Shown here piece after piece: positions 1 to 64,000 of a stretch of 64,000 nt of DNA. The notes beneath the pieces were generated by a model. The model was not told the DNA's origin, did no database searches, and saw only the letters and a program-made list of their open reading frames with translations. The position numbers and the translations under genes were made by a program. The stretch lies in IMG/VR virus record IMGVR_UViG_3300046703_000335, positions 62,001-126,000 of that record. The stretch is one strand, 5' to 3'. How positions within the stretch are numbered: the stretch's first letter is position 1; every line of letters starts with the position of its first letter.

Positions 1-5626: not shown

Positions 5627-7369
5627 TTATGGGTTTAAAATACCGCCACAAACATAAACTCTTACTGGGAGTCCAGTTGATTGATCCCTTAAGTATATCG
5701 CCTCATAACCCGATCCTGTGCTTCCTATGTACGTTCCTGTAGGGGAACTTGGGTAAATATCTAAGGAATATACTGGTTCGTACATTTCAATAAATGTATC
5801 ACAAATGCCAATTTTAGTATCACCAGAAACTTTAATATTCAAATTTGGTCCACAGATTGTCCATGCAGTACTCGTATCATTAAACAATCCAAAGCGAGCA
5901 TTCAATTGTGAAGTGTAAATTGTATTATACGCTAAAGAGGCGGATCCGATATTATTAGAGACATCTGTTTTAGGTAAAATGTCTAGGGAAGTCATACATA
6001 CACGTGCTTCTATAGTTGCACTATTTATCAGCAAAACATCCATATTACTTATAGAATTTTTAATATTTAAATTAGGACCGCATATCTCCCAATTAGTAGC
6101 ATTAGAGCTATACAGGCCATTTTCAGTGTATAATCTATTTGCATAGATTGTGCTGTATTTAAGAATTGAGGAACCTACATTATAGCTATTATCAGCGTCT
6201 GGCATAATCGCTTTAGTAGTTAGAGTGCCCGCAAAGGTACCTGTCCCGGAATTAATATTACCAACCCATATGCCATCAAAACCTACGCCAGGACCCCCAA
6301 GATTAACACCACAAGGTAATCCTGATATAACTGTTTTGTTTAATATAAGATTAGATGCATTTGAAGAAAATACTGCAGTAGCTGGATCAGACGAATAAAC
6401 GCTAAATGTACCTGCTTGTACTTTTACATCATAATCATATGCAGTAGTCCCTAAGAAAATAGTATTACTATTTAATGAAATAGCCGATAAAGCATCACTA
6501 TTATTATAGAGTTTAAAATTCCCGGATCTTATGTTAATATCAGTTGAATTATCAAGATCACCAATTGTCACACTACTACAAAGATATGGTAAAATAGTAT
6601 TGGTATTGGTATTGGGGCTATTAAGATTTGTAGCAAACACATCACTAGCATATATCTCTCTATAGATTAACGAACTTGATCCTATAGAGTACCCGCATGT
6701 AGAGACAGGATAAACATTATTGGTAATAAGATCCCCGGTAAGCTTCAGCTTACCCCCTGTAGGTAATTCAAGTTGAGGAACGCCCCCTACCTCTCCAAAA
6801 ACATACTGACTACCATTTACACTAATGGTGTATTTGTATATCGTAGAATTATCATATAACTCTGTATAAACATTTTTAAAAGCAATAGTACCGGTAGAAC
6901 TCGTACCACTTAAACTAAAATTAGTACTGAGCGTTAAGTTATTCGCAGAAGCTTCAAAATCACTGCCTATGTAAATAGCATTATCAGGACCGCTTATAAC
7001 AACCCCACAAATAGCCATAGTCGGAAGAGATAAATCAAAAATTCCAACATCAACACCTGATCTACCTACAAGTTTAACCATATTTTTGGCAACATTGATC
7101 TCAGATCCAGCTTCTCCAGGAGTAAGGCTTATATCAGATAATGCATTATATGGGTCAAATAGAGTTTTATAAATCTTTGCAATAAAATCATAAGTTCTTT
7201 CACCAGCTATTCTCTCAGTACGTCCCCATTCATCGTCTGTATCAGTTTGGGGCACATTGAGGATAGCACCAGGAAGCATCTCATCACCAACACCATAATA
7301 TATGCTCTTTGGTCCTTTTGAAAAAGTTTCATATATTGAGCTATATGAAAGAAAATCACTGTCAGCCAT
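5627..7369 (-). CDS. tail fibre/virion fibre protein
   Basis: Repeats of I(L/M/Y)P..d.s.niGS.sl.Y..IY (about 4-5 copies) typical of phage fibre shafts; Ser/Thr/Gly-rich; AAGGAG RBS; late-promoter motif upstream. Confidence 0.65.
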   Translation of the reverse strand: MADSDFLSYSSIYETFSKGPKSIYYGVGDEMLPGAILNVPQTDTDDEWGRTERIAGERTYDFIAKIYKTLFDPYNALSDISLTPGEAGSEINVAKNMVKLVGRSGVDVGIFDLSLPTMAICGVVISGPDNAIYIGSDFEASANNLTLSTNFSLSGTSSTGTIAFKNVYTELYDNSTIYKYTISVNGSQYVFGEVGGVPQLELPTGGKLKLTGDLITNNVYPVSTCGYSIGSSSLIYREIYASDVFATNLNSPNTNTNTILPYLCSSVTIGDLDNSTDINIRSGNFKLYNNSDALSAISLNSNTIFLGTTAYDYDVKVQAGTFSVYSSDPATAVFSSNASNLILNKTVISGLPCGVNLGGPGVGFDGIWVGNINSGTGTFAGTLTTKAIMPDADNSYNVGSSILKYSTIYANRLYTENGLYSSNATNWEICGPNLNIKNSISNMDVLLINSATIEARVCMTSLDILPKTDVSNNIGSASLAYNTIYTSQLNARFGLFNDTSTAWTICGPNLNIKVSGDTKIGICDTFIEMYEPVYSLDIYPSSPTGTYIGSTGSGYEAIYLRDQSTGLPVRVYVCGGILNP

Positions 7370-7424
7370 AGCGGACTCCTTATTGATATCTCGATAACCG
7401 TACTATCAATAACATATTCGCATT

Positions 7425-7436
7425 AAGAGATTATTA
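7425..7436 (-). promoter_or_regulatory. putative late promoter motif TAATAATCTCTT
   Basis: Exact 12-mer also at 30594 and 57591; lies right after the replication-operon terminator and before a structural gene. Confidence 0.6.
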
Positions 7437-7439
7437 AAC

Positions 7440-7468
7440 AAAAAAGGCTCTGTAATTACAGAACCTTA
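7440..7468 (-). terminator. terminator of the replication operon
   Basis: AAGGTTCTGT-AATT-ACAGAGCCTT followed by a T tract on the minus strand. Confidence 0.7.
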
Positions 7469-7501
7469 GTTTATAATAAAAGTTTATTAGCCCCTATAAG
7501 A

Positions 7502-8413
7502 TCAATCTACTGGAACAACCTTCAACTTAAACGTGACATAACATTTAAATTTTTCTGGGTGCCGTAGGTATTCCAGATAATGTTCGATAGGTACTTCTTG
7601 ATCCTCTTCCTTACCAAAAACTTTAAGAGTCTCTACATCTCCATGCTTCTCTAATCTAAGCTCCCCCTTATGCGTATATTCTATAGGGCTATCCGCAGTA
7701 GGGGTAGTATTAACCGGTTCATCATCAAGTGCTGCATGATTCCCAGAACCTCCTGTAGAATCAGGATCGATGTTCTCCTGCTTATAATTCTTTTCAACAG
7801 CTTTAAGGATAGAAGGAACTTCTCTTGGAGGAGTATCATGCTCAAGAATAAAATCTACAGTATCCTTGATTATATCCGGATCCTCGGTACTACTGGAGAT
7901 TTTTTCCCAATGTAAATCATTAAACTTGGATTCCCCAGCAGGTTTAGAAAGTTCTACCCGAGCATTCTCAGGAATACGCCCCATATCAGCAGATAATGTC
8001 GCTAATCTCTTTAACCGATGGGGAGTAACATGGAGGATATCTGAAATTTCCTTATCTTTTTTTCCAAGACCATTTAATCGAAGATATGCACGATTGAGGT
8101 CTATTGGACTGAGATTTACACGATTGATATTTTCGTCCAAAGAAATTAGATAAGCTTCTTCCTCATCAGCTTCTATAACTACAAATTCATCTTCAGGAAG
8201 TTCATGGTCATTCCCGAAAGATTCTTTTAACGCTTTAAGTCTTCGCTGTCCTGCGACCACTTCAAAAACTCCATCAGAATTTTTTCTGAGAATAAGTTTT
8301 GAAATAAGTTTATGCTTTTTTATAGAAGTAGAGAGAGACGTGATATCATCAGCATCCCCATCAACAACTGTACGGGCGTTACACTGGGAAATAACAAGTT
8401 CACCAATTTTCAT
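7502..8413 (-). CDS. parB: ParB/Spo0J-like protein
   Basis: NART...ITSLSTSIKKHKLISKLIL...FEVVAGQRRLKAL (GxRR), SLDENINRVNLSPID, then an HTH. Confidence 0.85.
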   Translation of the reverse strand: MKIGELVISQCNARTVVDGDADDITSLSTSIKKHKLISKLILRKNSDGVFEVVAGQRRLKALKESFGNDHELPEDEFVVIEADEEEAYLISLDENINRVNLSPIDLNRAYLRLNGLGKKDKEISDILHVTPHRLKRLATLSADMGRIPENARVELSKPAGESKFNDLHWEKISSSTEDPDIIKDTVDFILEHDTPPREVPSILKAVEKNYKQENIDPDSTGGSGNHAALDDEPVNTTPTADSPIEYTHKGELRLEKHGDVETLKVFGKEEDQEVPIEHYLEYLRHPEKFKCYVTFKLKVVPVD

Positions 8414-8436
8414 TTGAATCTTCCTTTAACAAAGGT

Positions 8437-10389
8437 TTAAAAAAGTTTTTCGGATACAATCGTCAAACCTTCTTTTTTTTCTATTTTTTTAATTTCTTCT
8501 TTTTCAGGGAGTCCACCGATAAATTTCAGGAACTCATCCTCATTAATGATCTTAACTCCAAGCTTAGCAGCCTTCTCATTCTTTTTGGACCCCGTATCTT
8601 TATCATTTGTGACAAGGTAAGTCAAGCCCTCTGATACTGTATCCTTTGCTGTACCACCTCTATCAACCACTAATGCCTGAAATTCTTTTCTTCCCATGGA
8701 GGTCAGTGACCCAGTAACACAAAAAGAGAAGCCGGTCAGAATTCCCTTTTTCTTTTCCTTAATTTTAATAACTTTAAGCAGATCTTCCGCCATATCTTTA
8801 ATCTCAGCTATCCCCTCACAAACTGTTCGAGCAGAAGTCTCTGCAAAACCAGATAACTTTTCCAGATCTGAAGGTTTTATAGAAATAATTCTATCCCAAG
8901 AACCAAACTTTTCTACTAAAATTTCAGCGGTAGATTTAGAACAAGTAGGGATCCCCAAAGCAGTGATAAATTTTTCCAGATAAAGTTCAGAGGTATCTTT
9001 CATAGTTTCAAAGAAGGATAATATGGTTTTTTCCCCAATCCCTTCCACAGCAATGAAATCATCTGTGGTCAGTTTATAAAGATCTGATACCATTCGAATC
9101 TTATTAAGATCCCACAGCCTCTCTACAAATTTATCTGAAAAGCCTTTCATGCCCAGAGTTTGTATCCAGTATACAATTCTATTCACATCTCTTTCTTTAC
9201 AAACCAAATTTCGACACCAAATGTTTACGCCATCATCTTCCAAAGGACCACCACATGAAGGACATTTAGTAGGTTTCTCAAAGGGATCTCCTTCAGTAAT
9301 GACTTCGGTTACCTGAGGGATAATGTCCCCCTTTTTTTCAATAACGACTTCTGCTCCAATCCCTATACCCATCTCTATCATGTAAGAGAAGTTATGTACA
9401 GAAGCTTTTTTGATGGTACTCCCCATAAGTTCAGCATCTTCAAGCATTACAACAGGCGTAAATTTACCCGTACGACCTATCTGAAGTTTAAGACCTATGA
9501 TCGTCGTAATAATTTTTTCTGAATCAAATTTTAGAGCTACCTGACCTTCAGGACGATTCTTCTTTACTCCTAATTTTTCCTGAAGATTAAGATCATTAAG
9601 TTTTAAAACTAAGCCATCGATATCATATGAAAATTTATTACGTTGATCATCCCGAATAGATTTGTAGATAGCCAATATTTCTTCAATTGAGTGACAGATA
9701 AAAGTTTCTACTGTTGTAAATCCTAATTTCTTAAGTATCTCAATCTTCTCAGTCTCTTTGCTCACCTTAGCATTGATGTCATAAGCAATGACACGGATAT
9801 ACTTACTATGTGTTCCATCTAATCTTCGACTTATACCACTGGCAGCATTTCTGGCATTCTTATAATGCCCGCCACTTTCTTCTTGTATAAGATCATAATC
9901 CTTTTTTGAAAGAACACCCTCTCCACGGCATACCACAGCATTTTTTATTGGAATGATCCCCGGTAGTTGCCTGAACAGTCTGGCATTCTGGTATATGTCC
10001 GCTCCTACTTGTCCGTCTCCTCTTGTTAGACTACTCTCAAGCCTACCTTGTGAATAGCACATTTCTAACGAAAACCCATCAATTTTATGTTGAAGAACAA
10101 ATTCAAGAGCAGTAGTTTTAAGCTCCAGGGTAACTCTTGTATACCACTCTACTATAGCATTTATAGAGGATACCTTATTTTGAGATCCCATAGCTATTGT
10201 ATGCTTCTTTTTAGGCCATAAGCTACACTCACTATGCCCCACTTTATTCAATCTTGGGTGATCTGGTGGTAGATGCCTATAAATAAAATCCTTGAAGGTA
10301 TCATATTCAGGGTCATCAATTAAAGATTGCTTATTATAGTAGGCATCATCATATTCGTCTAATAATTTTAATTTATCTTGGATATTCAT
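8437..10389 (-). CDS. ligA: NAD-dependent DNA ligase
   Basis: KIDG adenylation motif, TRGDG, RNAASG, DGLVLK, GRTG, GDIIP, CPSC...C...C Zn finger, HhH repeats, C-terminal BRCT (FCVTGSL...LVTN...SKKNEKA). Confidence 0.97.
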   Translation of the reverse strand: MNIQDKLKLLDEYDDAYYNKQSLIDDPEYDTFKDFIYRHLPPDHPRLNKVGHSECSLWPKKKHTIAMGSQNKVSSINAIVEWYTRVTLELKTTALEFVLQHKIDGFSLEMCYSQGRLESSLTRGDGQVGADIYQNARLFRQLPGIIPIKNAVVCRGEGVLSKKDYDLIQEESGGHYKNARNAASGISRRLDGTHSKYIRVIAYDINAKVSKETEKIEILKKLGFTTVETFICHSIEEILAIYKSIRDDQRNKFSYDIDGLVLKLNDLNLQEKLGVKKNRPEGQVALKFDSEKIITTIIGLKLQIGRTGKFTPVVMLEDAELMGSTIKKASVHNFSYMIEMGIGIGAEVVIEKKGDIIPQVTEVITEGDPFEKPTKCPSCGGPLEDDGVNIWCRNLVCKERDVNRIVYWIQTLGMKGFSDKFVERLWDLNKIRMVSDLYKLTTDDFIAVEGIGEKTILSFFETMKDTSELYLEKFITALGIPTCSKSTAEILVEKFGSWDRIISIKPSDLEKLSGFAETSARTVCEGIAEIKDMAEDLLKVIKIKEKKKGILTGFSFCVTGSLTSMGRKEFQALVVDRGGTAKDTVSEGLTYLVTNDKDTGSKKNEKAAKLGVKIINEDEFLKFIGGLPEKEEIKKIEKKEGLTIVSEKLF

Positions 10390-11474
10390 GCAAACAATCC
10401 TTGTAGAGTTAATTTAGAGTAGCTACTTTTGTAAAATTCCTCTTCAGTTCTAAAGTTCTTAATTGCATTTATGCTAAAAGAGCATACGCACAAATTATTG
10501 GAATGTCCAATTTTTTCAGGAGAGATATTGTTTCTATAACCATAAATCATGCTTATTTTATGGTCGATGGACGGTTGCTTCCCTCTACCTTGATCCAAAA
10601 GTAAATCTTCACCAGTATAATAACATGTCCCAAAAAATAACATCCATCCTTCTACTAATTCCTTTGCCCATTTTCTTGTCTCTTGCTGTACCATCAATTT
10701 ATAATTAGCGTATTCTGATCTCTTTTCTTTCGGAAGCCAATGTCCCTGAGCTATCATTAATGCCCTTTTATAATTAGAATACGCTATATTGTAAACACCA
10801 TATTTTCTATAGATAGTTTCCTTTATCTTATCTTTTATAGCTGGTAACTTAAATACATTATCTACCCCATATATAGCTAATATAGCCTGATTCCTTTTTG
10901 CTATATACTCTGCCCTTATAGCACTATCTTTCCACCTATCTTTCATATCTGTAGAGGACTTAAGTAGTATAGCACTACTTTTATTTTTAAGTTTATTAAT
11001 TACAGCAGGTATCTTAGAGGGATTATCAACACCATACCTTTTTATAAAGGTTTCTTTCCTTTTAGCATTAATACTGTCAATATTTTTTTTATTTTTTTTC
11101 TGTATATTATGAATAACTTCTTTAATCTGAAATGGATTCTCAACACCATAACGATCTAAAAAATGAAGCTTATTCTTATCGTTTTGCAATCTAATAGCTT
11201 CAACCTGACTTCTTGTTATTTTTAAATAATCTACCAGATACTTTAAAACAATATAAGGAATCTTTTTTTCTCTTGATATGCTTCTTAAACCTTTTTCTAA
11301 TTCGAGATAATCATATTTTAAATCTGATATAGGATAGCCATAAAAAGAACAGTAAAAATTTATACGATCTTCTACACTATGGTATCTTGAATAGTGCTGC
11401 ACTACAGAAGAAATAACTTTGAACTCTTTTTTACATACACTACAGATTATATTTTTTTTAAGTTTATATAACAT
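10386..11474 (-). CDS. free-standing HNH homing-endonuclease-like protein
   Basis: N-terminal C2H2 finger, repeated (K/R)YGV(D/E)N DNA-binding repeats, C-terminal SIDHKIS...NL......N..K HNH motif. Confidence 0.8.
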   Translation of the reverse strand: MLYKLKKNIICSVCKKEFKVISSVVQHYSRYHSVEDRINFYCSFYGYPISDLKYDYLELEKGLRSISREKKIPYIVLKYLVDYLKITRSQVEAIRLQNDKNKLHFLDRYGVENPFQIKEVIHNIQKKNKKNIDSINAKRKETFIKRYGVDNPSKIPAVINKLKNKSSAILLKSSTDMKDRWKDSAIRAEYIAKRNQAILAIYGVDNVFKLPAIKDKIKETIYRKYGVYNIAYSNYKRALMIAQGHWLPKEKRSEYANYKLMVQQETRKWAKELVEGWMLFFGTCYYTGEDLLLDQGRGKQPSIDHKISMIYGYRNNISPEKIGHSNNLCVCSFSINAIKNFRTEEEFYKSSYSKLTLQGLFA

Positions 11475-11508
11475 AACTACTTTTACCCCTTCCCTGTATA
11501 TACTACTC

Positions 11509-12012
11509 CTAAATTTTCTCCGTACATGTCATTTCTACCACAATATTTTGCATATCATTAGCCAGAATATGCTTATCTTTTTTTAGCATGCTTTTTATTG
11601 TACAAGGACATGGAAACAGCACTGTCCAAAATTTACCCTTTTTTTCTTCTTCTATAACAGCCATTTTCTGCTCTTCCGTTAAACCCTTCAGAGGGACAGA
11701 AGCAAGTATTATAAAATCTTCTGTATTAGAAATCTTTTTCTTATCCATATATACTATTTTTTTACCCGTGCCATAACAATTCTTGCAGCTTTGATTAGCA
11801 CATGACATTGTCTCCACAATCCCAATATGACGTGCTGATATCACATATGTTTTTTCTCCAGCAACTCTCTCTATAGAGGTATATGTAAATAGATCATCAC
11901 TAACATATTTCCGTGAATCCATGAGCTCTTTATAAATCAATTTAGTTACCGTAGAGTTAAATAACTCCTCGACAGCATAAACTTCTTTATCATTCGGAAT
12001 CTTGAGTGTCAT
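11509..12012 (-). CDS. hypothetical protein with Zn-binding Cys motifs
   Basis: CKNCYGTG and CPC motifs; in operon with neighbours. Confidence 0.7.
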   Translation of the reverse strand: MTLKIPNDKEVYAVEELFNSTVTKLIYKELMDSRKYVSDDLFTYTSIERVAGEKTYVISARHIGIVETMSCANQSCKNCYGTGKKIVYMDKKKISNTEDFIILASVPLKGLTEEQKMAVIEEEKKGKFWTVLFPCPCTIKSMLKKDKHILANDMQNIVVEMTCTEKI

Positions 12013-13198
12013 TCGTAATAACCCCTTCAGAAAAGAACAAGTTTAGATATATCCCAATCGCTTTTTCTATTTGAACTCTCTTTAAAATTTCAAAATCTTT
12101 TGCGACTAATCCCACATGCATGGCAAGATCCCAGGGGGAACTTATATCTTCAATGCATTCTGAAATTTGGTGATATATTGCTTTTTTTATCGATGAAGTC
12201 ATCCCTTTAGCCTTACAAATTTCCATAGCATCAGATTCAACACAAAAAACAGAATTTGTATAGCTCCTTTGCTTTTTATCTAACCGGGATAATATCTCTG
12301 GAATTTCATCTTCAAATCTGGTAAGCATTAACGGGAGTATTTCCTTTAAACTTGAAGATTGTAACCCCTTATAATCTGATTTGAAGAATGATTCACCACC
12401 ATAGAGTGCAATACAATTAGTCTTTGATATTTTATTATATAATAATACATCTATGGACAGGGGACATGCATCTAATTCCGAGGCAGTTATTGAAAAACCA
12501 AGACAAATCGGACCATTAAAAGTATATTCTTTTTCAAATATAAAACGAGCATGAAATACTAAATCATCTTTTTCATCCCCATAAGCTTCTTCTATCTTAA
12601 AAGGCACATTCAAAGAATCCTTAATAATCTGTATCAACTCATATAGAGGGATGAATGATTTTGTTGTTGGAGTGACTGCTCTAATTATAGTGCATGCTTT
12701 CGATTCTCGTATTTTAAAAACATTTTGAGATTTTTTTACATCATCAACTAAACCTGCCTGCCAGGTCCGAACAATATTTTTCTTTAAAGAGGGTCTATTA
12801 GCTGCAAAGAATGTATAAGGGATTCCTATAATCTTACAAAGTTGCTTCGTAGCATGTACCACTTTTGCATCTTTTGGATTTTGAAGATCTACTTTGAAAT
12901 ATAATCGCTGTTCATAATAATTCTTATCTTTAAATTCTATATACGTATCATCTTCTGTTATCTCATAATTAACAGTCCGAAGATCTACCAAAAGATCCCG
13001 GCAGTTTTCATGCCAGGTCTTTAATCTCCCACATAAATCTGAGATATCTCGTGGAACTTCGGATTCTATCTCTGTAACATTATTAGAATCGATCTTATCT
13101 GGCAAATCTTTTGAAGGGAGTTTGTCTTTCTTGATTCGATCTAATATATCTTTTTCGGAGAATTCCTCATTGAGAATATCTGTTATATCAACTTCCAT
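11990..13198 (-). CDS. DUF932-like protein
   Basis: HATKQLCKIIGIPYTF and GFSITASE...LSIDVLLY motifs; likely start MEVDITD at 13198 (track start 13249 overlaps the upstream gene). Confidence 0.55.
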   Translation of the reverse strand: MEVDITDILNEEFSEKDILDRIKKDKLPSKDLPDKIDSNNVTEIESEVPRDISDLCGRLKTWHENCRDLLVDLRTVNYEITEDDTYIEFKDKNYYEQRLYFKVDLQNPKDAKVVHATKQLCKIIGIPYTFFAANRPSLKKNIVRTWQAGLVDDVKKSQNVFKIRESKACTIIRAVTPTTKSFIPLYELIQIIKDSLNVPFKIEEAYGDEKDDLVFHARFIFEKEYTFNGPICLGFSITASELDACPLSIDVLLYNKISKTNCIALYGGESFFKSDYKGLQSSSLKEILPLMLTRFEDEIPEILSRLDKKQRSYTNSVFCVESDAMEICKAKGMTSSIKKAIYHQISECIEDISSPWDLAMHVGLVAKDFEILKRVQIEKAIGIYLNLFFSEGVITNDTQDSE

Positions 13199-13740
13199 AA
13201 TTCCAATTCCATCTCTTTTATAAAAGAAATTGTACCAGTACTCATCCAAGATACTATCTGCTCGATATCCCTTTTAAAATATAAATTAAAAATTGGTATC
13301 TTGTAATGCTGTGCAATACGTATCGCCTGACCTGTCCCACCTTCTGCTTTTCCATGAGGGGTATAACAAATAACAACATCTACTGGAGTATCCAAAGAGT
13401 CCCCCAGCACTTGGTATCCGTTTCTAGCAATCAATATCTTTGCAGCATATGATAGGGTATCCCAAGAGGGGTGGAATGCCTTAGCCAAAGCTATAGCTTT
13501 TTCTGACACGCCATATAACATGGAGATATTACTATTGAATCCCTTCCAGGGTAAAAAAATCTTTTTCATGTCTGTATTATGCACCCCGAGCTCAAAAGCA
13601 TTATCTGCTCCCTCCGCCCCTCCGGAATGTAGAATATATCCCTGCTTTTCCATAAAGGAAGCTATGGAAGTCATCAATTCTAATATCTCAGACTGACTCC
13701 GCCTGCTTCCTATACCACTATATATTTTTTGTTTCAGCAT
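13183..13740 (-). CDS. SLOG-superfamily (DprA/Smf-like Rossmann) protein
   Basis: YSGIGSR, LHSGGAEGADNAFE, ARNGYQVLG, GGTGQAIRIA motifs. Confidence 0.85.
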   Translation of the reverse strand: MLKQKIYSGIGSRRSQSEILELMTSIASFMEKQGYILHSGGAEGADNAFELGVHNTDMKKIFLPWKGFNSNISMLYGVSEKAIALAKAFHPSWDTLSYAAKILIARNGYQVLGDSLDTPVDVVICYTPHGKAEGGTGQAIRIAQHYKIPIFNLYFKRDIEQIVSWMSTGTISFIKEMELELWKLI

Positions 13741-13930
13741 ACTTTTGTCGAACTTTCTTACTTGTTGTTCGTTGCAGATTTCTTAGATAAGCTAACTTTT
13801 TAATCGCTTCCGCATAGCTCATATCCCCGACATTTTCGGAACCTGTATGAAGATATTTTTTGATATCCTTTTTAAGATCCAAGATATTCTCCACCAATTT
13901 TTTATAACGATCTAATTCAAAGTCTTCCAT
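13718..13930 (-). CDS. hypothetical protein
   Basis: 70 aa ORF overlapping both neighbours by about 20 nt and filling the operon gap. Confidence 0.55.
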   Translation of the reverse strand: MEDFELDRYKKLVENILDLKKDIKKYLHTGSENVGDMSYAEAIKKLAYLRNLQRTTSKKVRQKYAETKNI

Positions 13931-14559
13931 CTATCAAATTTCCTCTGAAGTTTTTGTTTGATAAATTTTACCATATTATCTGAGACTCCTAATATAGCTG
14001 CTACATCAGAAGAATTGCACCCAATCTTCTTACAATCCAGAAAAGTAATCATCTGATTAGCGCTATTTCTTGATTCTGTATTTTTAACATAATCTTTAAA
14101 TTCATTCAAATATTGATTAAATGTACTCTCCTCTTCTTCATCAAAAACCCGAGGAGTACAAGGGGAAAAGTCAATTTTGTAGGGTCCATTAAATGCTCCT
14201 ATATGTTCCCAGACATCATCTGCATCAAAAATAGTTTGCATACCAATTCTTACTTTAGTTATGAAGTCATATTGCACCGAAACATTTTTCTTTGCCTTAA
14301 CGGGAAGAAGCCAGCATAACAGGGTTGATATATAGGTATCAAAAGAACCTTTATCTTCTTTGTATAATTCAAGAGCTTTAGTTTGAATCATCCTAAGATA
14401 AAAATCTTGAAGGTGTTCCTGGATCAATTCACGATCTCTGATCCCTGTTTTATATATAAAAAAATTTTGTAGTTGCTTACCATTTTTTTTCACAAACGAT
14501 TTAACATCCCGGACGATTTCCATAAAAACCCCATAGTGTGATATGATATTTTTAGACAC
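13912..14559 (-). CDS. phage sigma-factor-like protein (sigma70 region 2 and region 4 HTH)
   Basis: IQEHLQDFYLRM...YKEDKGSFDTYI (region 2) and GCNSSDVAAILGVSDNMVKFIKQKL (HTH); start may be ATG 14523. Confidence 0.7.
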   Translation of the reverse strand: MSKNIISHYGVFMEIVRDVKSFVKKNGKQLQNFFIYKTGIRDRELIQEHLQDFYLRMIQTKALELYKEDKGSFDTYISTLLCWLLPVKAKKNVSVQYDFITKVRIGMQTIFDADDVWEHIGAFNGPYKIDFSPCTPRVFDEEEESTFNQYLNEFKDYVKNTESRNSANQMITFLDCKKIGCNSSDVAAILGVSDNMVKFIKQKLQRKFDRWKTLN

Positions 14560-17500
14560 TTAACATAAGACATAATGCCAAAAACGAATCTACAGAAAAT
14601 TCTTCTGTAGATTTGTACAAAATTTCCCCATCCTTATTCATAAGACAAAGTTTATTCCTGGGTCCTACAAATAAGTTATTTCCTGATCTCAGTACTTCCA
14701 AAATGAACTTTATTTTTTGAGCTGAAATAATATTTATATCTATTGTGTAATTGAAAGAGCCATCTTTATCAATATTCTTTTCAATTTGTATGTCTTTACA
14801 AAAAGAAGTATCTATTTTTTCAGGTACTCGTCCAAGAATCTTAGGTACTTCCTTCCCAATATCCCTCTCCCCAACCACCGAATTCTGATAATAGCTATGT
14901 GCTTCATTTGTTGTTGACCCAGTAATACTGGAAGTTTTATTTATTTCTGAGTCTATTTCTTTTTTTTCCCCATTATTGATCAGATCATTTTCCAAGGTTG
15001 GTACTGTAATATCTGGTTTAACAGGTTCCTCAGGTTTAAGGGGCTTCTCAGGAAGACATTCAGAGGGTAATTCTGAAGATTGTAAAACAGATACTGGACT
15101 TGATACATCTGCCATTTTCGCTTCCATTTCTTTCCAATAATCATGATCTACATGAAAAGAGTCCCCATATTCGGCATCAACTTCAAGTGGGACTACCCAC
15201 TTCAATTTATCTGTGATATCTCTAATTTTCATTAGTCTACATAATTCCGGAACAATCATATCCATCTTCTCTTCCCGTACCTCATAAAGCACTTCATCAT
15301 GTACAGGAAGGAGAATTTTTACATCATCCTGAAGATTATTATCATATATCCACTTATATACTCTCCACAAAGCAATTTTTATTACATCTGCGCCAGTATT
15401 TTTACTTATTATTCCTACTGAATCAAATCTATGAAGATCAGAATGCACCGCTAAAGTATAGGTATCTTCAATTTTATCTATTACAGTTTTTCGTTTTAAT
15501 TTATAATGGTAGTAAATCTCTGATGGGAGCTCACAAGTATATTTCTCCATCAAAGATATCATCCCTGGTAAAGTCACAACTTTACCTGTATTGAGTTTAC
15601 AAAAATATGCACAATCATTAGCATTTTTTCGATCATATACAGAGTGCAAATTTGATCGGATAACTTCTCTTAAAAAGTTAGGCAAAATCATTTTATTAAT
15701 AGTATTTCGCAGTTTCCATATCGTAGGAGGCAAATCTAATAAATCTTCTACCTTTTTAAGATCTTGCCATTCCAATTTAAAATTTCCATTAGTGACAGAT
15801 CTAACAATTGAAGATAATCCTAATGTCCAACCTATAAGCTGAACATCCCGTAATAATGCTATATTAGGGGTATGGTACCCATATCTATTCTTTCTTTTTT
15901 TACACCCATCTGTATCAAAGTATCCTTGTAAGAAAGCTTTCCGCATAGCTACAGGTGCTTTATATATTACTTCAGGTATTCTCTTTCCTCGGGCATCAGC
16001 AGGTATATAGCCCAATTTTATAAATAAATCTACTAATCCTTTTGAGTTTATCTGTACTTGATATGACTCCCCTTTAGCCGAATTAGTTTTCCTCATATTT
16101 GAAAGACATAAGCCAAGATCTTTCAAAGATTCCTCAATGGTAGGAAGATACTTTTTAATTTTTTCTGCACCCAGGCATAAAGTTAAGGACTGTCTTGAAT
16201 CAGTTCTTATACCTCCATCTCCTATAATATAACCCATCAAATAGCCAATAAAATCCCATTGTTCCTTAGTTTTTATACAAAAGGATTTTCCATTATGTAC
16301 TTGAGACTCATAGGTATAATCCGCAGGATATTCACCAAATTGTTTTATGGTAGGTATAGACACACATATCTCTGTATCTTCATTAAGATCACTAAAATGT
16401 CTAAACTCATAACCCTCTTTACCTACGACTAATACTTCATGTCTTGTATCACAGTTTAAAACCATACCATTAGATAATTCTAATTGAGCAAGCTGTGCTT
16501 TACCTCTATTTATTACATCAAAGGTCTCCCAAGAAGTACCCGTCCAAATCTTTAATTTTCTTAATAACTCTATAGGTAGAATATAAAGTTCACCTATAGG
16601 TATATATCCTTTATTAGTTAGTACTCTCTCTTCCTTTGTCAAGCACCCTTGAATTGCTGAATTTATAGCGCATCTGTCACCTTTGGATTGTATACCTTTA
16701 TCTGGTGAATTATAAAATTCTTCCAGGGGTCTTCTTCTTCCAAAAGCAGTCTTACTATATCCCCTCTTTCGGGATGCCGCCCATTCTCTTTTGATCCAGC
16801 TATTTAAACCTACATATTCTTTAAAAAAGTTAAGAATCATTTTCTTGGCAGTCTCAAAAGGTATTTTTGCCTGTGCAGCAAAGCCCCCTGCGCCTCCTCC
16901 GTACATTGTCAAGAAGTTTACCGTTTTGCCAAGAGAGCGTTCTTTCTTTGTAATTTCAGTTTTACCTGTTATAATTTTACCTGTGATAGTATGAAGATCT
17001 CCTGTGCCATGTAAAAACTCTTGAACCCATTTTGGCTCTTTTGAAAAATTTGTGGCTATTCTAAGCTCTTCTCCACTATAGTCAATGGACACCATTTTGA
17101 ATCCAAAATGAGCAATCATAGCTCTTCTCAAGTTTACAGCGTAAGGGTTACTCTTATCATAGGTAGGAATGTTCTGACAGTTTACTCCACAATATCCATC
17201 AATTTCTAAACCTTGACCCCCGGACCCACTAAATCTACCGGTATCTGCCTGAACCTGATTAAGCTGAAATTTAACCTCATCATTTTCATCGGCGTTAGTC
17301 AGCCAATTATATAGATAAGTGCTTTGAATTTTAACATAGCCACGATAAGTCAAGATTAAATTAATGATCGGATTTTTAGTAGAAATCATCTCAAGTATTT
17401 CACTATTTGTCTGATAATGCCCAGTTTTTGTTTTTTCTGCTTTAGGAGGATAAGGTAATTTTAATTCATTAAAAAGTATGGAGCCAAGCTGCTGTGTGGA

Positions 17501-18400
17501 ATTAATATCAAACTCATGTCCGACTATTGAGAAAATCTCTTTTATTAACTTTGACATCATAATTTCTACTTCAGCATTAATCTTTATAAGATACTGCTTA
17601 TCTATTTTTACTAAGTTGCGCTCCATTTCCATAGTGACAAAGAGACACCGTTTTTCTACCTTATAAATTGCCCACGGTCCTTCTTTTCCTGTAGGATCTA
17701 TGGCATTAAGTTTACCTTTAAGATATAAATATAATGCCATAGTATTCATTCCATCACCACCTCCATAATAAACTGCTTTCTGTGGTGGGACCAGATAAAA
17801 TGCAACTACTCCTTTTTTTGTACCTTGTATTCCAAGATCGTCAATTTCAAGCTGAGGCCTATCAAGAAGTGCCCCAGAAAGATATTTCAAATTTTTTGTT
17901 TTTCTTGATGCATCCTCAATTGCTGCCATAAGATATGTATCTTCATACATATCTTCATTAGTAAATTCCACTCCATGGGTTAATAATATTTGACCATCAT
18001 ATTTAAAGTTATGGAAAATAAGTACACAATTAGCAGCAAGTTTTTTTGTTTGTCGTATCATAAAATTTAATGATACATTAAATTCCTCAGCATGTTCATG
18101 AGCTACAGGGATATAGATACCTTCATCGGGATCGTGTGAAAGACATATTCCTACTATCTTTGCATGACAGCCATTATCTGCATCTTTACGGGTATTAAGG
18201 CTGTTAGTTTCAAGATCATATACGCATAATCCCTTCTGAACGCACTTATCGATATACTCTTCAATTTCTGTTTGTTTTGTAAGAAGTATGAAACGTTTTG
18301 TTTTCATCCAAGGACGAAGTTCAATAAGTTCTTTTACTTTTATACTGGTAAAGTCGTCTAATAATGTCGTAGCTACCGCTATGTTATCTGATTTACTCAT
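14552..18400 (-). CDS. polA: DNA polymerase family A (3'-5' exonuclease plus polymerase) with intein
   Basis: YDLET, FHNFKYD, TGRFS, NCQNIP, DYSGEELR (motif A), KTVNFLTMYG (motif B), PVHDE (motif C). Confidence 0.96.
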   Translation of the reverse strand: MSKSDNIAVATTLLDDFTSIKVKELIELRPWMKTKRFILLTKQTEIEEYIDKCVQKGLCVYDLETNSLNTRKDADNGCHAKIVGICLSHDPDEGIYIPVAHEHAEEFNVSLNFMIRQTKKLAANCVLIFHNFKYDGQILLTHGVEFTNEDMYEDTYLMAAIEDASRKTKNLKYLSGALLDRPQLEIDDLGIQGTKKGVVAFYLVPPQKAVYYGGGDGMNTMALYLYLKGKLNAIDPTGKEGPWAIYKVEKRCLFVTMEMERNLVKIDKQYLIKINAEVEIMMSKLIKEIFSIVGHEFDINSTQQLGSILFNELKLPYPPKAEKTKTGHYQTNSEILEMISTKNPIINLILTYRGYVKIQSTYLYNWLTNADENDEVKFQLNQVQADTGRFSGSGGQGLEIDGYCGVNCQNIPTYDKSNPYAVNLRRAMIAHFGFKMVSIDYSGEELRIATNFSKEPKWVQEFLHGTGDLHTITGKIITGKTEITKKERSLGKTVNFLTMYGGGAGGFAAQAKIPFETAKKMILNFFKEYVGLNSWIKREWAASRKRGYSKTAFGRRRPLEEFYNSPDKGIQSKGDRCAINSAIQGCLTKEERVLTNKGYIPIGELYILPIELLRKLKIWTGTSWETFDVINRGKAQLAQLELSNGMVLNCDTRHEVLVVGKEGYEFRHFSDLNEDTEICVSIPTIKQFGEYPADYTYESQVHNGKSFCIKTKEQWDFIGYLMGYIIGDGGIRTDSRQSLTLCLGAEKIKKYLPTIEESLKDLGLCLSNMRKTNSAKGESYQVQINSKGLVDLFIKLGYIPADARGKRIPEVIYKAPVAMRKAFLQGYFDTDGCKKRKNRYGYHTPNIALLRDVQLIGWTLGLSSIVRSVTNGNFKLEWQDLKKVEDLLDLPPTIWKLRNTINKMILPNFLREVIRSNLHSVYDRKNANDCAYFCKLNTGKVVTLPGMISLMEKYTCELPSEIYYHYKLKRKTVIDKIEDTYTLAVHSDLHRFDSVGIISKNTGADVIKIALWRVYKWIYDNNLQDDVKILLPVHDEVLYEVREEKMDMIVPELCRLMKIRDITDKLKWVVPLEVDAEYGDSFHVDHDYWKEMEAKMADVSSPVSVLQSSELPSECLPEKPLKPEEPVKPDITVPTLENDLINNGEKKEIDSEINKTSSITGSTTNEAHSYYQNSVVGERDIGKEVPKILGRVPEKIDTSFCKDIQIEKNIDKDGSFNYTIDINIISAQKIKFILEVLRSGNNLFVGPRNKLCLMNKDGEILYKSTEEFSVDSFLALCLMLSV
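15398..16645 (-). mobile_element. intein (416 aa) with LAGLIDADG homing endonuclease in the DNA polymerase
   Basis: Inserted at NSAIQG|TGAD; starts CLTKEERVLTNKG, has block B TRHEV, LAGLIDADG-like MGYIIGDG and LQGYFDTDG, ends GIISKN before Thr. Confidence 0.93.
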
Positions 18401-18401
18401 A

Positions 18402-18956
18402 TTATTTTTTATTCAACCTTTCAAACACTCGAAGCATCCCACTCTTAAGTTTCGCACATTGTTCCAGAAATTGCTCTTCTGGTACAGCATACTTTAGAAT
18501 CATATACGCATATACTATCTTAGCATAGGTAGGTAAATCAACATCCCCCCTGACAACTATAATAGCCTGGTTGATTTTTTCTAAAGCTAACTTTTTAGTA
18601 TCTACTTTAGATTCTGTAACACGCTGAATCTTACGAATATGCTCTTCTGTAGCTTCTGGTAAAACAGATACATCAATATTATAGTCTTTAACAATATGAT
18701 TTATAGCTTCACCAAAACCGATGCCTTGCTTCTTACATATATAAGAAATGGAATCCCATCTCTCTTTACAAACCCAACAATATGCTGAATCTGTTACTCT
18801 ATAATATCTGGCACTCTTTTTTCTATCAATACCATGGAAATTACATCCGAATTGTTCTTCCTCAAGAGTATTAGTAATACGACCATCTATTCTTAGGAGT
18901 TCCCCTAAAGAAACATGTTGTTTTATTAATTCTTTAAGACTTTCAATATCTTTCAT
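18402..18956 (-). CDS. stand-alone primase CHC2 zinc-finger domain protein
   Basis: CNFH...SA...YCWVC...DSISYI...GFGEAI; no TOPRIM domain. Confidence 0.8.
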   Translation of the reverse strand: MKDIESLKELIKQHVSLGELLRIDGRITNTLEEEQFGCNFHGIDRKKSARYYRVTDSAYCWVCKERWDSISYICKKQGIGFGEAINHIVKDYNIDVSVLPEATEEHIRKIQRVTESKVDTKKLALEKINQAIIVVRGDVDLPTYAKIVYAYMILKYAVPEEQFLEQCAKLKSGMLRVFERLNKK

Positions 18957-20491
18957 CTTAATACTTCTGAAACATCTGTGATATTATCTGCGTTCTCTAT
19001 AGCATGGGTGTAATTCCAAATGAAACCTGTTTCAAAATCTATACATGCATCAAACGGCTTAAAAAAGCTATTTCTTCGATTCTTAAGACAACAGTATTTT
19101 AATCTGTTATTATCTCCATCAGTATCAAATTTATAAGAGGATATAACGAGATCAGCACTTCGCTCAACTTCATGGTTATTACTGAGTGCTGTTAAATCAT
19201 ATAGCCCTTCATTCTTCTTAGCTTCACGATATCCATCACGATTACACTGATGGGGGGATAACATCCTAATCCCCATACCATTATTAAACGTAAGGCAAAA
19301 TCTTTTTAAATTTTTTACAATATTATTTGTTGTCTCGTTATGATCACGAGAGCGTTCCCCTTCATCAGCACCCATAAGACTTATATAATCTATTACACCA
19401 AAATCCAAATTTCTTCCAGTCAATTGCAAATCCTGTTGATATTGCCGAAATTTAAGATCTATCTCAGAAAGTGTAGTAACTGTTTTATCTGGTTGCCATA
19501 CAAAGAATCTTCCGTAAGGTGAGTTCTCCGAAGTGTTATCAAGGTCATCACAAACTTTAAAAAAATATTCTTTCTCTTCTTTATTGAGTCTACCATACAA
19601 AACATCATTGTAGGAAATCTTACCAACAAGATGAGCATATTTAGGCCATTCTATTCTAAATTTTGGATTACAACTATGAAGGATATATATCTTATTTCTA
19701 ATTTCTTGAAAGCTCATTTCCAAAGTAACAAAAGCAGTATTCCATCCCCCGTAAAGTGCTCGGTAAGCTTGATTAAGTGCAAAAGTTGTTTTACAATGAC
19801 CTGTGAATGCCGTAATAATCATTAGCTCACCAGACTTAAGACCTCCAGTAGACTCATCTATCTCTCGTAACCAAGTTTGTATCCCAATAGAATCAGTGGG
19901 ATTCGCTTCTGATTTGTTGTACTGCTCTTTAACTTCCCGTGCATCTTCTTCACTGACGATCTGACTCTCTGTTTTTATACCAGCTTTTTGTTGACTAAAA
20001 GCCCGAGTTTCTCGTGCAATATAGCTAATAGAGTCAGAGATCCCTTTTAATTTTGTTTTAACTTTCCCCTTTACTATATCAAAACCTGTTGAAGCTATTT
20101 TCTGTGCATTATTGAGAATCTTATCTAATTCTAGGATCTGCTGCTGTTCATTGTACTGCTTAAGTATAGTCCGGTAATCCATCCCTACATAAGGCTGTTG
20201 ACTTTTAATTTTATCCAGAATTACAAGAGTTGATTCACTTCCTTCGACAGTCTGAAAATGATTTTTAATAAATTCAAAGGAAGGTACGGATAACTCTGTA
20301 GTATCACAACTTTTTATATATTCTAATATAAAGTAGTAAAGATTTTTATAAGCTTTTTCTTCAGGAGATTTAGGTATAATATCCTGCATAGCTCTAAAAT
20401 TCTTTACGCAGTCTCTCTGAGATATTGTCTCAATACCCTCAGCAGTTTTTATATATATAATTGATCTAAATAGCGCGTCAATTTCTATCAT
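18953..20491 (-). CDS. dnaB: DnaB-like replicative helicase
   Basis: TGGLKSGELMIITAFTGHCKT (Walker A), FVTLEM, VIDYISLM, HQCNR, ERSADLV, LKNR. Confidence 0.92.
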   Translation of the reverse strand: MIEIDALFRSIIYIKTAEGIETISQRDCVKNFRAMQDIIPKSPEEKAYKNLYYFILEYIKSCDTTELSVPSFEFIKNHFQTVEGSESTLVILDKIKSQQPYVGMDYRTILKQYNEQQQILELDKILNNAQKIASTGFDIVKGKVKTKLKGISDSISYIARETRAFSQQKAGIKTESQIVSEEDAREVKEQYNKSEANPTDSIGIQTWLREIDESTGGLKSGELMIITAFTGHCKTTFALNQAYRALYGGWNTAFVTLEMSFQEIRNKIYILHSCNPKFRIEWPKYAHLVGKISYNDVLYGRLNKEEKEYFFKVCDDLDNTSENSPYGRFFVWQPDKTVTTLSEIDLKFRQYQQDLQLTGRNLDFGVIDYISLMGADEGERSRDHNETTNNIVKNLKRFCLTFNNGMGIRMLSPHQCNRDGYREAKKNEGLYDLTALSNNHEVERSADLVISSYKFDTDGDNNRLKYCCLKNRRNSFFKPFDACIDFETGFIWNYTHAIENADNITDVSEVLR

Positions 20492-20498
20492 ACTTTAC

Positions 20499-21179
20499 CT
20501 ACATATTTGCGAGTTTATCGTTCGCTTTTTGTTCCAAATTAATTAAGTTAGATTTACGAGGTACATAACCTTTTAAATCTTTAATAGTACTTAAATTTAC
20601 AGTCTTATAATTTTCAAAATAAATTTTTAGGTCATCACTATATTCACGGGCATCTTTTAAGTGAATAGATGAATGAGCAAATATCCAAGTAGGTTTCGCA
20701 AGACGGCCCCTATTTTTTATTACTTCTAGTACACAATCCTTGAGGCTAGCATACCGGGCACTTGTTGTGAACATTAATGCCAACATATCATATTGATTAA
20801 GATGTGATGTAGTCAACCAATCTCCACTCGAATCCTTAGGTACATTATACTGCTCAACAATAGTGCCTCCTTCAAGAATTATATAATTCTTATACATAAA
20901 GCCTGTTAAAAAATAGCACTTTACGATATACAAGTATAAGTCTTCTAATCCATGAAAGATAATATCATTATTCCCGAACAGTTTATGAACAGTAGCAGAG
21001 TCTGTCGGATTAGCAGGACTTACAGGAGACAAGATACCAAACTTCTTACTGATACTAGCATTTATTCGGCAATAACATGGCTCTGTATGAGGATAGATCA
21101 CTCTATGACCAGATTCATTCTTTTCAGTAAAACCAGTTCCTATAAAACCGGTGTCACCACAATACGGGCACTTTCCCAT
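20499..21179 (-). CDS. DnaC/DnaI-like helicase loader with degenerate ATPase
   Basis: CPYCGDTG...PCYC Zn motif; YDMLAL and EVIKNR....KPTWI match the loader C-terminal pattern; no intact GKT; directly upstream of dnaB. Confidence 0.55.
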   Translation of the reverse strand: MGKCPYCGDTGFIGTGFTEKNESGHRVIYPHTEPCYCRINASISKKFGILSPVSPANPTDSATVHKLFGNNDIIFHGLEDLYLYIVKCYFLTGFMYKNYIILEGGTIVEQYNVPKDSSGDWLTTSHLNQYDMLALMFTTSARYASLKDCVLEVIKNRGRLAKPTWIFAHSSIHLKDAREYSDDLKIYFENYKTVNLSTIKDLKGYVPRKSNLINLEQKANDKLANM

Positions 21180-21182
21180 AAA

Positions 21183-22967
21183 CTATACCACTTTGCTAAA
21201 AACAGAATTATATAGAGCGTTAACGGAACTCTCATCTTCCTGAAACAATACATCATCATTTTTAAAATCGATGGCTCCTTGAGCAATATCACCAACAATT
21301 TGGTTTATAAGATTTTTCTTACCTTCAAGGATACCTAAAACATGTTCATCAATAGTATCTCTATTGATCATATGGAGCAATAAAATGTGCTCCTGAATGC
21401 TACCAATACGTTGGGCTCTACCTATTGATTGGTAAAGATCCCCATAAGACCAGGGCGTATCATAATATAGTATTACCCCCGCAGCTTGCAAGTTAATAGC
21501 TGCAGACCCTGCTTGAGTGATGAAGATAATATTACAATCCTGGCTCATATCCTGAAAGAGTTTACGAGCATTAGTTCTTGCATTAATATCCTCATCACCA
21601 GTAATCTTAACATGCTTCAATTCAAGATCATTGAGGATAGCTGATAATCTCTTAATACCTGATTTAAAACGCGTAAATACAATAACTTTTTCATCTGAAA
21701 GTTCCTGATCAAAGAGTCTTCTAAATTCAGTTTCTTTTGAACTTTCTCCATCCTCATTAAGCCATCCTGGACCATTTGACACAAGCTGGCAATAGGATAA
21801 TGAAGCTATTTTATTTTTAGCCATTCCCTCTTTTGTTAATGACTCTTCATATTTAATTTTAAGTAAATCATACATCATACTCTCTTTGTCAGTAAGATCC
21901 TCTACTTTACTATTAGCATACTCTTCAAACTTAAAATATCTCTCTTTTATTAATTTCTGATATAGCTCTCCGCTTAGAGCCTTACGATAAAGCTGCTTCT
22001 GAGCTTCTGACATTTCAAGTATAAGTTTTCGAGATATAAGCTGGGGAAGTTCACTAGCCACATCTCGAGTCCTACGAATTAAGAAAAAGGGATCAATAGT
22101 ATCTTTAAATTGAACAAGATTCTTATATCCTGTTACTTTATTGAAATAACGCTTTCTACCTTTTTCCCATCTTGTCATCTTTTTACGAACAGTATACTCG
22201 GAAAAAAACTTTATTTTACCGGGGAATAAACCTGGCACGATCACACGATATATATAGTAAGCCTCTTCTAATCTGTTTTTTATAATCGTGGCAGACATTC
22301 CATAGCAGTATTTAGCCTTACTTGATAATTCACTGGCACCAAACCAAGTTTTGGTTTTCATGTTTTTGAACTCTTGGCACTCATCAAGAGCAATCTGAAA
22401 CACTGGTCCACGATTTTCTGAAAGAAACGTATAATCTTCTTGAACTGCATGGTAATTAACTATTAATACGTGAGCATCTACGGTTGTATATTGCGCTTTC
22501 CTCGCCTCAAAACCACTAATAATACGGCACTTTTTACCTGCAGCTTTTAGATCTTCAATTTTACCATATTCTTGTTTACTCTGCATTTTTCCAAATTCAT
22601 CTTTATACCTAACCTGCCCATAATCATTAGTCAGTACATGAGTAGTAATACCATTGCAGAACTTTTCAAATTCCTCAGCCCACTGTGCCATAGCTGATTT
22701 TGGCGTAACTACTATAAGTTTAAGATTTGGTTCGGACATGAGTCGATAGACATATGCAGTTATCATTTGTAAAGTTTTGCCCAGTCCGACGCCATCTCCA
22801 AGAATCATTCGAGAAAGGGACAGAAAATGAAGGACACCTATAACTTGATAATCGCGCAATTGAGTAGTGGGTTTCAAATATGAACAGGGTTTCAGTGTGG
22901 CTTTTTTTGCCTGGCGAAGTTTTTGTAGGAATGGGTAATTAGAAGGTCTGCTAGAAAAACCAGCCAT
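21183..22967 (-). CDS. SNF2-family (SF2) helicase/ATPase
   Basis: LRDYQ, LGDGVGLGKT, DECQ, MSAT, INLQAA, QSIGRAQRIG. Confidence 0.93.
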   Translation of the reverse strand: MAGFSSRPSNYPFLQKLRQAKKATLKPCSYLKPTTQLRDYQVIGVLHFLSLSRMILGDGVGLGKTLQMITAYVYRLMSEPNLKLIVVTPKSAMAQWAEEFEKFCNGITTHVLTNDYGQVRYKDEFGKMQSKQEYGKIEDLKAAGKKCRIISGFEARKAQYTTVDAHVLIVNYHAVQEDYTFLSENRGPVFQIALDECQEFKNMKTKTWFGASELSSKAKYCYGMSATIIKNRLEEAYYIYRVIVPGLFPGKIKFFSEYTVRKKMTRWEKGRKRYFNKVTGYKNLVQFKDTIDPFFLIRRTRDVASELPQLISRKLILEMSEAQKQLYRKALSGELYQKLIKERYFKFEEYANSKVEDLTDKESMMYDLLKIKYEESLTKEGMAKNKIASLSYCQLVSNGPGWLNEDGESSKETEFRRLFDQELSDEKVIVFTRFKSGIKRLSAILNDLELKHVKITGDEDINARTNARKLFQDMSQDCNIIFITQAGSAAINLQAAGVILYYDTPWSYGDLYQSIGRAQRIGSIQEHILLLHMINRDTIDEHVLGILEGKKNLINQIVGDIAQGAIDFKNDDVLFQEDESSVNALYNSVFSKVV

Positions 22968-22976
22968 ATCAGGTAT

Positions 22977-24276
22977 CCGTTCTATAAAATTTATAAAAAT
23001 TTACCATACGAGTAAATTTTATATTTATTTCCTGCTTCTATGAAACTGCTCTTAGATCTGATGTCTCCAAAAGTCTTACACTTTCTCCACAGGCTTGAAT
23101 TCCTCTCGAACTGAGAGTATCTATTCCGAAATCTTCTATATTTATTGATGCATTTAAATCTCTGTCTTCAATATGACCACATTCACAAATATAAATTCTA
23201 TCCTCTAATTTTAAATCCTCCTTTATATTTCCACATACCCTACAAAGTTTAGAACTTGGATAAAATCTATCTACGTCTATGATTTCACCACCATACCATG
23301 CAGTCTTATACAATGATTGACGCTTTATCTCATTGAATGAAGCATCAGCTAAAGCACCTGCAAGTTTATGGTTTTTCACCATACCTAAGACATTTAAATC
23401 CTCTAATGCAATGTATCTCGGCTTGGTTTTCGTCAAGATACTTGTCATCTTATGGATTGCATCTTTTCGTTGATTACTTATTCTACTATAAATTTTCTGT
23501 ATTTTTAACTTAATCTTATATCTATTATTTGAGGACCTTTTAGTTTTTTTATCAAATTTCTTTCTTGCTAAATTCTTTTGTGCATGAGCTAATCTTTTTT
23601 TTGATTTTCTTAAATACTTGTTATTTTTAAAAACTTGACCATTAGAACATGTAGCTAAATTTTTTATACCGACATCAATGCCCAAGACAGTTTCTAATTG
23701 ATTTGTTATTTCAGGTATCTCTACCTCACAATTAACAGAAACGAACCACTTGCCTGTTATTTTAGAAATAGTCAAAGAGTTATACTTAACATTTTCAGTA
23801 GGTATATACCCTTTTTCCTTTAACTTAACTATACCAATTTTAGCTAATTTAATTTTATCGATAGTAACATGCAAATTACTACTGTCTAAGTGGTAGGTAG
23901 GTATACTTTTATGCTTAGATTTAAATTTGGGAAAGCCAATCTTTTTTCCTTTTTTAAGTCCTCGAAAAAAGTTTTTAAAAGCTTTATCTAAATCTATCAA
24001 AGCTAATTGAGGAGCACACTTAGAAACTTCGTACATCCAAGGAAATTCTTTTTTTTTGCGAGCACATAATGATTTATGTTGGTCTATAGCTGATAAAGAT
24101 CTCTTTTCACTCTCGTATAGAGATATACGCTCCGAAAGACCTAAATTATAAGCAAAACGAGCTACACCGGCACTCTTCTCGAAAAGAGTACGTTGTTTGT
24201 TATTTGGTTTTATCTCAGTTTTATATGATCTATTTATTATCATGTATTATAATAGGCTATCATTAGCATTTAACAG
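22977..24276 (-). mobile_element. non-autonomous TnpB-only IS607/IS200-605-type element (ends inferred)
   Basis: Right end GAAGCAGGAA...TAAATTTTATAGAACGG at 22977; left boundary placed after GGGAGG at 24277 because joining at GG restores GGAGG-9 nt-ATG for the SNF2 gene; no tnpA. Confidence 0.55.
23038..24243 (-). CDS. tnpB: RNA-guided endonuclease TnpB
   Basis: N-terminal HTH (RSYKTEIKPN...ARFAYN), RuvC D (GIDVGIK), E (ALEDL), Zn finger CRVC/CECG, RuvC D (DRDLNAS); all catalytic residues present. Confidence 0.95.
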   Translation of the reverse strand: MIINRSYKTEIKPNNKQRTLFEKSAGVARFAYNLGLSERISLYESEKRSLSAIDQHKSLCARKKKEFPWMYEVSKCAPQLALIDLDKAFKNFFRGLKKGKKIGFPKFKSKHKSIPTYHLDSSNLHVTIDKIKLAKIGIVKLKEKGYIPTENVKYNSLTISKITGKWFVSVNCEVEIPEITNQLETVLGIDVGIKNLATCSNGQVFKNNKYLRKSKKRLAHAQKNLARKKFDKKTKRSSNNRYKIKLKIQKIYSRISNQRKDAIHKMTSILTKTKPRYIALEDLNVLGMVKNHKLAGALADASFNEIKRQSLYKTAWYGGEIIDVDRFYPSSKLCRVCGNIKEDLKLEDRIYICECGHIEDRDLNASINIEDFGIDTLSSRGIQACGESVRLLETSDLRAVS

Positions 24277-24365
24277 CCTCCCTGACCATGTTTCCAAAAA
24301 CAAATCCATCTAATCTATAAGATTTGATAGACAGCTAATAAATTTCCAAAAATTGATAAGTCTAT

Positions 24366-24418
24366 AGTAATGAATTTAAAGTATAAGACTCTATAGCTTA
24401 TACTTTAAATTCATTACT
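24366..24418. repeat. perfect 22-bp inverted repeat (9-nt loop)
   Basis: AGTAATGAATTTAAAGTATAAG-actctatag-CTTATACTTTAAATTCATTACT; an imperfect second AT-rich hairpin follows at 24421-24461. Confidence 0.9.
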
Positions 24419-24484
24419 GGATTTTAAAGTACGTAATAAATAATTACTATACTTTTAAAATCAATTCAAAAACATTCTTAGTTA

Positions 24485-24513
24485 AATCTATATATAGAAA
24501 AAAGTTTTGTCAA
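24485..24513 (-). promoter_or_regulatory. sigma70-type promoter heading the tnpB/replication operon
   Basis: TTGACA (24513-24508) - 17 nt - TAGATT (24490-24485). Confidence 0.65.
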
Positions 24514-24531
24514 TACTACTTTAGAAGTAAA

Positions 24532-25794
24532 TTATCGATTCATTCGTGCCAGCTCATCAGCGACACTTTTTAATTTTTTACCAGCTTTTGTGTGCTGCTC
24601 TGATTCTTCATATAAGTCCTTTGCAACTCCACTAGACCCCCCACTATATCCTCCCGTAGACCCGCCAATTCCTCCCTGGGACATGCTCATCGCTGCATCC
24701 TCTTCCATAGAGGCTTCCTCTTCGATGTATCCTGCAAGAACTTTTCGAGCCATACGTTTAATCTTATACTTATTTGAGGAAAATCTTTCATTATTTGTCA
24801 TAGGACTCCCCGTTGGTTTATCTAACTCATCCCCACGTACTCTGTCTTTACTCTGTTCATCTACAGGTTCAAAAGGAGATTTTTCAGTAGGAGGTTGTTG
24901 ATCTGCTTTATCTTTTAAAGAAGGCTGTTGAGGCTGCTCTTTTTGCTGAATATCCTGAAGATATGGTCCTACTATCTTATTAAAATAGTTAGGACCTCCC
25001 ATATAATGACCCCCTGGTACACCATCTGTTTTTGGGATACTATGATCAGGATAAACTAATTGATTTAAACTTAAAGACCAAATTCTAAATTCATCAAATA
25101 TCCCAAAGAAACTTTGATAATTCAAAGGGGGGAATTGCCCTCTTGATGGCACCCCGCCATTCAAAAGGATATTAACGGTATTACTAGGGGGTTCCTTCAC
25201 ATTACAATATACTGATTCACCTGAATTATCTATAGAAATAACATTAGAATTGCTGCCAGGAAAAAGATCAATATCCTTCTCAAATACTTCTGGTGTAACA
25301 TTGGAACTCTTAGGATATATATTAGCAGTACCTTCACTTTTTGTCCCATCCGGATTTAGCATTACTTCGTATACCACTAAGGATTTTCCATCCTGAGAAT
25401 ACTGTGTTGTAGATATGACTACTTTAAGCCAAATAAAATAATCCGCAAAATATTTACCGTGATTACCACCCTTAAGACTATTAACAAGACTGATTCTTTT
25501 ATCATTATTGCTATTATCTTCTAATATGCTTGTGATACCCTTAAAATTTATGCTATTTGAAGGAAGAGCATTGTAGTAATAATATCTTTTTCTTGTGACC
25601 GGTTTATCTACATTCATATCTGGAGCCGGGGAAAGTGAATCCTGTGCAGGAGTCCCAGGGGATTGAGGAGAAATTCCTGATGCAGGAACCGGAGCACTTT
25701 GAGGAGACACTTCTTTTCCCGCTACTACATTTCTTAAAACGTTATTTAAAATTTTTCTATTCAGCATGCTATCCTCTAATGATTGGTCTACCAA
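24532..25794 (-). CDS. hypothetical protein, possibly internal virion protein
   Basis: 420 aa; low-complexity Pro/Gln/Gly tracts; LRNVVA and MARKVLA motifs. Confidence 0.65.
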   Translation of the reverse strand: MVDQSLEDSMLNRKILNNVLRNVVAGKEVSPQSAPVPASGISPQSPGTPAQDSLSPAPDMNVDKPVTRKRYYYYNALPSNSINFKGITSILEDNSNNDKRISLVNSLKGGNHGKYFADYFIWLKVVISTTQYSQDGKSLVVYEVMLNPDGTKSEGTANIYPKSSNVTPEVFEKDIDLFPGSNSNVISIDNSGESVYCNVKEPPSNTVNILLNGGVPSRGQFPPLNYQSFFGIFDEFRIWSLSLNQLVYPDHSIPKTDGVPGGHYMGGPNYFNKIVGPYLQDIQQKEQPQQPSLKDKADQQPPTEKSPFEPVDEQSKDRVRGDELDKPTGSPMTNNERFSSNKYKIKRMARKVLAGYIEEEASMEEDAAMSMSQGGIGGSTGGYSGGSSGVAKDLYEESEQHTKAGKKLKSVADELARMNR

Positions 25795-28700
25795 TCAGCT
25801 CAAAAATATCAACGACATCTTTATCCGAAAATGGGTTCAAATAATTCCGATTACTATCTATTGTTTCACCAGCTATAACCATAAGATATATCTTACCCAA
25901 AAGATCAGGGTTATTATGATACCCCATACCTGATCTCATAAATATATAAAATTGATATACTTTTTTATTATGCCCAGTAGGCACAGTATATGTTTCAGGG
26001 TAAGTCAAATAAGGTCTTCCTTCACCTACCTTAAATGCTGGATTTCCACCCGTAGACATCTTAAAGTCATTTCTACCGCGCTTTGCATCCGTACCCTGCC
26101 CCAAGATATAATCATTTGTGAAAGCATTCAAAGGATCTTGAAGTTTATTTCTAACTGAGACCATTACTATATCACTTGGGCCCCCGGAATACTCCAGAGC
26201 ATCAGAATAACAGGTATAATCCAGGATATCCCCCGCCAAACTTGGACTGAATGCAGGGAGACGGTCTACTATATTTGATATTATAGAATTAGGGATATCA
26301 TATCGAGTTATCTCATACGCAGTACCACTTTCTTCCCCTATCTCAACTACACCTTTATATAGCTCTGAAATTTGTAATAGTTCATCTTCTACATATATAA
26401 TTCTATAATAAGAGGAGGTATCATCTTTTCGAATATAATCCCCGACCTGCACATAAGAACTCCATAGGGTATTTACTCCGGATATTGTTCGAGCATTTTG
26501 CACGAAAATAGCGAGACCACTATTATATACATAATTGGTTATTGCCCCCGACCCAGAAGAAGATACTATAGCTGAACCTTCTCCAATAATCTTACCATAA
26601 ACATTATACCCAGAAGGAGTATAATCTATTGTATTAAGAATTCCCTGATATGGAATAGTCTTGTAATAAAAATTATAAGGCATTTCAGTAGAAGCCACAT
26701 AACTTTGAACAAATACGGGTACTTTAATAGGACCAGTATAACTCGCTATTTCTATTTTTATTTTTGTAGGAAGCCAATCGTTGGTATAATCAGAACCTTC
26801 TAAGACTGGTAGCATATCATTTATACCAGGATCGATAGTTAGCATATCCCCCGAGCTATTAAATACAAAGGGTAATCCTAATATATAGTCGATGGGGGAA
26901 GCACCTACGACAGATGATACTGTAGCTATTTTTATAATAGGTTTATTACCGGTATCGATTGTATATTTACCGGATATTAGTGTTGCATCTACCATTATCA
27001 TCTCATATGTATCAACAATTCCTCTACCCTGTTTTGACATATCAAACATCTTAAGGGATTCAGATACCGAATAAGTCTCAACAGCGCTACCTGTATAAAG
27101 TCTTATTATTACTGGATGTTGAGGTTGAGATAGCAATGAATTTATAGTAATAATGCATGAGCTACTGGTTAAGTTAACATTAAATGACGTCAAGTCTGAT
27201 AAAGCTGGAGAAATATCTACAGATTTTACTCCGAGAATATAATATTGATTATACTTATAATTTGTTAAGGGGAGATTCACAATCCCACTTATAGCTGTTC
27301 GAGTCAAAACAAGTTCATGACCTATATCTGAGTTTTCTGTATAATTTCCGCCACAAAAATGCACCCTATCTGACATATTAATATCACCTGGGTACCCTAT
27401 CTCACCAGAACTCGCCCCAAAATTAAGAAGCTCTCCTGCGTTATTAAACTTCAAATAGACATCATTATCTCTTGTAGCTATTGCTAAAGAGTCATTTTTA
27501 TTTATCTCGATAAATTCTTTGGGGATATCACCGAAGCCACTTGATGAAGAATGATACTTAAAAGTAAATCCCATATACAGATCATAATTAGTACCCACTA
27601 TAGAGCTATCTCCTGCTATAGTGATATTAATGCCATCAGTAGTAACCCCAGTAACAGTGCCGTATGTATGTGAATAAAAACCCTCAACAGAGACTATTTC
27701 TCCAGCAGGAAATATTACTCTTGATGCTATAGTAAAAGTCCCTGCTACCCAAGTCCCTATATTCGATATCTGAACAACATTATTATTATGAATAACTTCT
27801 GAGTTGCAAAAAGCTCGACGTTTAAAAATGTTATTCTGGGTATTAGACCCTACACCAATATCCGGGATATTATCCCCGCTTGGGCTATTGAGTCGTTCTA
27901 ACTTCATTAGTGTATTTCCACCAGAACAGGCATTAACAGAACTACCCGTATACTTTTTGTATGTAGTGGTGAGCTCTCCTGCCAATAATTTACTAATCGT
28001 AGAATCTACCACGTTTTTAATATCATCAGAAATCATAACACGATGCCGGACATCTACGATATCATCTTTATAGATGATATCTGCTATTTTATTATCAGGA
28101 CGATCAGATCGATACCCTCCAAGATTCATTTCTTTTGTAACCATCGTATTATTGATGGTAGTAGCAATAAACCTACTATCTGAAAGAGCTCTTCTATACA
28201 CTATAAACATAGGAATAGCATACACATACCCATCGACAGTATTCAGATAACTTATACTCTCATCTGAGCCATCTCCCGCCACGTATAGACCGGGATCTGA
28301 TGGACCAAACTTATGAAAGCTACTAAGAAGAGCAAGGTTAGTTCTTCCTCCGATAGGGATGATACCAGGATTATCCAAGATTTCTTTAGTACAATCAGAT
28401 AAACCAGACACTTTTACAGATCTTATACGGTATTGAATTTGAACACGTTTAGTTGTCTCAGCACCTATAGCATCCCACTCAATCTCATTATCAGAATATG
28501 GTAGATTAACATTACCGTATTTATAAATAGGATCATTAGTCCCAACTAATTTACGCCAAACTTCAAGAAATACAAAATTATTATTTTGATTAGCAGTCTC
28601 ATCCAATAGTATTACGTTATTATCAAGAGTACTACCTGGACCGAATCCTTGTACGAGTAAAGGCCACCCATTTACAATAGCATAGTTATTATTTAATGAA

Positions 28701-28978
28701 AACAATTTGAAAGATGTGGAAGTATAATTTGATGAGCATGCAATAGACCCAGTACGGGCATTAGATTCCGGTATATCTTGCAGAATATCATCTATGTGTA
28801 GCCATCCAGATGGTAATGACATTTTGGATAGATTCTGAATTTTTTCATTACCTATTTGATTTATTAAATTCCATTCAGATGTCAGGGGAGGATGCTTATA
28901 TTGGAAAACAACATTGTCCAAGTTCCTATCCTTGACATCTAAAACACGGTTCTGTTCATTACCAAAAAAATCTGACAT
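25769..28978 (-). CDS. large tail/baseplate structural protein (paralogue of 49051-53457)
   Basis: VVFQ..PPL..EWN, VFLEVWR, ETTKRVQIQYRIR, DGYVYAIPMF, RPD....II..DDIVD.R shared with 49051-53457. Confidence 0.75.
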   Translation of the reverse strand: MSDFFGNEQNRVLDVKDRNLDNVVFQYKHPPLTSEWNLINQIGNEKIQNLSKMSLPSGWLHIDDILQDIPESNARTGSIACSSNYTSTSFKLFSLNNNYAIVNGWPLLVQGFGPGSTLDNNVILLDETANQNNNFVFLEVWRKLVGTNDPIYKYGNVNLPYSDNEIEWDAIGAETTKRVQIQYRIRSVKVSGLSDCTKEILDNPGIIPIGGRTNLALLSSFHKFGPSDPGLYVAGDGSDESISYLNTVDGYVYAIPMFIVYRRALSDSRFIATTINNTMVTKEMNLGGYRSDRPDNKIADIIYKDDIVDVRHRVMISDDIKNVVDSTISKLLAGELTTTYKKYTGSSVNACSGGNTLMKLERLNSPSGDNIPDIGVGSNTQNNIFKRRAFCNSEVIHNNNVVQISNIGTWVAGTFTIASRVIFPAGEIVSVEGFYSHTYGTVTGVTTDGINITIAGDSSIVGTNYDLYMGFTFKYHSSSSGFGDIPKEFIEINKNDSLAIATRDNDVYLKFNNAGELLNFGASSGEIGYPGDINMSDRVHFCGGNYTENSDIGHELVLTRTAISGIVNLPLTNYKYNQYYILGVKSVDISPALSDLTSFNVNLTSSSCIITINSLLSQPQHPVIIRLYTGSAVETYSVSESLKMFDMSKQGRGIVDTYEMIMVDATLISGKYTIDTGNKPIIKIATVSSVVGASPIDYILGLPFVFNSSGDMLTIDPGINDMLPVLEGSDYTNDWLPTKIKIEIASYTGPIKVPVFVQSYVASTEMPYNFYYKTIPYQGILNTIDYTPSGYNVYGKIIGEGSAIVSSSGSGAITNYVYNSGLAIFVQNARTISGVNTLWSSYVQVGDYIRKDDTSSYYRIIYVEDELLQISELYKGVVEIGEESGTAYEITRYDIPNSIISNIVDRLPAFSPSLAGDILDYTCYSDALEYSGGPSDIVMVSVRNKLQDPLNAFTNDYILGQGTDAKRGRNDFKMSTGGNPAFKVGEGRPYLTYPETYTVPTGHNKKVYQFYIFMRSGMGYHNNPDLLGKIYLMVIAGETIDSNRNYLNPFSDKDVVDIFELIGRPIIRG

Positions 28979-28980
28979 TG

Positions 28981-29952
28981 TTATTGCCGTTCTTCATTTT
29001 TAGTTATAAAGCTGTGTCTCATCATATCAAGAGGGTATAAAAGTTCTTGTTCAAAACGAGGCATCTTAAGAGCAAATAGAACAAGATTTTTATAATCCAA
29101 TTTAATATCTTCGAACATATCTGCATTTATAAACCAGTTAGCAGGATATGATGTATTCTTTTTAAATATCTCATCAATATTGACAAAATTTGATAGCATC
29201 TTTAGTACATTTGATATTATTACTTTTATTTTATCAAAACTTTGTAGAATGTTTGGGATCAGCACAGTACTTACTACTTTTTTTTCTTCATCACAAACAT
29301 CAAATAATGAGGAATTGAGCTTATGAGATAATCGATCTATAGATCTTATAATCATATTTACATAAAATTCTACTCTTTCCCAATTTTCATCTTCTGCTAC
29401 AGTACTTTTCATACTTTCAAGTATTCGCTGAGTAGGTTTAGCTCCCCACATAGTATTGACTAATCTACCACAAGATATCATCATTATATCTTCCCGGCAG
29501 ACTTTCAAAGTTTCATTTATATCATGAAGTGCCTGAGCAAATTCTTTTATTTTTGTGATAAAGTTATCTGGAGCAAATGCTTTTTCAAGATCAAGCTTTA
29601 CTGGGGTACTATCAGGAATTTCCTTAGATTGACTTATTATCCTTATTGAAGAATCTAAGTCCTTCTTTAAAGTTGAAAGTATCGTATCAGAAAATTTAAC
29701 ATCTTTTCTCATGTATGCTTGTATAGATGTTGGATTTGATATAGTAGATCCTTTAACAATAAGATCTTTTAATAAATGTGCTATCTTATCATATTCAGTA
29801 TCCACGTCACTACAATCAATTATATCATGACCATTTATAGAAATATTTGATGTTTTTCCTATAGAATTCAAAGTGTAGGAAAAATCCCCCACTTTAAATT
29901 GTGCAAGAATATTACAATTGGCAACTTTAATGTTTCTTAACAAATGCTTCAT
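28981..29952 (-). CDS. hypothetical protein
   Basis: 323 aa helical ORF in the structural operon. Confidence 0.7.
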   Translation of the reverse strand: MKHLLRNIKVANCNILAQFKVGDFSYTLNSIGKTSNISINGHDIIDCSDVDTEYDKIAHLLKDLIVKGSTISNPTSIQAYMRKDVKFSDTILSTLKKDLDSSIRIISQSKEIPDSTPVKLDLEKAFAPDNFITKIKEFAQALHDINETLKVCREDIMMISCGRLVNTMWGAKPTQRILESMKSTVAEDENWERVEFYVNMIIRSIDRLSHKLNSSLFDVCDEEKKVVSTVLIPNILQSFDKIKVIISNVLKMLSNFVNIDEIFKKNTSYPANWFINADMFEDIKLDYKNLVLFALKMPRFEQELLYPLDMMRHSFITKNEERQ

Positions 29953-29953
29953 A

Positions 29954-30541
29954 TTATGAAGTTATCCTAAAAATAACAGTAACACTCATTGTAGATGTCT
30001 TATTAATAACTGGAAAAGTTCTCCAATTAACCATAGTCCCCGATTGAATCTCCGCAGTAGCATCCCCACCAAAAAGCCCCATTTCAACTATAGGACCAAC
30101 AGCCTCACCTTCACCAAACGTAACAGCATAATCTACAATGTTCGTGTAGGCATTAGTGGGCTCACCAGTTTCCGGATGAACAAAGGTGGACATATCTATA
30201 GCTTTTCGATAAAATTCATTTTCCAAATATGTCTTTGATGTTGTAGGTGCAGGTGGGTCAAACAAATCCCATTCACCACTTCCACTACCTACTGCCAGGT
30301 ATGAGATACCATTGTTAGGCTCTGAGCTGTTTTTAAGAAGACGAGCTATAAGGATGGATGCTGTATTCACTATGATATTAGAATGGCGATAGTCATAGAT
30401 TAACTTACCATCCTGAGCCATATCATACACTTTTAGTATAAGTTCACCCTTTAACCCATGTACTACTTCTTTTTCCCTTAGAACAGGAGAAATCCTAAAC
30501 ATATTTAACATCCGTTTTGTCTTTTCCTTAAAGAAGCTCAT
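29954..30541 (-). CDS. baseplate/tail-fibre attachment-type structural protein
   Basis: NIIVN...ISYLAVGSG...LENEFYRK...EAVGPIVEMGLFGG...RTFPVINK, a pattern typical of myovirus baseplate/fibre proteins. Confidence 0.7.
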   Translation of the reverse strand: MSFFKEKTKRMLNMFRISPVLREKEVVHGLKGELILKVYDMAQDGKLIYDYRHSNIIVNTASILIARLLKNSSEPNNGISYLAVGSGSGEWDLFDPPAPTTSKTYLENEFYRKAIDMSTFVHPETGEPTNAYTNIVDYAVTFGEGEAVGPIVEMGLFGGDATAEIQSGTMVNWRTFPVINKTSTMSVTVIFRITS

Positions 30542-30593
30542 AAAAAATCCTTCTGATATTTTATCTTAAACCTTATAGATGGTAATTAGTATC

Positions 30594-30605
30594 AAGAGAT
30601 TATTA
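30594..30605 (-). promoter_or_regulatory. putative late promoter motif TAATAATCTCTT
   Basis: Exact repeat of the motif in an intergenic gap before a structural gene. Confidence 0.6.
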
Positions 30606-30615
30606 ATAATAGATT

Positions 30616-33600
30616 CTATACTATTGGTATAAACTGCTGAATCTCAGTCACTCGTGATAATTCATCATGCATTAATTCCCGTATTAATAACGTATTAATC
30701 TTATAGTTAGTATCATTCAAATGATACTGTGGGCGCTCCAGCACCGGATTAGATAATCTTCGTATATCATCCAATTGATCAGCTGTAAGGAGGATGAGCC
30801 CTCCAGGGTATGAAGTAGCAAGAACACTATCCAATATAGTCTCTGTAGATGTTACTATAGTACCAGAGAAACGTAATTCACGAATAGTTAAAGCATTCAC
30901 ATCCCAGAAAGGTATAAGAATATTATCCCCTATATCATCCATCATATTAATCGGATCTTCTTGAATTAATCCAGAAGCTGTCAAATTAACTATGATAATA
31001 TCCTGATCAAAATTTCTCCATTGTACTCGGTATTCTGCCTCACTATAAGATATATAAATGCCTGTGTCACCTGAAGGAATGGTATATACATCATAACCAT
31101 CAAGAGTTCTTGGGTTAGCATACTCTACAGGACCAGTTATACCAAGATTAAGAGCTCCTACAGGACCTGTTATTCCTACTGCACCGGTATAACCCGCAGA
31201 CCGTCCTTCAGCATCTATGATATAAGATGTCTTAACGATGCCTGTTACACCTTTTGTTCTATTAGTAATATAGGTCTTACCATCTATAACAGACGGTTCT
31301 ATATCATAATAAGAAACTGCTGGATGACCAATCCATGGATTGTCAGGATTTCTTGGATATGGATCAGGATCTGGATCAATAAAATCTCTGCTATATCCAT
31401 AAGGATATATCGAAACTTGTGCTCCAGTCAATCCATAATTAAATCCTAATGCATTATTTATAAATAATTGACGATGTATATTACCATAGAGGCATCCTGT
31501 TTCACCATATCCTCCAGCAAGACCTACATCAACAGCATAAGTTTTACTACGTGTAAGAATATATTTATACTCACCTGATATACCCTTATATGGCCTACTA
31601 AACCTACCTGTCTGAAAGTCAATAATTTCAATAAGAGTACTATCAAGATCCTTATAAACAATCTGCCAATTACCTGTCGTTGTAGGACCTACCCACTCTC
31701 TGAAAGGAACATCTTTAATAGTAATTAAATCACCGATATTCAAAGATCTGAAATTCACAGTTTTACTTTTAACTATATCAGACCCGTTAATAACAAATAT
31801 ATCCCCATACCGTATTTCTGAAGGGACTTGATTGATAAAGTCAAGATAATCTGTTGTACGCATTTCACGATCGGGATAGTACTGATCGATATATGTAAAT
31901 TTAAACGGTATAGAAGTACCTGTATCATCAATTGTAGCAAGAGGGGCATCATATCCCCCATTATTTTGTTCTACTATTTTGAGATCCGAATATAAATTTA
32001 TCTTTTTTTTAGTAGTGAATTCACAAATACTATTATAATCGATTATCCCAGAATTATCTGGTTCGATAATTGAAAATGAAGCTTTAAGATCCATACCCCC
32101 ATCAAAATCAGGATCATAGGTATCTATCTCATTTGGAAGTAGAAATGTCTTATGGTGCCCATCATCCGTATAAGTCTTGGGAAAAATAGGTGTACCAGGA
32201 CTTAATGTAGTTATTGCTGGAAGATTTTTATTCAGATATTTATCATTAAGCACAACATTCTTATCTTTATCATATAGATATTCAGGGCTGTATATTAATC
32301 CATATCTATTTAAATTACTGGGTCCCTGATTAAAAGATGCTCTTCCTTTTCCTTTTTGGTAATCATTAAGTAGCATTCTCTCTGAATTAAGTACCGAAGA
32401 ATTAGAAAGACTAAAAGCTCTATATCGATAGCCTATTTTAAGTAGTTCCTCAAAATCCCAATAAGGCTGATCTGCTGCGTTAGGGTTCTGATCAACAAGT
32501 AGAGAATATCTATTTGAAGAATTGTATACCGTATCGGGGGTATATGAACTTGACCCATATAAAGAGTTATCATCTATTATAGGGGCATCAGGTACCATTA
32601 GGTAGTTTCTCTTTTGAGCTGTATAATAGTAATTAAACTTTATATAGCTATTAACCGGTAAAAGGAAATTAACTCGGATATGTCCTAATAATGGTCGAGT
32701 ATCTGTCACACCACCTGGTTGATCCACAAATCTTATTACTACATAAGAGTATTCTGCGTTAAGAATTGGAAGTCTGTTAGGAACTACACAAGTATCCTGA
32801 GCAAGATCTACTAACTCTATATAATAAATTTGGGTATTATCCAGATAATTAGGGATGGTAATTACAATTGTATCACCATTCTCAACATTCACCCAATCAG
32901 AATCAATACTTTTAAGAGTAGACTTATTAAGATTCGTATCAATATTGATTACTTTTAATGTACCAGAAGAGATTATACTACCTACTTGTACATCTACCTC
33001 ATCTGCAGTAGCAAGTTCCCCACGCTGATTAAGTACTGGGAATTTATCCATTTGATAATCAAGATCATCACCATACAAGGTATTATTTGACACATCAAAT
33101 GGCCATGATAGTCTTGGGACAACAGAACTTGTTCCTATAACTGTGAAGATACCCGGAAGATTACCCGGTGTAGGATTTGGAATTTCATTCCTTATTTGCC
33201 TGAGATAATAAACTTGTTCTGGATATCTCTTTGCAAAATAATAGTCTATTCTTAGATGACTATCAAATGGCGGTATAAAATTTAATCCTACAATACCTCC
33301 CCAAGGATCAAGAAACGTTACTGCATTGTGTATTGTCTTACCATTTAAATATACCACGATATCTGAAATTACTGCGGGGCTACCACTACTACCAAGCATG
33401 GGCAATAAAGGCATAATAAAGGTATTTGGGTCTGAGGATAGATAATACCATCCTCCTACATCAAAAGCTCCTTCAGGAGGATCTATAACCTCAAATTCAT
33501 GGGTTATATTAAAAAAACCAGAAGTTAATTGAACATCAGGCCATGTATAATATTTTCTGGAATCTTCATAATAGTTACTTAAAACGCAATTAGCTCTTTG

Positions 33601-35262
33601 ATCACATAACTCTGTTTGAGTATCTATAGCTTGTACGATCGATTCTGAAGAATCTTTTACAAGTTCTCCTGTCCTGTTTATTGCTATATTATAGTCTGCC
33701 CCAGGAGCCTGTATACCTGTATACCCAAATTCATTAATAAATACTTGTGTTGCTTCATTAATAGTCAGAGATCTTTCCGGATCATTTATTTGAAATTGCT
33801 CTGTAAATTTACCATTAATAGAAAGGCTGTACTTATGAATATTGACATTTTTATAACTTATAGAATTTTCTTTTTTATAGAACTTTGAGGTTATATTTTT
33901 TACTACTGCTATCCCATTTTCTATAATAATATTATACCCCTCAGTGTAACCATCAGGGATAGCTTTTTCTTTTTTTACATATTCCTGAAAAGATGGCTTA
34001 GCTATAATATTCGAATCAAATTGCTTAAAATAATTCTGAGTTACTTCTTTAGGAATCACATAGAATTGAAAACTTTTAGTATACTTTTCTGCTTTAAAAG
34101 CTAATTCATTCCCTATTATTAAATCCTCTATCTCTACCCTATATTCGCCAGTATAGTCTCGAGTATATGCAAGGGTATTATCATTGTAAACTATAAGACT
34201 ACCATCAGTTAATACAATAATTTCTTCATCGAGAAAGATATCCGCTATAAAACCTGAATATCCCCAAGTAGAATCAATAATATCTGATGATACTGAAGAA
34301 TCTTTTACAGCATAATATCTTATATCATCCCCTATTGCGAAAATTTCTGGGGAAACAGGTTTATCGCCATCCTCATCCCGAATATATAAGAGAGTAGAAG
34401 AATTGTACACAAGGATAGTGCCATCAGTAAGATAGAATATCCCCGCTTCAAGATCGATTGCTGAAATAATCCCTGAAATCCACGTCTCTTCTGGGTCATC
34501 CTGAGCATATTTATATATTTTTTTTCCGAGATATGTGATCCGATAAATAAGGGATGTTCCATATACTTCATATTCCATATTTTGAGTTATATATGATGGC
34601 TTACATTTGCCAGTTCTATTAGCGAATTCATCTGTCCAAATCAATCGGGTATCATAGATGACATGAGCAGGCTTTATCAGATCAATAAAAAATTTTATAT
34701 CCTCAAGCATGACTCCAACGGTATTTGAAGATTCTGCTTCATCCATAAGAATATCAAAGAACATTTTATGGGTATCTTTAAGAGTATATGCAGAACCTTC
34801 CTGTCGAAGATTGAGGTATACTTCTCTTAAAATAACCGGTAATCCTAAGATGTCTGAAACCGATGATTCTATATTATCTTTACGACTACCTTTAAAAAAA
34901 GCATTTCTTATTTTTATCAAAAAATTTCTATAAGAGATATCATCAAGATTTTCATTTATGGCTCTATTACCAAGAAATAGAGAATCACCTAAAATCTGAA
35001 AAAGATACTCCGCTTTAGTTTCACTATGAAATTTGTCTTCATTAACATCTGAATTAGACATTTGTAATCGAGCAAATTCCTTAGCAACCGATCTAAAAAA
35101 TTCTCCGAGATTTGTATTCTGATTTTTTGGATAATTACTAGGCAAATTATTCAACATTCTTTGTTGAATAGATCGGGTAAGATTCAATAAATCCTTCTGA
35201 TATTCTATACCAGATTTGAACCTTTGAGCGGAAGGTTTATATACAGTTTCAAGAGATGTCAT
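30616..35262 (-). CDS. large baseplate wedge-type protein
   Basis: N-terminal LNNLPSNY...YRNFL...FIDLIKPAHV (tail protein I / wedge-like pattern); internal duplications; 1548 aa. Confidence 0.7.
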   Translation of the reverse strand: MTSLETVYKPSAQRFKSGIEYQKDLLNLTRSIQQRMLNNLPSNYPKNQNTNLGEFFRSVAKEFARLQMSNSDVNEDKFHSETKAEYLFQILGDSLFLGNRAINENLDDISYRNFLIKIRNAFFKGSRKDNIESSVSDILGLPVILREVYLNLRQEGSAYTLKDTHKMFFDILMDEAESSNTVGVMLEDIKFFIDLIKPAHVIYDTRLIWTDEFANRTGKCKPSYITQNMEYEVYGTSLIYRITYLGKKIYKYAQDDPEETWISGIISAIDLEAGIFYLTDGTILVYNSSTLLYIRDEDGDKPVSPEIFAIGDDIRYYAVKDSSVSSDIIDSTWGYSGFIADIFLDEEIIVLTDGSLIVYNDNTLAYTRDYTGEYRVEIEDLIIGNELAFKAEKYTKSFQFYVIPKEVTQNYFKQFDSNIIAKPSFQEYVKKEKAIPDGYTEGYNIIIENGIAVVKNITSKFYKKENSISYKNVNIHKYSLSINGKFTEQFQINDPERSLTINEATQVFINEFGYTGIQAPGADYNIAINRTGELVKDSSESIVQAIDTQTELCDQRANCVLSNYYEDSRKYYTWPDVQLTSGFFNITHEFEVIDPPEGAFDVGGWYYLSSDPNTFIMPLLPMLGSSGSPAVISDIVVYLNGKTIHNAVTFLDPWGGIVGLNFIPPFDSHLRIDYYFAKRYPEQVYYLRQIRNEIPNPTPGNLPGIFTVIGTSSVVPRLSWPFDVSNNTLYGDDLDYQMDKFPVLNQRGELATADEVDVQVGSIISSGTLKVINIDTNLNKSTLKSIDSDWVNVENGDTIVITIPNYLDNTQIYYIELVDLAQDTCVVPNRLPILNAEYSYVVIRFVDQPGGVTDTRPLLGHIRVNFLLPVNSYIKFNYYYTAQKRNYLMVPDAPIIDDNSLYGSSSYTPDTVYNSSNRYSLLVDQNPNAADQPYWDFEELLKIGYRYRAFSLSNSSVLNSERMLLNDYQKGKGRASFNQGPSNLNRYGLIYSPEYLYDKDKNVVLNDKYLNKNLPAITTLSPGTPIFPKTYTDDGHHKTFLLPNEIDTYDPDFDGGMDLKASFSIIEPDNSGIIDYNSICEFTTKKKINLYSDLKIVEQNNGGYDAPLATIDDTGTSIPFKFTYIDQYYPDREMRTTDYLDFINQVPSEIRYGDIFVINGSDIVKSKTVNFRSLNIGDLITIKDVPFREWVGPTTTGNWQIVYKDLDSTLIEIIDFQTGRFSRPYKGISGEYKYILTRSKTYAVDVGLAGGYGETGCLYGNIHRQLFINNALGFNYGLTGAQVSIYPYGYSRDFIDPDPDPYPRNPDNPWIGHPAVSYYDIEPSVIDGKTYITNRTKGVTGIVKTSYIIDAEGRSAGYTGAVGITGPVGALNLGITGPVEYANPRTLDGYDVYTIPSGDTGIYISYSEAEYRVQWRNFDQDIIIVNLTASGLIQEDPINMMDDIGDNILIPFWDVNALTIRELRFSGTIVTSTETILDSVLATSYPGGLILLTADQLDDIRRLSNPVLERPQYHLNDTNYKINTLLIRELMHDELSRVTEIQQFIPIV

Positions 35263-35265
35263 TCT

Positions 35266-35910
35266 TTAAAAACCTCTATCCAATAAAAATGCTGGTATTG
35301 GGTCTGCTTCAGCTCCCCGCATACCTGTAACTCCTTGTACACTAAAAGATTCTAAGCCTGTATAGCCTACCTTGCCCGTGACACCTTGAATACCCGTGAT
35401 CCCGATACTACCAGTTTCACCTATCATCCCTGTGATACCCTTATACCCTTCTTCGCCTTTATTACCTTGAGGAGTATAGTTACCATAACCATTATAAACT
35501 TCGATATCATTTTTAGTGAGGGCTTTAAATGCTTTAAGATTTGAACTACCATCCTGCTGCAGTTTTACCAATATCAGAGGCACTTTTCCAGATAAGTTAT
35601 CAAAAACTTTTACATCCCCGAAACTTTTTTTATTATAGGTGATGCTGGGTAAAACTTCTAACTGTTTTGTCTTATTAAGAACTATGAGTACATAGAGGAT
35701 ATCATTATAGTTATTAAATATTCTTCTTGATGTCCCCAGAACATATTGAAGAACAAGCTGTGCTACATCTACTCTAAAGCTACTAATTACTATCCACTTA
35801 TTGTCAACAATTACAGAACCACCCTTTATAAAAACAATGTTTTCACCATGTTCTCGGGTATCTTTAAGGGACGCAGAAAAATCTTTTTGATTCTTAGATA
35901 AAAAGGTCAT
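35266..35910 (-). CDS. collagen-like (G-x-T) virion protein
   Basis: C-terminal GxxGxT repeats (GITGMIGETGSIGITG...); N-domain paralogous to 35944-36591. Confidence 0.75.
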   Translation of the reverse strand: MTFLSKNQKDFSASLKDTREHGENIVFIKGGSVIVDNKWIVISSFRVDVAQLVLQYVLGTSRRIFNNYNDILYVLIVLNKTKQLEVLPSITYNKKSFGDVKVFDNLSGKVPLILVKLQQDGSSNLKAFKALTKNDIEVYNGYGNYTPQGNKGEEGYKGITGMIGETGSIGITGIQGVTGKVGYTGLESFSVQGVTGMRGAEADPIPAFLLDRGF

Positions 35911-35927
35911 GTTAAGTATAAGTTATT

Positions 35928-35939
35928 AAGTGATTATTA
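35928..35939 (-). promoter_or_regulatory. putative late promoter motif TAATAATCACTT
   Basis: One mismatch to the motif; intergenic. Confidence 0.5.
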
Positions 35940-35943
35940 TTAT

Positions 35944-36591
35944 CTACACCAGTACATCAAAGGGGATGTAAATATCCCAGTTTATACCTGTCATGCCTTT
36001 AAGTCCCTTATCCCCTAATTTTGCATTAACTAAAGGCCCTGAGCTACCTGTTCCTCCCACATAACCTGTATATCCTTTGAATCCCCTTAACCCTGTTATC
36101 CCTATCATCCCAGTTTCTCCGGATATGATACTATCTTCTCCTACAATTCCCTTAAGATTTTTATCTGCAATATTACCTGTACCTGAAAAGAAAATAATAT
36201 TCTCGTTCTTTACTGGTTTATGCCCGTAGATGATATCTAATGTACCATCTTGAACAAGAATCAATCCTATAAGAGGTAACGCAGTAAAAGTATCCGGGGG
36301 TGGTACTGCAGATAGAGTAGTAAAAAGAACATGAGTACCCTCAAGTACTGTTACCCCATTATTTGGATCTAAACAAATAAGGAGATATACTGCATAATTT
36401 CTGTCTTTAAAAAATCTTGTTCTATTTCCGACTACGACACTTGTGATATAATCTCTGATTTTAAAAATAGTTCCGGAAAAATTGATCCAGGCATTATCTA
36501 TGACGAAAGAACCTGCATTAATACGAATAGCATCGTTTGATAATATAGGAATAGATTCTGCTGATATTTTTTCTGATTTTTGTTTTAACAT
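35944..36591 (-). CDS. collagen-like (G-x-T) virion protein
   Basis: ATG 36591 with GAGG RBS (track start 36681 overlaps the upstream gene); GSFVIDNAWI/PLIGLILVQDG parallel GSVIVDNKWI/PLILVKLQQDG of 35266; Gly-x-Thr repeats. Confidence 0.75.
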   Translation of the reverse strand: MLKQKSEKISAESIPILSNDAIRINAGSFVIDNAWINFSGTIFKIRDYITSVVVGNRTRFFKDRNYAVYLLICLDPNNGVTVLEGTHVLFTTLSAVPPPDTFTALPLIGLILVQDGTLDIIYGHKPVKNENIIFFSGTGNIADKNLKGIVGEDSIISGETGMIGITGLRGFKGYTGYVGGTGSSGPLVNAKLGDKGLKGMTGINWDIYIPFDVLV

Positions 36592-36634
36592 AAAATGCCT
36601 CTTAATACGAAATTTATAGTATAAAAATGATCCA

Positions 36635-38833
36635 TTATATTTTATATTTAATCTTAATCCCGACATTATTACGAGAAGCATTTACTTTATCACTTAAATA
36701 CATTAATATATCAGGTTCCGGGGCAATATCAGGTGTAGCTATCCCAGAAACAATAATATAGTGGACTTTTGTTTCTGAATCACTATTGAAAGAGCTACTG
36801 GCAACTAAAGTAACCGTATACTCTCCAGGTGAGCTATAAAAATGTATAGGATTTTGTTCTGTTGAAAAATGAGAATCTCCAAAATCCCAATACCAGGATG
36901 AGATATTACCTTTTGATAGGTCAATAAATTGAGCTGATAAAGTTGAATATCCCGTCCTTGGTTCTGCAAAGAAATCTGCAGTAGAAAATACCGTTATATA
37001 ATTAGTTTTTGTCTCAGTATCACTTGCTTCACTATTATAGGCTATTAAAGTTACTGTGTAATTATTTGCATCTGTATATATATGCACTGGATTCTGTAGA
37101 GTAGAATGAAGGGAACCATCCCCAAAATCCCAATCCCAGAAAGTAGGCTCACCTAATGACTGATCTGTAAAATGCACTGTTAAATCTGCTGGGCCTACCT
37201 GGTTATTAGATGAAAAATCTGCTACCATATCAACTGATATATCGTGGGCGACAGTAGCTTCATTAGTCCCATCATTAACAATTAATATAACTGTATGTAC
37301 TCCAGCTTGAGTATACACATGAATGGGATTTTGATCTGTAGAATGAGAAGAGCCATCACCAAAGTTCCAATTCCATGATATAGGATGACCTAATGATTGA
37401 TCTGTAAATTGCACTAATAAGTTAGCAGGCCCTGATGAGGGGGTGCTAATAAAATCAGCTATTAGTGGGGGTGCTACGGTGATATAGTCGGGTTTTGTTT
37501 CAGTTGATGTGGAATAGCCATCTGAAACAATTAAAGAGACAGTATATATACCCGCATTTGTATAGCTATGAGCGGGATTTTCTATAAAAGAATGAGGAGT
37601 GGCATCCCCAAAATTCCAATCCCAAGTTGTAGGAGTACCAAAGGATGTGTCCGTAAATTGTACCGGGACACCCCCGGCAACTGATGTAGGTATACCATAA
37701 AAGTCTGCGAGTACAGATGCAGATATAGTTATGTAATCAGGTTTTATTAGTGTGTCGTATTCAGTCATACTATGGGCAATTAAAGTAACTGTATACGTCC
37801 CTGGAGTGAGATAGATATGTGTGGGATTTTGAGCTGTAGAATGAAGGGATCCATCCCCAAAATCCCAGTCCCAGGAGGTAATTGTCCCGGTAGGTATACT
37901 TATATCAGTAAAAGATATAATATTACCTGTAAAAGCAGATAGAGGTGCACCATAAAACCCTACCAAGATAGAAAGTGTTATCTGTTCATTTCCTGACCAA
38001 GGAGACAAAAGTAACAAAGAGCTATTTACCGATCTCACTCTATAATAATATGTCCCGGTAGCAAGAACAAAATCAGAGATAGCTATAAGAGGGGTAGATA
38101 TTGATACAGGTAATGGGAATGTTGGATTAGTATCCCTATCGATAATATAGCTATCAGCGTCTACAACAGCATTCCAACTTAAAGATATCTCATTTGTATC
38201 CCCTACTTGAGATACATTAAGATTTAAGGGGGTAGCAAGAGTATAACTCTCAATATAAACATTTGGTGGTGATGCTACATCTAAATAAGTTATCTCAAGA
38301 GCAGTCCTGTCACTATAAGAATAGATATCAAATTGATTTAATCGAGAACCCCCCCAATTTAGGTCACCTAATACTGGAGGATCTGATAATCTTATATTCT
38401 CGTACCCAATTGATTTAAATTCATTTGTATTATATAGAGCAGCTATTCTTACTGGTGACAAATTACTTATAAAAACACTAATAGAATTTATATCAGTAGT
38501 GATATTTAATTTAGAATATGTAAGTACTGGTATGGAAGCTGTATAGGGCTCAAATTCATATAAGGACAAATTATCTTGGAGATCTACTATCCATACCCAA
38601 AGTCTATTTGAATCTATAGATAGATCCAAATTTAAAGCAGCAGTAAGTACGTAACTTTTTACAATTAAAGCATCTAACTCATGACGAGAACCACCGTACT
38701 CTTTTAAAAATAATCTACTATACCCTAATTGTAAAGTCCATAGAGTACCCTTAGCAAGTATACCTTGAGGCTGGGATTCAATTCCCAAGGTACTTGCAGG
38801 ATATTCAATTCTATCAGATGATGGTATACTCAT
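36635..38833 (-). CDS. FN3 plus 5x PKD domain virion surface protein
   Basis: LSWNAV...YYYRVRSVN (FN3); five ADF...F.D.S...W.W(D/N)FGD...QNP.H.Y..G.YTV.L units. Confidence 0.88.
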   Translation of the reverse strand: MSIPSSDRIEYPASTLGIESQPQGILAKGTLWTLQLGYSRLFLKEYGGSRHELDALIVKSYVLTAALNLDLSIDSNRLWVWIVDLQDNLSLYEFEPYTASIPVLTYSKLNITTDINSISVFISNLSPVRIAALYNTNEFKSIGYENIRLSDPPVLGDLNWGGSRLNQFDIYSYSDRTALEITYLDVASPPNVYIESYTLATPLNLNVSQVGDTNEISLSWNAVVDADSYIIDRDTNPTFPLPVSISTPLIAISDFVLATGTYYYRVRSVNSSLLLLSPWSGNEQITLSILVGFYGAPLSAFTGNIISFTDISIPTGTITSWDWDFGDGSLHSTAQNPTHIYLTPGTYTVTLIAHSMTEYDTLIKPDYITISASVLADFYGIPTSVAGGVPVQFTDTSFGTPTTWDWNFGDATPHSFIENPAHSYTNAGIYTVSLIVSDGYSTSTETKPDYITVAPPLIADFISTPSSGPANLLVQFTDQSLGHPISWNWNFGDGSSHSTDQNPIHVYTQAGVHTVILIVNDGTNEATVAHDISVDMVADFSSNNQVGPADLTVHFTDQSLGEPTFWDWDFGDGSLHSTLQNPVHIYTDANNYTVTLIAYNSEASDTETKTNYITVFSTADFFAEPRTGYSTLSAQFIDLSKGNISSWYWDFGDSHFSTEQNPIHFYSSPGEYTVTLVASSSFNSDSETKVHYIIVSGIATPDIAPEPDILMYLSDKVNASRNNVGIKIKYKI

Positions 38834-38834
38834 A

Positions 38835-41800
38835 TTATGCTGTAAATTGAGTATAAGTATATGTTAATGTCATGCTTTTACCTGCATCCGCTGAATTAAA
38901 GAAAAAATCCCCGCTATTTGTAGAGAAGTACGTACCAGCTGTAGGAGTGATAGCATAGAAGAATACACTACTTCCAAATAACCCTGTTGTACCTATATCT
39001 ATATAAATACCCCCCAGAGCATTTACATATGTAGTAGCTAATCTAATTGTGGTAGTATTATAATTAATAGCATAATATGTTTTTCCTTCTTCAAGAGGAT
39101 AATAAAGAGAACCAGGCGTTGTAGTAGTTGAAGAGGAATATAATGTTACTGGAGTCCCTGTAGGTATATTTGCCGCCATTGCTACTAAATCTGTTGCGGG
39201 AGTTATAGAAGCTGTTCTTTGAGTGGGTGCATACTGCGTATATGCCGTAATTCCTTCATATACTTCAGTAGTATAATCAGAAATATCGATATCTCTAAAA
39301 TTTGGATCTGATGCTTCCGGAATAGTAATCTTATATGGTACGGATACCGATATAGAAGCGCTATAACCCGTAACCACTATAGCCTTACAAAAAAATTGTT
39401 TAGCCTTCCATTGCAATGTTTGTAGATTGTCTTTTATTTGATAAGGACCATGTACAATATTAAAACTTTCATTTAATACAAATTGAGTATCCCAAGAAGA
39501 GCCCGTAGCATTATTAAAATCCACTGTTAACCCATTAACTAATGTATGTGTAGCTGTTTTAGGAATTTCTCTTGGAGTACTAACACTCTTAACCCATGCA
39601 GACCCATCCCACCCATAAGATATTGGATTTGGAAATTTAGGGACAAATAGCATACTATTCCAAATAAAAATATTATTATCATTTCCATCTACGTCTATTT
39701 TACCCCTACGTAAAGCACCCAATGACCACCCAAAATAAATTGATAGATATCCAGTTGAGCTACCTGTAGACAAACCCTGGACCGAAGAATTACCTACACC
39801 TATTGTATAGGTTTCGAGAGTAACATAATATCCTGATGAGCTTTCTAAATAAATCATAAAAAATTTAGTACTACTAAGTTGAACATAGTGACTTATGGTA
39901 TGACCCACATTAATACTTTTAGCAAATGTTTCTACCTGTGAATAAGAGCCTGTTCCTTTACCGGTAACTGTGACAGTATATATAAAAGTAGCATTAGCCG
40001 TAGAAAAAATAATATTTGAAGTACCAGTAACTAAAGCACAGCTATAGCAAGTTATAGCTATTCGATACCATCCTATACCATCATCCAACACCCAAGCATT
40101 ATCATTAACTTGACCATAAGCATCCCCTCCCTTAAGTACTCTCCCATTATAGGCATCTAATTGACCAGCACCTATATCATAGTATGTGGCGACCATACCT
40201 TCTAAAGCTTGCCCTACGCCACTAATATATTGTGTAGCTGTTAAGGTACTTATATTTATTCTTGATAAGCCTGTTGCATGCCCAGTCCATAAATATCCTG
40301 TGATAGGATCCATGCACATATCTTTTATTACAGAAGATATCATACCTGTGATGGTAAGTAAAACTGGATCTACAGTAGGTGTTGCAAAAGTATATTCATA
40401 GATGCCATCATTAGTAGCTATATACATCTTTAATGCTGTGTATACAGAAGATATTACTTTAGTAGATCCATTACCAAATTTACATAAAGCTTGTGATGTC
40501 TCAATTGTATTAAATGCCCACCGACATATATTATTAATTAGTCCTTTTCTACTTTGCTGTATGGAATAAATATAATTGCCATTTTTAGCTGTACCTCGTA
40601 GCATAGACGCAGATCCTAATAGATTATTATAAAAATAAAATTCATTACCTATAACTGTATTAGTATTAGAAACATAATCCCCTTCAGCGTATTCGTTAGT
40701 ACTACTTAAATAAAGAGGCATAACATAACCTGCTATATCTACAGCCATGCTCAAATTATTTAGTACTGTAAAATAGGGAATGACAGTAGTATAATTCCAA
40801 GGCTCTAATTCAAGATTATATCTCCCGGTATTTTGACGAGTAAAAGTATGATTACCTAATCCTTGTGTGGTCAGTGTTATATACGTGCCCGCCAAAGCAT
40901 TAGCATATGAAGTAGCTAATCTTATATGTGTACTATCTATACGAATTATATAATAATCTGTAAGTAATGCTAACGGTGAAGGAAGAGTATCAGTAGTAGT
41001 TATCCTATATATATCCCCGGTAGTAAAATCTTGAGCTATGGTAATCTGTGAATTACCTGTATTAACTGCTGTATAGGGGACAGTTTCATTTATTAAATCT
41101 GTAGCATCTCCAGTTTTTGCTATTCTTATTCTAGCAATAACAGGATATTTATTAGTAGGAGTACCTGATATAGTGGCAGTACCTTGAGAGGATGCTGGAA
41201 ATGATGGATCACTAAATAAAAATGCGTCTCTTGTACCTGGGTGTACAAAAATTCTAGCTACTGATGGTGCCAAACTTTTATTTTGAGAATAACCATAGAT
41301 ACTATACATATAACGATTCACTGGGGAACTAATACTCCCATTTCTACCAAACACCGTAGAACCTATAGGCCCAACTATATCAGCTACAGCAAAATTTTTA
41401 AGTATAGCTTTAGATAATCGATGTCCATAATTATAGTATGTGTTCCAATCTGGAAAGTCAGCACCACTAACTTTATATAAATAGTTACAATATCTAGATA
41501 TATTATTAGTATTTTCTGGAGGAAGAAAAGGAGTAAGTATAAAGCAATCAGATTGATCTTTTTGTCCAAAACGAATAATCCTGGTAAGCATCGCCTGTTT
41601 TAAAGCATATTCTACTGATCTATTATTTGGTGTATTATACCCTATGCTAACATCAAGTAAAAAAAACACAGTATACTTGACATATAGGTATTGGTTAGTA
41701 TTTTGGGTAATAGGGGTGGATAGTTGTATGAAAGATACAAAATTAGGAACTGATGTTTCTTGACCCGCAAATTCAAATATTTTAATTCCTATTATATTAA

Positions 41801-42149
41801 TAGTACGTGGGGCTCCAGGAGGAGCGAAGTTATTATCACAATATTTACTAAGGACATTCCAATCGACATTAGATTGATATCCTACAGCAGCACCTGTAGC
41901 AATAATATTAAACATATTAGCTTTACCATACTTACGATAATCATCAGATCCTATAGTGGAATCGGATAATAAGATAGCCATTGTATTTGTGTATACACTA
42001 CTATCGGAACTGCTTACACTATAACCAGTCTTAAATATCCATTCTATAAATACATCTGAAATAATATTCCATTGAGTGCCCTCTTGATCTATCTCACCCG
42101 TATCAGCATTAATTAACTTCCAGTCGTATTTACCTTTAAGTTTAAACAT
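38835..42149 (-). CDS. tail fibre / receptor-binding protein
   Basis: 1104 aa beta-rich; two copies of ..PL....YY.I....T.IRLAT.Y.NAL.G.YI motif; central propeller-like segment (MYIATNDGI, LWTGHATGLSRI). Confidence 0.65.
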   Translation of the reverse strand: MFKLKGKYDWKLINADTGEIDQEGTQWNIISDVFIEWIFKTGYSVSSSDSSVYTNTMAILLSDSTIGSDDYRKYGKANMFNIIATGAAVGYQSNVDWNVLSKYCDNNFAPPGAPRTINIIGIKIFEFAGQETSVPNFVSFIQLSTPITQNTNQYLYVKYTVFFLLDVSIGYNTPNNRSVEYALKQAMLTRIIRFGQKDQSDCFILTPFLPPENTNNISRYCNYLYKVSGADFPDWNTYYNYGHRLSKAILKNFAVADIVGPIGSTVFGRNGSISSPVNRYMYSIYGYSQNKSLAPSVARIFVHPGTRDAFLFSDPSFPASSQGTATISGTPTNKYPVIARIRIAKTGDATDLINETVPYTAVNTGNSQITIAQDFTTGDIYRITTTDTLPSPLALLTDYYIIRIDSTHIRLATSYANALAGTYITLTTQGLGNHTFTRQNTGRYNLELEPWNYTTVIPYFTVLNNLSMAVDIAGYVMPLYLSSTNEYAEGDYVSNTNTVIGNEFYFYNNLLGSASMLRGTAKNGNYIYSIQQSRKGLINNICRWAFNTIETSQALCKFGNGSTKVISSVYTALKMYIATNDGIYEYTFATPTVDPVLLTITGMISSVIKDMCMDPITGYLWTGHATGLSRINISTLTATQYISGVGQALEGMVATYYDIGAGQLDAYNGRVLKGGDAYGQVNDNAWVLDDGIGWYRIAITCYSCALVTGTSNIIFSTANATFIYTVTVTGKGTGSYSQVETFAKSINVGHTISHYVQLSSTKFFMIYLESSSGYYVTLETYTIGVGNSSVQGLSTGSSTGYLSIYFGWSLGALRRGKIDVDGNDNNIFIWNSMLFVPKFPNPISYGWDGSAWVKSVSTPREIPKTATHTLVNGLTVDFNNATGSSWDTQFVLNESFNIVHGPYQIKDNLQTLQWKAKQFFCKAIVVTGYSASISVSVPYKITIPEASDPNFRDIDISDYTTEVYEGITAYTQYAPTQRTASITPATDLVAMAANIPTGTPVTLYSSSTTTTPGSLYYPLEEGKTYYAINYNTTTIRLATTYVNALGGIYIDIGTTGLFGSSVFFYAITPTAGTYFSTNSGDFFFNSADAGKSMTLTYTYTQFTA

Positions 42150-42160
42150 AATCTATTCAC

Positions 42161-43498
42161 CTATGTGTTAGTAATTGTTATATACACTTTATAACCTGAT
42201 GCTATGGCATTAGTTAATGAGTTATCTGATTGAAACGTTTTAGTTTCTTCATACTCAGCCGTCTTTAATAAAGATATTTGATAACCAGAGGCTATGGCAT
42301 TAGTTAATGAGTTATCTGATTGAAATGTTTTAGTTTCTTCATATTCAGCCGTCTTTAATAAAGATACTTGATAACCTGAAGCTAATGCATTAACTATAGA
42401 ATTGTCCTTAGCAGTTACATTGTAAATATTATCAGCTAAGGTAATTAATGCAGGAAAACTAAATATATATATTTGCTGATAATTTACTGGGTCTGTAATA
42501 AATGGCATAGTAAATAAATGAGTATGCACCGTACAACGCAAGTACTTCAAACCAACAGTCCCTATCCAGGGAACAACCCTATATGCAAGATAATATGCAT
42601 TAATGTGCGGAATTGTATATGTAGCTTCTACGGTATAGGTACCAGAATTATATTTAAGTAAATCATATGTGACTTCTCCATATGCATATGGAAGATTAAT
42701 CCCAGCAATATCCGGCAGTATTATATAAGGTTGACTATTTATAAAACAAAAATCAGGAGTATTTAAAGGATATTCATTACTTGTAAGTAAATTATAAGAT
42801 GTGTATCCCGCAGATAAAGCAACTACAACAGAATTTTCAGGATCATTATTTAAAGTAATGTTACTTACTGAAATATTTATATTAGGTAAATAATCCCATG
42901 TTAATTCATTAGTGGGATCAAACATACGGATATAACTAATACTGTCTTTTTTATAGGACAAATATATTTTATTGGTACTTACATCATAATATGCTTCGGG
43001 TTCTTCCCCGGTATTTAATCGATATTCATAATCATCCCATACCCAATTAGACCCTGATAATATCTGCTTTCTTATATAGACATAATACCCCGTATGTTCA
43101 ACCTCTTCAATTCTTGTAATAGATGAATTACCTGATTGTACATATGCCAATACAATAAAAGTAGCAGCTTGAGCCATAGTCAAGATATTAGCAATATGCA
43201 ATATACCAACATTATCAGAATAAACTACCTGATAGGTATTAGGAGAGGCAGTTAATGTACCAGCTCCCCATGTAACAGAAGACCCATTAATAGTCCCTGA
43301 ACCAGCTTCAATATTTACTATAAAAGAGGGGGCTGTAAATGTTATACGAGAAAAGGAACTTTTTCCTGTAGTTAAAAATTTTGTATAAAAAATCATTTGC
43401 TGCCCAGTAGGCCCTACTATGATACTAGGATGACTATCAGGTCTCCTGTTATCCGTATCAAAAGTGATCTTTTGAGTTGTAGAAGGTAGATATGCCAT
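42161..43498 (-). CDS. virion structural protein with C-terminal 30-aa tandem repeats
   Basis: 445 aa; DNS..NA.ASGYQ.SLLKTAEYEETKTFQS about 2.5 times. Confidence 0.7.
   Translation of the reverse strand: MAYLPSTTQKITFDTDNRRPDSHPSIIVGPTGQQMIFYTKFLTTGKSSFSRITFTAPSFIVNIEAGSGTINGSSVTWGAGTLTASPNTYQVVYSDNVGILHIANILTMAQAATFIVLAYVQSGNSSITRIEEVEHTGYYVYIRKQILSGSNWVWDDYEYRLNTGEEPEAYYDVSTNKIYLSYKKDSISYIRMFDPTNELTWDYLPNINISVSNITLNNDPENSVVVALSAGYTSYNLLTSNEYPLNTPDFCFINSQPYIILPDIAGINLPYAYGEVTYDLLKYNSGTYTVEATYTIPHINAYYLAYRVVPWIGTVGLKYLRCTVHTHLFTMPFITDPVNYQQIYIFSFPALITLADNIYNVTAKDNSIVNALASGYQVSLLKTAEYEETKTFQSDNSLTNAIASGYQISLLKTAEYEETKTFQSDNSLTNAIASGYKVYITITNT
42191..42405. repeat. 90-nt in-frame tandem repeat (about 2.4 copies)
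   Basis: Units start ataacc at 42191, 42281 and 42371; near-identical DNA. Confidence 0.9.
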
Positions 43499-43555
43499 AG
43501 ATATTTTACCAAAGCACTAAATTTTTATTATTACAAGCCCTATAAACTATATACT

Positions 43556-43567
43556 AATAGATTATTA
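43556..43567 (-). promoter_or_regulatory. putative late promoter motif TAATAATCTATT
   Basis: One mismatch to the motif; intergenic before 42161-43498. Confidence 0.5.
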
Positions 43568-43580
43568 TATTAAGGGATAA

Positions 43581-43910
43581 TTAATCGAATATAAGCGAGG
43601 GACCTTGAACCCTGGTAAATCCTCCTCCATTTTCAATTGTAGAAGAGATCTCTGAAGTATTCTGCGTAGCAATAGTTATATACTGCGCTTTAGAAATTGA
43701 GTCATTCAATAACCCTTCATAGGCAATAAGAGACACAGTATAATTACCATAATAGTTGTATGTATGTGAAGGATTCTGATCCGTTGAATGTGGGCTACCA
43801 TCCCCAAAATCCCAATCCCACGAAGTTATCTCTCCAATAGAAAGATCAGTAAATTGGACGGTAAAAGGGATATAACCAGAAGTTTTATCAGCAGTGAAAT
43901 TTGCAACCAT
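43581..43910 (-). CDS. single-PKD-domain protein
   Basis: ANF...VQFTDLS...WDWDFGDGS..STDQNPSHTY; C-terminal GGGFTRVQGPSLIFD. Confidence 0.88.
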   Translation of the reverse strand: MVANFTADKTSGYIPFTVQFTDLSIGEITSWDWDFGDGSPHSTDQNPSHTYNYYGNYTVSLIAYEGLLNDSISKAQYITIATQNTSEISSTIENGGGFTRVQGPSLIFD

Positions 43911-43919
43911 GATATACTT

Positions 43920-46331
43920 TCAATCGAATATTAAAGTGGGACCCAATTCTCTTACAAATCCAGTCCCGGATTCTTCTAACCTAATATTTATGTAGTGTTC
44001 TTTTATTACTCTATTATAGGTAATACCATCCGAGACTGTCAATATAACTGTATAAATTCCCTGACTATAATAAGCATGCACAGGATTCTGATCCGTAGAA
44101 TGAGAAGAACCATCCCCGAAATCCCAATCCCAAATAGAAACAATCCCAATAGATAAATCTGTAAATTGTATAGGAGTACTTATAAATCCTATTCTTGGGT
44201 CACCTATAAAATCAGCAACAATATTTCCGGATACATAAATATAATCTATTTTTGTCTCAGAATCGCTACTCGAAGTATTTGAAGCTGTTAAACTAACTGT
44301 ATAGTATCCTGCTACCGTATATAAATGAATAGGATTCTGATCCGTAGAATGAAGAGATCCATCACCAAAATCCCAATCCCACGAAGTAGGACCACCTATA
44401 GATAAATCTGTAAATTGTACAGACATTCCTGGAACACCACTTCTGGGGATAGCTGAAAAATCAGATAGCATATTTACAGTTATATATCCAGGTTTTGTAA
44501 TAGTATCTGAAGTAACCCCACGAGTACTTATCAAAGTAACCGAATAAACTCCTGCTATCTCATACAGATGGGTAGGATTCTGGTCCGTAGAATGAAGAGA
44601 ACCATCTCCGAAATCCCAATCCCAACTTGTAGGATCACCTATAGATAAATCTGTAAATTGTACTGAAAGTTCTGCGAAACCTGATGTTATATCAGCGCTA
44701 AAATCTGCTACAATTATTATTGTGGACTCTGTCTCATAAGCACCCATATCTGGAGGTGATTTTCTTAGAATGCCTATGATATCATCAATAGGGGTATTCG
44801 CGTTAATTAACCCTGTCGCATAAGATGGGGAAGTATTTAGGAGTCTCAGTGGATAAGGGGGAACTCCTTCAAACTGAGGATTTGCAGTTATTTCTGTTGG
44901 ATCAAGTGCTATTGGGTCACCATTATTCGCGTAATTGTATCCTGCAGCATTATTGTTACTATGAATAAATGTATGTATGTTGCTTGGATTTTCAATATAT
45001 AGATCAAGATACAATCCTAATCCTGAATCAACGATATTATTGAAAATTAAAAATGATTCAATGTAACCACTTGAATCATCCGCATAAACATAAACTGCAT
45101 TTGTGCTTGCACCCAGATTATAAAAAGTATTGTTAATAACATTTACATTCATTATCTCAGAATAATACTCAATATCCATGCAAGTGAAATCTGTTGCATT
45201 ATTCATAAAAACATTATTAAATATATTAACAAATCCTGGGCAATTATCTACAATAAAATACATCACCCCATCAAAAGTATTTTTATAGACACTGATTGGA
45301 ACAATTGTACCAGATATTGTTATACTTGATGTCCCCGTATTACTTACAAATTGATTATTTCTTATCGAAATAGATTCTGTACAACCACCATCTATATAAA
45401 TTGGGTCACTAAAATTTCTGAAAGTATTATCATAGATATCTTTTAAAGGATTGATAAAGGATTGGTATGCAGTCTGATTAAGTCCTTCTATATCTAAATT
45501 TCGGGGAGTTAATCCTACGAATGCCTCAGAATGAAGACTCCATGATTTCTGACTCCCATAACTGGTTATGATAGCGCCATTAAAATTAAAACCATTATAT
45601 ATCTTGTCACCATTAACTACTGTAGGTTCTGTGATAGTTGAAGATACATATATAACATCTGAATTGATAATGTCTGTATTATAGCTTCTCCCTACAGCGC
45701 CAACTTCCTCACTTACAACTACAGTACCATCAGGGGAGGGGTTCACCTCGTATATTGCAATTTTAGGTGGTGTTCCTAATGCAAATAAACTTGACCAACT
45801 ATTAACACTATGGGTATCCGTAGCATATTTAGTGCCGTCCACATAAAATTCTATAGTTGTCGCAGTAATCAAAAAAGTATATAACCGGCTTACTCCTGAA
45901 GTAAATTTAGGAAATGTGGCTAATACCGTAGCTCCCTTAAGTATCTGGCATGTGTAGGGTATTACTGGATTACCTGGGAGTAAATCTGCTGATGAGATAG
46001 TACTAAAAGAATAGTTCCCCAAATAAAAACGTGTTGGACCAAATACTGTACCTGATGTAGCTACATAGAATCCAGGAAAAATCGCATAAGTAGTAAGGTC
46101 TTTTTGTGTAATTGTGCAGCTTATCGCAACAGCTTGATCTATAATTGGAAATGGAGGAATCCGTACAGGACTGAAAGTTACATCATAACTGGTATTAGTA
46201 ACAGTTACATTTATAGGTGTAAATTCATAACCTTGTAATTGCTTGGCTAACCTGTTAAGTGATAATGCTGCATTTTCTTCAGTATTATATGGGAAAGTCT
46301 CCGTACCAGTATCTTTTATATAATAAGCCAT
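43920..46331 (-). CDS. parallel beta-helix (pectin-lyase-like) plus 3x PKD protein
   Basis: IRNNQF/VYKNTF/IFNNVF/VINNTF/IFNNIV helix repeats, PDMGAYE cap, three PKD units; C-terminal GTGFVRELGPTLIFD. Confidence 0.85.
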   Translation of the reverse strand: MAYYIKDTGTETFPYNTEENAALSLNRLAKQLQGYEFTPINVTVTNTSYDVTFSPVRIPPFPIIDQAVAISCTITQKDLTTYAIFPGFYVATSGTVFGPTRFYLGNYSFSTISSADLLPGNPVIPYTCQILKGATVLATFPKFTSGVSRLYTFLITATTIEFYVDGTKYATDTHSVNSWSSLFALGTPPKIAIYEVNPSPDGTVVVSEEVGAVGRSYNTDIINSDVIYVSSTITEPTVVNGDKIYNGFNFNGAIITSYGSQKSWSLHSEAFVGLTPRNLDIEGLNQTAYQSFINPLKDIYDNTFRNFSDPIYIDGGCTESISIRNNQFVSNTGTSSITISGTIVPISVYKNTFDGVMYFIVDNCPGFVNIFNNVFMNNATDFTCMDIEYYSEIMNVNVINNTFYNLGASTNAVYVYADDSSGYIESFLIFNNIVDSGLGLYLDLYIENPSNIHTFIHSNNNAAGYNYANNGDPIALDPTEITANPQFEGVPPYPLRLLNTSPSYATGLINANTPIDDIIGILRKSPPDMGAYETESTIIIVADFSADITSGFAELSVQFTDLSIGDPTSWDWDFGDGSLHSTDQNPTHLYEIAGVYSVTLISTRGVTSDTITKPGYITVNMLSDFSAIPRSGVPGMSVQFTDLSIGGPTSWDWDFGDGSLHSTDQNPIHLYTVAGYYTVSLTASNTSSSDSETKIDYIYVSGNIVADFIGDPRIGFISTPIQFTDLSIGIVSIWDWDFGDGSSHSTDQNPVHAYYSQGIYTVILTVSDGITYNRVIKEHYINIRLEESGTGFVRELGPTLIFD

Positions 46332-46355
46332 TAAATTTGCACCAATCTTAAATTT

Positions 46356-46709
46356 TTATCTTGTCACTCTTTTTATCTCTATCCCAACATTCCTTTTGTT
46401 AACAATACCTATACCCCATAAATACACTTTTTGTTGCAGTATCGGCGCTATATCATATGTAGCACTACTATTAACTTGGATATAGCCATTTTTTACTGTT
46501 GTATTTTGATCCCCTGTATAAGATATAGTTAATGTTACTGTATATATCCCTGGATGAGAATAATAGTGTGTTGGATTTCTTTCTGAAGAAAAATGTTTAT
46601 CCCCAAAGTTCCATAACCAATTTTCAATAATACCTGTGGAATTATCTATAAAATGCACAGTTAACGTTGATGTGCCATTTCTTGGGGAACCTGTAAAATC
46701 AGCCTGCAT
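46356..46709 (-). CDS. single-PKD-domain protein
   Basis: ADF...VHFIDNS...WLWNFGD...NPTHYY..PG.YTVTL. Confidence 0.88.
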   Translation of the reverse strand: MQADFTGSPRNGTSTLTVHFIDNSTGIIENWLWNFGDKHFSSERNPTHYYSHPGIYTVTLTISYTGDQNTTVKNGYIQVNSSATYDIAPILQQKVYLWGIGIVNKRNVGIEIKRVTR

Positions 46710-46734
46710 AAAAAGTCATCTCATTTGAAGTTTT

Positions 46735-47247
46735 TTATATCTTGTCTAAAGTCATATTTATACCTACAGTATAAGACCCATAGTCAAGGTAATTATGAGA
46801 GATAGATCGACCAGTTGCTCCATGAGTATCTCCTAAATCCCATTGCATTCCGGTATATTGATATCCGGTAGGAGCTAAACTATTATCATCAAGATATACT
46901 AATAAGGGTTTTTCTCCTCTTAAGGGTTCTCCAGAAAAATCCATTTTACCAAGAACCACAAGATGGCTGTCTATATCATCTATCTTATACCAATCATTAC
47001 CATTATTCATAATAGAAAAAATAACTTTATGATATCCATAAGTACGGTATGTGTGCTTTGGTTTTGGGATGTCACTATTAGTACCATCTCCAAAATCCCA
47101 ATAAAACTTTTTAGGCTCAAAACTTAATCCAGTATACCCAAATACATATTCTGATGGTATAACATCTATTATAGGAAAGCTCTCAGATATTAAGCCACCC
47201 GTGTCAGGATCAATTTTACTAATTAATACTATACCAGTCTCAGCCAT
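46735..47247 (-). CDS. protein with two PKD-like domains
   Basis: FYWDFGDG...PKHTY and MQWDLGD...SHNYLDYGSYTV. Confidence 0.8.
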   Translation of the reverse strand: MAETGIVLISKIDPDTGGLISESFPIIDVIPSEYVFGYTGLSFEPKKFYWDFGDGTNSDIPKPKHTYRTYGYHKVIFSIMNNGNDWYKIDDIDSHLVVLGKMDFSGEPLRGEKPLLVYLDDNSLAPTGYQYTGMQWDLGDTHGATGRSISHNYLDYGSYTVGINMTLDKI

Positions 47248-47272
47248 GGTAAACCTCTCTTATACCTTCTAT

Positions 47273-47929
47273 TTACAGAGTACCAAGATACCCCGCTTTA
47301 CCTCTACCTTCAGCATAATAGGAAGCTATGTCTTTATTAACCGCCCATATTCTTAATTCATCCATTTTCATAGTACTATTAAGTAATATATCAGTCCCGG
47401 TACCAGAGAATGTTATAGGGCTACTATTCTCAAATCTTATAACTTCAAGTTCTTTCAAATAATAGGAAAAACTTCCTACATACATTTTTCCAGTATATCT
47501 GTTAAAACCAATAAACGCCCAATTACCTGGTTCAGCTACTTTATTTTTGGATCTAAAGATATTATCATTATCCTCAAATACCAGATGAAAAGACTGATCA
47601 AGATATAATCTCCAGTAACATCCTGAAATTGTATCAAAAGATTGTGCTACGATGAAATCCGGAATGGGGATGTATGTGTCAACAATTATATAGCTACTTT
47701 TAGTAACTGAGTATTGATCTGCATTCGTTTGAGCTATTAAAATTACATCATATTCCCCAGGATAATAATAAGTATGGTTTATTGTCTGAAGATCACTTCC
47801 CTCAACAATAATACCATCTCCGAAAATCCATTTTCTATGTACTATAGTCAAATCCGTAGGATCATTAAAAGTCGTAGATAGATATCCAGATCCTGTCCTG
47901 TATGTTGCAACTATGTCCGGTTGTGTCAT
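47273..47929 (-). CDS. PKD plus LamG-like domain protein
   Basis: KWIFGDG...HTYYYPGEYDVIL; C-terminal GNWAFIG...MDELRIW. Confidence 0.75.
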   Translation of the reverse strand: MTQPDIVATYRTGSGYLSTTFNDPTDLTIVHRKWIFGDGIIVEGSDLQTINHTYYYPGEYDVILIAQTNADQYSVTKSSYIIVDTYIPIPDFIVAQSFDTISGCYWRLYLDQSFHLVFEDNDNIFRSKNKVAEPGNWAFIGFNRYTGKMYVGSFSYYLKELEVIRFENSSPITFSGTGTDILLNSTMKMDELRIWAVNKDIASYYAEGRGKAGYLGTL

Positions 47930-47934
47930 ATTAT

Positions 47935-49044
47935 TTATGCTATCGTTATTTGTTCAGATTTTATATGAGATCCTGCTGAGTTAGTCGCTGTCAATTTAAC
48001 CACATATATTCCAGTAGATCCAAAAGAGTGTGTTATTATTCCAGAGTTATAAATATACCCATCAATATCCCATGTAAGTGTCTTTGGTAAATACAACGAA
48101 GCATCCATAAATCTTATAGGGTATCCTACTATACCAGTATAAGTTTCATAAATAAAATCAGCTATTGGGGATTGATTAACATTTATCCATGCCTGTATAG
48201 TTCCTGTAAATCCGATATATTTATTATTACGATATCCGGATATCCCTCCACGATACTGTATACTGTGACAATTATCTATGATGCCTTCTTCAAGAGTAAG
48301 AACTGATTGACCTTGATCAATTATCTCTATAGAAGTACTTGACCCAGTTTCGTTATTAAAAATTATCCCTGTTAATCCTGCTCCAGTTGCACCCCACACA
48401 AGATCTCTTTCGTAAGAAGAATAATCAGTTAAATTTACATCATTAGTTTTAAATTTCAGATAAAGCAAGAGATCTAAATTTTGATATACTCCTGTTTCTC
48501 CTTGGATACCTGTAGATCCCATCATACCCACACAAGTGTCCCCTTGGATACCTGTATACCCAATTGGGCCTTCTATACCAGTATAACCCTGATAACCTGT
48601 ATACCCGTAAAATCCTGTATCACCTACTTTACCTTGAGCACCTCTATCACCTTGTATAAATTCCGAAGTAATCGCAAAGGTGGACATTTTTGAATATAAA
48701 TTTATCTTTTTTACTTCAAAACTGGATAAAGATTGCTGGAGTATAAACTGTCCAATAGGTAGGGCATTAGTTAAAGCATCACTATCGCATGAATCTATGT
48801 ATGATACAGATTTCTTAACTGTATCAAAGATAAATTTTCCAGTATCTATAGAATAATAGATATTTACAGCGGCATAATATCTTTTTTCCATTGGGATAAT
48901 AAAAAAAGATTGTTGTCTCAATGGTAAAACAATATTTACAATAGATACAATCTTATTATTATATAGTACATTTCCTATATTAATTATATAATCTATAGAG
49001 CCGTCAAAATTTTTACGCTCGAATATGTTATTTGCATTATCCAT
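47935..49044 (-). CDS. collagen-like (G-x-T) protein with C-terminal PKD
   Basis: GDTGFYGYTGYQGYTGIEG... repeat; LLLYLKF (LamG-like start); PIADF...HSF..TGIYVVKLTATN. Confidence 0.75.
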   Translation of the reverse strand: MDNANNIFERKNFDGSIDYIINIGNVLYNNKIVSIVNIVLPLRQQSFFIIPMEKRYYAAVNIYYSIDTGKFIFDTVKKSVSYIDSCDSDALTNALPIGQFILQQSLSSFEVKKINLYSKMSTFAITSEFIQGDRGAQGKVGDTGFYGYTGYQGYTGIEGPIGYTGIQGDTCVGMMGSTGIQGETGVYQNLDLLLYLKFKTNDVNLTDYSSYERDLVWGATGAGLTGIIFNNETGSSTSIEIIDQGQSVLTLEEGIIDNCHSIQYRGGISGYRNNKYIGFTGTIQAWINVNQSPIADFIYETYTGIVGYPIRFMDASLYLPKTLTWDIDGYIYNSGIITHSFGSTGIYVVKLTATNSAGSHIKSEQITIA

Positions 49045-49050
49045 AAGATA

Positions 49051-52000
49051 TTATTTCCGAACAATAGGCTTATTAATTAGTCTATACATCGCTATTGATG
49101 TATCAACATTTTCTACATATCCTGGAAGATATTCTGTACCGGTATCCTCATAAAATCCAGTTTTGTTTTCATTTCTTGCTCTATAAGTTTTACTAAATAT
49201 AACCAGTATAAGCTCCCCCCTCAAGAAAGGATACGTCATTTTAGATCTTATTCGAGCCAAAAATGGTATAAAAACTTTTCTCGGTGTAGATATAGTAAGA
49301 TCTTCACAATGAGATATAATATCAGAAGAACATTCCCTATAATATGGTCTACCTAACTTATCCCCCACATTATTGGGTTGAGAAAAAGTAAGATCATCCC
49401 CTACATATTGAGAAACTATAGCGGGTAATTTCACAAAACCCGTATCAATTCTGAAGTTAGAAAAATCAAGATCATCTACATTAGAAAAAAAGTTATCATT
49501 AAATACTTCATCCGAATTAACTGGGATATGTTCTGCTGGTACAGCATAGGGTTCCCCGGGAATAAGATCACTGGATCCCGTTCCTAAATTTGTAATATAG
49601 ACAAAATCTGAATTTTTAATAATCTCAACGGTCATCTCACTCGGTAAATTAGCTACAGACTGGTAAGGAACATATTTATAAAAGACCGATGAGACCGGGG
49701 TATTGGTGATACCCGGAAGAGTGTTTAACTTAATCAAAAGAGGAATAAGAATAGTACCTGATGTAACTGACTTTCTACCATCAAAAGTCAATACAATAAT
49801 AGATGTCCCTAAACCTGTAACACTGGCAATAGGTATCATTGAATAATAATCTACACCAGTAGAAGGTTTATACCATGCATACTGCTGCATAGTATTATCT
49901 CGTACATTACAAGAACTTATACCCAAAATTGAGCCATTAACTAACCCACTCGGTACGCCAGGACCATCTATTATAGAAATAGTAGCATTTGACCCACCGA
50001 TAGTACTGGCTTGATATAGAACACCTACATACATGCCTGAAACTGCTCTGGATGCAATATTGAAATTTGCGGAGAAAGAAGTCCTTAGAGCTTCCTGATT
50101 TTCACCAGTTGCCTTTACCGTAATACCTATATTTGGATTAGTCCCTCCAACTGCATCACCAGTAACAATAGCTTCCAGAACAACTTCAACAACAGAATTT
50201 CCAGGAATAGTAAAAGCAGGATCAAGATATATAACCAAGTTGCTTGTATCGGAGTCCTCCCGATCTCTCATAGTGAGATTATTCTGATAATCAATCCCAA
50301 CTTTATAAACTGATCCATTTACATTTTTAATCGATTGTACCCCATAAACTGCATATCCATTAATATTTTTAGGAATACGCAGAATATCTGTCACAACAGT
50401 AGTCTTAAGATAATAATGGTAGATAACCAAAGAGCCTTTATACTGCTGACCCTTAAACTTTTTAAAACCCCTTTGATAATCTTGATCACTATGAATTTCA
50501 TACCCAACCAAGTCATATAGAGCTCGATCATCCGGATTATCTTGAATAATTTTTGCAGAATATAATTCAGTATAATCATGGTATCCCGGGACATTTTCAG
50601 GTAATTCTTCCAGGATCTTTATAGGTATTCTGGAATTTATACCATTGAAATATATTGAGGTATTTGGATTACTCGACACTGGTCTATATTTTATTGCAAT
50701 AGGATTCTGTGGAACTCTACTAAGACCTACCTTAGAATAATCCATATAATTTGCTGTTATAACATAAGTCACACCTTCAAGATCTCCCCCGGCAGGAGCA
50801 AAATTATCTTCAATATGAAAAATAACTTTATTTGTACCATATCCTTCGAAAGTTCCATTTACTGGTTCATTAGTAAGTACTCCATCTCGACTTATATATG
50901 CTGAATAATATGAGGGATCATTATGGTATAATCCTATATCGATAGGACCAAAAGTTAATTCTGCAGTAGTTATTTGGATATTAGGGTCAAGGATTTTTTG
51001 ATCTGCCACGATAACAGCTGCAGAAGATACTCCTCCTCTTACTAAGTTCTGGTTATCTGTGATACCCGTATAAGTATCTACCATCATCATAATAGTACCA
51101 TATTGAAGACCCTGCTGATCTTTATCACTCAAATTAGTATTGAGCGTATTAGCTAATAGCTTTTCAAGATTTTTTTCCAGGAAATAGCTATAGGATTGGA
51201 TATTTATCTGTCTACGAATATCAACGATATCATCCTGGATAATATGGTTGTATGTCAATCCATCCGGTCTTATTGCCCCGATATTAAAATCTGTAGAGCC
51301 ATTTATATTGCTATCTACATTAAATGCTGCTGAATTTCTTCTGGTAACAAAAAACATAGGAATAGCCCAACTATACCCGTCATAGGTGCTACGGCATCTT
51401 GAACGCCATAATCCATAATCACCATTCTCTTCACCCATATTTACAAAAGTATAACTGCCTGCATCATTAGAATTAAGATTAGGACCAAGGCTATATACAA
51501 AATCATGACCAATACCAGCTTCAGTATATATGTAAGGGTCAACTCCTTCAGCTATTCTTATTCGATATTGAATTTGAACTCGTTTAGTAGTTTCCGTACC
51601 AACTTGAGGATCAATGATATTATCAGGGAGATATTCTTCCGCACCAGAAAGTACGTTACCTTCAGGATATATTCTTCCTACAGATTTTGTTATTAAATCT
51701 GTATCCTGAGTTTCAGCAGACCCATTCGAATAATATGCTATATACCCGTCTGATCCGCAGAACCATCCCTTATTAGTCTCAAATAGAAATGCATCTTTAA
51801 GGTCAGCACCGATACCTAATTCAAGTATTGTCCATTTAGCCCCACTATTGCTACTATACAATACGATACCATAATCACCAGCAATCCATACTTTATCTTC
51901 AACTGAAAAGGATATTTGAGCTGGAGTAATGCTAGAAAAACTTCCATAAGATGGTCTAAAATCAGAAGGCTGACCAAAGGGTTCATAATCTATAGCTGCT

Positions 52001-53457
52001 TCAAAAACCCTCACCTTTTCACGTTCACTGTTCGGTAAAGATGCATCAGATAGTTTATAAGGGCTGAGTATCTGATTGATTGCATTTCTAAGCTCTTCCG
52101 AATTTGCATACTGATCGAGATCAAGAACATTAATGTAATTGATATTATCCTGTACTCCTGAATATTCCAAAACAAGTGAATTTGGATACGTATTTGGAGA
52201 AATCTTATATATAAGATTTTTAAAGAAATTTCTGGAGCTAGGGTAAACAGCAATAGTGAATTTTATAGCAAACTCACGCTTGATATAAACTTTATTTAGT
52301 TTGTTAACTCTATCCGGAAATATCTCAGATATAGTCTTATATGCACCATTGTACCAGATTCTATCTGACATCTCAGACCATGAAAAGCCACTATCAGAAG
52401 TACGGAAAATTCTTCCATCATCAGAAGATGCTACTCCATCATTTAAATTAAAAAATGCCATAGAAGTAATATTTGAAGTTATAGTAACACCTAATGCCAC
52501 ATTAATCATATTAAATCTCTGCCAGATATTACCTCCATCTTTTGTCATAAGGAGAGTGCCCTTATCTCCGGAAGCCCATCCTACAGCGACATCATAGAAG
52601 TATATAGTGCTAAGATTTTCAGTAACACTTGAAGTCTGTGACGAGAGTACAAAATTTGTACCATCTATAGATAGAAGAATAGTTCCATTATCCCCTACTA
52701 TACAGACATTCTGGTCATTTATAATAAAAATATTATTCAAATTATCTACTATTGGAGTTTCAATAGAAAACCATGTTTCTCCCCCATCCAATGTCTTGAT
52801 AATCACACCACCATTACCAACAGCATATCCCAAGTAAAGATCAAAAAAACTTACCTTATTAAATTTAACATTAACTGGGGTCTCAATAGATATCCAATTT
52901 ATTCCCCCGTCAATAGTTTTAAGAATGGTACCAGTATCTCCTACAGCCCAGCCAATATTTTCATTATACATCCAGATACCATTAAGAGTACTTACTTTAG
53001 ATATAGGCTGCGGTTTTGCAACTCCTTCTAATGATTCTGATGTAGTGCCCTGAGGAGAAACTATAGATCTCCAAACTTCAAGAAATACTCCATCTACTCT
53101 AGCACCCGATCGTATAGAATCATCAAAAGCGACATTATTGACATGACGTAATGGAGTATTGGTATTAGTAACATATACAGGCCATCCATTTACCATAGCC
53201 ACTTCAGGTTTGGCACCATTTGGATCCTGAGTATAGAAGCTATTATTAAAATCATTAGAGGTATAAACCGGTCGATAGCTTAACCAACCCGAGGGGAGAT
53301 GAGCTGTAGATTTCCGGGTAAGTATCTCTTGAAATTCTTGAGCATTATTGAGCTCAACATCTAATGCAGGTTTACCCTCTTGAAAAACGACTTTATCAAA
53401 AGCATACCCTAAACCCTCATAAGAGGTTGAGATGTCTTCTCCATGGTTAATAGCCAT
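49051..53457 (-). CDS. large tail/baseplate protein with YCF48/BNR (Asp-box) beta-propeller insert
   Basis: Repeated GWAVGD.GTILKT.DGG.(N/T)W; flanking motifs shared with 25769-28978. Confidence 0.8.
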   Translation of the reverse strand: MAINHGEDISTSYEGLGYAFDKVVFQEGKPALDVELNNAQEFQEILTRKSTAHLPSGWLSYRPVYTSNDFNNSFYTQDPNGAKPEVAMVNGWPVYVTNTNTPLRHVNNVAFDDSIRSGARVDGVFLEVWRSIVSPQGTTSESLEGVAKPQPISKVSTLNGIWMYNENIGWAVGDTGTILKTIDGGINWISIETPVNVKFNKVSFFDLYLGYAVGNGGVIIKTLDGGETWFSIETPIVDNLNNIFIINDQNVCIVGDNGTILLSIDGTNFVLSSQTSSVTENLSTIYFYDVAVGWASGDKGTLLMTKDGGNIWQRFNMINVALGVTITSNITSMAFFNLNDGVASSDDGRIFRTSDSGFSWSEMSDRIWYNGAYKTISEIFPDRVNKLNKVYIKREFAIKFTIAVYPSSRNFFKNLIYKISPNTYPNSLVLEYSGVQDNINYINVLDLDQYANSEELRNAINQILSPYKLSDASLPNSEREKVRVFEAAIDYEPFGQPSDFRPSYGSFSSITPAQISFSVEDKVWIAGDYGIVLYSSNSGAKWTILELGIGADLKDAFLFETNKGWFCGSDGYIAYYSNGSAETQDTDLITKSVGRIYPEGNVLSGAEEYLPDNIIDPQVGTETTKRVQIQYRIRIAEGVDPYIYTEAGIGHDFVYSLGPNLNSNDAGSYTFVNMGEENGDYGLWRSRCRSTYDGYSWAIPMFFVTRRNSAAFNVDSNINGSTDFNIGAIRPDGLTYNHIIQDDIVDIRRQINIQSYSYFLEKNLEKLLANTLNTNLSDKDQQGLQYGTIMMMVDTYTGITDNQNLVRGGVSSAAVIVADQKILDPNIQITTAELTFGPIDIGLYHNDPSYYSAYISRDGVLTNEPVNGTFEGYGTNKVIFHIEDNFAPAGGDLEGVTYVITANYMDYSKVGLSRVPQNPIAIKYRPVSSNPNTSIYFNGINSRIPIKILEELPENVPGYHDYTELYSAKIIQDNPDDRALYDLVGYEIHSDQDYQRGFKKFKGQQYKGSLVIYHYYLKTTVVTDILRIPKNINGYAVYGVQSIKNVNGSVYKVGIDYQNNLTMRDREDSDTSNLVIYLDPAFTIPGNSVVEVVLEAIVTGDAVGGTNPNIGITVKATGENQEALRTSFSANFNIASRAVSGMYVGVLYQASTIGGSNATISIIDGPGVPSGLVNGSILGISSCNVRDNTMQQYAWYKPSTGVDYYSMIPIASVTGLGTSIIVLTFDGRKSVTSGTILIPLLIKLNTLPGITNTPVSSVFYKYVPYQSVANLPSEMTVEIIKNSDFVYITNLGTGSSDLIPGEPYAVPAEHIPVNSDEVFNDNFFSNVDDLDFSNFRIDTGFVKLPAIVSQYVGDDLTFSQPNNVGDKLGRPYYRECSSDIISHCEDLTISTPRKVFIPFLARIRSKMTYPFLRGELILVIFSKTYRARNENKTGFYEDTGTEYLPGYVENVDTSIAMYRLINKPIVRK

Positions 53458-53460
53458 ACG

Positions 53461-56400
53461 TTAAAATCCCCGTTTGTTTACTTTTTCATCAATAATTTCT
53501 ATATCCCTCAGACTAATATTATCTATATCAAGATATTCTATTTCAGAGGTGTCTAAATCACCAACTGGATTTTCATCTGCTGGATAATATGTGAAATATG
53601 AAACTTTATAGAATTTAGTTTGAGGAGGTGCACCATCCGTAGTACTTACTATGATTTTTCCATCTGATTGAATATAAGCTCTTCCCGCTCCCTTTGATAC
53701 ATCTATGGGTGAAGACACAAGAGTGAGAGGAATATTGTTTTCATAAACTCCTCTGAAATAATTTGGGTCTCCGCCATTATCCGATGTCTTATAAGTTAGA
53801 ACTTTATCAATACTCCTATAAGATGTTATACCTGAAGCACTGGCTTTATTATACGTCTCAAATGTAGCATAGCCAACGGGGTCAAGTGGGATAAAAGAGC
53901 CATTCCTTTTCATCATTCGAGTAAAAGGTATTCTGATATCCTTCACACCATCAACACCACGTACAACACCTGACACAGAACTTTGTGTTAATGTCTCTCC
54001 CATTTTAAGTCGTGAAACATAGTTTGAAATAGCGGTCACAATTCTTGACTTAAGAAGATTAATATCAGTACCAGTTTTTCGTACTATTACAAAACTTATA
54101 TCCGCAAAATTTCTTATAGATTGTTTAGTAATAACATCGCCACAAGCATGCTTCATTATATCAATTTTTGCCTGAACTTGCTGTATTAAATTATTAGTAA
54201 TAAAAGTTACATTAAAATTCTCACTAGCCCTATATGAAACAGCTACTCTGTCTCCATGTCTTATCTTACTATGATATAAAAGTTCAAGGTAAGTATATGC
54301 AATATCACTCCCCAGATCAATAGCATAATCTATATCTTTTAGATAGGCAGTCCCGCCACCTATAGGAGTAACGACTATTGAAGCAGCATCTACTCCTTTT
54401 AAAACCAATTTTGCTGGAGTATCATAGAGCATATCATGCTCTTCATTTGATATAGTAATAAATTCCTGGATATTATCGGATTCATTAAAAAAGAATTTCA
54501 CAGCATCTTTAGCAATACTTGAATTACCATTGAGTATAGGGTCTTCATATTTTACCAAGCGATATTTTGATGTATCAATAGTTGCTCCTGCAGAAGTAGT
54601 TACAGACACTATTGAGTCTACTGGCTGCTGAGAAAGAACCAGCATATTTGAACTTCTATATAAATATGCTACTTCAACTATATCAAAAGTAGCCAAACCT
54701 ATATTTAAATTCTGCTGATTTTTATCTAATAAAATTGTGTCACCTTCCCCAATTATTTGTAGGTTAGATAAAGAATAATCTTTTCCTCGTGTAATATTTC
54801 TTACTTTATTTACTGCCACTATTGGATTATCTACGCTAACTTTTTGATTCTTACTTCTTAATCTGAAATCTGTTGCATCCGAGATATAAAATGTTTCCCC
54901 GACTTTATTACCGTAGGAATCAGTTGGGTATTCATAGCTAAAAGCAACTTGATCAACCATTTGCATAAACTTAGTACCTCTAACATGCACATCAACCTTA
55001 CCACCTATGTGACGATTATCTACAGGATCATAATCCCTCATCATTAGAGAATCCCCAGCTATTTCCACTCGTGCCTGTACAACCCCAGGAACATCCATAG
55101 CTGTTGAATTATACCCACCTTCTGTTCCTGAATCATATTCTAATTTTGCAACTTTTATCCTATCTGTAAGCTGCTGATTTGTCTCCCTATCATTACCATA
55201 TCTTGTTGGAATTTCATTTATGACTCGTAAACTCGGAGAAACGTTTAATGCAACAGTGATAGCTTCTGCTGGGACATCCCCTGATTTCCCTGGTGATTGG
55301 GCTACTATATCTGTTTGAATCTCATAACGCTTCAATGTAGGATTATAATAAGTATCTGGGTTAGCTGCGCTTAGTATCTTAGTACCTACTACTGCAAAAG
55401 ATATTGAACCAATACTACTGCTATAATCAGGGGCTGTTGATACAATGGTATTATCGGCGATTATAATATCATTTGTAGGACGAATCTCTGTATAGAAAAG
55501 TACTAATCCAGTGGATTTAGTAGATCCTTTTCTTTCAAGATTATAGTTAGAAGCATATTTATTAAACTGTTCATCTATAAGTAATTGAAGATTACTCGAA
55601 TCGGTAAGACCAAGAGCTGCTGCTAAAGCTCTCTTACGAGGATTAGTAGAAATTGGGTCACTTATACCATCCCCATCAGCATCATCAAAAGCTATTAGAG
55701 TATCTAAAGATAAACACGAGAAAATAAAATCCTGGATAACATATACTTTTTCAAATTCAAGAGCCACAGGATCAGAAATATCTCGGATAACTGATCCTGG
55801 AACAATATTAATCTGATCATTATTGACCATCATCTCTCTTGATATAGAGAAAAGAATATCACTCCTGGATCTTTTAGGTAAATTTTGATAATCAGTTGTA
55901 TATGTAAGAAACTGTCCTTCTAATTCTTGAGAATATGGGCTCTCTACTAATTGATTTAGAGCTTTATCAAAAGTTCTCACTGTTGTTACTATATAGTATA
56001 TGATATCACTACTGATTGTTTGACCATCTGATAAAAAGATATTTGATATTTTATTTTGTTGGACTAATTTAGCCAATACAGTTTTATCTAAATTAAATGT
56101 ATAGTATTCAGTAGAAACTTGATTACTTCTTGTAGTAGTTACCGTGATATTATTGACAGTATCCTCGTAAGATGTGGTATTCAATAGCACATCTTCAGTT
56201 TCTGATTCATCCACATTTGTAATAGGAACATCATTCATAAGTACATATTCTGTACCAGGAACCATACTCATATAAAAGTTACAACCAGAAAAATCATTAT
56301 CAAGATTAAGTACAATACTGGAAGAAGGTATAAGAATTTTTAAATAATCTTTATATCTTCTCATCTTAATACCTGTAACAGGATTAGCAGATGCAGTGAT

Positions 56401-56820
56401 ATTATTCTCTGTAGTTATATTCGCAATAATCCTGGAATATACACTGGAATCTAAAACTTCTCCGATATGTGAGATTACGTTATTTACCTTATACGCCTTG
56501 AAATCGATAGTAAGCACGTCATCAACTAATAGCTCAAAAATACCTTCAGAAAAAAATGACCAAGGAATAGAGGTAACAACTGTATTTGATGTCCCTATAC
56601 CCATATTATCAGTGGATTCTATGGACCAAATCCCAGGAACTCCTCCACGATCAATTTTATATCGATATTTTACTATGATTATTGTGCCCTGTTCAATTTC
56701 CCCGGGGACAACTGGGACATATCCTGATATAGTCTGTATGAGAGCATCAGAATAATAAACCTGATCCCCTGTGGCAGACCAGTTCGTTTTAGGATATAAG
56801 ATTATAGGTGCAGGAATCAT
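53461..56820 (-). CDS. baseplate J/gp6-like wedge protein
   Basis: PGSVIRD, ASNYNLERKG, A...G..G.V.A..I, G.DRET...L..RI, SGTEGGY...VPGV, GGKVDVHV. Confidence 0.85.
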   Translation of the reverse strand: MIPAPIILYPKTNWSATGDQVYYSDALIQTISGYVPVVPGEIEQGTIIIVKYRYKIDRGGVPGIWSIESTDNMGIGTSNTVVTSIPWSFFSEGIFELLVDDVLTIDFKAYKVNNVISHIGEVLDSSVYSRIIANITTENNITASANPVTGIKMRRYKDYLKILIPSSSIVLNLDNDFSGCNFYMSMVPGTEYVLMNDVPITNVDESETEDVLLNTTSYEDTVNNITVTTTRSNQVSTEYYTFNLDKTVLAKLVQQNKISNIFLSDGQTISSDIIYYIVTTVRTFDKALNQLVESPYSQELEGQFLTYTTDYQNLPKRSRSDILFSISREMMVNNDQINIVPGSVIRDISDPVALEFEKVYVIQDFIFSCLSLDTLIAFDDADGDGISDPISTNPRKRALAAALGLTDSSNLQLLIDEQFNKYASNYNLERKGSTKSTGLVLFYTEIRPTNDIIIADNTIVSTAPDYSSSIGSISFAVVGTKILSAANPDTYYNPTLKRYEIQTDIVAQSPGKSGDVPAEAITVALNVSPSLRVINEIPTRYGNDRETNQQLTDRIKVAKLEYDSGTEGGYNSTAMDVPGVVQARVEIAGDSLMMRDYDPVDNRHIGGKVDVHVRGTKFMQMVDQVAFSYEYPTDSYGNKVGETFYISDATDFRLRSKNQKVSVDNPIVAVNKVRNITRGKDYSLSNLQIIGEGDTILLDKNQQNLNIGLATFDIVEVAYLYRSSNMLVLSQQPVDSIVSVTTSAGATIDTSKYRLVKYEDPILNGNSSIAKDAVKFFFNESDNIQEFITISNEEHDMLYDTPAKLVLKGVDAASIVVTPIGGGTAYLKDIDYAIDLGSDIAYTYLELLYHSKIRHGDRVAVSYRASENFNVTFITNNLIQQVQAKIDIMKHACGDVITKQSIRNFADISFVIVRKTGTDINLLKSRIVTAISNYVSRLKMGETLTQSSVSGVVRGVDGVKDIRIPFTRMMKRNGSFIPLDPVGYATFETYNKASASGITSYRSIDKVLTYKTSDNGGDPNYFRGVYENNIPLTLVSSPIDVSKGAGRAYIQSDGKIIVSTTDGAPPQTKFYKVSYFTYYPADENPVGDLDTSEIEYLDIDNISLRDIEIIDEKVNKRGF

Positions 56821-56823
56821 ACG

Positions 56824-57570
56824 TTAATAAACCAATCGTTGTCTTGTAAGGGCATTCATACTCAAATATTGTGAGTATTCTATTGGATTGTTACTCTGTG
56901 ATGTAAATGTCACTGTAACCAATATCAAAGTTGGGTCGTCAGTTTCAGTTATATCAATTTTTAAAAGCTTACCAAAAAGCTCCCCAGGTTCAAATTTTCT
57001 CCCAGAAGCTTGCATTTGCTTTTGGACAGTTCTAAGCTTATCTATAGCAGAACTTATCTGTTCACGAATTCGAGTATATAAAAGTTGTCTATCAGATATC
57101 TTTGTACCAATCAAGGAATAAAGATCTGTACCATACCATGAATGAAAAACATTAGAAGAAATCTTTGTAATTATAATTTTTTCTAACTGCTGAAGAAGTA
57201 ATATCTCTTTGGATATTACTTCGATATCCCCACGCCCATTAATTAGCAAGTCATCGACAGTTTTCACACCAAGACATTTCGGGCAGGTATCTGATAAAGT
57301 CACATATAAGAATTCTATGATAGGATCAAAGTTCTTAATCTTATTATTAAATTCGATATTTGAAGTAACTATAAGAGTCATTGCCTGTCGAATACTCTTA
57401 ATAGTATACGTCGAATATGGATATACAACCCCATTTATGCGAACCCTTAAGGAAGTAGCTGATGCCAGGGGGTATGGTAAATATACCGTCTTCCTGTCCA
57501 TTTCAAGCTGCGCCCGAGCCCATAAAATCTTATGATCACAATAATTTTGTAGTTTAACATCGTATGACAT
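56824..57570 (-). CDS. baseplate gp25/W-like protein
   Basis: LLQQLEKIIIT..SSN.FHSWYGTDLYSLIG...DPT.I.V.V pattern; directly upstream of baseplate J. Confidence 0.75.
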   Translation of the reverse strand: MSYDVKLQNYCDHKILWARAQLEMDRKTVYLPYPLASATSLRVRINGVVYPYSTYTIKSIRQAMTLIVTSNIEFNNKIKNFDPIIEFLYVTLSDTCPKCLGVKTVDDLLINGRGDIEVISKEILLLQQLEKIIITKISSNVFHSWYGTDLYSLIGTKISDRQLLYTRIREQISSAIDKLRTVQKQMQASGRKFEPGELFGKLLKIDITETDDPTLILVTVTFTSQSNNPIEYSQYLSMNALTRQRLVY

Positions 57571-57590
57571 AATAATTAGCCGAAGATAAT

Positions 57591-57602
57591 AAGAGATTAT
57601 TA
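57591..57602 (-). promoter_or_regulatory. putative late promoter motif TAATAATCTCTT
   Basis: Exact motif in the 32-nt gap before the gp25-like gene. Confidence 0.6.
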
Positions 57603-59036
57603 TTAGCTCGACAAAACATCCCGAGTAGTTCTAGTTTTTTTCTCAAGAATGTCTGTTTGCATATCCACGGTGGGTGTCCCAGTTTTAGGATCAAGTTCAG
57701 ATCTTTTTACAAAGACTCTGTTGCCATTAACATCCTTTGTAGCGACCTCATCACAAAAAGGTATATCCCCCCCATATTTCCTACGGACTTTCTCACGAAC
57801 ACAATCTTCGATATTTGTATCCCGATCATATAAGAATGTTTTTGGGAATTTCGTGAATAGTGCTATTTTTCTTAGATATTTACCACTTGTCCTAATAAAT
57901 TTATCATCAAGATTCTCAACACCTAATTGAAGCTTATCTTTAATATTCGAGATATTCTGATTAACACCTATATTTATTGTAAAATTATTACTAGAGACAC
58001 TCTCAAGTGTTGTATGCTCTACTTTATTTTCAGCTACAAAAGATTTTGAGATTTCATTCGCAGAATTTACAAGACCATCTACAACAGAATTCCCTATACC
58101 TTTTATCCCTCTAACAAGATCGATTGTCATTTTAACATTAGATATAAGCTTATCCAGACTACCTGAAAAATTCTGCAATTTTATAAGTATATCCTTTTTA
58201 TGCGGGATAGCATCCACGTACTTATCCTGTAGATTGTCTACATCATATGGTCCAAAATATATAGATATATCTCTAAAAACTGTTGTATAAAAACCTTCCT
58301 CCATTTGATCTAACGGAGTGGGTTTATATGTGTCTTGTAGTATATCAGCAAACTTCTTAACAGAATTCTTTTTATCATAATAAATAGTGCTATACCTATC
58401 AAAATAATTATTCTGGAATTTTATATAAGAATCCACCGTAAAATTATCTGGTATAGCTGTAACTATGGATTTAAATTCAAGAAGATTTTGATATAAAGAT
58501 TTTATTTTATCAAGATTTTTTACAGAATCATTATATTCTTGCTGATTTTCTTTTATGTTATCCTGATATTCTTCAATAGATTTTTGGACAGATTCCAGCG
58601 TTGCTTCCAAATGCGATTTTTTTAGTCTCATCTTACTTAAGGTATCATGATATTCCTCTATCTCATCTTGTAATGATCCATATTTATTTCGGAGTAAATT
58701 GATAGTTCTTAAAAAAGTTATATTTGGGATATTAGGAAGCATAGCTTCTTCAATAGGAACAGCACTCATTGCAGGCTCTGAGACAGTGCTCGGTACTATA
58801 TCATCTGAAGATACTGCATTAAAAACAGGATAATTTACATCAATACCATTATTTGTTAAAAAGGATAGAAAGTCTTCCCTTACTACTAATATATGCCTAT
58901 TAATATCTTCTATTCTTTTTTTTAATATTCTAATTCTATCTTCATGATACTCTTTCTGAGTCTTAGCAATTGTCATCAGTTCCTGAATATCAGCAATACT
59001 ATTAGCTTTTACATACGTATCTTTTCTTCTTCTCAT
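57603..59036 (-). CDS. hypothetical coiled-coil protein (structural module)
   Basis: 477 aa with heptad-rich N-terminal half. Confidence 0.7.
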   Translation of the reverse strand: MRRRKDTYVKANSIADIQELMTIAKTQKEYHEDRIRILKKRIEDINRHILVVREDFLSFLTNNGIDVNYPVFNAVSSDDIVPSTVSEPAMSAVPIEEAMLPNIPNITFLRTINLLRNKYGSLQDEIEEYHDTLSKMRLKKSHLEATLESVQKSIEEYQDNIKENQQEYNDSVKNLDKIKSLYQNLLEFKSIVTAIPDNFTVDSYIKFQNNYFDRYSTIYYDKKNSVKKFADILQDTYKPTPLDQMEEGFYTTVFRDISIYFGPYDVDNLQDKYVDAIPHKKDILIKLQNFSGSLDKLISNVKMTIDLVRGIKGIGNSVVDGLVNSANEISKSFVAENKVEHTTLESVSSNNFTINIGVNQNISNIKDKLQLGVENLDDKFIRTSGKYLRKIALFTKFPKTFLYDRDTNIEDCVREKVRRKYGGDIPFCDEVATKDVNGNRVFVKRSELDPKTGTPTVDMQTDILEKKTRTTRDVLSS

Positions 59037-59039
59037 ATT

Positions 59040-60797
59040 TTACCCCAAGCCAAGCATTTTTAAAAGAGTGGAAATAGCCTTCCCAGTATCCTCATATTTT
59101 TTCTTTAATCCTTCTGCACTATTTTCTGGAACAATTTCTTTTAATCTATTGGGATCATCTAAATTTGGAATACCATATAGGAGTATTAATCCCAACATTA
59201 TTCCCTTTTCATTAAAAGTAGCTATCGGAGAATTTTTTTCAACTTTCCCTGCATTTTTTAAATAATCATTTAAAGATTTACTATCTTTTGGAGTTTCTTT
59301 AGTAGAAGTACCGGAATTACAAGCCTTATTAAAGCGGTCTACAAATCCTCTCATACCCCCCTTTTCAAGAGGTAGATTTAAAACCATGAATGTCCCACGC
59401 ATACTAAAAGATGCCAATCGAGCTACAAGATTTTTTATCTTTTCCGTCACAGCCAATAAGTCTTCAACTTTTTCTCCATAAAACTTAAGATAATCATTTA
59501 TAGCATCGCTTCCTGTACTTACTAAACCCAAGAGCTTATCTGTAAGAGCATCAAGATTATTAAACATTCCGTCTACTTGTTTCCCTAACATTCTTCTCAC
59601 GGTAACGGATTGCCAATCCCCCTCAAGATCAAAGGGGGATAATAACTCTCCACTTATTGATAAATTCATATATTTTTTAAGTTCTGATATTGGGATACAT
59701 TCCATAGGGACATTTGCTAAAACCTGGGGAGTAGCTATTGGACTACTTATAGATTTTAAATAAGGATGCTCTTCAAGATAATCATCCCCAAAGACAGAAT
59801 AAATCTTATATAAATAATTGGTCTCTTGCTTAATATCAAAATCTATATAGCTATATGATGGTCTTAATGGATTGTATTTTTGCTTTAAAATTGGATCATC
59901 ATTAGTAAATACATAATCGGGTACATCAACCCCATCTAAATTAAAAATAACTGGTATAGCCCCTAAATTACTTTTACGATAGACATAAAAAGATCCAACG
60001 GGTGTTTCAGGAGATTCCCACACCAACTTAACACCAAGAGTCATTATCCCATTTTTATTATAAAAACCTGGAGTAGCTTTAAATTTTTGAGCAGGCGATG
60101 GGTAAGGGATTTTAAACCCAAAAAGGCTAGATAACTTTTTAAAGTTATCCAATAAATTTCTCAAATAATCTGGATCATCTACACCACCAAGCATAGCTAT
60201 TATAACGCCACCAACCTTATCTGCTTCTACAAATTTTGGTGCATCAGAATCTGTACTACTTAAACAAGTAGCATTCACTCGAGTAATAAATTCCTGGTAT
60301 CCCCCAAAAGTAGGAATACTATATTTAGGGAAAGTCTTATCAAAATCAGGAGTAATAAGACTTGAGTAAATTCCTGTGGAAACTAATGAGTTAATAAATT
60401 CTTTTAAAACTTTAGCTAACTGTTTAATTGCAAACTTTATAAGACCTGATGTAGAAATAACGTTACCACTTAACAATCTGATAATTTTTAGTAATAATGT
60501 AATTGTTTCAGTTATCTTATCTAAAGTCTTGAAAAAATTCTCTGCACCTTTTACCGTAGTGTCTATACCGTCTAAAGAGAGTGATATTGTCCAGTTATTC
60601 CAGCTATCCCCCGATGTACCCCCTGTTATACCACTTGAGATATCCTCACGTTTAGTAATCTGAGGATTTATCGTAGCAGATATCTTTTGAGATGGTTTAA
60701 GGATATATTCTTGTACAGTAATTGTAGGAACATCAAAATCCTCCAATTTAGGCTTTACAAAATCAGGTACTATATCATATTTAATTCTTACCGACAT
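59040..60797 (-). CDS. hypothetical tail/baseplate protein with FN3-like insert
   Basis: ATG 60797 with AAGGA RBS; helical hydrophobic segments flanking an FN3-like part (KLVWESP...FYVYRK...YIDFD...YLYKIYSV). Confidence 0.65.
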   Translation of the reverse strand: MSVRIKYDIVPDFVKPKLEDFDVPTITVQEYILKPSQKISATINPQITKREDISSGITGGTSGDSWNNWTISLSLDGIDTTVKGAENFFKTLDKITETITLLLKIIRLLSGNVISTSGLIKFAIKQLAKVLKEFINSLVSTGIYSSLITPDFDKTFPKYSIPTFGGYQEFITRVNATCLSSTDSDAPKFVEADKVGGVIIAMLGGVDDPDYLRNLLDNFKKLSSLFGFKIPYPSPAQKFKATPGFYNKNGIMTLGVKLVWESPETPVGSFYVYRKSNLGAIPVIFNLDGVDVPDYVFTNDDPILKQKYNPLRPSYSYIDFDIKQETNYLYKIYSVFGDDYLEEHPYLKSISSPIATPQVLANVPMECIPISELKKYMNLSISGELLSPFDLEGDWQSVTVRRMLGKQVDGMFNNLDALTDKLLGLVSTGSDAINDYLKFYGEKVEDLLAVTEKIKNLVARLASFSMRGTFMVLNLPLEKGGMRGFVDRFNKACNSGTSTKETPKDSKSLNDYLKNAGKVEKNSPIATFNEKGIMLGLILLYGIPNLDDPNRLKEIVPENSAEGLKKKYEDTGKAISTLLKMLGLG

Positions 60798-60905
60798 TTT
60801 TAATATCCTTTTCAATAGCTTTACAAAGTCTATTTAAGGCAGGAGCGAACATCTCAGAAATACCCTGTGATTTACCGGCTTCTATCATTATCCAGCCAGG
60901 TTCTT

Positions 60906-63900
60906 CTACGATATCTGACCCAGAGTCTCGATGTCCAAGTTCCCCTTCTCTATAGCATTCTTCAGCATGTTCGCTCGTTGATCGCATCCAAACTCCTTGT
61001 GAAATTTCATATAAAGCCAAAGATATTTATTAGATACTATAGCCTCATTAATTACTGAACTTTTAATCTGATTATAACGTCCTGTACGTAAATAACCCAA
61101 AAAGTTGTTTAAATCTATTGCAGTTGGATTATTCTCATTATAATTTTCTGGGGTATAGTAATCATACATAAGATTACCTTGAGAATCCCTCCAAGGCATT
61201 CCCAAACGTTCTTTAATATAATTATATTGTATGTGAAGATTATGGTCTGATATCTGTACAAATTTAATATCCCCCAGAATACCAAAATAAACATGGGCTG
61301 GAGTATTATTGGATACAAGACTATATCCTTCTGAATTCAATCTCCCAGTATCCACAGATGAAATCTCTATGGGAAGAACATCACAGAATAAAAATCCTGT
61401 AGAATAATTGCCCTTAATAGAATTAATAAATGCATGGAGATCTGTATTACTCGAAAGTGCTTTTGTATATGTATTGAATGAGATCACTGTGATATTACTA
61501 TCAGAAACGTTAATTGTCGCTTTAGGAGTCATATTCAAAACTTTAAAAGCAACTATATCATGTAATCTTGCTCCCAGGTATGTTCCATCCACGTTTATCG
61601 AACTTGATAAATTCAAAAGTCTATCAGATGCATAGTATCTATAGCTATCTGAAAGTACCGTACTATTAAATAAGGGTGTAAATATAGCATCAGGATAAGG
61701 TTTTATAGATCTTAAAAAGTCAGATAAAAAACCTATATTAATACCTGCAAGACTATATGCTGGTAAGGTATATGTGCCTCGATATGCTATATCATATTTA
61801 ATTATTATTCTGTCTCGAGTTCTGGGAATAACGTATGTTACATTATTAACAGTATAATTAGATCCTGATAAATGTCGTATCTTAATTTGTATGGCAGTAT
61901 ATCTTTGTGCACCGATATACATACTAAGATTAGTACCTACCGTACTTACTATCCTGTCAAAAAATGAAGGCAAAAGATACTTACTCATAGACCCGGACAA
62001 TCCATGACTACCAGGATCAAGGACTGCTTCTACAAGGGAATCCGCTATCTCTGGAGCCAATGCCGCATTTATACTATTTGTTAAACCATCAATAGTTCTA
62101 TTACTAATTTCGTTAAAGAAGAAAGTACGTTCATACTTGTAGTTTAAATTCCAATCGCAAGAAGCACTCAAAGTATCCGTTCCATCATCTACCGTAATAT
62201 TAGATGCTGTGAATTGATAATTAGAAGCGGGTTTAATTTGTAATACATTTTCATCTTTCAGCATAATATTATCAGTTATAGATAATGGTACATTAGCATG
62301 AAAATTAGGAAGATAACTATATTCAAAATATCCGGGATTAAACTTATCCTCACGAGTGAACTTAAGATTAGCATAAAACCATTTATTGACAATATTATTA
62401 TTGTTTATTCTATTTACAAGATCAGCTATACTTTCCTTATCTGGAGCCATAGCATGCCCGGATCCTGCTAATGGTAACCCGTATCCTAAGGTTTTAACGG
62501 GCTGACCAAGATCGGATGCCTTAATAAAATCTACAGAAGAACTTTTAAAATATAACCAGTTATCCTTAACTTCATACTGAGCATTATAATCCCAGCTATA
62601 TATATCAAAAGCTATAATATCTTTTCTGAACCCTTGAGGGACATTACTCAATGTATCAATATAAGCTGCCTCTGGATCTCCTATGGTAAACTTATGAGTT
62701 TCCCCATAGCTATATCTTTCTTCCTTAATATTTATTCGATGCTTTATATTACCCTTAAGAATAATATTATTAAGCTTCCACCCAATTAACTGATTGTTCT
62801 TATATAATACCGTACCATCAGACATATCTACGGTAAATGACTTGATAATTGGAACAAATGCAGTTTCAAACTCAGAGCTCTTATATTTACCTTCTACTTC
62901 TGAATTACCAATTAATTTAGCGGTAAAAAATGCCCGGTTACCATTATCATCAACTTCTCCTGATGCATTAAATTTAGTTAGAACAATAGCTTCAACAAGT
63001 TCATTGATAGTACTATATTTTCGAAGATTATATGTTGCGCTATTACTTTCAGATCCATTAATCCTTGTAAGAATTAACTCTTTAAGTGCCCCAACAACTG
63101 GGCTATCTTCTACAACTTTTATCTGATTATATTGTTCCTCTGTAATTGGTTTGTTATTGTCTATTAAATCCAGGATTTCTTGTGGAGTCATATAACTCTT
63201 GTAGTCTCCTGAATCAAAATCTGAGAATGATACAGACCATTCAAAACCATCTATACAACTTAGTTCGATAATCTCTCTATTATTAATTACATTCCATTTA
63301 CCAGACACTGGTATACCCTCTATAGCGGCTTTATTTGGATTACCATTAGATGTGTACATTGGAAAGGAAAACACAGCATTTTTTATACTGGATATCGTTC
63401 TACTATTGGAATCTTTCCCACTTATTGCTTCAATATACGTATCTACATATACAGTTGTTACCCAATCAAATCCTACAGGTAAAATATTGACATTTGTTAG
63501 AATATATGAAGTAGTTAAACCACTTTTAGGTTCAGCCTCATATACTGAAGATGCTGATAAAAGATTCTCTCCTAAATAAATGAAGCTATTAATCTCATCA
63601 CATATCTCAGCCAAAGTTTTAAATGATCCATCTATTTTTTGAAATGAAAATGTAAAAATATCAGAGATAGTGGTATCTTTATATATAACTTTTCCATCAA
63701 CAATAAGATTATAGAAAATTATATCCAGCTTCTTTATCTTAGCACTATCCGTATATATACGATAATAAAATTGATCTGTATTTTTATCTACAGAACTATA
63801 GATATTATTCGTAGAAATATATGGAATTGCAAAAAATTCCTTAGCAGAAACATAATCTGAAGTACTTATAAAAAGATCTGATGTACGAGATCTATTAGCT

Positions 63901-63998
63901 GTGGGTACTGTGCTATGAAACAAATAAGTGTTATTTATTTCACTAGACAACTCAAATATAGTCTTATATGCATTTGAATTACTGCCTATGATATATAA
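60906..63998 (-). CDS. very large virion structural protein, 5'-truncated by the window edge
   Basis: Frame stays open from 63950 up to 63998 with no stop, so the true start is outside the window; repeated T(L/I).(E/D)L...IN motifs. Confidence 0.75.
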   Translation of the reverse strand, partial: LYIIGSNSNAYKTIFELSSEINNTYLFHSTVPTANRSRTSDLFISTSDYVSAKEFFAIPYISTNNIYSSVDKNTDQFYYRIYTDSAKIKKLDIIFYNLIVDGKVIYKDTTISDIFTFSFQKIDGSFKTLAEICDEINSFIYLGENLLSASSVYEAEPKSGLTTSYILTNVNILPVGFDWVTTVYVDTYIEAISGKDSNSRTISSIKNAVFSFPMYTSNGNPNKAAIEGIPVSGKWNVINNREIIELSCIDGFEWSVSFSDFDSGDYKSYMTPQEILDLIDNNKPITEEQYNQIKVVEDSPVVGALKELILTRINGSESNSATYNLRKYSTINELVEAIVLTKFNASGEVDDNGNRAFFTAKLIGNSEVEGKYKSSEFETAFVPIIKSFTVDMSDGTVLYKNNQLIGWKLNNIILKGNIKHRINIKEERYSYGETHKFTIGDPEAAYIDTLSNVPQGFRKDIIAFDIYSWDYNAQYEVKDNWLYFKSSSVDFIKASDLGQPVKTLGYGLPLAGSGHAMAPDKESIADLVNRINNNNIVNKWFYANLKFTREDKFNPGYFEYSYLPNFHANVPLSITDNIMLKDENVLQIKPASNYQFTASNITVDDGTDTLSASCDWNLNYKYERTFFFNEISNRTIDGLTNSINAALAPEIADSLVEAVLDPGSHGLSGSMSKYLLPSFFDRIVSTVGTNLSMYIGAQRYTAIQIKIRHLSGSNYTVNNVTYVIPRTRDRIIIKYDIAYRGTYTLPAYSLAGINIGFLSDFLRSIKPYPDAIFTPLFNSTVLSDSYRYYASDRLLNLSSSINVDGTYLGARLHDIVAFKVLNMTPKATINVSDSNITVISFNTYTKALSSNTDLHAFINSIKGNYSTGFLFCDVLPIEISSVDTGRLNSEGYSLVSNNTPAHVYFGILGDIKFVQISDHNLHIQYNYIKERLGMPWRDSQGNLMYDYYTPENYNENNPTAIDLNNFLGYLRTGRYNQIKSSVINEAIVSNKYLWLYMKFHKEFGCDQRANMLKNAIEKGNLDIETLGQIS

Positions 63999-64000
63999 TT

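What the first reader, a model, noticed from the sequence alone, without database searches (positions are those of the whole stretch)
22960..24285. TnpB element appears inserted into the Shine-Dalgarno of the SNF2 helicase; its guide would cover the start codon
The right end ...TATAGAACGG is followed by ATACCTGAT-ATG(SNF2), and GGGAGG lies 33 nt upstream of the tnpB ATG. Excision at the shared GG (the IS607-type crossover dinucleotide) gives GGGAGG-ATACCTGAT-ATG, an ideal RBS. The predicted omega-RNA guide is ATACCTGATATGGCTGG... with a TAM ending in GAGG, so the intact TnpB would cut element-free sibling phages at an essential translation signal. This is RNA-guided homing without tnpA, and it also changes helicase expression.
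Basis: partly seen in the sequence, partly recalled or inferred. Interest (0 to 1): 0.6.

Follow-up and report, generated by a model that had tools for sequence, protein, structure and literature searches.

The report
Solo TnpB splitting a helicase ribosome site
A 1.3-kb transposon derivative that encodes only an RNA-guided nuclease (TnpB) sits exactly between the ribosome-binding site and the start codon of a large peat phage's helicase gene, and its guide matches the uninterrupted site of related phages. It is a clean example of a known kind of selfish element, and spread between phages is not shown.

Summary
Window 24276..22977 (- strand, 1300 nt) is a tnpA-less IS607-family element. It has a 33-nt left end, an intact tnpB of 401 aa (RuvC D190/E281/D362 and the zinc finger), and an omega-RNA scaffold ending ...GAACGG.

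The boundaries rest on two independent comparisons. Three copies at different sites (the window, L052, L053; 83-84% aa) are alike exactly from GG|CTGTTAA to GAACGG|. Six related phages have the same gene order with no element: ...CAGGGG|ATACCTGATATG(SNF2).

The guide therefore starts at ATACCTGAT-ATG-GCTGG and covers the helicase start codon. One relative (L041) has a perfect 23-nt match behind GGGG. The others differ at guide position 8 or at the last base before the target.

The insertion takes the Shine-Dalgarno from SNF2 (pairing -11.1 to -3.3 kcal/mol).

Not shown: cleavage, the TAM, or homing. The carrier lineage was occupied in all seven assemblies examined (at least five separate studies), and no empty allele of that lineage was seen. 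Relatives at other sites imply trans-mobilised transposition, and a full IS607 sits in a related phage.

Verdict: a new member of a known kind, of moderate interest.

The parts
22977..24276 (-). Whole element: tnpA-less IS607-family TnpB/omega-RNA element, 1300 nt (counting the right-end GG, not the flank GG)
   Evidence: Copies at other sites are alike from GG|CTGTTAA to GAACGG|. Empty sites in six related phages.
24277..24282 (-). Left flank GGGAGG: former Shine-Dalgarno of SNF2, candidate TAM (GAGG/GGAGG), and the GG crossover
   Evidence: Relatives have CAGGGG/AAGGGG here, 7-9 nt before the SNF2 start. Pairing to a generic anti-SD is -11.1 kcal/mol.
24244..24276 (-). Left end, 33 nt (CTGTTAAATGC...)
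   Evidence: Homologous to the 41-nt left ends of L052 and L053 starting right after their flank GG. 40 bp of LE suffices for excision of a C. botulinum IS607 element.
24240..24269 (-). 9-codon upstream ORF (MLMIAYYNT*): its ATG is 7 nt after GGGAGG and its TGA overlaps the tnpB ATG (ATGA)
   Evidence: Read directly. Not conserved in L052/L053, so a role in coupling is only an inference.
23038..24243 (-). tnpB, 401 aa, intact
   Evidence: Pfam. Aligns end to end with ISDra2 TnpB (8bf8) and 8iaz. D190/E281/D362 align with D191/E278/D361, and CxxC (334) and CxC (353) are present.
22977..23141 (-). omega-RNA (reRNA) scaffold, overlapping the 3' end of tnpB and ending ...AUAGAACGG
   Evidence: A covariance model built only from 16 other elements scores 95.4 bits, E 5e-28, full length, and is the only hit in the 210-kb record. 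25 of 29 consensus pairs show compensatory changes.
23029..23093 (-). RAGATH-18-like core stem of the scaffold (CCUGUGGAG...GAAGCAGGAA)
   Evidence: Rfam RF03064, 24.7 bits, E 0.024, below the gathering score of 44.9.
22957..22976 (-). Predicted 20-nt guide and its DNA template: SNF2 spacer, ATG (guide positions 10-12) and codons 2-4
   Evidence: It starts at the first base after the conserved right end. In IS607 the terminal GG belongs to the scaffold. It is the only match with 2 or fewer mismatches in the own genome.
21183..22967 (-). SNF2-family helicase gene, intact, now preceded by GAACGG in place of its SD
   Evidence: Pfam. 594 aa against 590-593 aa for most element-free relatives. Pairing of the present site is -3.3 kcal/mol.
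24485..24513 (-). Promoter-like TTGACA-17-TAGATT, which would drive the 5' UTR, tnpB, the omega-RNA and SNF2
   Evidence: Best hit of the scan, 10 of 12. TTGACA and the nearby bases are invariant in the relatives.
24305..24332 (-). Conserved 5'-UTR hairpin, now 1.3 kb away from the SNF2 start
   Evidence: RNAalifold on 8 phages: 12 pairs, 6 of them with compensatory changes.

Best explanation
Shown: this is a non-autonomous (tnpA-less) IS607-family element made of a 33-nt left end, an intact tnpB and its omega-RNA. It lies in a GG between the Shine-Dalgarno and the start codon of the SNF2 helicase gene of a large peat phage. There is no target duplication and no inverted repeats. Its guide is the first ~16-20 nt after the right end (ATACCTGATATGGCTGG...), so it spells the SNF2 spacer, the ATG and codons 2-4.

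Inferred: TnpB with this RNA cuts DNA in which that sequence follows a G-rich motif ending in GG with a purine at -3. That describes the element-free site. Its own copy is spared because the right end reads ACGG, with C at -3. Cutting an empty site, whether made by excision or brought in by a co-infecting relative, and repairing it from the occupied copy would keep or spread the element. The family reached different sites by TnpA supplied in trans.

Side effects, also inferred: SNF2 loses its SD. The SD now stands before a 9-codon ORF that ends on the tnpB ATG.
For: Boundaries: right end; left end. Empty sites are in L037, L038, L039/L040, L041, L042 and L043.

IS607 assignment: the closest full-length relatives carry a MerR+Resolvase tnpA directly upstream (L005 69% aa, L056 74%). 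GG is at both joints. The scaffold has a RAGATH-18-like core.

Intact nuclease. Omega-RNA.

Flanks of seven related insertions are GAGG, GGGG, AAGG, AGGG, TGGG, GAGG, TGGG. The last two are less certain, and nearly all right ends read ACGG. The same self/non-self logic at -3 was shown experimentally for a C. botulinum IS607 element (TGGG against TCGG).

Target: L041 has GGGG followed by 23 of 23 matching bases.

Mobility of tnpA-less copies: the window, L052 and L053 share the short left end but sit at three different sites. L052 is a related phage (its ParB is 88% identical to the window's) and the window is empty at that site.

SD loss. In a metatranscriptome, one assembled contig lies on tnpB. 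This is weak, because DNA carry-over is not excluded.
Against: No cleavage, TAM or RNA-end data exist.

No empty allele of the carrier lineage was found. Seven separate assemblies carry the occupied junctions: the source record, IMGVR_UViG_3300046710_000523, X2 (the same contig as L051), X4, X5, L050, and one further place counted but not shown. The runs laid were assembled contigs, which drop rare variants.

The element-free relatives are only 70-90% identical in the flanks, which is poor for recombination. Five of the six differ from the guide at position 8 or at the base before the target. ISFba1 TnpB does not tolerate mismatches at positions 1-13.

The ISFba1 TAM-reading residues (K80, K83, N121, N122) are C, Q, S, S here, so the TAM cannot be inferred by homology.

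No tnpA is in the 210-kb record, but the record is only ~45% complete.
Confidence: 0.6

Rival explanations
1. Inert passenger. The element landed once, is fixed in this lineage, and no longer does anything. TnpB and the RNA are intact only because the insertion is recent.
For: Every assembly of the carrier lineage is occupied and the tnpB protein is identical wherever it could be compared. There is no tnpA in the record. No perfect target with homologous arms was seen in the same samples.
Against: Three tnpA-less copies that differ by 16-17% in protein all keep full-length ORFs, the left end and a high-scoring omega-RNA. That points to long-term selection on the family rather than decay.
Confidence: 0.2
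2. Ordinary IS607 life cycle only. The element is moved and excised by a TnpA supplied in trans by the host or a co-infecting phage. TnpB serves only to restore the element after excision, not to invade other phages.
For: Copies at different sites with exact GG joints. 40 bp of LE and 60 bp of RE suffice for excision in the C. botulinum element.
Against: It does not exclude cutting of co-infecting relatives, because the same RNP would cut any matching empty site. L041 has a perfect site.
Confidence: 0.35
3. Competition weapon without homing. TnpB cuts the helicase start region of co-infecting relatives that are too diverged to repair from the carrier, which lowers their yield.
For: Flank identity to the element-free relatives is only 70-90%. 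One relative has a perfect target and TAM-like flank. Phage homing endonucleases are reported to act this way (papers listed).
Against: No data on co-occurrence in one cell. Most relatives carry mismatches in the seed or at the flank.
Confidence: 0.15
4. Domesticated regulator (TldR-like). The RNP binds the SNF2 start region, as DNA or as mRNA, to control helicase expression.
For: The guide is physically part of any tnpB-to-SNF2 read-through transcript and covers the SNF2 initiation region. The insertion separates SNF2 from its conserved 5'-UTR structures.
Against: The RuvC triad and zinc finger are intact. The own DNA site has ACGG rather than a purine-GG flank. Related copies sit at unrelated sites.
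Confidence: 0.05

Closest known systems
IS607-family TnpB elements studied in C. botulinum (CboIStron; bioRxiv 10.1101/2023.11.20.567912)
   Same: GG core at both ends and in the target. Scarless empty site equal to TAM plus guide match. The scaffold ends in ...CGG, and self is told from non-self at -3 (TGGG against TCGG there; purine-GG against ACGG here). tnpA-less copies exist there too. Short ends suffice for excision.
   Different: No group I intron and no tnpA. The left end is only 33 nt. The host is a large phage. The insertion lies between an SD and a start codon.
RAGATH-18-guided IS607 TnpBs such as ISFba1 (Cell Res 2024, PMC11061315; PDB 8iaz) and ISXfa1 (PMC10711439)
   Same: Same protein architecture (E 2.8e-62 to 8iaz). 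A RAGATH-18-like core in the RNA. A G-rich TAM ending in G/GG. The terminal GG is part of the scaffold.
   Different: The Rfam score is below threshold (24.7 against 44.9). The ISFba1 TAM-reading residues are not conserved. The flanks of this clade (GAGG, GGGG, AAGG, AGGG, TGGG) do not fit AGGAG or GAGGG strictly.
Free-standing homing endonuclease genes of T4-like phages (Seg, Mob), and 'non-restorative transposon homing' as set out in PMC13565253
   Same: A nuclease gene lies between two conserved phage genes, relatives lack it, and the predicted cut is in the neighbouring conserved gene.
   Different: Recognition would be by an RNA guide plus a TAM. No transfer between phages has been observed here.
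TldR, nuclease-dead TnpB relatives of phages
   Same: Phage-borne TnpB relative with a guide RNA.
   Different: TldRs have lost RuvC residues. Here D190, E281 and D362 are present.

Membership tests
IS607-family transposon | Serine-recombinase TnpA (MerR-like HTH plus Resolvase) encoded in the element | tested here: not met
   There is no ORF between the left end and tnpB. PF00239 finds nothing in the 210-kb record. The closest full-length relatives do have it (L005, L056). It is therefore filed as a non-autonomous derivative, not as an autonomous IS607.
IS607-family transposon | GG at both element-host joints and GG at the unoccupied target | tested here: met
   ...GGGAGG|CTGTT and ...GAACGG|ATACC. 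Empty sites read ...CAGGGG|ATACC in L037 and L041, and ...AAGGGG|ATACC in L042.
IS607-family transposon | No target-site duplication and no terminal inverted repeats | tested here: met
   Read directly from the joints. Only the GG is shared, and the ends CTGTTAAATG... and ...TATAGAACGG are not complementary.
TnpB (OMEGA) RNA-guided nuclease | HTH/OrfB_IS605/zinc-ribbon architecture with the RuvC D-E-D triad | tested here: met
   Pfam. D190/E281/D362 align with ISDra2 D191/E278/D361. CxxC and CxC are present.
TnpB (OMEGA) RNA-guided nuclease | Structured RNA encoded over the 3' end of tnpB up to the right end, with the guide read from the flank | tested here: met
   Independent covariance model: 95.4 bits, E 5e-28. 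25 of 29 pairs have compensatory changes. Sequence conservation stops at GAACGG. The RNA itself was not observed.
TnpB (OMEGA) RNA-guided nuclease | TAM- and guide-dependent DNA cleavage | not testable with these tools
   Needs a TAM library or interference assay.
RAGATH-18 RNA (Rfam RF03064) | Score at or above the curated gathering score | tested here: not met
   24.7 bits against 44.9, E 0.024 in a 501-nt search. It resembles the core stem only.
TldR (nuclease-dead TnpB regulators) | Loss of RuvC catalytic residues | tested here: not met
   The triad is intact, so it is not filed here.
Homing genetic element | Presence/absence at one site among otherwise collinear relatives, with the nuclease's target equal to the empty site | tested here: inconclusive
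   Presence/absence is met among phages with 76-92% identical SNF2. One relative has a perfect target. Within the carrier lineage no empty allele was seen, and transfer is not shown.

The most novel reading that the evidence does not exclude
In this phage group a tnpA-less TnpB/omega-RNA element acts as an RNA-guided homing or competition element between co-infecting phages. Its TAM coincides with the Shine-Dalgarno and its guide with the start codon of an essential helicase gene, so a rival phage can escape only by changing its own translation signals. The variation seen in relatives at exactly the flank base and at guide positions 8-9 would then be escape. More generally, the SD-like TAMs of IS607 TnpBs would place these elements between SD and ATG repeatedly: 6 of 20 relatives have an ATG-led ORF starting 4-10 nt after the right end, against 4.9% of positions after any GG (post hoc P 3e-4; looser definitions give 0.036 and 0.14).
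Probability: 0.2. Interest if true: 0.7.

Novelty: new member of a known kind. Interest (0 to 1): 0.4.

Why it matters
This is a natural case with base-exact boundaries, real empty sites and a target that can be written down. The idea that TnpB elements behave like homing endonucleases between phages can therefore be tested with a few constructs. It also shows a cost that such elements impose on a virus: a replication gene loses its ribosome-binding site and is cut off from its conserved 5'-UTR structures. The resemblance between IS607 TAMs and Shine-Dalgarno sequences may explain where these elements land. No paper in the held library links IS607 targeting with the Shine-Dalgarno or the ribosome binding site.

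Tried and rejected
1. Megablast of the locus against GenBank phages found no match.

2. Exact-pattern scans for the empty site or the SNF2 start in metagenome contigs (twice) and in viral contigs found nothing beyond the identical contig. The empty sites came instead from protein look-ups.

3. I first took L038 as showing a LAGLIDADG gene at the same spot, which would have made it a hotspot. This is rejected: it is an intein inside the SNF2 P-loop, and the L038 intergenic site is empty.

4. I first read the L005 left end as GAGG|ATTAAATG(tnpA). This is rejected: a conserved 61-62 aa ORF lies upstream inside the element, and L005/L056 homology starts further left.

5. The idea that the RBS is the only available G-run in an AT-rich genome is rejected. 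There are 206 GGGG on the coding strand of the window, and enrichment at starts is only ~2-fold.

6. Translational coupling of tnpB through the 9-codon ORF is kept only as a possibility, because L052 and L053 lack the ORF.

7. Transfer of the ISFba1 TAM (AGGAG) by homology is rejected, because the contact residues differ.

8. Right ends of some relatives are followed by tRNA T-loop-like sequence, but ARAGORN finds no tRNA there.

9. Laying four peat runs gave no joints. They are assembled contigs, so this says little about rare empty alleles.

Full report
**Context.** The window is bases 62001-126000 of a 210,408-bp IMG/VR virus record that CheckV estimates to be 45% complete. It comes from peat metagenomes. 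GC content is 34%. In the part studied, all long genes lie on the - strand. The order there is a 1069-aa gene, a 420-aa gene, a 1.56-kb gap holding tnpB, then SNF2, a 226-aa gene and DnaB.

**The observation.** On the - strand, tnpB runs 24243..23038. It is 401 aa with Pfam domains HTH_OrfB_IS605, OrfB_IS605 and Cas12f1-like_TNB. GGGAGG lies at 24282..24277, 33 nt before the tnpB ATG. After the tnpB stop there are 61 nt ending ...TATAGAACGG, with the last G at 22977. Then come ATACCTGAT and the SNF2 ATG at 22967.

**Right boundary.**
- I aligned the 3' regions of 33 related tnpB loci from viral contigs. Across about 20 non-redundant elements, similarity runs up to a shared motif, (G)TAAGTTT-N(3-5)-GAACGG, and ends there.
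- The two closest copies found later are L052 (84% aa) and L053/L055 (83%). They are near-identical to the window through ...GATTTTATAGAACGG and unrelated after it.

**Left boundary.** The same three copies become alike immediately after a flank GG:
- window: GGGAGG|CTGTTAAATGC
- L052: ATGGGG|CTGTTAATTGT
- L053: TCAAGG|TTTGTAACTGC

Its left end is only 33 nt, against 41 nt in L052 and L053.

**Empty sites.** A protein search with SNF2 found many close relatives. I fetched contigs for those with 92, 87, 82, 82, 81 and 76% identity. All have the same gene order without tnpB. Upstream of the SNF2 start they read as follows:

| Locus | Flank | Sequence from the target onward |
|---|---|---|
| L041 | CAGGGG | ATACCTGAT-ATG-GCTGG |
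| L037 | CAGGGG | ATACCTGGT-ATG |
| L042 | AAGGGG | ATACCTG-ATG |
| L038 | CAGGGA | ATACCTGAT-ATG |
| L039 | AGGGGA | ATACCTG-ATG |
| L043 | AGGGAA | ATACCTG-GTG |

The right joint matches exactly. On the left the window has CAGGGAGG where most relatives have CAGGGG. Because the element-to-element comparison places the boundary after GG, the extra AG belongs to the window's own flank. The empty allele of the carrier lineage itself was not found.

**Family.**
- The nearest full-length relatives carry a MerR+Resolvase tnpA overlapping the tnpB start (L005 69% aa, L056 74%).
- Together with the GG at both joints, the absence of a target duplication and the absence of inverted repeats, this makes the element an IS607-family derivative. 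Published work shows GG crossover, scarless excision and G-rich TAMs for this family.
- No Resolvase domain is in the 210-kb record.
- The window, L052 and L053 share the short left end, so tnpA was probably lost before they diverged. Yet they sit at three different sites.
- L052 is a related phage: its ParB is 88% identical to window 7508-8413, and the window has no element at that site.
- The family has therefore kept moving, presumably with TnpA supplied in trans. A full IS607 sits in a 64,397-bp contig whose length matches that of a 58%-identical SNF2 hit. In the C. botulinum IS607 element, 40 bp of left end and 60 bp of right end are enough for excision.

**Nuclease and RNA.**
- TnpB aligns end to end with ISDra2 TnpB and with 8iaz (E about 1e-62). 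D190, E281 and D362 align with ISDra2 D191, E278 and D361, and CxxC/CxC motifs are present.
- RNAalifold on 17 relatives gives three stems with compensatory changes in 25 of 29 pairs.
- The middle stem gives a weak RAGATH-18 hit: 24.7 bits, below the Rfam threshold. RAGATH-18 is the RNA shown to guide IS607 TnpBs.
- A covariance model built from 16 other elements, leaving out the window and its two nearest relatives, hits window 23141..22977 full length at 95.4 bits, E 5e-28. It hits nowhere else in the record.
- In IS607 the terminal GG is part of the scaffold. The guide therefore begins at 22976: ATACCTGAT, ATG, GCTGG... The start codon is at guide positions 10-12.
- The 16-mer has no other match with 2 or fewer mismatches in the genome.

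**TAM.**
- Flanks of related insertions are GAGG (window), GGGG (L052), AAGG (L053), AGGG (L005) and TGGG (L056). Less certain are GAGG (L006) and TGGG (L008).
- The common part is purine-G-G. The right end reads ACGG in most copies (ACAG in a few). This parallels the tested TGGG/TCGG discrimination in the C. botulinum element.
- The ISFba1 contact residues for AGGAG are not conserved here, so the exact TAM is open.

**Would it cut relatives?**
- L041 has GGGG followed by a 23 of 23 match.
- L038 matches 25 of 25 but has A at -1.
- L037 has a mismatch at position 8.
- L042 and L039 have a 2-nt deletion there.
- ISFba1 TnpB does not tolerate single mismatches at positions 1-13.
- Flank identity to these relatives is 70-90%.
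- Seven separate assemblies carry the occupied junctions: the source record, IMGVR_UViG_3300046710_000523, X2 (the same contig as L051), X4, X5, L050, and one further place counted but not shown. The rows alone cover at least five separate studies.
- No joints were seen, but the laid runs are held as contigs only.
- Homing between phages therefore remains a hypothesis. The concept is already in the literature as non-restorative transposon homing.

**Effect on the host genes.**
- Pairing to a generic anti-SD is -11.1 kcal/mol for the predicted empty site. It is -5.1 to -7.8 for the relatives and -3.3 for the present SNF2 site. The tnpB start has none.
- Weak GG-type sites are common in this phage. 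The 1069-aa gene has GAACGG 8 nt before its ATG. SNF2 may therefore still be translated.
- The displaced GGGAGG now precedes a 9-codon ORF whose stop overlaps the tnpB ATG (ATGA). This ORF is absent from L052 and L053, so I treat coupling as a possibility only.
- The conserved promoter-like site and the 5'-UTR hairpin now lie upstream of tnpB. Read-through transcripts would carry the scaffold fused to the SNF2 initiation region.

**Verdict.** The element is a new member of a known kind. The homing and expression claims are reasonable, testable and unproven.

Noticed in passing
L038:2797-3975 (and proteins P0008, P0012, P0046, P0066): Several SNF2 relatives carry a LAGLIDADG intein inserted in the P-loop (GLGK|C...). 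The window's SNF2 has none. The gene caller split L038 into two genes.
   Followed up: partly
window 24485-24513 and 24279-24332 (- strand): The intergenic region before SNF2 has a TTGACA-17-TAGATT site invariant in relatives and a hairpin with compensatory changes (about 24332..24305). It also has an invariant helix UUUCUG/CAGGGG (24300-24295 with 24284-24279) that would hide the SD. This could be a translational operator of the helicase gene.
   Followed up: partly
window 24365-24417 (- strand): A perfect 22-bp hairpin with an 8-nt loop in the part of the intergenic region that is not conserved in relatives. Its function is unknown.
   Followed up: no
L005:714-902, L056:2221-2406 (also L013, L014, L017): Full IS607 relatives carry a conserved 61-62 aa ORF upstream of tnpA, inside the element, because L005/L056 left-end homology starts upstream of it. 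It has no Pfam match.
   Followed up: partly
L052:2501-3767 against window 7280-7580: A related phage (ParB 88% identical) carries an 84% tnpB-only copy downstream of ParB. The window has no element there, and its site reads GAGC rather than GG before the matching bases.
   Followed up: yes
L055:3016-3382 against L053:3767-4762: The same element (identical TnpB) in two samples. L055 lacks 625 bp that start about 6 nt after the right end, so the two copies have different guides. This is an adjacent deletion next to the element end.
   Followed up: partly
L053:229-244: A 16-nt stretch identical to the window's right-end joint plus flank (TTATAGAACGGATACC) lies inside an unrelated ORF, with no homology around it. 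Unexplained; it may be chance.
   Followed up: partly
L003-L030, right-end flanks: 6 of 20 non-redundant relatives have an ATG-led ORF of 50 aa or more starting 4-10 nt after the right end. The background after any GG is 4.9%. The parameters were chosen post hoc, and looser definitions are not significant.
   Followed up: partly
L010, L013, L023 right-end flanks; L030:1399-3849: Some relatives' right ends are followed by TTCGAnnCC-like sequence that resembles a tRNA T-loop, and L030 sits inside a phage tRNA array. ARAGORN calls no tRNA at those joints.
   Followed up: partly
L006:1300-2870: The 63% relative in a 173-kb phage contig splits a gene between two copies of an acidic repeat (DEEDGRLHFCIEMVLDIE / DDEDNRLRFSIELVLDIE). 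Joining the flanks keeps the frame open.
   Followed up: partly
window 1436-1508 and 1807-1866 (- strand): Two tRNA genes found by Rfam.
   Followed up: no
window 24925-25018 and 22227-22365: Runs X2 and X5 differ from the window in tight clusters of substitutions (16 within about 95 nt in the 420-aa gene) while the tnpB element has almost none. This indicates mosaic recombination between strains.
   Followed up: no

What the first reader, a model, noticed from the sequence alone, without database searches (positions are those of the whole stretch)
36635..46709. PKD adhesin cluster with two shared C-terminal docking tags
Unrelated-length PKD proteins share short C-terminal peptides in pairs. 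43581 ends GGGFTRVQGPSLIFD and 43920 ends GTGFVRELGPTLIFD. 36635 ends DIAPEPDILMYL...RNNVGIKIK and 46356 ends DIAPILQQKVYL...KRNVGIEIK. Each tag occurs on one long multidomain protein and one single-PKD protein. Inference: these are virion-anchoring peptides (e.g. beta-strand addition) that let long and short adhesins compete for the same sockets, forming a plug-in surface display system.
Basis: partly seen in the sequence, partly recalled or inferred. Interest (0 to 1): 0.6.

Follow-up and report, generated by a model that had tools for sequence, protein, structure and literature searches.

The report
Split anchor domain on phage adhesins
The two shared C-terminal peptides are real and conserved. 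They are the two halves of one small, undescribed C-terminal domain that related huge phages carry whole, always encoded just upstream of a collagen-like fibre gene, so in this phage the tagged PKD proteins probably pair up to rebuild that domain and dock on the virion.

Summary
p803 and p109 end in G.GF.R..GP.LIFD (tag A). p732 and p117 end in T[PY]DIAP…YL…NVGI.IK (tag B). Neither tag occurs anywhere else in the 210-kb contig.

The interpretation needs changing. In relatives, a B-like segment, a short Pro/Ser-rich loop and tag A lie in one chain, forming a ~60-residue module that is always at the extreme C-terminus. A profile search found 58 cluster representatives among 1.84 billion proteins. 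A profile of these intact modules ranks the four window proteins first to fourth: the B tags align to positions 3-45 and the A tags to positions 47-69.

AlphaFold2 folds a module-only protein as one compact six-strand domain (pLDDT 90.5, pTM 0.69). No fold or family match was found. The window tags are cut at its surface loop.

The window's clade holds only halves, two A and two B per genome in three sublineages. In all 15 lineages examined, the gene bearing the module or a half sits immediately upstream of a homologue of the collagen-like protein p245.

Best reading (inferred): the module anchors variable payloads to this fibre assembly, and here an A hairpin completes a B half in trans. Binding was not shown.

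The parts
36635..38833 (-). p732: N-terminal region, an FN3-like stretch (by eye), 5 PKD domains and the B half of the module. Lies directly upstream of p245.
   Evidence: Module profile positions 3-45 align to residues 692-729.
36638..36736 (-). Tag B of p732 (last 33 residues): strands 1-4 of the module, no A half.
   Evidence: The nearest intact counterpart is P0059/L081, which shares STPDIAPEPD and then continues into tag A.
46356..46709 (-). p117: one PKD domain plus the B half.
   Evidence: Its PKD is closest to the last PKD of p732 (50% identity, shared one-residue deletion), so PKD plus B is a duplicated cassette.
46359..46460 (-). Tag B of p117 (last 34 residues).
   Evidence: (profile positions 3-42).
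43920..46331 (-). p803: N-terminal region with beta-helix-like repeats, 3 PKD domains and the A half.
   Evidence: A weak Pfam Beta_helix hit falls on the 615-aa homologue.
43923..43967 (-). Tag A of p803 (last 15 residues): the last two strands of the module.
   Evidence: profile positions 52-69, E 1.7e-4.
43581..43910 (-). p109: one PKD domain, a linker and the A half.
43584..43628 (-). Tag A of p109 (last 15 residues).
   Evidence: profile positions 47-69, E 2.7e-6.
35944..36591 (-). p245: about 145-aa N-domain, short collagen triple-helix region and a conserved C-terminal tail (GI[NS]W.I.[IV]P[FL]). Candidate docking partner. The true start is probably Met31 of the listed ORF 35944-36681.
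   Evidence: A p245 homologue lies immediately downstream of the module or half-tag gene in all 15 lineages examined.
35266..35910 (-). p214: paralogue of p245 (N-domain plus collagen region). Always follows p245.
30616..35262 (-). p1548: large conserved protein that closes the conserved block. Used as the phylogenetic marker.
38835..43498 (-). p1104 and p445: two genes of unknown function lying between the tagged genes. No tags and no family hits.
   Evidence: A p1104 homologue occurs in G009; p445 was seen only in the window's clade.
46735..49044 (-). p170 (2 PKD), p218 (PKD plus lectin-like C-terminal part) and p369 (collagen-like, N-domain related to p214): untagged neighbours of the same cluster.
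53461..57570 (-). Baseplate context: p1119 (Baseplate_J_C, weak, on its 86%-identical homologue) and p248 (baseplate wedge subunit, phrog_43).

Best explanation
Tags A and B are the two portions of one ~60-residue C-terminal domain (the 'module'). B comprises strands 1-4 plus a short helix, and A is the final beta-hairpin. Relatives carry the module intact at the extreme C-terminus of proteins with very different N-terminal payloads: PKD strings, beta-propeller, LamG, beta-helix, DUF285, or none. The module most likely ties these payloads to a conserved fibre assembly in the baseplate region, probably the collagen-like protein p245 that is encoded immediately downstream in every lineage. In the window's clade the module is cut at its surface loop, so two proteins keep only B and two keep only A. 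Most likely one B-bearing and one A-bearing protein associate, with the A hairpin completing the truncated B sheet in trans, as in donor-strand complementation. The rebuilt module then docks where an intact-module protein docks in relatives, placing two payloads at one site. SHOWN: the tags, their conservation, their homology to complementary halves of one module, the predicted compact fold, the 2A+2B count, and the gene order. INFERRED: docking itself, p245 as the partner, and A-B pairing.
For: (1) A degenerate DNA search for tag A in IMG/VR found 13 sites, every one the end of an ORF and every one following a PKD domain. In 7 proteins a T[YP]D.AP…G[VI]R..I segment lies just upstream in the same chain. 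(2) A profile search of 1.84 billion representatives found 58 proteins, nearly all with the complete module at the very C-terminus. P0059 bridges both window tags in one chain. (3) The 59-sequence module profile gives p109 E 2.7e-6 (positions 47-69), p803 1.7e-4 (52-69), p732 1.6e-3 (3-45) and p117 0.13 (3-42). These are ranks 1-4, and the halves do not overlap. In the reverse test, a profile of B-only tags hits only intact-module proteins, right upstream of their tag A. (4) AlphaFold2 folds the module-only protein P0031 with mean pLDDT 90.5 and pTM 0.69, strands at 5-7, 20-24, 28-32, 36-40, 51-54 and 61-63. The window tags are cut in loop 41-50. (5) No intact module exists in the 210-kb contig. 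The count is two A plus two B in G000/G004, G003/L088 and G001/G002. (6) The hydrophobic positions of tag A stay conserved although the tag cannot fold alone. Tag A is 73-93% identical where the rest of the protein is 43-75% identical. (7) On the p1548 tree the half-only phages form one clade (100/100) nested among intact-module phages. (8) A p245 homologue lies immediately downstream in all 15 lineages examined. (9) Stand-alone 64-65-aa module genes occur at the same position, so the module has a role of its own next to p245.
Against: No binding evidence of any kind was obtained. The 2A+2B count comes from one clade, so it is effectively one evolutionary event. L081, about as close to the window as G001, keeps an intact module at the p732 position. 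Loss of A from p732 may therefore be recent and simply tolerated, and the tree does not include that lineage. With only 9 aligned sequences AlphaFold2 modelled the module poorly (pLDDT 52-71). The confident model depends on a 38-row alignment, and I could not inspect its contacts. The B-half homology of p117 is weak on its own (E 0.13). The link to p245 is gene order only.
Confidence: 0.45

Rival explanations
1. A and B are two independent docking peptides, each inserting by strand addition into its own socket or sub-site on the virion. The two A proteins compete with each other, as do the two B proteins.
For: Each half is conserved on its own in three sublineages. The two halves are joined by a variable Pro/Ser-rich loop in intact modules. 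Sharing of one anchor by a long and a short Ig-type protein is known for Hoc-like proteins (PMC10385173).
Against: The intact module is predicted as one compact domain, not two linear motifs. Neither a two-strand hairpin nor a sheet lacking that hairpin is expected to be stable alone. Equal numbers of A and B are not predicted by this model.
Confidence: 0.2
2. The module is mainly a structural or assembly partner of the p245/p214 fibre (a cap, clamp or folding nucleus), and payloads are incidental additions. In the window's clade either half is enough for that role, so no A-B pairing is needed.
For: Stand-alone module genes without any payload sit directly upstream of p245 homologues in three lineages. 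The gene order is invariant.
Against: It does not explain why both halves are kept, twice each, in every half-only genome seen. It also does not explain why single-PKD proteins with a half tag are maintained.
Confidence: 0.15
3. The tags are homotypic oligomerisation elements (mini-foldons). A pairs with A and B with B, so that each short PKD protein joins its long partner in a mixed oligomer.
For: Each tag is shared by exactly two proteins per genome. Tag A is a predicted beta-hairpin with a loose resemblance, recalled from memory, to the T4 fibritin foldon hairpin.
Against: No structural match to any solved chain, the foldon included (best Z 2.1). In relatives A and B are parts of one monomeric fold. 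Many genomes carry a single intact-module protein.
Confidence: 0.1
4. The half tags are decaying remnants of the module and have no function.
For: A close relative (L081) still has the intact form at the p732 position.
Against: The tags are as conserved as, or more conserved than, the flanking PKD domains across genomes whose marker protein p1548 is only 75% identical. No relic of the missing half is visible next to any tag. The same state appears in six independent assemblies.
Confidence: 0.04

Closest known systems
T4 Hoc and Hoc-like decoration proteins (PMC10385173)
   Same: A conserved C-terminal binding domain follows a string of variable Ig-type domains. Some phages encode a second, shorter protein with the same binding domain, or place that domain on an enzyme. 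That is the same 'one anchor, several payloads' logic.
   Different: No sequence or fold similarity was found to Hoc or any other family. The genes lie in a baseplate and fibre cluster next to collagen-like genes, not with capsid genes. The anchor is only ~60 residues, and in this clade it is split between proteins, which is not reported for Hoc.
Donor-strand complementation in chaperone-usher pili (established knowledge, not tested here)
   Same: An incomplete beta fold on one subunit would be completed by strands supplied by another subunit. This is the mechanism proposed here for B plus A.
   Different: Pilins lack one strand of an Ig fold and polymerise head to tail with a chaperone and an usher. 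Here the proposal is a two-strand hairpin completing a small non-Ig domain at the C-termini of two phage proteins. It is inferred, not shown.
Branched tailspike and tail-fibre adaptor systems of phages such as CBA120 and G7C (from my own knowledge)
   Same: Several receptor-binding or enzymatic proteins are hung on one virion site through small conserved docking domains.
   Different: Those systems dock through N-terminal domains (T4 gp10-like), whereas here the conserved element is at the extreme C-terminus. No homology was detected in PHROGs or Pfam.
SpyTag/SpyCatcher and other engineered split domains (from my own knowledge)
   Same: A short C-terminal strand peptide plus the rest of a small beta domain reassemble and join two proteins.
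   Different: Those pairs are engineered and covalent. This would be natural and presumably non-covalent, and it is unproven.

Membership tests
PKD domain proteins (PF18911 / PF00801) | Significant match to the PKD profiles | tested here: met
   p732 E 1e-73 (5 stretches), p803 6e-43 (3), p109 6e-16, p117 1.6e-13.
C-terminal module of this huge-phage family (defined here) | Match to the ~68-position module profile at the extreme C-terminus | tested here: met
   As halves only. The A tags match positions 47-69 and the B tags match positions 3-45, at ranks 1-4 in the genome. No protein in the contig has the whole module.
C-terminal module of this huge-phage family (defined here) | Gene immediately upstream of a p245-type collagen-like gene | tested here: met
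   p732 (B half) holds this position in the window. The same holds in all 15 lineages examined.
Hoc-like decoration proteins | String of Ig-type domains followed by a conserved C-terminal binding domain | tested here: met
   The architecture is seen in intact-module relatives. This is a resemblance of design only.
Hoc-like decoration proteins | Homology of the binding domain to that of Hoc | tested here: not met
   No PHROG, Pfam or NCBIfam family covers the module. No solved chain resembles the model: best Z 2.1, and no Foldseek match below E 1.
Hoc-like decoration proteins | Binding to capsid hexamers | not testable with these tools
   Needs virions. The gene context points to the baseplate and fibre region instead.
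Donor-strand complementation systems | An incomplete fold on one chain completed by strands of another chain | tested here: inconclusive
   The incomplete, complementary halves are shown. Their association is not.
Cell-surface sorting domains (T9SS C-terminal domain, PEP-CTERM and similar) | Match to the sorting-domain profiles | tested here: not met
   No such hit in Pfam or NCBIfam at E up to 0.1-1. All carriers lie in phage fibre clusters.
T4 fibritin foldon | Structural match of the C-terminal hairpin domain | tested here: not met
   No PDB match to the module model. The sequence resemblance was recalled from memory only.

The most novel reading that the evidence does not exclude
A natural split-domain 'tag and catcher'. 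In this clade a small anchor domain was divided at a surface loop, so that a 15-residue hairpin on one adhesin completes a four-strand remnant on another. With two A and two B carriers per genome, the phage could build up to four different two-payload units on one fibre socket from four genes.
Probability: 0.3. Interest if true: 0.75.

Novelty: new variant of a known kind. Interest (0 to 1): 0.6.

Why it matters
Phages decorate their particles with Ig-type adhesins, but how such accessory proteins are attached is known for very few systems, Hoc being the main one. This finding defines a new, rare anchor domain: 58 clusters among 1.84 billion representatives, no family and no fold match. It is limited to an uncultured lineage of huge phages, one record of which is 467 kb. 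It has a clear candidate partner, the collagen-like fibre protein p245, and a wide range of payloads. The split state would be a natural case of fragment complementation used to assemble virion adhesins. If that is confirmed, it gives a small pair of peptides (15 and about 34 residues) that could be tried as a protein-joining tool. It also gives a handle for predicting which proteins of such phages are exposed on the particle.

Tried and rejected
(1) Complex prediction on p117 plus p109 returned 'no answer' (score 0.00, controls not run). (2) The foldon idea for tag A was dropped because no structural match was found. (3) Sorting or secretion signals: no profile hit. (4) Gene conversion as the source of the tag similarity was rejected, since the DNA is 28/45 identical. 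(5) Remnants of the missing half next to the tags: none found in any frame. (6) A frameshift joining p732 to the ORF 35944-36681, which overlaps it by 47 nt, was considered. The extension upstream of Met31 is not conserved and homologues start at Met31. A 30-codon open stretch is unremarkable, so this was rejected. (7) Stand-alone module genes as artefacts of a recoded stop: the intervening stops are TAA (L085, L086/L087) or TGA with a frame change (L082), so they are separate genes. No alternative genetic code was used anywhere. (8) The first AlphaFold2 run on the 234-aa protein with 9 sequences gave a low-confidence module and was superseded. (9) The word-based protein searches found only close relatives. 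(10) Deposited phage genomes hold neither the module nor p245. (11) The Atlas feature search was blank. The read tools were not used, and no contig was taken for human.
Full report
WHAT IS THERE. The window is bases 62,001-126,000 of a single 210,408-bp viral contig with 35% G+C. Nearly all long ORFs are on the - strand. The region of the finding lies downstream of baseplate-type genes: p248 matches baseplate wedge phrog_43, and the 86%-identical homologue of p1119 has a weak Baseplate_J_C hit. It lies among collagen-like fibre genes p369, p245 and p214. In transcription order the genes are p369, p218, p170, p117, p803, p109, p445, p1104, p732, p245, p214, p1548.

p803 and p109 end in G.GF.R..GP.LIFD, with 10 of 15 residues identical. 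p732 and p117 end in a 33-34-residue stretch sharing T[PY]DIAP, YL and NVGI.IK. In six-frame translation of the whole contig the core motifs occur only at these four ORF ends. The similarity is at protein level, because tag A DNA is only 28/45 identical between the two genes. The PKD of p117 is closest to the last PKD of p732 (50% identity, with a shared one-residue deletion), so PKD plus tag B is a duplicated cassette. The PKD of p109 is closest to the first PKD of p803.

CONSERVATION. Close relatives carry the same tags at the same ORF ends: G004 (95% identity), G003/L088 (about 72-88%) and G001/G002 (p1548 75%). Tag A is 93% identical where the rest of the protein is 45-75% identical, and 73% identical where the rest is 43-49%.

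THE TWO TAGS ARE HALVES OF ONE DOMAIN. A degenerate DNA pattern for tag A plus a stop codon found 13 sites in IMG/VR. All are ORF ends and all follow a PKD domain. In seven of these proteins a segment resembling tag B lies directly upstream of tag A in the same chain, joined by a 7-10-residue Pro/Ser-rich loop. A profile of this ~68-residue module, searched against 1.84 billion cluster representatives, found 58 proteins at E up to 1e-3. One of them (P0042) is an odd repetitive hit. The others carry the module at the extreme C-terminus of proteins 64 to 2,062 residues long.

P0059 bridges the window's tags. Its B half shares the run STPDIAPEPD with p732, and it continues into GFVRDYGPTLIFD, close to the end of p803. 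A profile of 59 intact modules ranks the four window proteins first to fourth of 493 ORFs and of 5,213 six-frame segments. The A tags align to positions 47-69 or 52-69 (E 2.7e-6 and 1.7e-4). The B tags align to positions 3-45 or 3-42 (E 1.6e-3 and 0.13). In the reverse test, a profile of six B-only tags hit only intact-module proteins among 3,426 ORFs, apart from its own kind, and always just upstream of their tag A.

THE MODULE IS A COMPACT, UNDESCRIBED DOMAIN. AlphaFold2 on the natural module-only protein P0031 (64 aa, 38-row alignment) gave mean pLDDT 90.5 and pTM 0.69. It has six strands and one short helix. An earlier run with 9 sequences was not confident for this part. The window's tags are cut in loop 41-50, between strands 4 and 5. 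No Pfam, PHROG or NCBIfam family covers the module. No solved or predicted structure resembles it: best VIA Z 2.1, no Foldseek match below E 1, Atlas TM at most 0.43. Deposited phage genomes hold neither the module nor p245.

DISTRIBUTION OF STATES. The carriers belong to one family of huge phages. p1548 homologues are 46-75% identical across the records, and G008 is 466,729 bp and 98% complete by CheckV. By inference the window's contig is a fragment of a genome of similar size. There are three states.
- Intact module on a payload protein, one or two per record. Payloads include PKD strings, BNR-type beta-propeller, LamG and DUF285.
- Stand-alone module genes of 64-65 codons in three lineages. 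TAA or TGA stops separate them from the upstream gene, so they are real separate genes.
- Halves only, in the window's clade, always two A plus two B.
On a p1548 tree the half-only phages form one clade (100/100) nested in a ladder of intact-module phages, so the split is most simply a derived state. One caution applies. L081 is about as close to the window as G001 (p1548 N-terminus 91% identical, p214 homologue 77%), and it keeps an intact module at the p732 position. The state can therefore change over short evolutionary distances.

GENE ORDER. In all 15 lineages examined, the gene bearing the module, or a half of it, is immediately followed by a p245 homologue and then a p214 homologue. The p245 family is well conserved (64% mean column identity). 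It has a ~145-residue N-domain, a short collagen region and a conserved C-terminal tail. No solved relative of the N-domain was found by sequence.

MECHANISM. Shown: two complementary, non-overlapping, conserved halves of one predicted compact domain, equal numbers of each, no intact module in the contig, and invariable adjacency to p245. Inferred: the module anchors payload proteins to the fibre assembly built from p245 and p214, and in this clade an A hairpin completes a B remnant in trans, so that two proteins share one docking unit. I put this at 0.45.

The rivals are as follows.
- The module as a structural partner of p245 for which either half suffices (0.15).
- Homotypic oligomerisation of same-tag proteins (0.1).
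- Decaying relics with no function (0.04).
The single complex-prediction job gave no verdict and is listed only under things tried.

COMPARISON WITH KNOWN SYSTEMS. The closest in design is T4 Hoc, which has a conserved C-terminal binding domain after Ig-type domains, with second shorter versions and enzyme fusions in some phages (PMC10385173). Membership in the Hoc family is not supported, because there is no sequence or fold similarity and the genomic context differs. The proposed pairing resembles donor-strand complementation in pili, and engineered split domains, in principle only.

VERDICT. I classify it as a new variant of a known kind.

Noticed in passing
window 47273-47929 (p218) and its homologues in L040, L055, L077, L083, L088: p218 (PKD plus a lectin-like C-terminal part) carries its own conserved C-terminal peptide, RG[KR]A[GA][YF]L followed by 2-3 residues. 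The peptide is kept even in a homologue only 30% identical overall. It may be a third attachment peptide in the same cluster.
   Followed up: partly
L082 1245-1439; L085 302-499; L086 4032-4229; L087 1126-1323: Stand-alone 64-65-codon genes encode only the module, directly upstream of p245 homologues. The genes upstream of them share a different conserved C-terminal domain (W.PY.Y…LYNWRF…), which is also seen in a 354-aa protein of L083.
   Followed up: partly
window 35944-36681: The first 30 codons of this ORF overlap the end of p732 by 47 nt but have no counterpart in nine homologues, all of which start at the equivalent of Met31 (36591). The real gene is probably 215 codons long.
   Followed up: yes
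window 35947-35990 (C-terminal tail of p245) against strand 4 of the module: The conserved p245 tail GI[NS]W.I.[IV]P[FL] resembles the module's fourth strand and its exit, G[IV]R.[YI]IP. This could hint at strand pairing or mimicry, or it could be chance.
   Followed up: no
L035 10822-11223 against window 46356-46709; L088: In a phage about 95% identical overall (G004), the p117 counterpart is only 51% identical and 134 aa long. L088 lacks p170 altogether. The small PKD genes seem to be exchanged as cassettes.
   Followed up: partly
tag A in window, L040, L045, L088: Tag A comes in two subtypes, GGFTR and TGFVR[ED], with one of each per half-only genome. In G001 the subtypes are swapped between the long and the short carrier. 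Tag B also shows two subtypes. This would fit specific A-B pairs, but the sample is too small to judge.
   Followed up: partly
window 42161-43498 (p445): The C-terminus holds about 2.5 tandem copies of a ~29-residue repeat. No family hit was found, and homologues were seen only in the window's clade.
   Followed up: no
window 14552-18400: The DNA polymerase gene carries an insertion at about residues 704-866 that matches LAGLIDADG homing-endonuclease families. This may be an intein.
   Followed up: no
window 23038-24243: A transposase gene (phrog_506, E 4e-111) sits inside the phage genome between the replication and structural genes.
   Followed up: no
window 1433-1508: A tRNA-Ile gene with anticodon TAT.
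   Followed up: no
G009:C1:21533-26146 (L058): The p1548 homologue of this relative has one in-frame TGA. This could be a broken gene, a sequencing error or recoding.
   Followed up: no
genome 1-3476 (outside the window): A large protein at the contig end carries repeated NGNVGIG.TGP motifs typical of fibre proteins. It produced weak, spurious hits to the module profile.
   Followed up: no
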